Positions 1 through 64,000 of a DNA stretch of 64,000 nt are shown piece after piece. The stretch's first letter is position 1, and each line of letters opens with the position of its first letter. The notes under the pieces were generated by a model that was not told the origin of the DNA, made no database searches, and saw only the letters and a program-made list of their open reading frames with translations. The DNA lies in assembly GCA_964016885.1 (NCBI GenBank), contig OZ024743.1, positions 51,956,001 through 52,020,000 of the forward strand. The letters are read 5' to 3'. This DNA comes from Eledone cirrhosa. Its lineage: Eukaryota. The translations under genes were made by a program, and so were the position numbers.

Positions 1-299
1 CAAGGGAATGTGGAACAATATATTTTCTGGTCGGTTTTAAAGTATACAAAAAAAAAAAAAAGAAAAAAAGAGTGGTCCCAGAGCAGGAATCGAAATAAAA
101 ATATCTTCCCACTAATATGTGTATTTGAAAAATACGTTACTATCTGCAAATAAAAAAATCATTTACGGAAGAAATAAAATCATATATTCGGCCCTGTGTC
201 ATATGTTAAATACGACCGTCCTTTTCATAAGATTTTAGTGCCACTTTAGAGAAGGATTATAGGGTTTTTCCGGATATAAATATTTTTTCCGATCATATA

Positions 300-380
300 C
301 TTGATTGGTACTTTATTTTATCGACCCATGAACGATGAAAGACAAAGTAGACTCCGACTGAATATGAAACTCAGAACATA
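300..380 (-). mobile_element. SINE-like dispersed repeat fragment (family also at 8700-8890, 51305-51380, 55225-55405)
   Basis: Reverse complement resembles ttctgagttcaaatcccgccgaggttaactttgcctttcatc...tcgataaaataaagtaccag seen at 8772-8850 and 55290-55360. Confidence 0.6.
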
Positions 381-689
381 AAAGAATAAATATTGTAATC
401 TATTTGTCCGTTGCTGCCGATTCTACTAAGCCACTGTTGTCATTGATATTAAAAGCGAGCTAAGATTCACTTCACATACGTCACTTAACCTCACCTGGAA
501 ACCTTAAAATGTTTGCACCTTGCATTCGGTAATGAGATGAAATGGAAATGGAATTTATATCTCACATCTAGCTTTAGCTAGCCTCAAAGTTGTATCTCAT
601 ATTGGTTTAGCTTGCTTCATACAAAATTGTATCTCATAGGATACTTCCTGGGTGTTTTAATTATAGGGCTCCCAGTCCTATCATGAAAG

Positions 690-800
690 CAACGTAAAAT
701 AAAGTGACTTGCTCAAGAACACAACGCACAACCAGGAACCGAACTTACGACCTTATGATCAAAAGTAAAACATTCTAACTACAAGACCATGTGCATTCAT
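690..800 (-). mobile_element. tRNA/CORE-type SINE fragment
   Basis: cttgctcaagaacacaacgca...ccaggaaccgaact...ctaact matches 9850-9930 and 57110-57195. Confidence 0.5.
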
Positions 801-859
801 GATCACTAGACAATGTGGAGTAGACCCTCAGTAAAGTGTTATGTTGGTGCCATGTTAAA

Positions 860-1340
860 TTGCACCCAGTACACTCTATAAAGTGGCATTGTTGATTCCA
901 CGGTTAACAGCACCCAGCACACTGTAAAATGTTAGTACTGCTGTCACAATAAAATACACCCAGTACACTCAGTAAAGTGGTAGTGTTACTGCCACAATAA
1001 ACTGCACTCAGTAAACTCTGTAAAGTGGTATTGCTGGTTCCACAATAAACTACACCCAGTGCACTCAGTAAGGTGTTAGTACCACGATAAAGTGCTCTCA
1101 GTACATTGTGTAAAGCGATAGTGCTAGTGTCACAATAAAATACACCTAGAACTTTCTGTAAAGTGGTCAGTACTAGGAAGAACGTCCAAATTGTAGAAAC
1201 TAAGCAAAAATGGAACATGGTCACCTGACCCATCAAGGAGGACAGTAACTCCAATTAATTGGAGGTCTGTAATGACATGTCCAACCCATGCCAGATTGGG
1301 AAAACATAAAATGATGGAGATGATGACGATTATGGCAATG
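860..1340 (+). repeat. Degenerate tandem cacccagtacactc..taaagtgg units within a SINE-like repeat
   Basis: Motif recurs at about 863, 911, 956, 1033 and 1143; related sequence at 59236-59460. Confidence 0.5.
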
Positions 1341-1527
1341 ATGGTGACTATGCATTTTATTGTGCTACTAGCCCTAGAAAGTTGCTTTTGTAACAGGACT
1401 AAGCAGTCACTTTTAACCTGTAGTAGTTTTTTGTTGTTGTTGTTGTTGTTGTTTTTGTTTTGTTTTCAGACTAACTTCTAGATGGGCTTGAAGAGTACTT
1501 CTCTTGTTTATGAGAAACAAAATATTT

Positions 1528-1561
1528 CATCACCATCCCCACCACCACCACCACCACCACC

Positions 1562-1608
<47 letters not shown>

Positions 1609-1656
1609 TATCAGCATCATCATTATCAGCATCATCATTATCAGCATCATCATCAT
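1528..1656. repeat. (CAC)n/(CAT)n microsatellite
   Basis: Direct reading; explains the poly-His and poly-Met/Val ORFs. Confidence 0.95.
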
Positions 1657-3342
<1,686 letters not shown>

Positions 3343-3556
3343 ACTACTCAGATGGGCCAAGGGCCCACATTTTGCTTACATACGTTCCCACACTCTACAG
3401 AGGTGACCAAGACAGAGACAAGGGAAAAACGGACAGTCTCTTCTCTTCAGTTAACAACTGGAAATCGTTATAGGGCACTTCTGCTAGTATATATATATAT
3501 TTTTTTAAACACTTTAGTCTTTATTGTGTTGTATCAGATGAAAGAATGATATTTAA

Positions 3557-4369
3557 CTAATGTATTGGTACGCGATGGGGCCCACCCACAGCCCCGGCGG
3601 ACAGAATGGAGAAGGCGTTTCCCCGGTGGACGGCAAGGGAGACGCGCTGGAAAAGCCACTCCAACTCGCGGGGCTCACACCTGCGGCTGGCCATCTCAGC
3701 GCCTATGGTGGTGAGTAAGGAGGTAGCCCTGGGGCCGAGGACACCAGAAGTCTCCACTACCAGGGGAACGACCGCAAACCTGTCGGAGAGCGACCCGTAT
3801 TTGAGGAGTTTGGCCCCCTCAGCCCGACGTGCAGCAGAACCTGGGTCAGTCGCAGACTGCACCAGGTTGTGGCTGCAGAAAGTGTCGGTGCAAGTGGCAT
3901 CCCAGACGAGGGGTTTGCCACCGCGGAACGGGAAGATGGTCATGCCATCTGGCCTTTTGCCGTCCCCTCGATCCAGCCCCACCGGCTCGAGCTGGGAAGG
4001 GAAGCCTGCAGCGTCCAAGCCATGCTTAATGACCTCATTGAGGGCAGCATGGCGTGGAATGCGGCCGGCACTGTGGCGACAGGAAAGCGGGTGGAGGCTG
4101 AAAGAGTCCACGATGGAACCGCAGCGACATTGGTGTGGCTGGCAGATCCGGAGGCCGAGCCTCAGGGAAACGCCGATTCGCAGGCTATGGTTGTCTAGCT
4201 GCGTGCCAGTGGAGAAGAAGGGCAGGGCATGGATCCAGGCACCACTGTGGGGTTTTTGAGGCCGCACGAAAACAAGCAAGGCGGTGCTGGTCGAGCTGGC
4301 GCGTGAGCCTGTCTGAGGCCAGGCTGCACTGGATAGCATCCCAAGTGCGTTGGGGGGACTTGACGTCAA
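3557..4369 (-). pseudogene. C-terminal CCHC + RLE (PD-(D/E)xK) endonuclease segment of the CRE-like element
   Basis: HSGAWIHALP, CRCG..HPLSC, RHAALNE, KRPDGMT, WDATCTDT, PLVVETSG, RVSLAVHRGNA. Confidence 0.85.
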
Positions 4370-4787
4370 CAGGGGGAGAAGGAGGAGGGACGTCTACTGG
4401 GCTAAGTCCCAGCCGGTCCCCACGTCTCACAGGCGGCCTCACGTTCTCTCAACACAGAGGGTTTTGTTGTGTTTTGAAGAACCCTGCTGACGAGGACGCG
4501 GCACGAGGTTACCGACGAAAGATACGCCGGCAAAGCTAGTGAGATCGGGGACCGGAGGCCAAGGCCGCCATACCTGACCGGTAAAGTGGCCTGTTGCCAC
4601 CCTATGTCGTCAAACTTGACGTTGCATATCCCCTCAGCTGCTGCTCGGATACAAGTATCGAGGTCAACGAGGAGAGATGTCTGGGTGTAGCATGGAGCGC
4701 TGCGGAGTGTATAGAGGAGCTTCGGCATGGCGAAGCAGTTCCTCAGCAGAAAGAGAGCTGGGTGGCCGTCAATCAAGCCCAGTCGGC

Positions 4788-6200
4788 TCATGAGAGTCTG
4801 GAGCTGTTGAAGCCTGGACCTGGTGGTGGAGCGAATGGCGGGCAGGTGGATCGGTGACCCGAGGATGAGGACATCCTCTTTGGGGTCACCTGAACCTGGC
4901 GGAGAATGGACCGCACGTCCAAGACGGAGGCTGCAAAGCTCGCAGCATCGAGGCTGACGTTCACCATCTCCGACTTGGCCGAGTTGACCTGGAGGCCGAT
5001 TCCCGCCAGGGCAGGAATCACCGATTGAAGGTCTTGGCAGACCGTCCGTACGGGCCCGCCCAACGTAGCCTCATCCAGATACCAAACATTGAGAGGGGCC
5101 ATGATACTCCGGGCGATGTGGTCAATACCAAGGGCGAACAGGAGGGGTCCCAAAGGGTCGCCCTGTTGGACCCCAGTAACCGAGGGTATGACCGTATCAG
5201 CAGCTAGGAGCATGCTCGGGGCTCCATATGATAGGTAGGCCAGCGGGTAGGCAGAGAGGGCTCGGCTGAGGCAGGCCTCGAGCAGATGATCCCGGCGTAA
5301 AGAGTTAAAGGCATTCCTCATGTCAATCTTGACAATGAGGTGCCTGGAGTCCCTGGATGCCGGTACCGATGGGCAGATGCTGAAGAACTGCCTGATTGCA
5401 TGAGCGGCTCCCTCACAGCCACCGGACACGCCGACACCCAGTTGCACCGGACTAAACTCCTCACCTAGTTCGTGTGTGACGGACTTGCAGATCACTTTGG
5501 CAGCCAGCCTCCGGAAGACATTGCCCACAGCAATGGGGCGTATGCCACCGTCTTTCTTCCTGAGAGCGGTGAGGCTGGCCAAAAAAATGAGGCCTCGGGC
5601 GTAAGGGTCGAGGGCACCATGAATGAGCCTATTGGTGAGCGTCACAATTGCACGCAGAAGGCGGCGCCCGGTCTCAGCGGAGAGGTGGCCTGGTTGGAGA
5701 CCATCAACACCTCCGCAGCTGCTAGCTGGGAAGGACCTGATGGCGGACATGATATCTGCATCAGTAGCCACAAGGAGCAGGTGGGGGTCGGGTGGGGGTA
5801 TGGGTCTGAGATCAGTGGGTGGCTCAGGGTGTTTGAACCGCAGAGCAGCCAGGACCTCCTCGGTGGGTTGGAGGACAGTGTCCTCTGAGGCAACAACTCT
5901 GACTGCGGCTGAGACATCACCCATGATAAGCTTTGCGTTTACCTGGTCACGCGCTGGCCTCGGGGGTGGAGGATAGCGGGTACCTGAGGGTGGGGTGTGT
6001 GGCGTCCCTGGGCACGCTTGGAATGGGCGCTCGCCCAAATGACGAGACATTGGCCTTGACGAGGGCTGCTGTTGACCAGCCGCCTTGGTCAACGCCAGAG
6101 CTGGGGAGGCCGAGGGTGAGTGGGGCGAAATAGAAAAGCCGCTCCCAGTCACTGGCTCGATCGGAGTCCAGGGCGCTCTCAATCGAGGAAGCGAGGGCAT
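4788..6200 (-). pseudogene. Reverse transcriptase segment of the CRE-like element
   Basis: 470 aa ORF with RT motifs; catalytic YLDD reads YLDE; frameshifts on both sides. Confidence 0.85.
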
Positions 6201-7307
6201 CGGCTACCGGCACCCGTGCCGCTCTCGGGATCCTGAGTAGGATCTTTCGGAGCCGCCTGAGCCGAGTGATGTTGACCAGCGAGGCTCGGGTGTCAGGCAA
6301 GCTCGCTGTCCCATCTGGTGGTGTGCCAGACGACCGTGGCTTGGAAGACGTGGGGAAGAGGCAGCTCCTGCACCTCCACGCTGCGAGGGCATTGGAAGCT
6401 CGACGAGTCAGGCCAACGGAGGTGAGGTGGTGGAAGCAGCCGCACCCCAAACAGTTCCGGTCCCTCTTCCGTTTGTTAGTGGTGCCGTAAGTGCTGCAGG
6501 TGTCGATTTGGAGGGGTGGGGGATGGGGCGTGGGGCCGGGTACTGGGGCACCGAGCGGCATCAGGGGTGGGTGGCTGGCGTATGTGGGTGGAAGGGAAAG
6601 TGCTGGTAAGAGGGCAGCATAACTCATCTATATATATGGAGGTGCCAGAAAACGAGAGCGAAAAGCGGCTGCATGGAGGGGGAGACACAGGAAGGTAGAA
6701 TGGCAGTAAATGAATGAGTGAATGGATGGATGTACACAAAAAAAGTGGGGGTGGGGAGAAAACAAGGGGTTGTTCCCAGCGGAAAGACCCAGAGTTCAGC
6801 ACGCACACATGCGAGCAACTGAGCAATTTGTCATAGGACCTAGTGGCTGGCTTCCTCTTGTTAATGGTAGAGTTGTTGTTGTTAATGACACTGTTGTCGT
6901 CGTTGCCTTCCTCTTGTTTTTTCCTAAGTCACTTTCATATTGATATTTCCAACTGAATTCGATAGAATTTTCATCGGTTGCACAATAATCAAAGAGAACA
7001 AAACACACCCGGAGTGATTTGAACTCAGAGCCAAAAGGCACAAATCTAATTACTCTAAACGATTTAGATATGTAATTCTAATGAGTACACCAGTAGACCG
7101 AGAAAATCAATCCACAATGGTACCTCAACAATGCATCTAAGTGATTTGTATCTGTATTTTAATTAAACTGATGATATGCACGGTCTGTACTCACTAATGG
7201 TAAATAGTTAAATAAAATGATTTACTATATGTAGCATAAGCTAGGTAGAAACAATTGTCTGTTATTAAATGTCTTAAACCTTTAGATTATTTGGTTTGTA
7301 AACAAAC

Positions 7308-7316
7308 TGTGTGTGC

Positions 7317-7357
<41 letters not shown>

Positions 7358-7478
7358 CGCGCGTGTGCGTGTGTGCGCGTGTGCGTGTGTGCGCGTGTGC
7401 GCGCGCGTGTATGTATGTGTGTGTGTGTGCGTGTGCGTGTGTGTGTGTGTGTGTGCGTGTGTGTGTGCGTGTGTGTGT
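7308..7478. repeat. (GT)n/(GC)n microsatellite
   Basis: Direct reading. Confidence 0.95.
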
Positions 7479-7953
7479 AACCAAACCTCAAGGAGATCTT
7501 TTCCCATGTTCACAAATAGTCACATTACCAACAGACACCAACCTTTAATCTCAGTCAGACTAACTTCAATACCAATTTCTTAGTTTGAGCTACAAATTTC
7601 GCCGATTAGATTTACTGTCAGAAAACTGTTAGGCTACCTGTTTAATATTTTCTGGGCACCCAATCATTATAAATTCAAAAGATTTTGACCCCAGTAGGGA
7701 GAATCTACTTCTTCACTCTGCCACAGACAGACAGCCTGTTTTTCAGCCTAGCTCAGCACTAGCAGGGCTAGCTTCCAACATCAATAAAATGTTAGTAGGA
7801 TTCACTACTGTTTAGATTCGACATTCACACAGTCAACACACCACAATAATCCAGCTACCTTTTACACTATTTCACATGATTTTAGAGTAAATCATGAAAC
7901 CAACAAAAACATAAAAATTAGCAGTGTCTTGTTCATTTGTAAATTCATATTAA

Positions 7954-8150
7954 CAGATCTGTCAACTCTCCCTGTCCGACGTAGAGACCTCCCCAACCTC
8001 ACACACTTGTGGATGAGAGATGTCTTCTCTTGTGATATGGTTATAGCTTTCATTATGTAAAATCTCCCCATTTTGCCTCATTGCTCCCCGTTTTGGGGCA
8101 CTTTTTTTTACGGTACTCCCCGTTTGGCTTTTTAGGGGTTGGCAGGTCTG
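7954..8150. mobile_element. Possible MITE with imperfect ~13 bp TIRs
   Basis: CAGATCTGTCAAC at 7954 versus GTTGGCAGGTCTG ending at 8150; flanks tattaa/tatcaa. Confidence 0.4.
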
Positions 8151-8419
8151 TATCAATGTGATTGGAGAAAATCATTTTTTCCTATGGCAATATCACAACA
8201 CAGCAAGCAACTACAACTACTGGTGTTATTGACCTTGGCAAGACACCACTCTAACAATTCTCTCAACTCACTGAGCCACTTTACTGTCATCTACTCAACT
8301 AACAAACCACTTATTCAACTAATTCCTTAATTCATCTCACAACACTTACTACACCACTACAAATGAATCAAACAGACTAACAAACTTTCCCGTACACCTA
8401 CTAAATAAATATAAGTATA

Positions 8420-9210
8420 TATATATATATATATATTATAATATAATATAATAAAGGAAGGAGTGCGGGACAGCGTCCGTTTTATATTTTTCTATCCCGT
8501 TAGTAAAATAAGTTTGATTACTTTGAATAAATAATTAATGAATATTATGTAATTTATCTACTAAATTTCGTAGCTCTTCATTAAACATAAATATTCTTAT
8601 ATATAAAGTATTGCTTATTTTAACATTCACTTCTTTAACATTTTCAAATGTCAACACGTCCGGTTAGCGCCCATTATATCATAACACTGGATGGTAGTAT
8701 AACGGTGGATTGGCAGTATCGGTAGAGGGTCGGACGCCATGCTTTGACGCATAGAGTTACGGCCCTTGCCATTCTGAGTTCAAATCCCGCCGAGGTTAAC
8801 TTTGCCTTTCATCTTTACGGGATCGATAAAATAAAGTACCAGTAATACACTGGGTAATTGCTGGCCTTGTGCCTAACGTAGAAACAATTATATCATAACA
8901 CTCATCACATCACTTATATAAACGTTCATATATTTGCATCGTTATATAAGGTTTATATTTCCGTCGCTAATTTTCTCCTTTTTCATTTTCATAACATTTT
9001 AATTTATCATATATGCAGTTTATATATAATATCGTCTTTTTTTAATGTATCATGGATTACTTTACTGATTACAGAAGAGAGTGTAATACAGACTTCGTTC
9101 AGTTTCTGTGCATATTGTCATGTCTACATGCATATATATTTACGTATAATATCAATATGCACACTACACATGCTAGCAGAAAACCACCCGAAGGAAGATT
9201 TTTCTGCTAG
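8420..9210 (+). mobile_element. Possible non-autonomous Helitron carrying a SINE insertion (8700-8890)
   Basis: Starts in (TA)n; ends with the inverted repeat CTAGCAGAAAA..TTTTCTGCTAG followed by T, matching other CTGCTAG-T ends in the window. Confidence 0.45.
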
Positions 9211-9391
9211 TATATATAACTGGACATTTGGAAACTCGGCTTCATAGAATCGAGACGTATCTGAGGACCTTGCGATTTCAGAGTCAGGTTCGATAATTAC
9301 ACTGATCGTGCCTCGAGCTGGTCGCTAGAGAAACGATTGTAATATGTCTAATAAATTTTATTCGTGGCAACACCGATTCTCCGTTTCTTAT

Positions 9392-9754
<363 letters not shown>

Positions 9755-10127
9755 CGGACCAACGGAACAATGTTTCCGTTGGCCTTTCCAATTGCTAGTA
9801 CTATCTATCGGTCGAAACTCCAGGTAGAAGGACCAACGTGAAATAAAGTATCTTGCTCAAGGACATAACGCATTGCCCGGTCCAGGAATCAACTCACAAT
9901 TTCACGATTGCGAATCCAATTCTCTAACCACTTATATATATTGAAGACTCATGCGTATAAAAGACTGCTGGTATACGTATATTCACACATTGTATGTATT
10001 TGATCTGACTGGTTTTATCAACGGAATTTAGGTCAGCATTTATATTGTTGATACTAACAGGTAAACTCTCTTAAGAACTATTTAAAAAATATAAAACAAT
10101 ACTATTAAAACCACAACCACCCACAAA

Positions 10128-10288
10128 CATGGCTGTGTGGTTAATGTGTTCGTTTCCCAACTACGTGGTTTCCAGTTCAGTTCCACTGCGCTGCACTATA
10201 GTCAAATATCTTTTACTATAATCCTATGTTGACCAATGCTTTTCAAATGGAATTTGGTAAATGGAAACTTCGTGAAAGTCCATTCAAT
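10128..10288 (+). mobile_element. tRNA/CORE-type SINE fragment
   Basis: ggctgtgtggttaa...ttcagttccactg...ttttactata is similar to 56490-56600. Confidence 0.5.
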
Positions 10289-10334
10289 GTAGTGATGGTT
10301 TATTTACCAATGTCAATAATGGTTTTATTACTAA

Positions 10335-10945
10335 CTAGCAGCAGTACCCAGCGTTGCCTGGGTAGGTAAAATAATATCTGCTTTGGTGAAAAGGTGTTGA
10401 TCTTAGCGACTGCTTCTCGATGACTCATCTATGGCCACACACAGGCCATGCGGGGGAGGGTGATGATGACCTCTATCACTGAGAAACGCGGGTGACTGAC
10501 GAAGGGGCATGTTGGGGGAGGGAGTTTCGAATTTGAACGAAATTGGTTGAAAAATGTGGGAACTAGAGCCGAAAAGGCGGAAATTTGAGCGAAAAGGTGG
10601 TATTTTCGAATATTTAAGCGGCTGCCACGCCGTTCCTGAACAAAAAATCCAAAATGTAAAGCCACTTTAAGACGTGAAATAATCAAATCTAGCGTAGTGT
10701 AAAATTTGAACAGAGTAGGTTGATTAATGTGGGAACTAGAGCCGAAAAGGTGGAAATTTGAGTTTAAAAGTGGTATTTTTGAATATTTAAGCGGCCACCA
10801 CGCCGTCCCTGAAGAACAAATGCAAAATATAAAGCGTTACAGGATGCGCAATGATAAATTCTATTTTGCTTTAAAATTTGAACGAAATCGGTGGCAAAAT
10901 GTGGAAACTAGAGCCAAAAATCTCATTTTTCGATACCTAAAAAAA
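10335..10945 (-). mobile_element. Helitron 3' fragment inserted in the edge of the satellite
   Basis: Minus strand ends with hairpin ACCCAGGCAACGCTGGGT, then ACTGCTG-CTAG-T. Internal repeats aatgtgggaactagagccgaaaagg at about 10553, 10727 and 10899. Confidence 0.7.
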
Positions 10946-10949
10946 AATC

Positions 10950-13900
10950 TCAGTGATGGTTTAATTACCAATGTCTGTAGTGATGGTTTAATTATCAATG
11001 TCAGTGATGGTTTAATTACGAATGTCTGTAGTGATGGTTTATTACCAATGTCTGTGATGGTTTAATTATCAATGCATGTAGTGATGGTTTAATTACTAAT
11101 GTCTGTTGTGATGGTTTATTACAAACGTCTGTAGTGATGGTTTATTACCAATGTCTGTAGTGATGGTTTAATTATCAATGTCTGTGATGGTTTATTACCA
11201 ATGTCAGTAGTGATGGTTTAATAACCAATGTCTGTATTGATGGTTTAATAACCAATGTCTGTAGTGATGGTTTATTACAAATGTCTGTAGTGATGGTTTA
11301 TTACCAATGTCTATAGTGATGGTTTAATTATCAATGTCTGTGATGGTTTATTACCAATGTCTGTAGTGATGGATTAATAACCAATGTCTGTATTGATGGT
11401 TTAATTACCAATGTCTGTGATGGTTTATTACCAATGTCAGTAGTGATGGTTTAATAACCAATGTCTGTATTGATGGTTTATTACAAATGTCTGTAGAGAT
11501 GGTTTAATAACCAATGTCAGTGATGATTTATTACCAATATCAGTGATGGTTTAATTATCAATGTCTGTAGTGATGGTTTAATTATCAATGTCAGTGATGG
11601 TTTAATTACGAATGTCTGTAGTGATGGTTTATTATCAATGTCTGTGATGGTTTAATTATCAATGCATGTAGTGATGGTTTAATTACTAATGTCTGTTGTG
11701 ATGGTTTATTACAAACGTCTGTAGTGATGGTTTATTACCAATGTCTGTAGTGATGGTTTATTACCAATGTCAGTAGTGATGGTTTAATAACCAATGTCTG
11801 TAGTGATGGTTTATTACCAATGTCTGTAGAAATGGTTTAATTACCAATGTCTGTAGTGATGGTTTAATTAACAATGTCTGTAGTGATGGTTTAATTATCA
11901 GTGTCAGTGATGGTTTAATTATCAATGTCAGTGATGGTTTAATTACCAATCTCAGTGATGGTTTAATTACCAATGTCTGTAGTGATGGTTTAATTATCAA
12001 TGTCAGTGATGGTTTAATTACGAATGTCTGTAGTGATGGTTTATTACCAATGTCTGTGATAGTTTAATTATGAATGCATGTAGTGATGGTTTAATTACTA
12101 ATGTCTGTTGTGATGGTTTATTACAAACGTCTGTAGTGATGGTTTATTACCAATGTCTGTAGTGATGGTTTAATTATCAATGTCTGTGATGGTTTATTAC
12201 CAATGTCAGTAGTGATGGTTTAATAACCAATGTCTGTATTGATGGTTTAATAACCAATGTCTGTAGTGATGGTTTATTACAAATGTCTGTAGTGATGGTT
12301 TATTACCAATGTCTATAGTGATGGTTTAATTATCAATGTCTGTGATGGTTTATTACCAATGTCTGTAGTGATGGATTAATAACCAATGTCTGTATTGATG
12401 GTTTAATTACCAATGTCTGTAGTGATGGTTTATTACAAATGTCTGTAGAGATGGTTTAATAACCAATGTCAGTGATGATTTATTACCAATATCAGTGATG
12501 GTTTAATTATCAATGTCTGTGATGGTTTAATTACCAATGTCTGTAATGATGGTTTAATTACCAATGTCTGTAGTGATGGTTTAATTATCAATGTCTGTAG
12601 TGATGGTTTAATTATCAATGTCAGTGATGGTTTAATTACCAATGTCAGTGATGGTTTATTACCAATGTCTGTAGTGATGGTTTATTACCAATGTCTGTAG
12701 AAATGGTTTAATTACCAATGTCTGTAGTGATGGTTTAATTATCAATGTCAGTGATGGTTTAATTATCAATGTCAGTGATGGTTTAATTACCAATGTCAGT
12801 GATGGTTTAATTACCAATGTCAGTGATGGTTTATTACCAATGTCTGTAGTGATGGTTTATTACCAATGTCTGTAGAAATGGTTTAATTACCAATGTCTAT
12901 AGTGATGGTTTAATTATCAATGTCTGTAGTGATGGTTTATTACCAATGTCTGTAGTGATGGTTTAATTACCAATGCAGTAATGATTTATTACCAATATCA
13001 GTGATGGTTTAATTACGAATGTCTGTAGTGATGGTTTATTACCAATGTCTATGATGGTATAATTATCAATGCCTGTAGTGATGGTTTAATTATCAATGTG
13101 TGTAGTGATGGTTTAATAACCAATGTCTGTATTGATGGTTTAATTACCAATGTCTGTAATGATGGTTTATTACAAATGTCTGTAGTGATGGTTTATTACC
13201 AATGTCTGTAGTGATGGTTTAATTATCAATGTCTGTAGTGATGGTTTAATTACCAATATCAGTGATGGTTTATTACCAATGTCAGTAGTGATGGTTTATT
13301 ACCAATGTCTGTAGTGATGGTTTAATTATCAATGTCTGTAGTGATGGTTTATTACCAATGTCTGTAGTGATGGTTTAATTACCAATGTCAGTGATGGTTT
13401 AATAACCAATGTCTGCATTGATGTTTAAAATACCAATGACTATAGTGATGGTTTATTACCAATGTCTGTAGTGATGGTTTATTACCAATGTCTGTAGTGA
13501 TGGTTTAATTATCAATGTCTGTGATGGTTTATTACCAATGTCAGTAGTGATGGTTTAATAACCAATGTCTGTATTGATGGTTTAATAACCAATGTCTGTA
13601 GTGATGGTTTATTACAAATGTCTGTAGTGATGGTTTATTACCAATGTCTATAGTGATGGTTTAATTATCAATGTCTGTGATAGTTTATTACCAATGTCTG
13701 TAGTGATGGATTAATAACCAATGTCTGTATTGATGGTTTAATTACCAATGTCTGTAGTGATGGTTTATTACAAATGTCTGTAGAGATGGTTTAATAACCA
13801 ATGTCAGTGATGATTAATTACCAATATCAGTGATGGTTTAATTATCAATGTCTGTGATGGTTTAATTACCAATGTCAGTAATGGTTTAATTACGAATGTC

Positions 13901-16900
13901 TGTAGTGATGGTTTATTACCAATGTCTGCGATGGTTTAATTATCAATGCCTGTAGTGATGGTTTAATAACCAATGTCAGTGATGGTTTATTATCAATGTC
14001 ATTGATGGTTTGTTACCAATGTCATTGTCTCTGATGGTTTAATTATCAATGACTGTAGTGATGGTTTATTACCAATGTATGTAGTGATGGTTTAATAACC
14101 AATGCAGTAATGATTTATTACCAATATCAGTGATGGTTTAATTACGAATGTCTGTAGTGATGGTTTATTACCAATGTCTATGATGGTATAATTATCAATG
14201 CCTGTAGTGATGGTTTAATTATCAATGTGTGTAGTGATAGTTTAATAACCAATGTCTGTATTGATGGTTTAATTACCAATGTCTGTAGTGATAGTTTATT
14301 ACAAATGTCTGTAGTGATGGTTTATTACCAATGTCTGTAGTGATGGTTTAATTATCAATGTCTATAGTGATGGTTTAATTACCAATATCAGTGATGGTTT
14401 ATTACCAATGTCAGTAGTGATGGTTTATTACCAATGTCTGTATTGATGGTTTAATAACCAATGTCTGTAGTGATGGTTTATTACCAATGTCTGTAGTGAT
14501 GGTTTATTACCAATGTCTGTAATGATGGTTTAATTACCAATGTCTGTAGTGATGGTTTAATTATCAATGTCTGTAGTGATGGTTTAATTATCAATGTCAG
14601 TGATGGTTTAATTATCAATCTCAGTGATGGTTTAATTACCAATCTCATTGATGGTTTAATTATCAATGTCTGTAGTGATGGTTTAATTATCAATGTCAGT
14701 GATGGTTTAATTACGAATGTCTGTAGTGATGGTTTATTACCAATGTCTGTGATGGTTTAATTATCAATGCCTGTAGTGATGGTTTAATTACTAATGTCTG
14801 TTGTGACGGTTTATTACCAATGTCTGTAGTGATGGTTTAATACCCAATGTCAGTGATGATATATTACCAATATCAGTGATGGTTTAATTATCAATGTCTG
14901 TGATGGTTTAATTACCAATGTCTGTAATGATGGTTTAATTATCAATGTCTGTAATGATGGTTTATTACCAATGTCTGCGATGGTTTAATTATCAATGCCT
15001 GTAGTGATGGTTTAATAACCAATGTCAGTGATGGTTTATTACCAATGTCATTGATGGTTTAATTATCAATGTCTCTGATGGTTTAATTACCAATGTCTGT
15101 AGTGATGGTTTATTACCAATGTCTGTAGTGATGGTTTAATAACCAATGTCAGTGATGATTTATTACCAATATCAGTGATGGTTTAATTATCAATGTCAGT
15201 GATGGTTTAATTACGAATGTCTGTAGTGATGGTTTATTACCAATGTCTCTGATGGTTTAATTATCAATGACTGTAGTGATGGTTTAATTATCAATGTCTG
15301 TAGTGATGGTTTAATAACCAATGTCGGTATTGATGGTTTAATTACCAATGTCTGAAGTGATGGTTTATTACAAATGTCTGTAGTGATGGTTTATTAACAA
15401 TGTCTGTAGTGATGGTTTAATAACCAATGTCAGTGATGATTTATTACCAATATCAGTGATGGTTTTATTATCAATATCTGTGATGGTTTAATTACCAATG
15501 TCTGTAGTGATGTTTAATAACCAATGTCAGTGATGGTTTAATTACGAATGTCTGTAGTGATGGTTTATTACCGATGTCTGTGATGGTTTAATTATCAATG
15601 CCTGTAGTGATGGTTTAATAACGAATGTCAGTGATGGTTTATTACCAACGTCATTGATGGTTTAATTATCAATGTCTGTGATGGTTTAATTTCTAATGTC
15701 TGTAGTGATGGTTTATTACCAATGTCTGTAGTGATGGTTTAATAAACAATGTCAGTGATGATTTATTACCAATATCAGTGATGGTTTAATTATCAATGTC
15801 AGTGATGGTTTAATTACGAATGTTTGTAGTGATGGTTTATTACCAATGTCTGTGATGGTTTAATTATCAATGCCTGTAGTAATGGTTTAATTATCAATGT
15901 CTGTAGTGATGGTTTAATAACCAATATAAGTGATGGTTTATTACCAATGTCAGTTGTGATGGTTTATTACCAATGTCTGTAGTGATGGTTTAATTATCAA
16001 CGTCTGTAGTGATAGTTTATTACGAATGTCTGTAGTGATGGTTTAATTACCAATGACTGTAGTGATGGTTTATTAACAATGTCTGTAGTGATGGTTTAAT
16101 TATCAATGTCTCTGATGGTTTATTACCAATGTCAGTAGTGATGATTTAATAACCAATGTCTGTATTGATGGTTTAATAACCAATGTCTGTATTGATGGTT
16201 TATTACAAATGTCTGTAGTGATGGTTTGTTACCAATGTCTATAGTGATGGTTTAATTATCAATGTCTGTGATAGTTTATTACCAACGTCTGTAGTGATGG
16301 TTTATTACCAATGTCAGTAGTGATGGTTTAATTATCAATGACTGTAGTGATGGTTTAATTATCAATGTCAGTGATGGTTTAATTATCAATGTCAGTGATG
16401 GTTTAATTACCAATGTCAGTGATGGTTTAATTACCAATGTCAGTGATGGTTTTTTTACCAATGTCTGTAGTGATGTTTTATTACCAATGTCTGTAGAAAT
16501 GGTTTAAGTACCAATGTCTATAGTGATGGTTTAATTATCAATGTCTGTAGTGATGGTTTATTACCAATGTCTGTAGTGATGGTTTAATTACAAATGGAGT
16601 AATGATTTATTACCAATATCAGTGATGGTTTAATTACGAATGTCTGTAGTGATGGTTTATTACCAATGTCTAAGATGGTATAATTATCAATGCCTGTAGT
16701 GATAGTTTAATTATCAATGTGTGTAGTGATGGTTTAATGACCAATGTCTGTATTGATGGTTTAATTACCAATGTCTGTAGTGATGGTTTATTACAAATGT
16801 CTGTAGTGATGGTTTATTACCAATGTCTGTAGTGATGGTTTAATTATCAATGTCTGTAGTGATGGTTTAATTACCAATATCAGTAATGGTTTATTACCAA

Positions 16901-19700
16901 TGTCTGTAGTGATGGTTTATTACCAATGTCTGTAGTGATGGTTTAATTACCAATGTCAGTGATGGTTTAATAACCAATGTCTGCATTGATGTTTAAAATA
17001 CCAATGACTGTAGTGATGGTTTATTACCAATGTCTGTAGTGATGGTTTATTACCAATGTCTGTAGTGATGGTTTAATTATCAATGTCTGTGATGGTTTAT
17101 TACCAATGTCAGTAGTGATGGTTTAATAACCAATGTCTCTATTGATGGTTTAATAACCAATGTCTGTAGTGATGGTTTATTACAAATGTCTGTAGAGATG
17201 GTTTAATAACCAATGTCAGTGATGATTTATTACCAATATCAGTGATGGTTTAATTATCAATGTCTGTGATGGTTTAATTACCAATGTCTGTAATGATGGT
17301 TTAATTATTAATGTCTGTAATGATGGTTTATTACCAATGTCTGTAGTGATGGTTTAATTACAAATGTCACTGGTTTAATTATCAATGCCTGTAGTGATGG
17401 TTTAATAACCAATGTCAGTGATGGTTTATTACCAATGTCATTGATGGTCTAATTATCAATATCTGTGATGGTTTAATTACCAATGTCTGTAGTGATGGTT
17501 TATTACAAATGTCTGTAGTGATGGTTTAATTACAAATGCAGTAATGATTTATTACCAATATCAGTGATGGTTTAATTACGAATGTCTGTAGTGATGGTTT
17601 ATTACCAATGTCTAAGATGGTATAATTATCAATGCCTGTAGTGATAGTTTAATTATCAATGTGTGTAGTGATGGTTTAATGACCAATGTCTGTATTGATG
17701 GTTTAATTACCAATGTCTGTAGTGATGGTTTATTACAAATGTCTGTAGTGATGGTTTATTACCAATGTCTGTAGTGATGGTTTAATTATCAATGTCTGTA
17801 GTGATGGTTTAATTACCAATATCAGTGATGGTTTATTACCAATGTCAGTAGTGATGGTTTATTACCAATGTCTGTAGTGATGGTTTAATTATCAATGTCT
17901 GTAGTGATGGTTTATTACCAATGTCTGTAGTGATGGTTTAATTACCAATGTCAGTGATGGTTTAATAACCAATGTCTGCATTGATGTTTAAAATACCAAT
18001 GACTGTAGTGATGGTTTATTACCAATGTCTGTAGTGATGGTTTATTACCAATGTCTGTAGTGATGGTTTAATTATCAATGTCTGTGATGGTTTATTACCA
18101 ATGTCAGTAGTGATGGTTTAATAACCAATGTCTGTATTGATGGTTTAATAACCAATGTCTGTAGTGATGGTTTATTACAAATGTCTGTAGAGATGGTTTA
18201 ATAACCAATGTCAGTGATGATTTATTACCAATATCAGTGATGGTTTAATTATCAATGTCTGTGATGGTTTAATTACCAATGTCTGTAATGATGGTTTAAT
18301 TATTAATGTCTGTAATGATGGTTTATTACCAATGTCTGTAGTGATGGTTTAATTACAAATGTCACTGGTTTAATTATCAATGCCTGTAGTGATGGTTTAA
18401 TAACCAATGTCAGTGATGGTTTATTACCAATGTCATTGATGGTCTAATTATCAATATCTGTGATGGTTTAATTACCAATGTCTGTAGTGATGGTTTATTA
18501 CAAATGTCTGTAGTGATGGTTTAATAACCAATGCAGTAATGATTTATTACCAATATCAGTGATGGTTTAATTACGAATGTCTGTAGTGATGGTTTATTAC
18601 CAATGTCTATGATGGTATAATTATCAATGCCTGTAGTGATTGTTTAATTATCAATGTGTGTAGTGATGGTTTAATAACCAATGTCTGTATTGATGGTTTA
18701 ATTACCAATGTCTGTAGTGATGGTTTATTACAAATGTCTGTAGTGATGGTTTATTACCAATGTCTGTAGTGATGGTTTAATTATCAATGTCTGTAGTGAT
18801 GGTTTAATTACCAATATCAGTGATGGTTTATTACCAATGTCAGTAGTGATGGTTTATTACCAATGTCTGTATTGATGGTTTAATAACCAATGTCTGTAGT
18901 GATGGTTTATTACAAATGTCTGTAGTGATGGTTTATTACCAATGTCTATAGTGATGGTTTAATTATCAATGTCTGTGATAGTTTATTACCAATGTCTGTA
19001 GTGATGGTTTATTACCAATGTCTGTAATGATGGTTTAATTACCAATGTCTGTAGTGATGGTTTAATTATCAATGTCTGTAGTGATGGTTTAATTATCAAT
19101 GTCAGTGATGGTTTAATTACGAATGTCTGTAGTGATGGTTTATTACCAATGTCTGTGATGGTTTAATTATCAATGCCTGTAGTGATGGTTTAATTACTAA
19201 TGTCTGTTGTGATGGTTTATTACCAATGTCTGTAGTGATGGTTTAATAACCAATGTCAATGATGATTTATTACCAATATCAGTGATGGTTTAATTATCAA
19301 TGTCTGTGATGGTTTAATTACCAATGTCTGTAATGATGGTTTAATTATCAATGTCTGTAATGATGGTTTATTACCAATGTCTGTGATGTTTTAATTATCA
19401 ATGCCTGTAGTGATGGTTTAATAACCAATGTCAGTGATGGTTTATTACCAATGTCATTGATGGTTTAATTATCAATGTCTGTGATGGTTTAATTACCAAT
19501 GTCAGTGATGGTTTAATTACGAATGTCTGTAGTGATGGTTTATTACCAATGTCTGTAGTGATGGTTTATTACCAATGTCTGTAGTGATAGTTTAATTATT
19601 AATGTCTGTGATGGTTTATTACCAATGTCAGTAGTGATGGTTTATTACCAATGTCTGTAGTGATGGTTTATTACCAATGTCCGTACTGACGGTTTAATTA
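10950..19700. repeat. Satellite array, consensus GTAGTGATGGTTTAATTACCAATGTCT (27 bp; 23, 24 and 26 bp variants)
   Basis: Uninterrupted tandem units over ~8.7 kb; two degenerate units also at 10289-10334. Confidence 0.97.
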
Positions 19701-19819
19701 GAAAATGAAAGTACCAAATTGTCAGATCAAATCAAGAAAACTATGTTTCGATTGGTCTTTTCCCAGGTGATACTATCTGGTGATTGCAACTCCTGGCTAA
19801 GGATCCCCCTCTCTCTCTC

Positions 19820-19945
<126 letters not shown>

Positions 19946-20250
19946 ATAAAGTGAAATGACCGGAGACCAAATATGTTGAATTTCCATAATTTTTTTATTA
20001 CTATAAACAGTATGTACTTTTCAGTGGCCAGGATGTGTAATAACCCGATGACCTCATCAGGTGTAAATTGCATTGAGTGCTTTTTTCAATTTGCGTTATG
20101 GTTAATATTGCAGAATGACCAATTCTACCCAGTGGTAAACCACCAAATTTAAGCGTATATATATATATGTTCATCCCAGGTTCAATCGGTGGTAACCACA
20201 GTAAATAAGGTACTCAATACAAAGCAGAGTATAAATATTTAATATAGAAA

Positions 20251-20301
20251 GGCTTCTACAGGACTAGAACTGTTTCATTCAGGAGAAATCATCAGGAAGC
20301 C
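20251..20301 (-). ncRNA. Type I hammerhead ribozyme motif
   Basis: Minus strand GGCTTC CTGATGA tTTCtcctGAAt GAAA CAGttctagtcCTG TA GAAGCC: stem I 6 bp, intact core, stem III closes. Confidence 0.8.
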
Positions 20302-20396
20302 CTGATCATCAGAGCTTCCTGATGATTTCTATATTAAATATATATATATATATATAAAGTGTTAAAACAATCAAATCTTAGTTTAATACATTTATT

Positions 20397-20442
20397 TGCT
20401 GACAATTGTTTCTTCCAGAGGGTGTCTGGAATCATCGGAGCA
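20397..20442 (-). ncRNA. Minimal type I hammerhead ribozyme motif, U4C core variant
   Basis: Minus strand TGCT CCGATGA TTCCAGA-caccc-TCTGGAA GAAA CAATTG TC AGCA; palindromic stem III. Confidence 0.7.
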
Positions 20443-20785
20443 TAGGGAATGTCTAAAACAGGTGATTAAAATCCTAGTCTTCAGAACATTCAGGTAGATA
20501 CATAAGTGTTGTTAATGTCTTAGACATCATGTAGAGAACCGGGAGTTAAAAGAATGTTATGCTTCAGAGAACACAATTACAAGGAGCACTGGTGGAAAGT
20601 GCAAGAGGTACAAGCAAAAGTACAAGCAAAACACTTGATAATTTGCATTGAGCCTTTTGTCATACCGGTAACCGGTTAGTACTTAGTACTACCCTCCATA
20701 TTTATAATTCTATATTAAATATATATAAGTATAAATATTGTTATTATTACTATATATATATATATTATTACTATATACATACATG

Positions 20786-20904
<119 letters not shown>

Positions 20905-21252
20905 GGCTGCAGAGAAATGATGCAAGCATGCTTCGATGGACGTGTAATATTAATGTAAGAGGAAGTGTGCAAGAGAGCAGACTGTGTTGGTTTGGACAGG
21001 ATTTGAACTGACAGCACAGAGAACCACAACTAATTCCAAAGCATTTAATCAGATGATCTAACGATGCTTCCAATCCAGAATTATTCAGCAATGTTAGAGA
21101 TCGATGGTATTGGTGGGAATTGGAGGAAAAGGAAGGAAAAGGAAGGACATGGAAAGAGCGAAGCATAAGGGAAAAGAGAAGGGGGGGGGGGGGCGAAAGA
21201 GGGTAAAGTTAGTCAAACAGAACATATTTTAGTTTAGAGCAATTTAACTTTT

Positions 21253-21696
21253 ATGGTGGTATAGGGGGTGTTGGTGTTGGTTGTAGTGTCAGTGGTAGAG
21301 GTGGTGTTGGTGTTGGTGGTAGTGTCAGTGGTATAGGTGGTGTTGGTGGTAATGGCAGTGGTATAGGTGGTGGTGGTGTTGATGGTAGTGGCAGTGGTAT
21401 AGGTGGTCGTGGTGTTGGTGGTAGTGGCAGTGGTATAGGTTGTGGTGGTGGTGGTGGTAATGGCAGTGCTATAGTTGGGGTTGGTGTTGATGGTAGTGGC
21501 AGTGGTATAGGTGGTGGTGGTGTTGGTGGTAGTGTCAGTGGTATAAGTGGTGGTGGTGTTGATGGTAGTGGCAGTGGTATAGGTGGTGGTGGTGGTAATG
21601 GCAGTGGTATAGGTGGTGGTGGTGTTGATGGTAGTGGCAGTGGTATAGGTGGTGGTGGTGGTGGTGGTGGTGGCGGCGATGGAGGTGTTGTTGTTG

Positions 21697-21728
<32 letters not shown>

Positions 21729-21790
21729 GGAGGTGATGATGATAATGATGTTGACAACAACAATGATGGTGATGGTGGGGGTGGGGGAGA
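21253..21790. repeat. G-rich minisatellite / (GGT)n low-complexity tract
   Basis: Recurrent ggtagtggcagtggtataggtggtggtggtgtt units; source of the poly-Pro ORF. Confidence 0.9.
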
Positions 21791-22286
21791 ATATTTTATT
21801 TTTATTTTAAAATGCATTTCTTTTTTCTTCTTCATAATCTTTCTTTTCCACTTCTCTGTAACATCCATTGAAACAATATCATTGTCATCTGTAATATCAC
21901 CACCACCAATATAATATATATACTGCTATGATTCACACCAAACGGAAGCCTCTTGATAAAGTGAATCCACTGTTCGATCATCCAAAACCCAAAACTTGCA
22001 TACTGCGCAAGTGGAATTGTTGATTTCGAATTCATAGAAACCTATCGGAGATACTGCATAATATCGATGAGATGGTCCAGGTTTGTCAAATACCTGATTG
22101 GTTTTCTCGTTGCTTTGGTTTATGTGGCTGGGTCACCAGTCGCAGTCTTCAATTTGTCAAGCTTTCTAACGTATGTTATTACTCTAAAGTGACACAACCT
22201 TATCAAGTGCTTTGCTGCAGATTCCTGATTGTATATCGTTAGCTTGGCCACAGCCAAAACTTCGATTTTACTGAACTTCCTTTTGT

Positions 22287-22371
<85 letters not shown>

Positions 22372-22466
22372 AGGTAAACAGAAATAACAACACAATTGGT
22401 ACAGTATATGGAAGGGATATATTAGGTTAATGCTTGATATAGCAGGAAGAGGGTCTTAACGTTATA

Positions 22467-24057
22467 TCTATATATATAAAACAGAAGATGTCTGTCTGTG
22501 TGTCTGTTTCCCTAAAACTCGAGAAGTACCCAACCGTTTTTTTTCAAACTCTACACATGTAACCCGTATAGCCCCGGAAGTGTTTTGAGCAAAAAAAAAT
22601 TTCAAATTATTCTGACCTAGGGATCGAATTAGTGAAGTGGCCAATGTCTGTACATAATGAGGGAGTGAGAGGGGAGAGAAAGAAACGGAGAGGCGGAGTG
22701 AGAAGTGGCTTTCTACTCCTCCTCCTCCTTCTCCCCATTCGTCACAGCGTTTTTCGATAGAGGGGAGAAATGTGAACGAGTTACAGAGAGAAAGAGTGAG
22801 AGTGAAAGAAACAGACAGACTAAAAGAGGGGGATAGCGGGAGAGAGAGAGAGAGTGACAAACGCCGTCTTTTGAGAGTTGTATGCGTCAAAGATACATGA
22901 CAGTTGAATAACTACTGCGTGTGTGTGTACGTGCGCGCGTGTGTGTGTGGGTTTGTGTGGGTTTGTGTGCGTTTGCATGCGTGAGTGTTTATGTGTGCGT
23001 GAGTGATTATAAACTCTCTCACATGGTCTGATGGAATTAACCCTTTAGCATTTACATTACTCTATATATACTATATTATTTTCATGGTAAAGGCTTTATC
23101 TCACATAATATAAAAATCTCATAGATTTAATATTATTTATTTTGAGAACAATACCTTAACCCTTTATAGTATTAATGTGAGTGAGTTATAAAGAGAAAGA
23201 GTGAGAGTGAAAGAAACAGACAGACTAAAAGAGGGGGATAGCGGGAGAGAGAGAGCCGCTGGAAGAGGGGAAGGAAAGCTATATGTCTTGCTGTCTGCAT
23301 TACGATACATATATATACACACACAGATCGCGTCATAATGACGTAATGCAGACAGCCAGACATACAGACAGATATTATAAGGGCGCAACGTTATATCTAT
23401 GTATCTATTTAAAAAGAAAGACTAAGAATTATAGAAAGAGATCGCTAAATCGCCTAATGCGGTCCCTAGGGTATTGAAAATTTGAAATATGTTTTGCTCA
23501 AAACACTCAGGACCATAAGTATTACATGTGTAAAGTTTGAAAACAATCGGTTGGGTAGTTCTGAAGTTTTACTGAGCTGACAGACAGACAGACATTCTCT
23601 GTTTTATATATATATATATATATAATTATATATTCGTGTACAGATATTTTTGCATACACAATAACAAAATATAAATAAACGTATTTATTTAACGAGGCTC
23701 AATAAGGATAAATATATATCAAATATATAAGAACCATAGAGCAAATCCCGAGTAACGCCGGGCCATTCTGCTAGCATATATATAAAACTGAGGATGTCTG
23801 TGTGTGTGTGAGTTTGAATCCCTAAAACTCGAGAACCACCCAACCAACTGTTTTCAAACTTTACACATGTAATACTTATGTTTCAGGGAGTGTTCTCAGC
23901 AAACATTTTCAATGCCCTAGGGACCGCATTAGGCGATTTAGCAATCTCTCTCTATAATTTTTAGTCTTTCTCTTTTAAGATAGATATATACATATAACGT
24001 CGCGCCCTTATAATATCTGTCTGTATGTCTGCATTACGTCACTTCCCTGAGGATGCC

Positions 24058-24147
<90 letters not shown>

Positions 24148-24581
24148 TTTGAATCCCTAAAACTCGAGAAGTACCCAACCGAATTTTTTCAAACTTTACA
24201 TGTGTATTATTTATGTTTCAGGGAGTGTTATGCACATAAAAAAATTCAACATTTTGATCTCCACATTAGGTGAAAAACTGCGTTTTTTAAGCTTTTTAGG
24301 GCTTTTTGGAGGCGTTACGTCAGGCCGATTTTCCCGAAATTTCAAGGCATATTATGCACATAAAAAAATGTTATTTTCTTGATCCCCTAGGGCCCGCATT
24401 AGGTGAAAACCTGCATTTTTCCTGCTTCATCGAGGAAAATCTTAAAGATTATCTAACCATCAGAGTATTCGATTTATTTTCTTTACATATTGTCCAGGCA
24501 TGCAGTTTTTCCACGATTAGGTCTGTTGGCGGCCCGCGTTCCAAAATACCTTATCCCGTGCAACGCCGGGTACCACTGCTA

Positions 24582-24582
<1 letters not shown>
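22467..24582. mobile_element. Cluster of non-autonomous Helitron segments in both orientations
   Basis: 5' end A|TCTATATATATAAAACAGAAGATGTCTGTCTG at 22467, related starts at about 23775 (+) and 23610 (-). 3' hairpin + CTAG ends at 23747-23774 (CCCGAGTAACGCCGGG) and 24555-24582 (CCCGTGCAACGCCGGG..CTAG|T). Confidence 0.75.
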
Positions 24583-24621
<39 letters not shown>

Positions 24622-24662
24622 AAATAAATAAGTCAAATGTTTAAAATTTGGCTTCGTTTATT

Positions 24663-24721
24663 ACTGCTATATATATATATTTCGGTGAGAGCCATCTTTG
24701 GCTGTGACCTCTTCAGGCAGT
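24663..24721 (-). ncRNA. Type I hammerhead ribozyme in the 3' pLTR of PLE 1
   Basis: ACTGC CTGAAGA GGTCACAGCC-aaagat-GGCTCTCACC GAAA TATATATATA TA GCAGT. Confidence 0.85.
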
Positions 24722-27700
24722 CCGAATTAGTGTGGTAGAGACGAGTACACATGTTTTTGAGGTGTATAACTTTGTCAATACTCTGATATGCCCAGTTCCT
24801 GGTTGGGTTGTTATTTCACAGAGGAACTGGAATCATATGAATTCAAACAAACGAATTTCAGCGTCAAAGGGCCTCTTCTCCTCTCATTGGTCAGTTGTTA
24901 GAACATTCCTCAGTCAAAAGTCTATAGAAATTCGTTCTGAGGCAAGCCAATCTGTAGTTGTTGTTCTTGTTATTGTTAGGTACATCTGACCTCTATTCTT
25001 GTGTTGGTAGTGGTGTTATTGTTGGAGTCAGCTAAAAAATGTGATAAAGTGGTAGAAGGAATAAGATGGTAAAGGAACAAAGTAAAATAAAATAATCGGA
25101 TAAAATGTGTGTGTGTGTTATACCCATCTCAATGTTATAAATATTTGTAAGGTCAAACTTCCCATTGGTCAGTTTTGAGAGCATTCCTCAGTCCAAAGTC
25201 TATAGAAATTCTTTCTGGGGCGAGGCTCCCTGTAGTGTTTGTGTTTGCTATTGTTAAGTACATCAGACCTGTACCCTTATTTTGGTAGTGTTGTTGGTGT
25301 TGTGGTCAGCTTATGTCTTGCTGCTGCTGACAATTTAGAAGTATCTGTGTGTGTGTTTCTTCACCCCTCCTGCCACCATCTCCCGTGGGGGGGGGGTTCT
25401 GCCATGTATATGAAGAAATAGAAGGCAATAAAATGAAGTAAACAAAAAATAAATAATAGGTAGAGAATAAATGAAAAATTAATGAAAAGGTAATGAAAAA
25501 GTAATGAAAAGTGAATATGGAAAATGAAAAATGAAAATGAAAAGTGAAAAATAAAATGAAGATTCGAATAAAATAAGATAAAATGTGTGTGTGCTATAAC
25601 CAATCTCAAGGTCAGAAATGTGTTGGATAGATTGGTAGGAGGAACAAGATGGTAAAAGAATAAAACGAAATAGGATAATCAAATAAAATTTGTGTGTTAT
25701 AACCAATCTCAACTTAAATATAAATATAAGGTGATAAAGTGAAGAAAACAGAAAACAAATAACAAATGAATAATGAGAAATCAAAATTGAAAAATCAAAA
25801 ATCAGGTAAATTAAAATGTGTGTGTGTTATAAAGATGTTGGCCAAATTATAAAGGCTGTGTCAGAATCAATCTCTAGGCTATGATGGTGTCTTCTCAGCC
25901 TGGGTTGGTCCCTATGGCTTGAGGGGAGTTCCCAACCTATGGTGCTGTTACTGCCCATATAGCTTGAGGGAGGTTTGGCCGGGAGGTGTCTACATGTTAT
26001 GCAGAAGTCCCTATAGCTTGAGGGGAGTTCACATCTTATTGTGTTGCTACTGTCCATATATCTTGAGGAAGGTCCTGACCCTGAGGTGTCTGCATGTCCC
26101 GAAGAAGTCGGTTCTGAGGTTTATCAGGCGGCTTCCACCTCTTATTATCTCGAGGGTCTCGTTCAGACATAGTTTGCATATGCAAGATCCCCCTTTATCG
26201 GGTGGTATTTCCTGATTATGGACCAGGCCAGAGAGTACGGGGTCCTGTCCAGCTTAAGCTTCGAGATCAGGTCTGAGAGAGCCGTACTTTTCCTTTTGGC
26301 CTCCTTATTGAAGGAATGGCGATGGTTATACCAGCGGTCTTTAAAGCTCGTTGATGTGGCTCCTATGTAGAGGTGTTCGGAGTTGGGGTTTTAACTCTAC
26401 AACCGTATACTAGGTTCTTCTTAAGGCATTCATTACCAAGGGGGCATGATTCGGGGTTTCTGCAGTTGCAGAGGGTAGTCGACCTCTGCATGCCTAGATT
26501 GGGGTTCCCGTTAGGTGTTATATGGTGGTCTTCCCCCAGGCGCGGTGGGGGGTCCCCGGGTCTGTTTGGGTTTCTTGGGTGGGCACTGGCCCCCCCCCCC
26601 CTTCCCTCCTTTCACATGGTTCTGCTGAGTGCTTGTATTGCCATCTTCTGGTTGTGTGTGGTTTTTAAGCCTACTCCTGTTGATGCTAGCTATGTGTTGG
26701 GCCAGATTTCTCGTGGTGGAATACGAGAGCTTCACAGTGTGTCTGTTGAAGATCTTGTGGTATCTATGGTCCCTCGGGAAGCATTTATCAAGTACTCCAA
26801 AGAATGATCGGGCCAAGCTGTTCTTTAGGGCCGCTGAGTAGGGTGGGTTGTACCACGTGATTTTTCTGTGTCTCCTCCTATATATGTCGGAGGCGTCGTG
26901 AGTTGTTGGAGATTTGTTGGGTTGCTGGTGGTTCCCGCATTGTTGCTTCCCCTTTGGGCGCTATGCGTTTTGCTATCTTCACGGCCCGAATCTGCAGGGT
27001 GGTCGTTGCCCGCGCTGGGAGATCTACCATGGGGTTGTCCCCCGTTCCCCCTCCCCCACGTGTCCTGCAGTTGGGGTCGTCGGGCCCGAGGTGGTTAGCA
27101 TCACCCCTGAGACTGCTACTCATATTGGGTTTCATCCCATGGTTAAGTGTACTCATCACCAACGCCCGTGTGGTGGTGTCGGGCTCATGGTGCCTATTTG
27201 TTTTTGTACTGCCTGTATTGTTAGGGTTCGCCCCCCCCCGGGCAACGTGGGTGTGGGTGTCCGTTGGGCCATCCCCTTCCCGGCGTTTCGGACTGTATGT
27301 TATATTTTGTCCATGTGCCACATTATTTAGAGCTGCGTTGTAATATGCCGCGTTGTTATCGAATATTTCCTTACTTGCGGACAGGCTGGAGATCCTGTCC
27401 GAGACACTCTTCACCACGGCTTGGTTATGGATCTAGGGTGGTTTGACTTGGTGTTAACATACATGAGTTTCTCGTTGGGCTTGTGGTAGGGGTAGTATTG
27501 TTCGGTGTTCAGGTTTAGGGTGGTGTCTAGGAAGATAACTACCTTTCTATTTGGGTCTAGTTCTATGCTGAGCCCCTGGTTCTTAAAGAAATGGCGAATA
27601 CGCCTCCTCATTCCCTCCAACATATTGGTGCTGTGGTCATATACTGCGAAGAGAGCATCGTCACGATATAATCCACCTCCCAGGCAGGAGATTTCATCTT

Positions 27701-28926
27701 TTATCTGCTTCAGCAGGAAGAGCCCAACCAGGTCCGTTACCTGTGCTGAGTCGCTGGAGCCCATCGTGATGTCAAAGTTATTTGGCCAATCACTCCTGGT
27801 CCAAAGGTCTCCATCGAAACGGATTAAGGTCTTTCTTGCGGCGTGGATGATGCTCACCTCCTCTCGGGTTAGGTCCGTGTTGGACATCGCTAAAAATAGG
27901 GCCTTATTGAGTACTATGGGTGAGATTGAGGAGTAGTAGCCTGCGATATCCAGTTGTATAAAGCTGGTCTTACTTTTCTCATGTAGTATCTTAAACCATT
28001 CTATTACCTCTCCCGTGCATGACCATTGCTGTAATTTAGTTTTCTTCCGAAGCTTGGGCAAAATCATATCTAGTATTCTTTTACTGACGATCCCTAGGTC
28101 AGATCTGGAGGGGGGCTATTAGTCTGAAAGGGAGGTCGGACTCAAAGTTTGGCTTGTGATCTTTCAGGGTAATCCGCGGCTCCCTTGGTTGGTATGGGGC
28201 CGTCCTGTCCTCTATGCCGAGTCCAGATATAATCCTGTAAGCTGTGGCATTGATCTCATCCAGGGTAAATCCAGGTGTTTTTTGTAGCACTTCCTCACTT
28301 CCCTGAGAATTATCTTATTATACAGTTCAGTGTTCATGTTGTAGAGGTTGTTGGCTTTGTCAGCATGGACAAGTATTCCAGTTGTCTCTTTAAGTACTGT
28401 AATCCGGTTTCTCAGGTGTCTGAGGTACTCCTGACTTCTGGTTGGGTTTCCGGAGAATTTGAGGTTGGATATGATGTTAATCATCTCGTTTTCAAACTCT
28501 TCCATTAGTCTGTTGTGGGAGGGCGGGTCCTCCTTGATCGAAAAAGGTACTCCATGTTTTGCGTGTTGGCAATTTTTTGCGTTCCTCTTTCGAAGTGGAA
28601 CGCTTTCCATCTCATCCTACGGACGAGGGAGTCCGTACTCTTGATGAGATCACTGGTGTATTCTCGTTTGTCAGGTAGGGGGGGGGGTCCTTCAGTGACG
28701 CTAAGGTTGCCAGTTTTTCCATAGTGACTTAAGTCCGCTACTGTTTGAAGCGCTCAACCCGTGGGGGAGCTAGATAAATTTTGAGTATATGTTGGTTGTA
28801 TATCAACACCTCAGTATGCAGATTGGAGCACTCGACGAAGTGCGCAGGTTGGTTTGCTTACTCTGGAGTAATGTAAAATAAAATAAAATAAATAAGTCAA
28901 ATGTTTAAAATTTGGCTTCGTTTATT

Positions 28927-28982
28927 ACTGCTATATATATTTTCGGTGACAGCCATCTTTGGCTGTGACCTCTTCAGGCAGT
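28927..28982 (-). ncRNA. Type I hammerhead ribozyme in the 5' pLTR of PLE 1
   Basis: ACTGC CTGAAGA GGTCACAGCCA-aaga-TGGCTGTCACC GAAA ATATATA TA GCAGT. Confidence 0.8.
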
Positions 28983-29349
28983 CCGAATTAGTGTGGTAGA
29001 GACGAGTACACATGTTTTTGAGGTGTATAACTTTGTCAATACTCTGATATGCCCAGTTCCTGGTTGGGTTGTTATTTCACTGAGGAACTGGAATCATATG
29101 AATTCAAACAAACGAATTTCAGCGTCAAAGGGTCTCTTCTCCTCTCATTGGTCAGTTGTTAGAACATTCCTCAGTCAAAAGTCTATAGAAATTCGTTCTG
29201 AGGCAAGCCAATCTGTAGTTGTTGTTCTTGTTATTGTTAGGTACATCTGACCTCTATTCTTGTGTTGGTAGTGATTTTGTTCCTTTACCATCTTATTCCT
29301 TCTACCACTTTATCACATTTTTTTTAACTGACTCCAACAATAACAATTA

Positions 29350-32254
29350 CTTGCCATAACGTCACAACATATAGAAATTATAACATTTAACATTTTCATA
29401 AGAATATATTTAAAGCATAAAGCACAAAAAAAAAACTCTTTCATAAGAATATATTTATAAAATATATTTAAAGTATAAATTTTAGGTTATACCACATATA
29501 CATAAAAATCACTAAGTTTATCATATATATATATAAACATTTGGATATATATGTATTAAGCATTTGAAAAATATAAGAATATAGAAATATAAAATACACA
29601 ATATAATACCGGTAGAGGAATTAAAAAAAAATTTTCCTTAATTCATTCAGTAGGTTTATCAAGAAAAATCTTTTCAAGAAAAAATTATATTTTCTTTAAG
29701 GGAGTTACAAGCAGTCATATAAAAGGAATCTAATGATTTATCGATAGATGTGATAATAATAGAGGATATTATGTAAAAGAGATGAGTTATATATTACATT
29801 TTATATATATATTTAAACGTTGAATTCAACCGATGTTTACAAGAACTAAATTATTCCTTAAATTAACAGAATTCTTACTTTTTAATATAAAGAATATTTC
29901 CTCTATACAAAGAGCACAATTTTCAGATGAAGCATTTAATGAAGGAGCTTTGGAGATAATATTCCAAAGTAAAGAATAGTTAATGTTCTTTGATTTTAGG
30001 TCCCATAGTAAATTAGATAGAGAAGTTGAAAATTTTTTACTAATATTCGTAAAAGAGCATTTATGGTTATTAAAACGGGACTTAAAATCTGTGGAGGTAG
30101 AGCCTACATAATTAAAGGAATTTATATTAGTTTTTACATTACAATTGTATACTATATTTTTAACTAAACAATTATTATTTAGAGGACAATTAGATTATTT
30201 CTACAGTTACATTTATCTAAATTTAAGTTACTATGAGCCGTACTATTATATTGGATATTGCTAGGGTTATTAATGGTATTCTGGTTAGGTTTTAAGTTTC
30301 TATTATTAATTCTATTAATATTCTGCGCTAAATTACGATAATTTTATAGTATGTCTATTAAATATTGAGTAATACCTATGTGTTCTAGGAAAGCATTTAT
30401 CTAGAGCTTTAAAGAATAATTTAGCAATAGGAGTTTTAATACTTAATGAGAAAGGGGGAGCGAACCATAATATATTCCTAGTTCTATTTCTTTTTTGTTT
30501 TTCGAGTTATTGTAAGGTTTTCTATTATAGTTTTTTTTATTTATGGTTAGTTGGCACATCATATTATCAATGTATTTAATTTTATTACTATATCCAGCTC
30601 TACATAACACTTCGTTATAATATTGTGCTTTATCTTCAAAAATATTCTTATTAGCTGAAATTCTAGAAATACGTTGCTGCACAGAATTTACTATAGTGTT
30701 TTTAACGGATCTGGGGTGATTGGAATTAAAGTTAACATAGTTTAAGTTCTCATTTATTTTGTGAAATGGATAATAAAGACCAGTGTTAAGGTTTAAAGTT
30801 ACATCTATAAAGTTAACTATTTTATAATTATTCTCTACTTCTACTTTAAGAGTAAGGCAATTAAAAAATTGTATAATTTCTTTTCTTTTCCTATTTATTT
30901 CACAGTTATTATTATTTTCTATAAGTAATAGCATATCGTCACGATATAAACCTCCGGTCATCTCCGGTAATTTCCTATGTAGAGTATTATTAATAAAAAG
31001 CCCCACAAGATCCGTTATTTGTGCGGAATTGGATGACCTCTTAGTAATATTGAAATTACTAACTCTGTCTGCTTAGTCCAGAGTTGGTTGCTAAATTTAA
31101 TTAATGTTTTCCGTTCAGTTAAGATAATGTGCATTTCATTACTAGTTAAGTCTGTATGTTTAAATGTATATGTGAGGGCTTTATTAAGTAGATTAGGAAT
31201 AATGGATTAGTAATAATTAGCAATATCCAATTGAATAAATTTATTATTATAGTTATATTTAATGTCCTTAAACCAGTCGATAACTTCATTAGTCCCTTTC
31301 CATAATTTTAAATAAGATAATTCCTTAATTTGTGGTATGATTCTGTCTAAAATAAGTATGCCAAGGTCTGATTTAGATGGTGCAATCAATCTAACTGGTA
31401 ATTCAATTTCAAAATTTATTTTATGGTCCTTCATATTAATTTTTGGTTTCCTAGGCATGAAGGGTTGTGTCCTATTTTCGATGCCTAATTCCTGCATTAT
31501 GTAAGAAGCTTCCGTATTTAGTTTTTCAAGGTCATCACTGGTTGTTTTTTTGTATTTCTTCCTTAATTCCTTCAATATAAGATCGTTATAAATATCCTTT
31601 TGCATTCCATAAAGATTGTTGGTTTTATCTGACTTGACTAGAATTTTTTCCGTTTTTTCAAAGCTTTCTATATTATTTTTGAGATTTCTTAGGTAATCCT
31701 GGCCTACGAAGTTGTTTTTTTTAAAATTTAATGCTTTGTATGATAGAGATGATCTCATTTTCAAAATCCATTAGTAGTTTGTTGGAAGGTGGATTCTTTT
31801 TGTATTTGAAGATTCTATCGAGATTGGAAATATTCTCATTCGCATCAGATTTATCGAAATGAAAAGCTCGCCACCTGAGTCTTCTTATAAATGAGTCCGA
31901 TTTTTCTATGAGTTGTTTTATAAAGTCTTTATTCCTAGGTAAAGGTATGTCCTTTAGAGAAGAAGAGATCTTAAAGAATTCCATTTTTATTCAGTTATAA
32001 TTTAAAGCGCTCAACAGTAAAGGAGCAAAATATATGCAGAGGTTATATTTAATTTGTTGGGATACAACAAGCTAAAATATTTTTATAACTGATATAAAGC
32101 ACTCAACAAATTGTTGGAGTAAATATACAATATATTAACAAATGGAAACTATATTTATAAAACCATATTTATTCTATTATACATATTTCAAGGGCCACCA
32201 AGGCAGATTATGGTGCGCTTTCATCAGATAAAATATAATACAGATTAGTTTTAT

Positions 32255-32260
<6 letters not shown>
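29350..32260 (-). mobile_element. Penelope-like element 2, AT-rich homolog of PLE 1, degraded
   Basis: ORF pieces 31984-30443: SLKDIPLP..FIRRLRWRA, KSDKTNNLY, PVRLIAP, FIQLDIANYY, GGLYRDD, SNHP. GIY-YIG IVY..YVGSTSTDFKSRFNNH at about 30060-30220. 3' boundary uncertain. Confidence 0.88.
32170..32235 (-). ncRNA. Type I hammerhead ribozyme upstream of the PLE 2 ORF
   Basis: TATTTTAT CTGATGA AAGcgCACCA..TGGTGgccCTT GAAA TATGTA TA ATAGAATA. Confidence 0.8.
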
Positions 32261-32294
<34 letters not shown>

Positions 32295-32302
<8 letters not shown>

Positions 32303-34865
32303 GAAGGAAATGTGGTAAGGAACCAGGTGGACCATAACGCACCAAAGTACTCAATACTTAGGGTAGTAGAGTGGGTAATAGGAACGAGTAGGACCCCGAC
32401 GGCTGAGCTCAAGCCGTTTCGACGGCTAATTCTGGACAGCTAATTGAGTCCAGAATTAGCCGTCGAAATAGAACACACTCACTGTTTGGTTGGTTTTCGC
32501 TTCTGTGTCTTTTATATCGGTTAATTTAATTTATTCGGTCCTCAATGTTACCATTGACTGACCAACGGTCAAAAATACAGATACAATATAGACACAAACA
32601 CATATATATAGTCTAACAAAGTTCTTTCGTTGCACATCTGCAACATCGTCAGTGGTGCTATTATGTTTCCTCCCGTTGTATTGTATGCTTACGCCATCTT
32701 TATTTAGTCTGTTTATTTATTTATTTATTTATTTATTTATATTTTTGTCTTCTCTGCGCGTGCGTTTGCGTGTGTGTATAGTGTTTTGTTTGATGTGTGT
32801 TCGTGTTTGGGTGACTGTGTATTGGTTATTGTATTCTATCTTAGTTTACTAGTGTGTGTTTATATGTGTGTGTTGTTATTGTGCTTGTGTATGTATTTAT
32901 TTATTTATACCTCTCTTAGGTCAGTGTTGTTTGTTTGGGTGTTGTTATTCCATTCATTTTTTCTGTTTAGCCTTGGCCTTCTAAGTTCTATTCGCTGGCC
33001 TCTCTGATTTGCCTATCTGCTGGGTCATTTCTATGTTTAGATATTATTCTAATTTCTATGTTGTCTATGTTACCGTCATGTTGTTGTCTGGCATGTTCGT
33101 ATAGTACTGAACCGTTTTTCGTCCTTTTAGTTCCCCCCAGTGTTGGTCTATCCTTTCACCTATGCTACGAGCTGTCTCACCTATGTATGTTGTTGTCATG
33201 TTTCTGCAAGTACCCTCCGTACATCTTATGCTATAGACTACGTTTCTAGTTTTACAGTTTATCCGGGGGTTTACTTTACATATAATACATTTCCTATTAG
33301 TACAGTGGGTTTTCTTAAAAGGGTAGGTTTTGCTGATCAGGGATTTCATGGTGGTTCCTGGCTTTTCTACCACCTTAATCTTTAAGTGGGTCTTTCTCAA
33401 GGCCTTTCTACACTGGTTAGCTAATTTCCCTCCAGGGGTAGCGTCCACAAACATGACACTCTGGTATCTCTGGTTGTCGTACCATGAGTTGGCTTTCCCT
33501 ATCTTATGTCTAGTCCTATCTAAGCTATTCCATGATTTGCTCCTGTATAATGGGCAAATTCCTTTCATGTCCATTTATATGAGGGTCTTATACTTCTCCG
33601 TGGCTCCTTCGTATACTCTGATTCTGTCTCTTTGGTTGTAGCCAGAGAACTGCATGCGGTTGATGAAGTATTGGATGTGTCTTTCCATTTCTGTTGGGTC
33701 GCACATGCGGGACACGTTCTTAATCACTCGTACCAAGTTTGCGATCAGAATATTAAACTTAGCACTACTGGACATTGCTGAGTTTTTGAGTATCAGGTAT
33801 TTTGAGGCCATGGGTTTAGTATAGTGTGAGTGGAGAATTTGGGCTCTCTCGTCTATAGTGTTAATCCAGAGTTCCGTGTCTAATACAGGTAGTCTATTGT
33901 TAGGGTGTTTGGAAGGGTAGTCGATAGTTACAGTTATACTCTGGTGTATGGAATTAGTTATCTGCTGGATGCTTTCCATTGTGCTACGTTCTAAATCAAA
34001 CTTGTTAGTACTCTCTTGTGGGGATGTCCTTATTACTATATTGATGTTGTCTACGTAACGAGAGTACATGATGAGGTCTATGGAGCTCTCATCAAGATCT
34101 TTGAGTCTCCTTTCCCACCATACCATAAAAAGGTTGGCAACGTCACCAGCTATGCTGACGCCAATGGCTGCTCCCTCATTTTTGGTGTAGATCTTCTCGT
34201 TGAATTTGAATATGTGGCCTTTTAGGGTAGTTTTGATACTAGCCACTATTGCATGTGCGACCATTTTTCTTACCTGATCATTGTTTTGGGGGGTCCGTAT
34301 AGCTTTGATCCACCCAATCCACCTTCCCATGGGAGTCTTTTTTGCCATTGAGGTTATGGTGGGGGGTCTACCTCTTATGGGTCTACTAGGGCAGAAACGT
34401 CTAAGGTCATGGCTGTCTAGGTAGTCAGTGTCATAGGTAAGTCTAAGTAGGAGACCCAGTTCGTCTGTGTCGACGTCGCAGAACTCTACCTCACTCTCAA
34501 TGATCATCTCCACACATTTTTCCACAGCAAAATCAATGTTAATGGATGGGTAAAGTGATACCACATCCATACTGCCTATTATGCAGTTGGATAAGTTCCT
34601 GTTTTTGTTGCACTCAATGATTCTTCTGAGGAGGTCCTCTGTACTGTCACATACATCTGGGGACATCTTGATTATGGGGCGTATAACCATTGAGAGGAAG
34701 TAGGAGATCCTGTAGTTGCTAGCTATATTTGTTCCGCATACAGGTCTTGTTGGTGGTCCTGTTGTCGGGTCGTCGACTGTCTTGTGGTCTTTGCGGAGCC
34801 CATACAAGGGTGGTATGCCATTGTTAGACCCTCCCCAAGTATAATAATATTTGTTTCGACACACG
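32295..34865 (-). mobile_element. Penelope-like element 3 (Naiad-like), 5'-truncated
   Basis: ORFs 33575-34864 and 33065-33574: RPVC, GSMDVVSLYPSI, GAAIG, SRYVDNI, LPVLDTELW, KPMAS, MQFSGY, FVDATPGGKL, VVEKPG, Cys-rich linker, VVY..YIGETARS..ER..H. Split by one TAA stop. Clade call is from memory of motifs. Confidence 0.85.
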
Positions 34866-34888
34866 ATTTCATATCAAAAACCTCGCAA

Positions 34889-34923
<35 letters not shown>

Positions 34924-35009
34924 TAAGTTATTCAGGGTTGAATCGGAAGTAACCACAGTAAGTAAGGTACTCAATACATAGCAGAGTATAACAGTTTTAA
35001 TATAGAAGA

Positions 35010-35056
35010 AATTCTATAGGACTAGAACTGTTTCATTCGTGAGAAATCATCAGGAT
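35010..35056 (-). ncRNA. Hammerhead motif with disrupted stem I (same pLTR family as 20180-20301)
   Basis: CTGATGA TTTCTCACGAAT GAAA CAGTTCTAGTCCTA TA; 34935-35054 aligns with 20178-20296. Confidence 0.6.
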
Positions 35057-35256
35057 GGAGGGTCTTACAGACCCTCCATCTCAATTCTACTTTTGAAAAG
35101 CAGAAGAACTGCGAAACCGGTAAAGGAACCAAATAAATATATATTTAAAAAAAAAAAGACTCCAGTTGCATTTTCGATTTCATCTCTTTTCCTTATACTT
35201 TCACTCGTGTAGGACACCTCGATTATTTTTCATTTTGTGAAAAAAACCTCACTTTC

Positions 35257-35314
<58 letters not shown>

Positions 35315-35582
35315 CATAATGATTTCTTTATTAACCACAAGGGTTTACATAAAGTAGACATTAAGGACAGTGCAGGACAATGCAGGACGGTAGAAATGGG
35401 CATTTCTGCGTGTGAAAAAACAAAAACAGAGGATGTAACAAAAATAACAATGAAAATAACAATGAAAAATTCCCCAATAGGGGGGAGACTTCGGAGGGAC
35501 ATTTGTGGAGAAAGCCCAGTAAAAAGCCACAATGACCCTGACCACCAAGGCAAGTGCCCTCTCCCAGTTTTCCACCTTTAAT

Positions 35583-38500
35583 TTACAGATATATACTCAG
35601 AGTAGGCCCATTCACTCGGGCCATTCTTGCTTCTCTCACCCATCTTTCAACAAAATGCTGGGAAGAGAGCACTTCCCTCTCTACTCTGATTTTCCTTTTC
35701 AAATGAAATTTGAAAAAGTCAATCAGAGCATCACCAAAGAGGTAAGTGCTCGTCTTCAGCCCTTTCAAACGTGTCCACCATACTATCTCTTTCGCCATGG
35801 CCACCAGACAGATAAAAACTGCCTGCCCTTCCCGGCTAAAGGAGGAGGGCGGGGCAATCCTCACGATGGACTCAGATGATAGCCGGATCCGTCCTAAACG
35901 CGACAGCAGGTGTTCGACATAAACCCACAAGTCAGCAATTTTCGGACACTGGACGAGTGCGTGCAGGACGGTTTCGTCGCCCTGATCGCATCTCGGACAT
36001 GCCCGGCTGATGGCACCTCCATGCCTGTAGAGTTTATCCCGAACTGGCAAGGCTCCTCGGTAGCACTGCCAGGCCAGAGATTTCTGGAAGTTGTCCATAG
36101 GCCCTGGCCCGAAAGTTCTTCCGAAGAGATTGGCTAGTTGATTTTCATCGACGCCTAGAGTTTCTCCAAGTACGTCGTCGCTCTTCCCCTCCACTAATCC
36201 TCTATAGAACGCCGAGGTGGAGTTTCCACCGATCACATTGCCCGATTGGTCGAGGGCTGTGAGCGCCTGAAGACATTCCAGTCTCCAGGCGCTCCCTCTC
36301 GGTTTTCGTTTGACCCAGGACTGCAGCTCCGTCAAGGAAACGAGCTGGGGAAATACGTGTCTAGCAAACGGCGACCACACCTGATCACCGTCGAGGAAGA
36401 GGTGGAGATGTCGTAGCCTGAGCGCGTGCCTGCGCATCATCAGCCACGGCATGCCCAGCCCTCCACGTAGCGGGTGTTGACAACAGATGGACCGCCTGAC
36501 CATCGGAGCGCGTCCCTTCCACAAAAAGCGAAAGAGCAAACGCTCCAGCGCAGTCAGGCGAGGCTTAGGACAAGGTACGACGGTCAGGCGGTAGCAGATG
36601 ACAGACGCGATGTACGCGTTAGCCACCTCCGCTCGACCTTTCAGGGATAGCTTCCTCTCCGCCCATTTCTGGGTGAGAGAAGCCACCCTGCTCGTCACCT
36701 CGTCCCAGTTTTTGTCCGTCTGGAGGTCCGGACCGAACCAGACCCCTAGCAATTTAACCGGTCCGTCCGTCCAGCGTCCGACGACGCTGTTGGACGGCAT
36801 GGACCTGCCTCTCCAGGTGCCGAGCTGCAGGCCCACTGACTTTTCCTGGTTGATCATTGCTCCTGTCACCGCTTCGTATTCTCTTAGTGTAGTGCCGATC
36901 GCCTCGATGTGTTTGGCGTTCGACACCACTACGGTGACATCGTCCGCATATGCTGACACGGATCTTCCGCATCCTAGTTCGCGCGGGACGCCCCTCAACG
37001 TCTCCAGTTTGTGCAGTAATGGCTCGAGAGTCAATACGTACAAGAGGGACGAGAGGGGACATCCTTGGCGGACCGAGCGCATGATGTTGAACGGTTCCGA
37101 CAGGTGACCGTTCACTCTCACCACAGAGCAGATGTCGCTGTGCATGGCAGCGATCCAGCCTCTGAAGACGGGCCCAAAGCCAGCCGCCCTCAGGACTGCC
37201 GCTAGGTAACGATGCTCGACCCTATCGAAAGCTTTCGACTGATCTAAATTGATCAAGGACCCACCCGTGCCAGGTTCCCTAGCTACCCTCTCTACGATGT
37301 ATCGCATGAGGTGGAGGTTGTCGTGGATGGATCTGTCGGGAATGGCGCATGTCTGCGCCTCTCCCACCAGACCACCAACGACAAGCGCCAACCTCTTTGC
37401 TAGCACCTTGGCCAAAATCTTGAACTCTGTGTTTAGCAGAGTTATGGGCCGGAAATTATCTATGTTATCCCCCTTGTTCGGATCCTTTCTCAGCAGTGCC
37501 ACCGCTCCTCGGCTCACAGAACTGGGAATTCTCCCGTTCTGTTGCCAGTTGCAGTAGACGTCCGCCAAGAGGCCTCCGAACAAGTCTGGCATCTGTACGT
37601 AAAGTTCATAGGGCAGACCATCCAAACCAGGCGATTTACCCCTTGTGCAGCCAGTCATTGCCTCCCTTACTTCAGCGGCTGTTATCGGCTTTTCGCAACA
37701 CTTCGCCTCAGTGGCCGAGAGCCGCGGCAGTCCGTCGAGGTAGACACTAAAGTCCATCCCTCGACCCGGCCCACCGCTGCCCCGGAACAGCTGAGCGAAG
37801 TGTCGCTGAAAAGCTTCACACATTTGCCCGGGATCGAGTAGCATGCGCCCGTCGTGGTCCACCAAAGACCGGATCGTGGCTTTGTTGCCACGACGCGCTT
37901 CCGCCACTCGGGCCCATTGAACGGCTTTCGTCCCCTCGTGTCTGAGAGCACGCACCCTTGCTCTAACAACGCAGCCTTCGTGCTTTGCATTGAAGAATTG
38001 GTCAAGGGCCAATTTCGCCGCAAGCACGTCGGTCGCAATGCCTTTGCTAAGCGCCTCGTCTAATTTTTTAACTAGTTCTCCCTCTGCTCTATTTTTCTCT
38101 ATTGCTAAAGCCTTACTAAACCTAATGGATTCTATTCTAATCGCTCTTTTCAGAGCAAACCACCACTTGTTGTTGACGATGGCCCCCGTCAACGCCCGCT
38201 TAACTAGTTCGCTAATCCGGTCTCTGTAGGCCTTGCGCGCTGGTAAGGACGCGTTTAGCTTCCAGTAGCCGGGTCCTCGTCTATGAAGCCTATCTAAGTC
38301 AAGCACACAGATCACGAATTTGTGGTCCGTGTAGCTGACTATCTTGAATTGTGGACAGCCTATGCTAGACCTATCTATTTCCCTACAAAATACTCTATCT
38401 AGATATGATCTGGATGACCCTATGCGATTTGTCCAAGTCCACATTGGCACATTCGGGAAATCCAATCGGTACCTGTCAGACAGTTCAAAACGCCTGAGCA

Positions 38501-39002
38501 GGTTGGTGAGGCTCTTGCACCCTCCACCCCTATCCGCTAATCCCACACAGTCCCAGCGTGCATCTAAGATCCCGTTCCAGTCGCCCACTAACACTAAAGA
38601 GCGGGACGTTCCAAGAAAGGTCTCCAGACGCCGGAAGAAATCAGGCCGCCCTGCTCCTGTCGGGGCATAGACGGCCACTAGCCTGAAAGCTTGCCCGTCT
38701 CCGCCGGTCACGTCCAGCACCACCAGCTTACCCTCTGGGTCCAGGAAGATGGCCCGTATGGCGAGATCCAAACCTCTCCGAAAAAGCACAGCAACTCCTC
38801 CCCCCGATCCAGGACGGCTGGGAGATGCGTACACATCGTAGCCGCCGAAGATCGGTGCGAAGGCCCGTGCTTCGGAGATTCTGGTCTCGCTGATGGCCAC
38901 TACATCTATGTTTAGTGACCTGAGGTCGTTGAGCAGGTGACCCTGCTTCCATGACGACCCCAAGCCACGCGCATTTATGCTGCCTATTCTGAGTGAGATC
39001 AT
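35583..39002 (-). CDS. ORF2: APE endonuclease + reverse transcriptase + C-terminal CCHC, intact 1139 aa
   Basis: SINARGL, ISET, VYAP, GDWN, YLDR, TDH (APE); KSPGLDG, FRPITLLN, DQSKAFDRV, VRQGCPLS, AYADD (RT); CPRC..ETVLHALVQC. Confidence 0.93.
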   Translation of the reverse strand: MISLRIGSINARGLGSSWKQGHLLNDLRSLNIDVVAISETRISEARAFAPIFGGYDVYASPSRPGSGGGVAVLFRRGLDLAIRAIFLDPEGKLVVLDVTGGDGQAFRLVAVYAPTGAGRPDFFRRLETFLGTSRSLVLVGDWNGILDARWDCVGLADRGGGCKSLTNLLRRFELSDRYRLDFPNVPMWTWTNRIGSSRSYLDRVFCREIDRSSIGCPQFKIVSYTDHKFVICVLDLDRLHRRGPGYWKLNASLPARKAYRDRISELVKRALTGAIVNNKWWFALKRAIRIESIRFSKALAIEKNRAEGELVKKLDEALSKGIATDVLAAKLALDQFFNAKHEGCVVRARVRALRHEGTKAVQWARVAEARRGNKATIRSLVDHDGRMLLDPGQMCEAFQRHFAQLFRGSGGPGRGMDFSVYLDGLPRLSATEAKCCEKPITAAEVREAMTGCTRGKSPGLDGLPYELYVQMPDLFGGLLADVYCNWQQNGRIPSSVSRGAVALLRKDPNKGDNIDNFRPITLLNTEFKILAKVLAKRLALVVGGLVGEAQTCAIPDRSIHDNLHLMRYIVERVAREPGTGGSLINLDQSKAFDRVEHRYLAAVLRAAGFGPVFRGWIAAMHSDICSVVRVNGHLSEPFNIMRSVRQGCPLSSLLYVLTLEPLLHKLETLRGVPRELGCGRSVSAYADDVTVVVSNAKHIEAIGTTLREYEAVTGAMINQEKSVGLQLGTWRGRSMPSNSVVGRWTDGPVKLLGVWFGPDLQTDKNWDEVTSRVASLTQKWAERKLSLKGRAEVANAYIASVICYRLTVVPCPKPRLTALERLLFRFLWKGRAPMVRRSICCQHPLRGGLGMPWLMMRRHALRLRHLHLFLDGDQVWSPFARHVFPQLVSLTELQSWVKRKPRGSAWRLECLQALTALDQSGNVIGGNSTSAFYRGLVEGKSDDVLGETLGVDENQLANLFGRTFGPGPMDNFQKSLAWQCYRGALPVRDKLYRHGGAISRACPRCDQGDETVLHALVQCPKIADLWVYVEHLLSRLGRIRLSSESIVRIAPPSSFSREGQAVFICLVAMAKEIVWWTRLKGLKTSTYLFGDALIDFFKFHLKRKIRVEREVLSSQHFVERWVREARMARVNGPTLSIYL

Positions 39003-39037
39003 GTTTAAAATAGAGTGGAAAAGATGGGAAAGACCAC

Positions 39038-41129
39038 TTACCGTACTTTTCGTAGAGGAGGGATGGTTTTTACATCCCTTTTCACTTGATCGTCTGGTGA
39101 AGGGACCGTTGAATCGTCCCTTCGGCTGGTCGTCGGCTCTTCTATGAGTATGTCCGAATATACTCTTCGATTGATAGTTCCTCCTAGGTCCCTGAAATCA
39201 CCAACTGCGTTGGGGAATTTCGTTTTAATGTTTGTGTATTGTTTCTGTGCTATTTTTAGCAGTCTTATGTTAGTTGGCGTTTTGATTGGTGCTGGTATAA
39301 TGTAGTCGTGTTGTGAAATATCTGTGTGTTCAATTATGTAAGTCATTAGTTTCTTGTTGTGTGTATTTATTGCCGTGCATTTGTTTTTCTGGGGGTGGGG
39401 TGTGGTTCTGCTATTTTCTTGTCGTTGTTGCTGGGTGTGTGTGTTTTGTTGTTGTGTTTGCGATGTTGGTGCTTGTGGTGGTGGTGTTGAAGGTGTTGTT
39501 GGCGGTGGGGTTGTCGCCGGTGGTGATGGTGGTGCTAGTGTGGGTGGTGATGGTGTTGGTGGTGTTGCTGCTGTGAGTCTCTTTGCAGTAGACTTTACCC
39601 TTTTCTCATTTCTTTCCTCCCTTTTCAAAGGCGACGATGCGCTGCTTCTGCGTTTGTGCCTTCTTACGACCTTTTGCCATCCCTCTCCCACCTCACACTC
39701 CATGTCTGATTCTGTGAGGTCGGGGAGGGCTACCAGTTCCACTCTTTCACTTGTTGTTGTTGGTGATGTTTGCACTGGAGTCTCTGTTGCAGTTGCATTT
39801 GGTATTGCTGTTGTTGTTGTTAATATTTCCACTGCTGCTGCTGTTTTTGATTTCCGTGGCGTGGGTATGGGTGCCACGGACCTATCGTTCCTGGTTGCCG
39901 CTTGTCCTGTTGCTGGTAGCCGTGGAGCCGGTTTCAGAAGGAGGGGGGTTTTCTCCTTTCTCAGGGTCTTCTCGTTGCAGAAGGCCCTGAGGTGAGTCTT
40001 CGATCCACAGCGAAAGCATTTCGGGCGTTTGCCCTCAACACTTATGGGCAGTTGAGTGCCGTTATCGAAGTCTATCACATCCGGGATAGCTTCGATGCAC
40101 TCCTGGTTGGTTTGTATTAACATCTCAATGGAGGTGCCGACCCAATCTTCTCTTACTTTTTTCTGTACTTGCAGTACAGTTGTTTTGTCCTCGATTCCGA
40201 CGAGGACAGACGCGGCCAGCCAAGAAGGGGCCATCCCGGGGGGGGGGGTTCAGTTTGACCCTCACAATTTTTTGCCCGCAGTAGGAGGGCACCAACACCA
40301 TTTCCTCGCTCCTTAGGGTCACTACGGATTGATCCTTTGCCTCCTGGGGTGTGGCAAAAAGTACGTCTACGGTGGCATATTTTTTTGCCTCGGGTGATGT
40401 GCGTTTTCCGCTGCCACACAGACCCCAAGGCTTTTTGTATTTGAGCCTCTGTGGCTCTTTCAACCCTACGGGATTTTGTACTTACTGTACGGTACGTGAC
40501 CGTACAGTGCTGTTGGGTTTCGAAAAATTTTCCGCTGCCTTGCAGATTGCTCGGTGTCCAGTCTTTGTCACCATCTTCTTCGCTTCCTCTAATTCCTCAT
40601 TTGTTATGAGGATTGTTTCCAGGTTCTTCGCGATACCTGCAAACGAGATTGGTTTTTCTTTGCTGCTGTTGTTGTTGTTGTCGTCAGAGCTGCTGTTACT
40701 TTTGTTGTTGCTGCAGGTACTACGACTACTGCCTCCGCCGCTGTTGCTGTGGTTGTTGTTGGTGTTGCTGCTGCTAATGCTGTTGTTATTTATGCTGCTG
40801 GTGATGCTGTTGCGGCTGCTACTGTTGTTTTCATTGTCACTGTTGCTGTTGTTATTACGGCTGCTACTGCTATTATTCCTGACGTCAGACGAATGAAATG
40901 GGTTTTCGTATTTCCCGCACATCTGTTTCGTCGTTGTCGTGGAGAAATCTTGCACGCTTTGCACAAGACTTTTCTTTTCTGTCGTCGCTTGCGAAAGAGA
41001 AGGGAGGGAGAGAGACACATTTGAAGAAGGGGGGGAGAGAGACAATCTTTTCTCTGCTGTAGTGATGATTGAGGAAGAAGAAGACGGAATGAGTGGGAGT
41101 GACCTATGAAAATTCTTTTTCGTAACCAT
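39038..41129 (-). pseudogene. ORF1 (gag-like, CCHC zinc knuckle), interrupted
   Basis: Pieces 41129-40482, 40463-40125 and 40234-39038. CFRCGSKTHLRAFC knuckle; stop at 40482; frameshift at the G run near 40240; Asn/Ser-rich and Pro/Thr-rich tracts. Confidence 0.8.
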
Positions 41130-41354
41130 GTTGTTTTTTTTTGTTTAAAATAAATATTGGGCACAAAACCCCAATAAGCAGTTATTTAACCCCGAAGGGC
41201 CAAATAACGGGCAGAAAGACCCCTCTCACGAGGAGGAGGGTGTTTTTGTCTACAAGTTCGTTAAAGTTTTAAACAATTTACAATTGTTATAGCGTTCAAA
41301 ATTTACAATACCTTACATAGCATAGCATTCAATAATAATAATAATAATAATAAT

Positions 41355-44316
41355 GATTTCATTTATTAGCCACAAGGGCCGACATGTAGGGGACAATACA
41401 AAGACAGGGACAGTGGGGTTTACAATAAGGTCGAGTAAAAGTGCACAATGGCAAGACTAATTTAACAATGAAAATATAAAAATATAAAATAAACTATGCA
41501 TAAATATAACAAAATAAATTCCCCGATAGGGGGTGAACGACCCTGGGGTGATTCGGGTTCCCCACCAATCCTGAACCACCCAGCGCTTCTAGGGCACCCA
41601 GGGAGAGCACCCCTCTCCTCAAGTTAGCCAGCCTATAGGCGCATGGTCAGAGTAGGCCCATTCACACGAGCCATTCTCGCCACATTCACCCACCTTTTAG
41701 CAAATGTACTGGGGGGGGGGGGGGGGGCAGCACTTCTCTCTCCACCCTCACCCTCCTTTCCAGGTGAAACTTGAAGAAGTTGATGAGGGATTGGCCGAAG
41801 AGAAAAGTGTCTGTCTTTAGTCCTTTCAACCTGGTCCACCATATAATCTCTTTCGAAACTGCCACCAGACAGAGGAAAATTTCCTGCTCTTCCTGACCTA
41901 AGGAAGGTGGCGGCTCGATCTTCACTATGAACTCGGCCGATAGCCGGATTCGTTCCACACGCGACAGTAGCTGTTCGACATAACTCCACAAGTCAGTAAT
42001 GCACGGACATTGGACAAGTGCGTGCAGAACGGTTTCGTCGTTCTGTGCGCATCTTGGGCAGGTCCGTCTGACAGCACTTCCGTGCCTGTAGAGTTTATCC
42101 CGAACCGGCAGTGCCCCCGGTAGCACTGCCAAGCGAGGGATTTCTGGAAATTGTCCATCGTCCCCGGCTCAAAAGTCCTCAGGTACAGACTGGTCAGTTC
42201 GACTTCGTCGAGGCCCAAAGCTTCTCAGAGTGCGTCATCGCACTTGCCCACCACTAATCCTCTATAGAACTCGAGAGTGGAAGTGCCACTGATCGCATTG
42301 CCCGCTTGGTAGAGGGCAGTGAGTGCCTGGCAACATTCCAGGTGCCAGTCACCCAGTCTCGGTCTCTTCTTGACCCAGGACTGCAGCTCAGTCAAAGAAA
42401 TGAGCTGCGGAAAGGCCCATCTGATAAACGGCGACCCCACCTGTTCACCATTGAGGCAGAATATCTGGAGATGTCGCAGCCTCAACGCATGTCTGCGCAT
42501 CATTAGCCACGGCATGCCCAGCCCTCCGCGTAGAGGGTACTGGCAGCAGATGGACCGCCTCACCAACGGAACTTGTCCCCTCCACAAGAATTTGAAGAGG
42601 AGCCGTTCCAACTTGGCGAGGCGCGGACGGGGGCAAGGCACGACGGTTAGGCGGTAGTAGATGACGGACGCGATGTACGCATTCGCCACCTCCGCGCGAC
42701 CTTTCAGTGATAGCTTCCTCCCAGCCTATTTTGGGGTGAGACTGGCTACTCTGCTCGTTACCTCGTCCCAATTCTTTTCCACCTGGAGGTCTGGTCCGAA
42801 CCAAACCCCGAGCAACTTTACCGGTCCGTCCGTCCAGCGCCCCACGACGCTGTTGGACGGCATGGGCTTGCCTCTCCAGGTTCCGAGCTGCAAGCCCACT
42901 GACTTTTCCGGGTTAAGTTTGGCTCCTGTCAACCTTTCATATTCCTTCAATAAGGTGCCGACCACCTCGATTTCTGAGGTGTTCGACACCATCACGGTGA
43001 TGTCGTCCGCATAAGCCGACATCGCCTTTCCACGTCCCGGTCCGAGCGGGATGCCCTGCAACAGCTCCAGCTTCCGCAGTAAAGGCTCGAGAATCAATAC
43101 GTACAGAAGGGAAGAGAGAGGGCACCCTTGACGGACCGATCGGGAGAGCCGAAATGGTTCCGAGAAGTGGCCATTAACCTTGACCACTGAGCGTGTGCCG
43201 CTGTGCATTGCAACGATCCAGCTTCTAAAGACAGGGCCGAAGCCAGCTGCTTTGAGGACAAACTCCAGATACCGATGGTCGACCCTATCGAATGCTATCG
43301 ATTGATCTAAATTGATCAGTGCGCCACCGAAGCCAGGTTTACACCCTACCCTCTCTATGATGTATCGCATGAGGTGGAGATTGTCGTGTATGGACCTGGC
43401 TGGGATTGCGCAAGTTTGCGCCTCCCCAACCAAATCCTCGACGACAAGCGCCAATCTCTTTGCTAACACCTTGGCCAAAATCTTAAACTCTGTGTTGAGC
43501 AGAGTTATAGGCCTGAAGTTGTCTAATGTATCCCTCTTGTTCTCGTCTTTCCTTATCAGCATCACCACTCCCCTGCTCACAGAACTGGGAATACTCCCAT
43601 TCTGCTGCCAGTTGCAGTAGAGTGCTTCGAGGAGTTCGGAGAACAAGTCTGGCATATTTACGTAAAGCTCGTAGGGCAGGCCATCCAAACCGGGTGACTT
43701 GCGCCTCATGCAGCCGACAAGGGCGTCCTGAATTTCGGCTGAAGTAATCGGCCTTTCGCAGCGCTCAGCGTCGACCGTCGAGATGCGCGGCAAGCCGTCA
43801 AGGTAGGGACTGAAATTCGCTAGTCTCTCTGACTCGCCACTCTCCCTGAACAACCGAGCAAAGTGCTGGCGAAAGGCCTCACACATCCGCTTGGAATCGC
43901 TTATCTCGTGTCCGTCTCGGTCCGCCAAAGACCGAATTGTGGTTTTATTACCACGCTGCGCCTCCATCACGCGGGCCCATCGAACAGCTTTAGTTCCCTC
44001 GTTTCTCAGCGCACGCGCCTTAGCTCTGACAATGCAACCTTCGTGTTTGGCATTGAAGAAATGGTCTAATGCCATTCTCGCCGCTAGCACGTCAGTTGCG
44101 ATGCCACTACAAATAGCCTCGTCTAACTTATCTACCAGCTCACCCTCCTTTCTATTTTTCTCTAACGCTAGTTCTTTGCTGAACTCTATCGAAGTTACTC
44201 TAATTTCTCTTTTGAGAGCCCCCCCCCCCCATCTGTTGTTGATGATCCCCCCTGTCAACTTTTGCTTAACTAAATTGTTGACTCGGTCCCTGTAAGCCTT
44301 ACGTGCCGGAAATGAC

Positions 44317-44318
<2 letters not shown>
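41355..44318 (-). mobile_element. Tx1/L1-clade element B, 5'-truncated, ORF2 disrupted
   Basis: ORFs 44318-42726, 42689-42225 and 42132-41686 are homologous to ORF2 of element A; (AAT)n on both sides. Confidence 0.92.
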
Positions 44319-44344
<26 letters not shown>

Positions 44345-44347
<3 letters not shown>

Positions 44348-44670
44348 GACACGAGAGTGCAAGAGAAGGAGAGGGAGAAAATTAACCGATACTAGGACTT
44401 AAAGTGGGAGGTAAAAAGGATTTGGAACTGCCATGAAGTCAAAGTGGTCCCCATTGTCATAGGCGCACTAGGTACTATCTCAAAAAGTTTCCAGAGATGG
44501 TTAAAGAAAATTGGCCCCTTCACGCTTTTTGGAACGCTTCAAAAGGCATGCTTGCTGGGAACAGCAAGAACCCTCCGATACGTCCTGAATATCTGAGGCT
44601 GCAGGTAGTGGCTTGATATTCATTTCAACAAACTTTCCAGTTAACTAACATCAATGACTGAGACTCAAAG
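44345..44670 (+). mobile_element. 3' fragment of an R4/Dong-like RLE non-LTR retrotransposon
   Basis: 44345-44596 translates YDTRVQEKEREKINRY*DLKWEVKRIWNCHEVKVVPIVIGALGTISKSFQRWLKKIG..LQKACLLGTARTLRYVLNI*; (AAT)n on both sides. Confidence 0.85.
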
Positions 44671-44691
44671 AATAATAATAATAATAATAAT

Positions 44692-47600
44692 GATTTCTTT
44701 ATTGGCCACAAGGGCTCACATCAAGAAAAACATTACAGACGGCACAGGACGGTACGATGTGAGTTTCGTGCGTGTAAATATTTTTATTATTTATATAAGA
44801 AAAGAAAAAAAAAGGACATAAAACATATATATATATATAAACAATAAAAATGAAAATTGAAACAATGAAAAATTCCCCAATAGGGGGGGGGGGGAAACCT
44901 CCGAGGGTTACTCGTGGCGAAAACCACACAAAAGACCACGGCCACCTCACCACCAGGGCAAGCGCCCTCTCTCAAATTTTTCCATCTCTCAAACTACAGA
45001 CGTATATTCAGAGTGGTCCCGTTCACTCGGACCATTCTCGCTACATTCACCCACCTTTCAACAAACTTGCTAAAAGGCAGCACTTGCCTCTCCACCATGA
45101 TTTTCCTCTTCAAGTAAAACTTGAAAAAGTTAATCAGGGATTCGCCGAAGAGGAAAGTGTCTGTCTTTAACTCTTTTAACCTTGTCCACTACACAATCTC
45201 TTTCGCCATGGCCACCAGGCAGATGAAAACCGCCTGCCCTTCCTCCTCGAAGGAAGACGGCGAGACCAGCTGCACAATGGACTCAGTCGACAACCGGATC
45301 AGTCCCACACGCGACAGCAACTGTTCGACATAGCTCCACAAGTCAGCAATGCTCGGGCACTGAACGAGTGCGTGCACGACGGTTTCGTCGCTCTGCGCGC
45401 ATCTCGGACAGGCTCGGCTGACGGCACTTCCGTGCCTGTAGAGCTTATCTCGAACCGGCAGCGCTCCCCGGTAGCACTGCCAGGCCAGGGATTTTTGGAA
45501 GTTATCCATAGGCCCCGGGCTGAAAGTTCTCCGGAAGAGAGCAAACAGCTGATCTTCTTCGACGCCCAGGATCTCTCCGAGAATGTCGTCGCTCTTCCCC
45601 TCCACTAGTCCTCTATAGAACGCCGAGGTGGATGTTCCACCGATACTGGTGCCCAGTTGGCAGAGGGCAGTGAGCGCCTGGAGACATTCCAGTTTCCAAG
45701 CGCTATCCCTCGGTCTTTTTCTGACCCAGGACTGCAGCTCCGTCAAGGAGACGAGCTGTGGGAAAACGTGCCTGGCGAACGGCGACCACACCTGTTCACC
45801 ATCAAGGAAACACCAGAGATGTCGCAGCCTCAGTGCATGTTTGCGCATCATCAGCCATGGCATGCCCAGTCCTCCACACAACGGGTGTTGACAGCAGATG
45901 GATCGTCTGAACATGGGAGCGCGTCCCTTCCACAAAAAGCGGAAGAGGAGGCGCTCGATTTTGGTGAGAGTTGGGCTGGAGCAATGGACGACGGTGAGGC
46001 GGTAGCAGATGACGGATGCGATGTACGCATTCGCCACCTCCGCCCGGCCTTTCAGGGACAGCTTCCTCTCAGCCCATTTCTGGGTGAGGGAGGCCACCCT
46101 GCTCGTCACCTCGTTCCAGTTTTTCTCCATCTGGAGGTCTGGTCCGAACCAGACCCCGAGCAATTTAACCGGTCCGTCCGTCCAGCGCTCCACGACGCTG
46201 TCGGACGGCATGGACTTGCCTCTCCAGGTGCCGAGCTGCAAGCCCACCGACTTTTCCTGGTTTATCTTTGCTCCTGTCACCGCTTCGTATTCCTTGAGAG
46301 CGGTGCTGAGCATCTGGACGTGTCTGGTGCTCGACACCACCACGGTGACGTCGTCAGCGTAAGCCGACTCGGATTTCCCGCATCCTAGTTCGCGTGGGAC
46401 GCCCCTCATCGCCCCCAGTTTGTGCAGTAACGGCTCGAGAGCCAATACGTACAAGAGGAACGAGAGGGGACAACCCTGGCGGACTGAGCGCATGATGCTG
46501 AACGGCTGCGACAGGTGACCGTTCACCCTCACAACTGAGCAGATGTCGCTGTACATTGCTGCGATCCAACCCCTGAAAACAGGCCCGAAACCGGCTACCT
46601 CGAGGACCGCCGCCAGGTACCGATGGTCGACCCTATCGAATGCTTTGGATTGATCCAAGTTGATCAGGGCCCCACCCGTGCCAGGTTCCTTAACCACCCT
46701 CTCTATGATGTATCGCATGAGGTGGAGGTTGTCGTGTATGGATCTGTCCGGAATGGCGCATGTTTGCGCCTCTCTCACCAGACCCTTGACGACAAGCATC
46801 AACCTCGTTGCTAACACCTTGGCCAAAATCTTGAACTCTGCATTTAGCAGGGTTATGGGCCTGAAATTATCGATAACATCCCCCTTGTTCGGGTCTTTTA
46901 TCAGCAGCGCCACTGCTCCCCGGCTCACAAAACTGGGAATGCTCCCATTCTGCTGCCAGTTGCAGTAGACGTCTGCCAAGAGGTCACCGAACAAGTCTGG
47001 CATCAATGCATAAAGCTCGTAGGGCAGACCATCCAAACCTGGCGATTTACCCCTCGTGCAGTTAGCCATCGCTTCCCGTATTTCACCGGCTGTTATTGGC
47101 TTTTCGCAACACTGTGCTGCGGTTGTCGAGAGCCGAGGCAGTCCGTCGAGGTATGCACTGAAGTCCATGCCCCGATCCGGGCCGCCCCCGCTCCCGACCA
47201 GTTCAGCAATGTGCTGCTGAAAAGCTTCACACATCCGCTCGGGTTCGAGCATCACGCACCCGTTTTGGTCAGACAAAGACCGAATTGTGGCGTTGTTGCC
47301 ACGTCGCGCCTCTGCCACCCGGGCCCATTGGACGGCTTTTGTCCCCTCGTGTTTCAGAGCACGCGCTCTAGCTGACAACGCAGCCTTCGTGTTTTGCGTT
47401 GAAGAATTGGTCGAGTGTCAATCTCGCCGCAAGCACGTCGGTTGCGATGCGTGTCCTAAACGCCTCTTCTAGCTTTCTGACTAGCTCTCCCTCTACTCTA
47501 TTTTCCTCTATCACTACTCCTTTGCTAAACCTAATCGACTCTACTTTAATTGCCCTTTTCAGGGCGAACCACCACCTGTTGTTGACGACCGCTCCCGTCA

Positions 47601-48680
47601 ACGCCCGCTTAACTAATACGCTAATCCAGTCTCTGTAGGCCTTGCGCGCCGGGAAAGACGCGTTCAGCTTCCAGTAACCAGGCCCTTGTCTATGAAGTCT
47701 GTCTATGTCGATCTCACAGATCACAAATGTGTGGTCTGTGTAGTCGACTATTTTAAATTGTGGACAACTTATACTAGCCTTATCTAGTTCCCTGCAGAAT
47801 ACCCTATCTAGATACGATCTGGATGACCCGATGCGGTTTGTCCATGTCCACATTGGCACATTCGGGTGATCCAGTCGATACCTGTCAGACAGTTCAAAAC
47901 GTCTGAGCAGGTTGGTGAGGCTCTTGCACCCACCTCCCCTATCCACTAGCCCCACACGATCCCAGCGTGCATCCAAGATACCGTTCCAGTCGCCCACTAA
48001 CACTAAAGAGCGGGTCGTTCCAAAAAAGGTCTCTAGACGCCTGAAGAAATCTGGCCGTCCTGCCCCTGTTGGGGCGTAGACGGCTACTAGCCTTAAAGCA
48101 TTGCCTTTGCTGCCGGTCACGTCCAGCACCACCGACTTACCTTCTGGGTCTAGGAAGATGGCCCGTATCGCGAGATCCAAGCCTCTCCGAAAAAGGACGG
48201 CAACCCCTCCCCCCGATCCTGGACGGCTGGGAGATGCGTATACATCGTAGCCGCCGAAGATCGGTGCGAAGGCTTGTGCTTCGGAGATTCTGGTTTCACT
48301 GATGGCCACCACATCTATGTTTAGTGACTTGAGGTCGTTGAGCAGGTGACCCTGCTTCCAAGATGACCCCAGGCCACGTGCATTTATACTGCCTATTCTG
48401 AGTACGGCCATGTTGGATGAGAGACGGGGCAAGTGAGAAAGGGTCACTTACCTTGATCGTGTGGTGAAGAGACAGTAGAACCGTCCCTTTCGCTGGTCAT
48501 GGGTGTTTCCAAGAGGATGTCAGTGTATATCCTCTTGGTAACCGACCCTCTGAAGTCTCCAACTGCGTTGGGGAATCTTTGTTTTAAAGGTTTGTACTGT
48601 TCTATTGAGATTTCGATGATGCTTATGTTTGTCGGGAGAGTTCTTGGTGTTGGTGGGGTGTAGTAGTTTTTTTCTGTGAT
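44692..48680 (-). mobile_element. Tx1/L1-clade element C, 5'-truncated in ORF1; ORF2 has one frameshift and a premature stop
   Basis: ORFs 48447-47368 (APE) and 47378-45189 (RT) are highly similar to element A; ORF1 C-terminal remnant at 48448-48660; 3' end at (AAT)n 44671-44691. Confidence 0.92.
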
Positions 48681-48743
48681 GCATATATATATATATGTAC
48701 AATGATATTAAATAAATGGAAACTATATTTATAAAACCATATT

Positions 48744-48804
48744 TATTCTATTATATATATTTCAAGGGTACCAAAATTTTGGTACGCTATCATCAGATGA
48801 AATA
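48744..48804 (-). ncRNA. Type I hammerhead ribozyme motif
   Basis: TATTTCAT CTGATGA tagcGTACCAAAATTTTGGTACcctt GAAA TATATA TA ATAGAATA. Confidence 0.75.
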
Positions 48805-48984
48805 CAAAGTTTGTTTTATAAATTTTGACATAACCAAGGAGAATATACCTTAACGGTTCAAGTTCTATCCAGGGATAACTTGAACCGTTAAGGTATATTC
48901 ACCTTGGTTATGTCAACATTTATAAAACAAACTTTGTATACCATCAACACCATAAACACAGAGTGGCATATCTAAGAACTGACT

Positions 48985-49046
48985 AACTGCCTGATGAGGT
49001 CATAGCCATTCAATGGCTATCATCGAAATATATATATATAGCAGTT
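48985..49046 (+). ncRNA. Type I hammerhead ribozyme motif (PLE 1-related family)
   Basis: AACTGC CTGATGA GGTcATAGCCATT-c-AATGGCTATcATC GAAA TATATATATA TA GCAGTT. Confidence 0.85.
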
Positions 49047-49470
49047 GACTTATGTTTCGTCACTATATATATATATTTATTTAGGTTTGTTGGTTCACCA
49101 CTGGATAGAACTGGTCATTCCGTATGGTCAATCTCGATGTAATATTATGGAGACCACTCAACGTAGTGCAACTCACCCGTCTTCGTTTGTAGAAGAGGGC
49201 GGCCGACAGAGATAGAAGCTGCTAAATAGTCGGTCGTCCTCTTGTCTCTGATTTTCAGCCCCATGGATTTTATCTGTTATATTCCTTTGTTATATTTTGA
49301 ATACCTGATAATATCACCGGATTTATACTGAACCCGGTCATTGAAATGATCATAGTATAATAAACCTTTCAAGGGTTTATACCAGTCCAGCCTCCTGTTA
49401 TTTTATAATATATATATATATATATATACAATATATTAATAAATGGAAACTATATTTATAAAACCATATT

Positions 49471-49536
49471 TATTTTATTATACATATTTCAAGGGCAACC
49501 AAGGCAAATTATGGTGCGCTTTCATCAGATAAAATA
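49471..49536 (-). ncRNA. Type I hammerhead ribozyme motif (left palindrome arm)
   Basis: Reverse complement of 49685-49750. Confidence 0.8.
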
Positions 49537-49684
49537 CAGATTTGTTTTATAAATAAATATTGACATACCCGGAAAAAAGATAACCTTAACGGTTGGAGCT
49601 TCCTAGATAGCTATCCAGGAAGCTCCAACCGTTAAGGTGTTCTTTTTTCCGGGTATGTCAATATTTATTTATAAAACAAATCTG

Positions 49685-49750
49685 TATTTTATCTGATGAA
49701 AGCGCACCATAATTTGCCTTGGTTGCCCTTGAAATATGTATAATAAAATA
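49685..49750 (+). ncRNA. Type I hammerhead ribozyme motif (right palindrome arm)
   Basis: TATTTTAT CTGATGA AAGCGCACCATAATTTGCCTTGGTTGCCCTT GAAA TATGTA TA ATAAAATA. Confidence 0.82.
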
Positions 49751-49959
49751 AATATGGTTTTATAAATATAGTTTCCATTTATTAATATATTGTATATTTA
49801 CTCCACTAACTTGTTGAGTGTTTTATATCAGTTATAACAGTTATTAAATTAAATATAACCTCTGCATATATATATATATATAACTATCCAGGAAGCTCCA
49901 ACCGTTAAGGTTGTCTTTTTTTTCCGGGTATGTCAATATTTATTTATAAAACAAATCTG

Positions 49960-50025
49960 TATTTTATCTGATGAAAGCGCACCATAATTTGCCTTGGTGG
50001 CCCTTGAAATATGTATAATAAAATA
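49960..50025 (+). ncRNA. Type I hammerhead ribozyme motif (tandem copy, 275 bp after the previous one)
   Basis: TATTTTAT CTGATGA AAGCGCACCA..TGGTGGCCCTT GAAA TATGTA TA ATAAAATA. Confidence 0.82.
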
Positions 50026-51589
50026 AATATGGTTTTATAAATATAGTTTCCATTTATTAATATATTGTATATATATATATATATATATAAAATGTGGGTA
50101 ATATTAAATATTATCCAATTACAAGTATGATAATAGCTCAGTGTAAAATAACAAATATAATACAGAGCCTTGTGCTTGGATGAAACGAATATATACTGTA
50201 TATATAAAAGAATAAATCGTATTACTGTGTCATGAATGTTGTTCCATAGTTCTACTCTCGCTTTATTGTCATCTTGACTTAGATTAAGGCAGACTGCTCT
50301 GATTTTAGTGAACAGGCGACGCTGTTAACTGCACCGCACATATATCACTTTTGCAAGGACTATTTCTTTGTATATATGCTGACAAATCAAGAGCATCGAT
50401 GTTCATATTAAATTTTATTTCGAAGAAAATATTGTTTAAAAGTTTAAATTTTCCTTTTATTGTTAAAAATGTTATTATTTCCTAAAAAAAAAGAACCTTT
50501 GGTTTTACTGTCTGGTCTTATGGTAAGCATTTTAGAGCGTATTAATTTAAAGTTAATAAATAGTTCGCTGTGAAGTTTCCCGCATATATTCGAAGTTGTT
50601 ACGAATGTCATGAAATATTTATTGGAGATTACTACTTAACAAACAGGTTGGTATCTGTTGCTTCTTTAAATGTTGTCACTAAATGTAAAACGACAATAGA
50701 TACAGATGAGAAATTGTATATTTTAGTCTGTTTTAATATACGAGTTGTTGATAGTTCCAGGTGAACTATGTACTCACAGTCTAGAATATAGTGAATGGGA
50801 CAGTAGAGTTGTAGATATACCATTTAAAGATATATTTCCAACTAGACATCTCAGCGACCCTGTAAAACACCATCAATTAATAATTATTGACACTAACATC
50901 TTATGTTTATTATGCATATACTTGTATTTAATCGTATATATATATATAATATATATATATAAATATAATGTCGTATAAAAATAAAATACTCGACACAAAC
51001 ATCAGATGTTAGCTCACAGTCCAAGCGGTCATAATCGAGGATGTTTCAGAGGATATCCATTATTATTTAACGCTCCCTTCCTTAAAAACAAAGGTGTTAT
51101 TTGAGGGTGATTTTGTTAAGATATATTAAAGCAGTGACCCTTGAAATGTGTAAACTACAAGAAATTCGTGTTTATATTTATCTACCTTGGTAAGATGTCG
51201 ATGTATCATTTGGGACGCCACAGGTAGCGACTTTTTGCTCCATCCTATATCCTATATGCTGCGGCCAAGGTAAGGGTCACCGTATTATTATCAGCAAACT
51301 ATGCTGGGGGTCGATAAAATAAAGTACCAGTAATGTACTGGGTAATTGCTGGCTTTGTGTCAAAAGTAGAAACAATTATTATCAGCAAACTATCATCTTT
51401 TCGACCTGTGACATTCGAGATATTTGGTTGCTGACAACGAGGTTCTCATTGTTGGCGGCTCACCTTACCGACAGGCCCTTTGTTAATCTTTGGGGCGGGA
51501 ACGGTAGGAGCTTCAGAACATTCTGGGTAGGCAAGGAACATATTTTAGGACGGTTTTTATAAACTTTCCTTTTTCTCCTCCCTGGGAGG

Positions 51590-53555
51590 GTTGTGGGAGC
51601 AGAGTCCTCAAGCACACCTCCCAACAGGTCCTGTCAGAAGCATCTGTCTCCAATTGATCCGGCTGGGTCTTCAAGCAAGACAAGCCGAGATGTTATCCAA
51701 CCACCTTGCTTGAGTTTACTCTTGGGTTTCCTATTCGTTGACTTTCGCCGTAAAATTTATCCAGCATTTTTTTCCTGACATTCCATAATATCGAAAATGT
51801 GATCTCAGTGAAGTAGCGACTCTCTGATCTCCGACCTAACCATTCTATTGAGTAACCTTACTCCAGAGACTCTTCAGAGGAACCCCATTTTGGCCGCTTG
51901 TTTTCACGATTGTATTTCGGTCATTACCCAAGATTCACGACCATAGGTACATGTTGACATGAATACTGAATTGAAGATAGTGAGTTTGGTTTTAATGCCT
52001 ACCTCCTTTCTTTTGACGACTGAGTGCCGACCTTGCACTTAATTCAGCTTCCTGCCTTCCATCACTCATGATCATGGCCCCAAGATACTTGAACTTTTCC
52101 ACCTGCTTCAGTGGAACTCTTCTCACATGTAGTGTGCACTGCATAGACTTACTAGAGATGACAAGTGTCTCAGTCTTTGCAGCACTGATTTTCATTCCAG
52201 CCACACAGCATCCAGCACCAAAGCTATGAAGTGCATGTCGTAGATCACCTTCTGACGAGTTTGAAAATTCACCTGCTAGTCGTGATACCACTTCCAATCC
52301 GACTGCACATGTCAATCCTGTTTATGAAGATTATGAACAGGAGTGATAACAGTATGCACCCTGGATGAAGTCTAACTCACACATTGAATGATTTAGATTT
52401 AGCACCATTTATCCGAACCCAAACACTAGGACATTTGTATAGAGACAGAGCAACAAGAAGCTGTTCATCGATCCAACAACTCCTGCAGAACTTTCCACAG
52501 CAGGTCTCATGGAATGCAGTTGTTTGCTTTTTCAAGGTCTACGAAGCGAGCATACCCCCCCCCCCCCTGGCAGTACTCCCATGACTTTCAAAGACCTGCC
52601 CTAGTGTGAATATTTGGTCGGCTGTTCTGCATCTGAGGCAAAAACCACACTGTTCATCAGCTAGCTTGGACTTGACAATCTCTTTGCCAGACACTTAGCA
52701 TAGACTTTACTAAGAAGGCCCCTGTATAATTGAAGCAATCTCTCTTGTCTCCCTTTTTGTAAATTGGGTTTATCACTCCTGATTGCCATTACTTAGGTGC
52801 CTTTCCAGAGATCTAGGCCACCCGGCACACAAGTCAGCCAGAGAGTACCTTCTCTATTTAAGGCTTTTAACATCCTCCCCAGTGGCCTAGCCACATTTGA
52901 GCTCTTTAATTACACTTGTGACCTCACCCTTCAACAGGTTAGTCATCACTCCCAGATGCACCTTGTATACATCCAAAGATGCTGTTGTGACTGGCTTTAG
53001 GAGATCAGAAAAGTATTCTCTCTCCCTTGCGAGGTTGCATCTCTCTGAAGAGAGAACTCCAGACATGTTCCTGATAGGAGGTTAGGAGGAGGACTTCTTA
53101 TTACGAAGTTGGCAGATGGTCTGCCAGAACATTTTATTTGCTTATCTGAAGTCAGATTCCAGCTTAACCCAAAAGTCCTCCCATGTCTTAACTTTGGATG
53201 CCTTTTCTGTCTCTGCCATGACTTTTTGCACCTGCTTATACTGCAAATGCAAGGAGGGTTTATTTCCAAGCCAAGCTTTGTAGGCCTTCTTTACTCAGAT
53301 GGCATCTTTGACTTTTGATTGAACCACCCGGTGCCACACCAAGCTGATTCTGTTAAATGTTCTTGTTAAGAAAGAGGTTGAGCTATTAACTAATCACCGT
53401 CCAGTCATCTTCAACCTGTGACTACCTAAAGCCAAAGAAGCCCACAAAACTGGCAGGTCCAGGCTGACCTACAGGATAAAGTGGGAAGTGTTGGTGGATA
53501 AGGAAGTCAGGTATGTGGATACTATTACATTAAAATTCAGAGAACTCCCCAACTG
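51590..53555 (-). mobile_element. Degraded RTE-clade LINE with inverted 5' segment
   Basis: Minus strand: GMKISAAKTETL, LKQVEKFKYLG, degenerate RT motifs. 3' end homologous to 59965-60190. Plus strand 53366-53555 encodes VKKEVELLTNHRPVIFNL..RIKWEVLVDKEVR (end of APE domain). Confidence 0.8.
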
Positions 53556-54029
53556 AGGAAGTTTTTATAAACCCTATTTTCTAAATCTGTCCATTGTTAA
53601 AAGTAAAGGGATAGTGCCAGCCATGACTATCACAACATTTTAGTCTTGCTATCACCCACAGCAATGCTGCTAGTATGTTGGTTTACCTCAAAATTTGAGG
53701 GAAACTCCAGTGTCCCTTTTGCCATATGATTGAGTGTGCATGTCTTCTCTCACTCCCTCTTTTTTTAAATATATAAATTCTGTTTATTTCAAAGTATAGA
53801 TATTAAAAAATGGTAAATTAATAGAAAAGTACCTGTTGAGGTTTGGTAAGAAATTGTTTTTTTCTAGGATTTCTTTTATGTTTTTTCAACAAATCTGACC
53901 TCCAACTCACTCATAAATGATTTCTTTTTCTCCAAATGGAGGGTGGGTATGAGTGAGCAGCAAGTAATGCAAGTGGATGCATGTGTTTTGAAAATGGAAG
54001 ACATTTTTAAAATTTGGGCAAGTTGTAAT

Positions 54030-55120
54030 TTTGATTACTATGAACGTATATGCAACTTCTATAGTGATAATGCAAAAAAGTATTGACTTCTTGCATTCAC
54101 ATGGTGTCCTGCCCCAAACAGAAAACTGTTCACATTGCAATTCTGAAGGTGTGTATCGAAAAGATCAAAATTTATGGCTATGTAGAAAAAGTTATGTTGT
54201 CTCTAGATTGAAAAAATGATGGTTTTGTAACTATTTTGTATCTGATTTTAAAGGTTCCCTTGTAAACAACACGCATTCTTCCATGGAAAATCATTCTTTT
54301 CACTAACCATTTTTTAACCCTTTAGCATTTACATTACTCTATATTTACTATTATATTTTCACGGTTAACACTTTATCTCACATAATATCGAATCTATGAG
54401 ATTTTGATATTATTTATTTTGAGAAAAATACCTTAACATGAGTATGAGCAGCCGGTTTGAACAGAAAGAGGTGAGAGAATTCTGGCTGGATATGGCGGAT
54501 TTAAATGCTAAAGGGTTAAGCCACTTATGTGACCACAGAACTATGTTGAAATGTTTACTGGATGCCATACTCTAGTGATGTTACAGATCTATGGTTCACT
54601 AATCGGGAATTGATTTGCAAGAAAAATGTTGATGTGGAGCCTAATGTAACCTTCACCATAAATATGAAAGAGGTTGGGTTTTGAGGCAGATTTAGTTGTT
54701 TGGTGGGATGGAACAAATTAGTAAATATCACTTTCAGGTGAATTTAGATAGCATTAAACGTGACAAGCCACACTGCTTCCTCTCATCCAAAAATATATTC
54801 AATCTGGCTCGATTATTTATAGCGATTTCTGAACTGCTTACAACAATTTAAACAGTTTGGGTTATAACCATTTTGAAAATTTTGTACATAAAAAAGAAGG
54901 AAAAATATATACACACAAAGTATTTTTGAATAGATTTGAAAGAGTTGGTACAAAGACTGGGCATTTGGTTAACATATTTAGAGCAGTATCTGGCTAGATA
55001 TTTATTCATGTTTTCTAATGAAAATGAAGACTATCTGTTATACAAATTCTTTATTGAGGCAGCCAATCTATATCCACCTGTCTCAAATTGCCAGCAACCA
55101 GGAAGATTCAGAATTTGAGG
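54030..55120 (+). pseudogene. Merlin/IS1595-like transposase relic
   Basis: SIDFLHSHGVLPQTENCSHC..WLCRK (zinc ribbon); TLLPLIQKYIQSGSIIYSDF*TAYNNLNSLGYNH at about 54770-54872; YLEQYLARYLF. Many stops; TIRs not identified. Confidence 0.6.
54318..54515. mobile_element. piggyBac-type MITE (198 bp) with TTAA target site duplication
   Basis: TTAA|CCCTTTAGCATTTA ... TAAATGCTAAAGGG|TTAA; truncated left-end copy at 23041-23160. Confidence 0.9.
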
Positions 55121-56925
55121 AAGAAGATGAAGAAAGTTTGACAACTGCATAAGTCATTTTTAATGTTTTTCAGTTCCACCATTTCTTTCATTTTGCTCAC
55201 TACCTCAACCTTCCATTATTTGTGGATTGGCAGTATCGGTAGAGGGTCGGACGCCATGCTTTCCAGCATAGTTACGTCCCTTTACGATCTGAATTCAAAT
55301 CCCGCCGAGGTTGACTTTGCCTTTCATCCTTACGGGGTCGATAAAATAAAGTACCAGTAATGCACTGGGTAATTGCTGGCCTTGTGCCTAAAGTAGAAAC
55401 AATTATTTCTTGTTATTACAGTTAACTAAAAATCGAATAATTTCCAATGTTTTTGTCAGATTCGCTGAAAACATAAAAAAAGAAGAAAAAAAATTTCTCA
55501 CCGAACAGCAGAGAGCGCCCTCTCTGTTTTCTGAAAAAGGAGTTGTTTGTGAGTTGGAGTCAGATTCGTTGAAAAAACGAAACAACTTAGAAAAGAAAAA
55601 ATACCCACCAAAAAAAAAAACTCTGATGGTGCGAAACTCCAAGGGTTCCGCTCCCCCAGAAGACCGTTTTTTAAAAAATGGGTGTAAAATTATGTGCATG
55701 TGTAGATCTTGTGTTTAGGGTGTTAGGTTGCAGGTTCAATTCCTGTACTTGGCAGTGCAATGTGTTCTTAGGCAGGAGGCTTCATTGTTTTCCATGATAG
55801 GATTGGGTCCCCTAATGTTAATGCGAGAAACCTCCTATGAGATGCAACTTCATAGCAGGTGAACTAAACCTGCATAAGTTGGGACTAGGGCACCTATCAT
55901 TAAAATACCCAAGAGATCTGAGATCTTAGCTAAATCAACATAGGTGTGAGCTGTAAATTTCTTTTATATCTTTCGGTGCACCCGCCACCCTTCAAAAATA
56001 GTGCTCTACGAACCAAATCCCTTTTTTAAGATGTTAGAGCAAGTTCTTTTTCAGTGTAACTTTCTAGACTCATACATTCTACAGTCTTGTGTCATCCAAT
56101 ATATAGGTTCAATGTTATTAGGTGTGATGTATCCCCTTCAACTTCAGTATTCCCATTTAGGCTGGGTCTCCAGTTTAAAAATACTTTCCACCAGTTGTGG
56201 GATCCCTGAAAACTGTCAGATTAGGTTAATGTGGGGGCTGTACCATATACTATAAAGGGGCCCTAATTTTTTTTTAAATGTGACATAAAAGTTAATTAGT
56301 ATTGTAGTATGGTATAAAGGACTTTGCATGGGATCACTAAAAATGTGAGCCCATAGCAAATGCTACTAGATTAATCCAACACTGCTTGAAAAAGGTCATG
56401 GGAATTGCCCTTCCCCCTTTGACTAAACAGTAAAAAATAAAAATGTATTCAATATTATGTAACCTCAGACAGAATACATCTCTTGTATTGGCATGACTAA
56501 GTTTGCTTTGCAACAATATGGTTTCATGTTCAGTTCCACTGTGGTGTCTTGGACAAGTGTTTTCTACTATAGCATTAGGTTGACTAATGTCTTAAGTAAA
56601 ATTTTGTTGATGGAACCTGTGCTGAGGCCTATGGTATATATATATGTGTGTGTCATTGTCTGTGTTTATGTCGCGTAACTTAGCGGTTTGACAAAAAAAG
56701 TTTACTGAAATAAGTACTGGACACGAAAAAAATAAGTACTGGGGTTGATATAATGAACAATATCTCAATATAAGTGGCGCTCCAGCATACACACAGTCCA
56801 ATGACTGAAACTAATAAAAGATTAAAAGTGTAACTTCGTTATTTCAAAGTTGACTAATGAGTGAAATTTGTAAGGTGGAAAATGTATAGAAGCCTGTTAT
56901 ACATATTTATCATCATCATTGTTTA

Positions 56926-56971
<46 letters not shown>

Positions 56972-57685
56972 GCAAAAAGTAAACAGAAATAACAAAACAA
57001 ATGACACAGTACAATGAAGAAATAAATTAGTTTTATGCTTGATGTTGTAGGAAAAGAGTCTATGTGTTTGTGTCTACATCCCGTAACTTAATGATTCAAC
57101 AAAAAAATGTGAAATTGCCTGAACAAGACAGAACAAGCTGCCAGGAATCAAAAAGCAATTGTGAGCAGAACACCTTAACCACTAAGCTATGTGCCTTTAC
57201 ATTGTTATATTAATGGTGACTGGCACTTCTCACTGTTGGCACAAACAACAACTGAGTAAGAAATTTCTATTGATTTACATCAAAGAGATATTCAATTTCA
57301 ATTCCACATTGCATACATTAACGCTATATAATCTAGTTTTTCCTCATTTTTCCCCTCTTCTTTCAAATTCCTAAATCTATGAGATGTTCTGCTTGCAGCT
57401 ACTTAATGTTCAGTAGTGATAGTATTGGTAGCAGTGTCAGTAGTAGCAGGGTAATGGTAAATTCTTCTTTACAGATCAATTACCTGCATATATATATTGG
57501 AATCAGTGTGTGTGTGTATGTATGTATGTATATATATATATATGTGTATATATATGTGTATGTATATATATATATTTATATATGTGTCTGCGTGTATATA
57601 TATATATTTATATATGTGTATATATGTATGTGTGTGTGTGTGTATATATATATTTATATATGTGTATATATGTATGTGTGTATAT

Positions 57686-58215
57686 AATAAAGTAAAATAA
57701 ATAAGTCAAATGTTTAAAATTTAGCTTCGTTTATTACTGCTATATATATTTCGGTGACAACCAACTTTGGCTGTGACCTCTTCAGGCAGTCCGAATTAGT
57801 GTGGTATAGACAAGTACATATGTTGTTGAGGTGTATAATTTTGTCAATACTCTGATATGCCCAGTTCCTGGTTGGGTTGTTATTTCACTAAGGAACTGGA
57901 ATCATATGAATTCAAACAAACGAATTTCAGTGTCAAAGGGCCTCTTCTCCTCTCATTGGTCAATTGTAAGAACATTCCTCATTCAAAAGTCTATAGAAAT
58001 TCGTTCTGAGGCAAGCCAATCTGTAGTTCTTGTTATTGTTAGGTACATCTGATCTCAATTCTTGTGTTGGTAGTGTTGTTATTGTTGGAGTTAGCTTAAA
58101 AAATTGATAAAGTGGTAGAAGGAACAAGGTGGTAAAGGAATAAAATAACAAAAAAATGTCAAACTTCCCATTGGTCAGTTTTGAGAGCATTCCTCAGTCA
58201 GAAGTCTATAGAAAT
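57686..58215 (-). mobile_element. Solo pLTR of the PLE 1 family
   Basis: Aligns with 24617-25210; embedded in TA/TG microsatellite. Confidence 0.9.
57736..57790 (-). ncRNA. Type I hammerhead ribozyme in the solo pLTR
   Basis: ACTGC CTGAAGA GGTCACAGCCAAAGTTGGTTGTCACC GAAA TATATA TA GCAGT. Confidence 0.82.
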
Positions 58216-58834
58216 GTGTATGTATATATATTTATATATGTGTATATATATATATATATTTATATGTGTATATATATATGTGTATATATATATGTTTATG
58301 TGTATATATATATATATTTATATGTGTATATATATATATGTGTGTATATATATACTTATATGTGTATGTATATATATACTTATATGTGTCAGGTCACCAG
58401 TTGGTGCTACTAGTAACATGTATCCCAGTACAACCTGTCCCATGGTCGGGTCGTTGGCGACTAAACTGGCAACCCCACCAAGGTTTCTTGGTGAGGAGGG
58501 TGACTTTGGACATCCTGCAGGACTAAAAACAAAACCTGTCAAAGGGCAAAGGAGCTCTTTAGAGTCAATGGCCATCCAAAATCACTGGGAGAGATGACCC
58601 CTTAGCCTTTGTCAAGGCAGAATTCTAGGAGAAGGAAAACTCTGATATAACACCTGCAACTCTGATGGTATCCAATGATGTTGACTTGTTCTTCTTTTTG
58701 GTAAATATTATCTTGGTTAAGAGAGTGGGACTGGCTTTGTGCAGTGCCTTTGCTCACTATAAAAGCTTCACGGCACAGGCATTGCTTTATATCTGGAGAT
58801 CTCTGATCTCTCTGCACTTGTCGTCACATGGTAC

Positions 58835-59000
58835 CATGGGCCCAGCACTATGTGTCAATAATTGTCACAGGTGTAGTGTTTGTACCAGAGTTTTCAAGTC
58901 GCTGGCTGGACTAAAAAGTCACACTCGTTCAGCGCATTGGTAGGGGTTCTCCTACATGGATATAAAGTAGTGGCCGTACTCGAAAACGAGTTGGCAGCCA
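58835..59000 (+). mobile_element. 3' end of an RTE-like LINE with terminal C2H2 zinc finger
   Basis: HRCSVCTRVFKSLAGLKSHTRSAHW* followed by a short UTR and microsatellite. Confidence 0.55.
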
Positions 59001-59469
59001 CCATATGTGTATATATATATGTGTGTGTATATATATATATATTTCTGTGTATATATGTGTATATATATATTACCCAATTACACCTCTCAAAGGCGATGAC
59101 ACACGACCGTGACCTCTGGCGTCACGCAGTAATACAGAGTACCCGACCTCCCATGGGTACAAGCTGAAGCATATAGACAATATGCCCCCACACCCTCCCA
59201 CTGCAAGGTGGTCGTGGAGGTGCCATGGCAAAAAAGCACCCAACCCATACTCTAAAGTGGACGTGTAGACGCCACGGAAAAAAAGCACCCAGCACTCACT
59301 GTAAATGAGGTTGGTGTTAGGAAGGGCATCCAGCTGTAGAAATCAAGCCAAATCAGTTCCTGTATGAGCAAGGCATGGTCAGCCGACCAGACACTGCCCA
59401 CAACAGGACAACCCGTCTAACCCATGCTAGCATGGAAGACCGGACGTAAAACAGTGATGATGATGATGA

Positions 59470-59962
59470 TATATATTTATGTGTATATATATGTGTATAT
59501 ATATATATATATGTGTATATATATATATATATATTTATGTGTATATATATGTGTATATATATATATATGTATGTATATGTGTATATATATATGTGTATAT
59601 ATATATGTATATGTGTATATATATATGTATATGTGTATATATATATGTATATGTGTATATATATATGTATATGTGTATATATATGTATATGTGTATATAT
59701 ATGTATATGTGTATATATATGTGTATATATATATGTATGTGTATATATATATGTGTATATGTGTATATATATGTGTGTGTATATGTATATATATGTGTGT
59801 GTATATGTGTATATATATATATGTGTATATATATATGTGTATATGTATATATATATATGTGTGTATATGTATATATATATGTGTGTGTATATATATGTGT
59901 GTGTCTATGTATATATATGTGTATATGTATATATGTGTATATATATATGTGTGTGTCTATGT
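59470..59962. repeat. (TA)/(TG) compound microsatellite
   Basis: Direct reading; similar tracts at 9646-9752, 19810-19942, 20750-20898, 57505-57685 and 58215-58388. Confidence 0.95.
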
Positions 59963-59964
59963 AT

Positions 59965-60230
59965 AGGCATGTGGTTAGAAAGTCTCAGGAAAGAAACGCT
60001 GGACAGATTTTACAGGCACAACCAACAGGCAAGAGACCCAGGGGTAGACCCCAAGCAAGATGGTTGGATAACATCTATGAACTTGGCTGGTCTTGCTTGG
60101 GGATCCAGTTGGATCATTTGGAGAAGGTTGCTTCTGACTGGACCTACTGGAAGGAGTGTTTGAGGACTCTGGCCTGACAACCCTCTGAGGAATAAGTGGG
60201 CGAAGAAGTATAAATATAATCATCATCATT
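59965..60230 (+). mobile_element. 3' fragment of an RTE-clade LINE
   Basis: [41 protein letters not shown]. Confidence 0.75.
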
Positions 60231-60463
60231 TAACGTCTATCTTCCACGCTAGCGTAGGTTAGACGGGAGTTGTCCCACTTGAGGCAAGATTGGTCAGGTG
60301 ACCGTGTCTCACTCGTAAAGGACTATCTGGCAGGTTTTCTATGGCTCGATGCCCTTCCTAACACCAACCACATTTACAGTGTGGACAGAACTTTTTACTG
60401 TGTTACCTACACGACCACATTACAGCGTGGACTATGTTTTTTGTTGTGACACCTACACCTATG

Positions 60464-60502
<39 letters not shown>

Positions 60503-60567
60503 ATTTGTATATATATATGTATATAAAGAATTTGTAGTTTACTTGAAGCATTGTATAAGGCATAAAG

Positions 60568-60745
60568 AATTCAAAGTTTGAAAGCCACAAGAATGCAGTT
60601 GGACAGAAAATAATTAAGTCGTAAGAAACGAGGAGTGTTTTTTTACCTTAAAATAAATTAAGGTAAAAAAAACACCCCTCATTTCTTACAATTTAATTAT
60701 TTTCCGACCAATTTGCATTGTCGTGACTTTCAAACTTCAAATTTT
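60568..60745. repeat. Imperfect ~85 bp-arm foldback (MITE-like)
   Basis: aagaaacgaggagtgttttttacctta / taaggtaaaaaaaacacccctcatttctt plus outer arms gtttgaaagccac / gtgacttttcaaac. Confidence 0.65.
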
Positions 60746-62044
60746 TTAATATATGTAATATGTATACATCCATGTAATAAAGATTTTTTTTGTTTTTGTG
60801 AAGCAAGAGACTCCTAGACTTCATTAAGACATATCTAGGAGAAGGCCACTCTGATATAAACCTGTGACGTCGTTAATATCCAATGATGTAGACCAGTTTT
60901 ACTTTTTGGGTAAATGCATTCGATGTTCAGAGAGTGGGATTGGGCCCATGCAAAACCTTTCCTCACTTAAAAAGTTTCAAGCACAGGCATCACTTGATAT
61001 GTGATGTTTTTTGCGATGCATGGTATTACTAGCCTTAGGTAAGTCCCGAGCAGGACTAAAGAGCCAAGTCTGTGATGCTCATTACTTGGAATCAAGTTGC
61101 AGCCATCATCATATGTATATGTAGTAATACAGAAGACCCAACTTCCCATGGGTACAAGCCGATGCTGAAGCAATATATATGGTCGTGGGAGTGTCACGAC
61201 AAAATCGTCCAACCCATTCTAGCGTGGAAGATAGACGTTAAATGATGATGATGATATATATATTTACTGTATTCCAGTTTGAAAGTCAGTGGATATATTT
61301 CCTCCTGTTGAAGCTTGTTTTCTGAATTTATAAAGAAATGAAATAAATTAAATAAACAACTAAATGAAACAGCATTGAATCAACTGAAATAAACTGTTAA
61401 TTAGATTAATTCATTAACCTTTCCACCTACCATCTTCCCTCCCTCTTTTCTTCTTCGCCTTTCAACTCATTACACTACTTTTGTCCTTTTCCATTTATCT
61501 CTCTGGTTGAGAGGAGTGGTGGGGAGACCCACTGTTATTGTTTCTCTTTCATCCTGTTGTTCCTTCAATCTTCACTATTTGTTTCATAAATTCTCCCCCT
61601 CTCTCTCATCTTTCATCTGTATCTTTCTTTACACTACCTTCCTCTTTCTATCCCTCTCTCCCTTTTTACACTATCTTCCTCCCTATATTCTCTTACCTTT
61701 GCTCTCTTCCTCCTACCCTCATGCTCTATCAAGCGCTGTTATCTCCAATCTCTATCTCTTCCTGTCTCTCTTGCTCTCTAATTTGTATACTTTCACCCAA
61801 CCAATTTAACTCTTTTACACACATATTTCTCATTAATTTTACTATTACACACAGTCTCTGATCTATTTTACCAACTCTGTTTACCCAGCTGTTGTCACTA
61901 TCTTTCACATCAATATAGCAATCCATTATCTTACCAGTCATGCCCTCCCCCTTTCATCCTGTTATTCCTTTAATCCTCACCTCAGTATATATATACATAT
62001 ATTTTCAGTACTTCAAAAGCTGACAATTGGGCTTATATTACAAT

Positions 62045-62750
62045 TCTATGAGCAGGTATGGCATGGCCAACTGGCCAGACACTCCTCATATCAGAACCAC
62101 CCAGTCCCACATGGTAAATATGGTTGGTGTTTAGGAAGGACATCGAGCAGCTGAAATGGGGTCCAGTATGAGCTAAGTATGGCACAGCCAACTGGCAAGA
62201 CTATCCCTGTAAGTGGGACCACCCACCCCCACACTGTAAATGTGGTTGGTGTTAAGAAGGGCATCCAGCGGCTGAAAAAATCCAGACAAAACGCGGCCCC
62301 ATATGAACAAGTTCCGGGAAGACCAACTTGCAAGACCCTCCCCATAACGGCAACACACAGTTCCTCGCTATAAATGTGGTTGTTGTTAGGAAGGACACCT
62401 AGCAACCATAAAACCCTAACAAAGATACTGTCCCATATGAGCAAGGTACGGTGCGGTTAACTGGTTAGGCTTGTTTTATAAAGGTGACCGCCTAATCTCA
62501 CGCTGTAAATGTGATTGGTGTTAGGAAAGGCATCCAGCAGATGTAAAAATCCTCAGCCAAAACACAAGCCCTACTATGAGTAATGTTCGACGCAGTTAAC
62601 TGGCCAGACCTACCTCATTAAGGGTTTACCCAGCTCCCAAATATGGAGCTGCTAGGGTATGGCACAGCCAACTGGCCAGATCCCTCTCATAATGGGACCA
62701 CCTAGTTCCACACTGTCAACGTGATTGGTGTTAGAAAGGGCATCCAACTA
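62045..62750 (+). repeat. Degenerate tandem array (~120-135 bp unit) of a SINE/RTE-UTR-like module
   Basis: ggttggtgttaggaagggcatccagc at about 62122, 62244, 62378, 62513 and 62723; single copies at 59309 (+) and about 60345-60372 (-). Confidence 0.75.
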
Positions 62751-63119
62751 AAAAAACTGCTGCTTTTGTTTTTTTATCGTTCTCTTCGTTATTGTCTGTT
62801 GTATTTCTTCCCGGATAGCTATCTATTTTAGCTTTTAACGCACTACAGTGAGATGTACTGTCTTTAATACGTTCAAAACATCAGTGATTCACAGAAGACA
62901 TCCAATGAGTGGGAATTGTCCTTGTGTTTATGTTACTCTCACATTTTATAAATAATATTTATTGGTAACCACACAGCGGCATTCTCACTTAGTATCGAGT
63001 ACTCTGGTGTGTTATGGTCCACCTGGTTTCTTACCACATTTTCTTTGTTATATATATATATATATATATGTAGGAGGTGAGTTTTATTGTAGCACAATAA
63101 AGCAATGCAAATATCGGAT

Positions 63120-63460
63120 AAGTAGCACTCAACAGTTTATTGGACTGGAGTATATATAAGAAGAAATTAAAAGATGGTTAAAAAAGTTCCATGTATTTTA
63201 TTATACGCATTTCAAAAACAAATATCATCCTGGGACGATATTTGCGTTCTCATCAGATAGTGAGCAAGGTAGTGTCTAAACAACATATGTTGTTTAGACA
63301 CTACCTTGCTCACAAGTGTTTTTTTTTAAGCTTCATATCATGTCTCCCTATTTTATCTGATGAGAACGCAAATATCGTCCCAGGATGATATTTGTTTTTG
63401 AAATGCGCATAATAAAATACATGTACTTTTTTTAACCATCTTTTAATTTCTTCTTATATA
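63120..63460. mobile_element. ORF-less inverted pLTR pair with nested palindrome
   Basis: 63151-63259 is inverted relative to 63354-63460; inner palindrome gtgagcaaggtagtgtctaaacaacat|atgttgtttagacactaccttgctcac. Confidence 0.85.
63349..63419 (+). ncRNA. Type I hammerhead ribozyme motif (antisense partial copy at 63194-63259)
   Basis: TATTTTAT CTGATGA gaacGCAAATATC-gtcccaggat-GATATTTGTtttt GAAA TGCGCA TA ATAAAATA; palindromic stem III. Confidence 0.85.
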
Positions 63461-64000
63461 TATATATATATATATATGTGAGAAAAACCACAGCCTCCAT
63501 CTCGATTCTACTTTTGAAAAGCAGAAGAACTGCGAAACCGGTAAAGGAACCAAATAAATATATTTAAAAAAAAAAAGACTCCAGTTGCATTTTCGATTTC
63601 ATCTTTTTTCCTTATACTTTCACTCGTGTAGGTCACCTCGTTTTTTTTTCATTTTGTATGTGGAATGATAAGATTTATTTTCTTTTGGTCGTTTTGGTAA
63701 TAGGAAAAGAGTCAGGATCCCGACGGCTGAGCTCTGGCCGTTTTGACAGCTAGATCCGAACTAAGCCAGCAGTATTAGGATGACAGGGACCTAGCTGAAC
63801 TTATCAAGGGGTTACAGTCCATATATGGGCATGCAGTCAAAGCAGAAATATCAAATCAAACAATCTTAAAAATTTTTTGTTTTTCTTGTCTGTCACGGGG
63901 AGTGGTCAATGATTTGGGGATGAACATGGTTAAATTCCTTCATAATGGCGTGGGGGGGTGGGGTGGGGGGAGCTGAACTGTAGAACAAAGAGGAGGGAGT

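Follow-up and report, generated by a model that had tools for sequence, protein, structure and literature searches.

The closest described system to the one reported here is the pair of internal start sites in the Poseidon element PAc of Anolis carolinensis (PMC11167929). According to the text of that study, both target strands are extended and a dimer is predicted. The internal starts match the limits of the 'tail', and RNA reaching to +172 is needed, beyond the starts at +111–118. According to Frangieh et al., start sites did not differ from one strand to the other (PMC11167929), which counts against the model proposed below. A further point of reference is the published Hydra clade of Penelope-like elements (PLEs), with which the elements described below share RWK, DKT and CxCX5C motifs, a short single ORF, a hammerhead, (TA)n targets, and a pLTR with a one-sided tail and an inverted copy (PMC8557442). 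The passages of that description consulted here mention no RNA element beyond the hammerhead, and the words 'hairpin' and 'stem-loop' occur 0 times in its main text (PMC8557442).

Two elements, PLE1 and PLE2, lie in the window, the whole 64,000-nt stretch of Eledone cirrhosa DNA analysed here, and are assigned to the Hydra clade by their motifs. The N-terminal RWK motif reads RMRWKAF in PLE1 and RLRWRAF in PLE2. The change from DKG to DKT is present in PLE2 and in L047, a copy of the PLE1 family; the PLE1 of the window has DKA. The CxCX5C linker is CNCRNPESC in PLE1 and CNCRNKSNC in the copy L171, with GIY-YIG (YVG/YIG) downstream. Both hosts have a hammerhead in the pLTR and are inserted into (TA)n, and over 232 aa of the RT the PLE1 protein shares 53% identity with a protein of the PLE2 family. 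Pfam assigned no family to four PLE1/PLE2 ORF fragments, nor to fragments at 33065–34873. Its RT matches elsewhere are LINE-type. The features of the window are as follows.

32186–32227, minus strand: minimal hammerhead core in the pLTR of PLE2
32101–32120, minus strand: hairpin 1 of PLE2 (ACTC, 3-bp upper stem, TT bulge, GAGT); tail-less copies of the family end 2–7 nt 5' of it
32030–32126, minus strand: 'tail' of PLE2, the ~94 nt between the two end sites, holding hairpin 1
32009–32026, minus strand: hairpin 2 of PLE2 (GCTC, C-G, TT bulge, GAGC); tailed copies end 3–9 nt 5' of it and the ATG is 24 nt further on
29800–31984, minus strand: ORF of PLE2, a decayed Hydra-clade RT with GIY-YIG, by its motifs (RWR, DKT, GLYRDD, CxCX5-like linker); 3' limit approximate
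28941–28977, minus strand: minimal hammerhead core of PLE1
28830–28869, minus strand: hairpin 1 of PLE1 (ACTC, TC bulge, GAGT); the upper stem is 6-bp in other family copies and has one mismatch here
28752–28770, minus strand: hairpin 2 of PLE1 (GCTC, 3-bp upper stem, TT bulge, GAGC); the ATG is 29 nt further on
26056–28722, minus strand: ORF of PLE1, decayed, Hydra-clade by its motifs (RWK, GLYRDD, CxCX5C); 3' limit approximate
24614–24741, minus strand: PLE1-family pLTR without tail, whose end in (TA)n is 8 nt short of hairpin 1
57683–57810, minus strand: PLE1-family pLTR without tail, stopping 4 nt before hairpin 1, in microsatellite
49421–49871, arms on both strands: mirrored insertion of the PLE2 family; the minus arm stops at hairpin 1, and the plus arm holds hairpin 1 (49800–49819) and stops ~3 nt before the hairpin 2 position
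20212–20230, minus strand: hairpin 1 of an F2-family stub with tail
34969–34987, minus strand: hairpin 1 of another F2-family stub with tail
32349–32372, minus strand: hairpin 1 of a stub with tail, from the Hydra family F0
63127–63151, minus strand: hairpin 1 of a mirrored stub, in its tailed arm; the partner arm (63354–63462, plus strand) stops just before the hairpin
23697–23742, minus strand: hairpin 1 of family F4, in the GCTC/GAGC form

The motif is real and bigger than first noted. An earlier note on this DNA described a plain 4-bp stem with a loop; the pairing stood, but the stem is in fact bulged and continues upwards. A 4-bp lower stem (RCTC/GAGY) is joined by a 2-nt bulge on the 3' side (UU, UC or UA) to a variable upper stem, giving a length of ~20–45 nt, and the first pair of the upper stem covaries beside the lower stem. 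The coordinates and letters of all nine sites in the earlier note were confirmed, along with the N29 of PLE1 and the swap of ACTC/GAGT for GCTC/GAGC in both elements; its list lacked one more copy, at 23742–23697. The site at 32374 belongs to the F0 stub and not to the element at 32400–34873. A distance of 15–55 nt from the hammerheads had also been claimed, which becomes about 42–71 nt when measured from the GAAA of the hammerhead core.

A refined descriptor was run on evenly spaced samples totalling 1.16 Mb of the genome. It gave 117 matches, forming 35 sequence clusters in this sample, while reversed sequence gave 24 and crossing R/Y gave 20; the background is ~20 matches per 1.16 Mb. One match, at 43593–43623 of the window (and in L090), lies antisense to a LINE ORF and shows the A-U/G-C swap; it has no downstream end and was set aside as chance. 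Of 65 hammerhead-like cores, 9 are followed by the paired pattern within the next 200 nt; part of the 65 are false, since reversed sequence yields 23 such cores. As controls, the pattern was seen at 1 core on the upstream side, at 1 and 2 on the opposite strand, at none when R/Y were crossed, and in 1.4% of random windows. The proposed position downstream of PLE hammerheads is above chance. The motif is not general to PLEs, being absent from 14/14 tailed arms listed for non-Hydra hammerhead families. Among 41 Rfam 15 covariance-model matches at E≤1, none overlaps a hairpin site and none reaches the gathering score. No description of the motif was found in the openly accessible paper text that was searched.

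Pairing was assessed with a pairing-blind comparison of CTC..THGAG sites that have (TA)n 25–85 nt downstream with such sites elsewhere. The lower pair and two upper pairs are present in 82/194 sites near (TA)n vs. 53/1451 elsewhere. Across 23 multi-copy clusters, which are mutually related, counted without regard to kinship and in some cases fused from several families, the lower pair holds in 16 (9 A-U, 7 G-C; shuffle mean 7.7) and the first upper pair in 14 (7 U-A, 5 C-G, 2 A-U; shuffle mean 6.6). For upper pairs 2 and 3 this test gave no significance (p 0.12 and 0.41). The secondary structure is thus conserved with compensatory changes at the lower and first upper pair, kinship being ignored. 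The compensatory changes are retained across the 35 clusters and between families ~35–60% identical in protein. At upper pairs 2–3, G-U outnumbers A-C by 17 to 3 (9 vs. 8 in controls), a bias that favours the sense strand. Folding predictions did not separate sense from antisense and gave the lower stem P>0.5 at only 11/16 sites, with 0.01 for hairpin 1 of PLE1. Three core pairs are invariant in an alignment that was itself chosen for pairing, so sequence recognition may count as much as pairing. A tree of N-terminal pieces, with 4/8 rows usable, left the branching unresolved.

The doubling of the motif extends beyond the two elements of the window. A second hairpin is canonical in 6/8 families and variant in 2/8, and lies 71–184 nt from the first. 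In all six canonical families it has the form GCTCC..G-TH-GAGC. In F2 the second position holds only a plain 4-bp variant, GCAC/GTGC, while the L194 family has a 1-nt bulge in hairpin 1 and a doubtful hairpin 2. Some hairpins of the L061 family were bracketed by eye, and about half of the 20 short stretches examined reach a UTR. The earlier description of a motif doubled just before the start codon is upheld as to the doubling, but hairpin 2 lies 20–29 nt before the ATG in 7/8 references and 65 nt before it in F0, and a fixed link of the motif to the ATG was rejected. Published Hydra consensi, compared by eye, show only a partial match in 3/6. The sea-cucumber Hydra-1_Ajap begins at hairpin 1 with hairpin 2 61 nt further on, and in Hydra-2_Ajap and the coral Hydra-2_Amil hairpin 1 is near the 3' end.

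The strongest association is with the positions at which inserted copies end. Of 166 matched copies, 147 have ends that adjoin microsatellite, 2 read through and 17 stop elsewhere. Among the 147, 135 end within −14..+1 of hairpin 1 (59) or hairpin 2 (76), windows which make up 9–15% of the reference length. An early, noisy mapping, now superseded, whose queries contained microsatellite or inverted junctions, had placed 140/180 ends near hairpin 1. In three held-out families, where the second hairpin was found after the prediction, 51/51 ends are at hairpins, 46 of them from F0. The ends track the hairpins across families despite the spacing of 71–184 nt. An offset of −6 is compatible with 53/88 junctions, more than any other offset, with (TA)n targets blurring the junctions. 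In contigs of run X1 over the PLE1-family UTR, depth falls ~400-fold at hairpin 2, and loose (TA)n ends lie 4 nt before hairpin 2 in X1 and in X4, which is listed as another organism. Mirrored insertions comprise 40 mixed pairs, with one end of each kind, 1 same-type pair and 6 that are unclassifiable. Short pLTR copies are without the motif because the ends of elements fall immediately 5' of each hairpin; the two such copies previously noted at 24617 and 57686 do lack it, their alignments stopping 8 and 4 nt before hairpin 1. In keeping with a start-setting RNA element, the position of the motif is tied to the genomic 3' ends. The link to ends holds in all families tested, and the link to the start codon is weak.

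The model proposed here takes as direct observations the motif, its covariation and doubling, the end positions and the mixed ends of mirrored insertions. Because copies nearly always end a few bases before either hairpin, the pair likely tells the element's RT where to start. Each hairpin is probably an RNA signal that places the start of reverse transcription ~6 nt upstream, one per target strand, with the segment between them being the PLE 'tail'; this would explain why the tail is one-sided. The structure would form in the sense RNA, and the element's own RT-endonuclease would bind each hairpin and begin cDNA synthesis ~6 nt upstream. A protein dimer may hold both hairpins of one RNA and cut both strands of the (TA)n target, so that each DNA end would prime one cDNA, one before hairpin 1 and the other before hairpin 2. 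Joining of the far ends of the two cDNAs would then yield a tail-less and a tailed arm differing by the hairpin spacing. Each new copy would lose hairpin 2, and presumably only RNA reading from a pLTR into both hairpins, by tandem read-through or from a circle, could be copied again. Of the functions offered in the earlier note for a conserved cis-acting structured element, a description that is itself supported, RT/RNP binding fits best. Nothing points to a ribozyme partner: spacing from the hammerhead is variable, with hairpin 2 a further 71–184 nt on.

RNA 3' ends of LINE and R2 elements carry a single stem-loop that is recognised by the element's RT and selects the template and start. Such recognition structures lie 5' of the start and are copied, whereas the signal here is doubled, 3' of the start and uncopied from its own start site. 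The iron-responsive element, HIV TAR and hepadnaviral epsilon, the last of which primes an RT, are small protein-bound bulged stem-loops with the bulge on the 5' side and conserved loops. Here the bulge is 3' and the loop is free, and an iron-responsive element was rejected for want of the conserved loop. The resemblance to PAc is closer: as is proposed here, PAc starts internally, past the hammerhead, at positions that correspond to the ends of the pLTR and of the tail (PMC11167929). However, PAc belongs to another clade, starts inside the ORF and has a tail of 30–40 nt vs. 71–184 nt here (PMC11167929). Its start is contained in one AC-rich stem-loop, and the text of that study describes no repeated motif 3' of each start (PMC11167929). 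A short CUC/GAG stem does occur in PAc, 7 nt past its second start. A stem-loop of the PAc type was rejected, since ends here precede the stem on its 5' side and AC-richness is not a consistent feature of the loops.

Other readings of the hairpins were weighed against an RT start signal. It is unlikely, although the best placed of these, that the hairpins act in DNA, with the GIY-YIG endonuclease recognising them in single-stranded cDNA or another DNA intermediate and cutting a few bases 5' of each to resolve the insertion. This predicts the same ends and pairing, and G-T pairs form in DNA too. Craig et al. attribute the tail to endonuclease resolution (PMC8557442), and the Drosophila virilis Penelope endonuclease, as cited by Frangieh et al., needs the tail for DNA recognition (PMC11167929). 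Conversely, the internal RT starts of Poseidon were measured on RNA, at the tail limits (PMC11167929), and the excess of G-U over A-C fits the sense strand while first-strand cDNA is antisense. A still smaller chance is given to hairpins that cause the RNA to be cleaved or terminated immediately on their 5' side, with the RT starting at the resulting 3' ends in ordinary target-primed copying. Ends a few bases 5' of the stems agree with this, as do RNA-seq reads that end at the Anolis start sites (PMC11167929), but if two RNA pools were processed separately, about half the pairs should be same-type, and 40/41 mirrored pairs are mixed.

It is improbable to a greater degree that the hairpins are mainly 5' UTR signals for translation or splicing, their coincidence with ends having another cause such as TA microhomology. 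The distance of 20–29 nt from the ATG in most references and the constancy of the canonical hairpin 2 would suit such a role, and Penelope has a 5' UTR intron (PMC8557442). An AG precedes the CTCC of hairpin 2 in PLE1, F0 and L061f, but is missing in PLE2, F4 and L065f; a spliceosomal 3' splice site was rejected, as the required AG is found at only 3/6 canonical sites. F0 also departs in its 65 nt to the ATG, and hairpin 1 is unrelated to the ATG. TA microhomology alone was rejected as the cause of the ends because these UTRs hold further TATA/ATAT sites that account for only 3 of 89 junctions, and because F0, which lacks such sites, still places 32/32 ends at its two hairpins. A second role in translation is possible, for example if the protein represses its own synthesis. 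It is scarcely credible that the motif stems from an ancient local duplication and has no function today. The flanks of the PLE2 hairpins do resemble each other by eye; the compensatory changes across clusters and diverged families, and the tie to ends, speak against it, and the end mapping already contradicts it.

PLEs are the closest relatives of telomerase RT, and their template choice, one-sided tail and inverted ends are the question addressed here (PMC8557442, PMC11167929). As the position of the motif predicts both ends, this question can be reduced to experiments that mutate, restore and shift the hairpins. Extrapolated from the 1.16 Mb scan, the motif is an end marker usable for about a quarter of a million stubs genome-wide. 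More broadly, it is an even call whether two RNA hairpins in tandem tell a dimeric RT related to telomerase where to start, with a single RNA being copied from the two ends of a double-strand cut. The tail would then be the inter-hairpin distance and inverted pLTRs the normal product, and the restriction of transposition to tandem or circular transcripts would follow from the loss of hairpin 2 in every new copy. Other PLE clades may use the same principle with different motifs, and the hairpin pair is a candidate for a transferable signal that directs two-ended, internal RT insertion.

The nine motif copies that an earlier note had placed downstream of hammerheads in Penelope-like elements (PLEs) of the window were all verified at their positions. 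The motif is real, but the structure described for it was too small. Across families the hairpin comprises RCTC, an upper stem of 1–7 pairs whose loop is free, then a 3' bulge of 2 nt and GAGY, often with RCT directly after it. PLE1 and PLE2, two decayed elements of the window, carry the marks listed for the Hydra clade in the available text of PMC8557442. Six of eight Hydra families are canonical (PLE1, PLE2, F0, F4, L061f, L065f), the remaining two being variants. In the variant F2 (window sites 20232 and 34990), the second position holds a plain GCAC/GTGC stem, 7–9 nt past the end of the tail and 25 nt before the ATG. At least 40 F2 copies with this variant hairpin 2 (L214, L241–L270) are 99–100% alike across the UTR and the start of the ORF, and have therefore moved recently. 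In most copies of the PLE1 family (e.g. L047; window 28858–28871) a 14-bp palindrome makes up the 5' side of hairpin 1; this palindrome competes with the hairpin in folding and could be an RNA dimer mediator or switch.

Abundance in the 3.0 Gb host genome was sampled in 116 evenly spaced stretches of 10 kb (1.16 Mb in total). A descriptor that required R/Y to match, two or more upper pairs and a TT, TC or TA bulge gave 117 matches vs. 24 in reversed sequence and 20 with crossed R/Y; a TG bulge gave 11 and a 3-nt bulge 17, while looser bulge classes gave 81–123, counts not comparable with the 117. A microsatellite lies 20–85 nt downstream in 94 of the 117 matches, which form 35 clusters. Over these the lower pair is A-U in 23 and G-C in 12, the first upper pair U-A in 24, C-G in 9 and A-U in 2, and the bulge TT in 16, TC in 10 and TA in 9. 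The CUC/GAG core pairs do not vary in the 24 rows of an alignment of selected rows. As the 35-cluster set had been selected for pairing, a pairing-blind test was run, in which the lower and two upper pairs form at 82 of the 194 CTC..THGAG sites that have (TA)n 25–85 nt downstream vs. 53 of the 1451 other such sites. In the 23 clusters with several copies, shuffles are exceeded by the lower pair (16; p 0.0001) and the first upper pair (14; p 0.0005), with p values that ignore relatedness, but not by upper pairs 2 and 3.

The hairpins coincide with element ends. In genome searches with two UTRs, copies stop at the start of hairpin 1, the first 3' of the hammerhead, or just 5' of hairpin 2, the second, and are often inverted pairs with one end of each kind. 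Both end types occur in the window:

24617, 57686, 48692, 49421, 50075: copies stopping at hairpin 1
20163, 32300, 34923, 49871, 62988–63054: copies stopping at the hairpin 2 position

A first map (five references, four families) placed 84 of 96 microsatellite-abutting ends within -14 to +1 of a hairpin. Four further families were then added through their 5' regions. Three of them have a canonical hairpin 2; the fourth, L194, with a 1-nt bulge in hairpin 1 and a doubtful hairpin 2, was left out of end mapping. The three gave ends at a hairpin in 51 of 51 cases (46 from F0), for 135 of 147 overall; the hairpin end windows cover 9–15% of reference lengths. These 147 ends come from 166 matched copies, of which 2 read through and 17 end elsewhere. 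Hairpin spacing varies from 71 to 184 nt and end positions track it. (TA)n blurs the exact offset, for which -6 agrees with the majority of junctions (53 of 88). Tail-out pairs are mixed in 40 cases and same-type in 1, with 6 not classifiable. In X1, a contig set that is possibly the assembly source, hairpin 2 marks a ~400-fold drop in contig depth, which is not copy number; both X1 and X4, a set catalogued under another organism, have (TA)n loose ends 4 nt 5' of this hairpin. TA microhomology was rejected as the cause of the ends: other TATA/ATAT sites are used three times in 89 junctions, and F0 lacks any other such site, with the limit that the 45-nt filter under-detects very short arms near the hammerhead.

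Where cDNA synthesis of a retrotransposon started can be read from the 3' ends of its genomic copies. Each Hydra hairpin is probably a signal bound by RT that sets this start, in a model of two hairpins and two ends. RT would bind each hairpin and place the start ~6 nt 5' of it, a single RNA with both hairpins would serve the two DNA ends of a (TA)n target after it is cut, and the two cDNAs would meet head to head. The model explains why the tail is one-sided, why its length depends on the family and why pairs are mixed (40 of 41). It implies that a new copy is without hairpin 2 and needs read-through or circular RNA; a circular-template idea in the available text of PMC4209133 agrees with this need. 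In Anolis Poseidon, according to PMC11167929, both strands were measured to be extended from internal starts matching the tail limits, the RNA is required as far as +172, and the prediction is of a dimer. Against the model, the same study gives Poseidon start sites that are alike on both strands and a stem-loop that contains the start.

Other explanations carry less weight. At upper pairs 2–3, G-U outnumbers A-C by 17 vs. 3 (controls 9 vs. 8), a bias in favour of the sense strand as the one that pairs. In thermodynamic folding, which does not tell sense from antisense, the lower stem is supported at 11 of 16 sites. Recognition of the hairpins as DNA by the endonuclease is unlikely, and RNA processing at the two end sites somewhat more so. 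We give little credence to translation or splicing signals, and a relic duplication is barely credible. Of the cis-acting roles offered by the earlier note, RT/RNP binding agrees best with the data. Its interpretation is partly supported and is sharpened to start-setting, a reading we favour with fair confidence; a ribozyme partner finds no support, and a secondary role in translation may exist.

In non-LTR elements, stem-loops are recognised by RT, and the Hydra hairpins are proposed to work alike, but they are doubled and lie 3' of the start. Six published Hydra consensi (from the accessible part of PMC8557442 File S7) were inspected by eye. The sea cucumber Hydra-1_Ajap starts 2 nt 5' of hairpin 1, with hairpin 2 located 61 nt further downstream, at 29 nt before the ATG; Hydra-2_Ajap and the coral Hydra-2_Amil have hairpin 1 within the 3' extension, and Hydra-1_Amil, Hydra-1_Obim and Hydra-1_Crog match only partially. 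The motif is therefore likely common to this genome, echinoderms and cnidarians, judging from three consensi, none molluscan. Two ends also occur in non-Hydra hammerhead families of the genome, but such a hairpin is found in 0 of 14 tails shown.

Several hammerheads deviate. All F4 copies shown (L276; L272–L295) have a hammerhead-like core ~70 nt before hairpin 1 that reads CAGAAGA, not CTGANGA, with stem II and GAAA intact, possibly a core variant or dead ribozyme. The cores of F0 and L065f (L127, L353–L358, L314–L321) read TTGAGAA or CTGAGAA, similar to the U3-A8 variant in the available text of PMC4209133. Tandem ~467-nt units with a minimal hammerhead (L098, L101, L112, L115, L119) are retrozyme-like, with no Hydra hairpin within 220 nt.

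At window 32400–34873 (-), and at e.g. L095, L117 and L121, lies a non-Hydra PLE with YVDN and a CX4CxxC linker, Neptune/Nematis-like by motif. Related families have two ends 43–58 nt apart and TTTCRACAC 5 nt past the first; in PAc, the Anolis carolinensis Poseidon, a similar word lies before the second start. The PAc template, as printed in PMC11167929, also has a short CUC/GAG-core stem at +126 to +139, 7 nt past the +111–118 start region and inside the required RNA, one case seen by eye that may be chance. An F0 stub at 32417–32470, inside another PLE's 3' UTR, is folded back on hammerhead stem II, its short arm ending right after GAAA and not at hairpin 1. Mirrored pLTR stubs form long fold-back palindromes at 48808–48933, 49421–49800 and 63151–63462, which yield sub-threshold microRNA matches in Rfam. 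The window further holds three related LINE copies with APE endonuclease, RT and zf-RVT (35583–48447 (-); 86–91% alike), a disrupted RT element of a different type (3557–6928 (-)) and a long array of a 24–27-nt satellite (10281–19400).

Rfam contains no family matching the hairpin sites, and identity with an Rfam family was rejected, as was identity with the AC-rich stem-loop of PAc. The motif is not described in the available text of PMC11167929, PMC8557442, PMC4209133, bioRxiv 10.64898/2026.07.22.740005, PMC3846280 or PMC7229834, and a literature search found nothing closer to it than these works. With start-setting hairpins as the probable signal, the origin of the tail and inverted ends of PLEs becomes directly testable.
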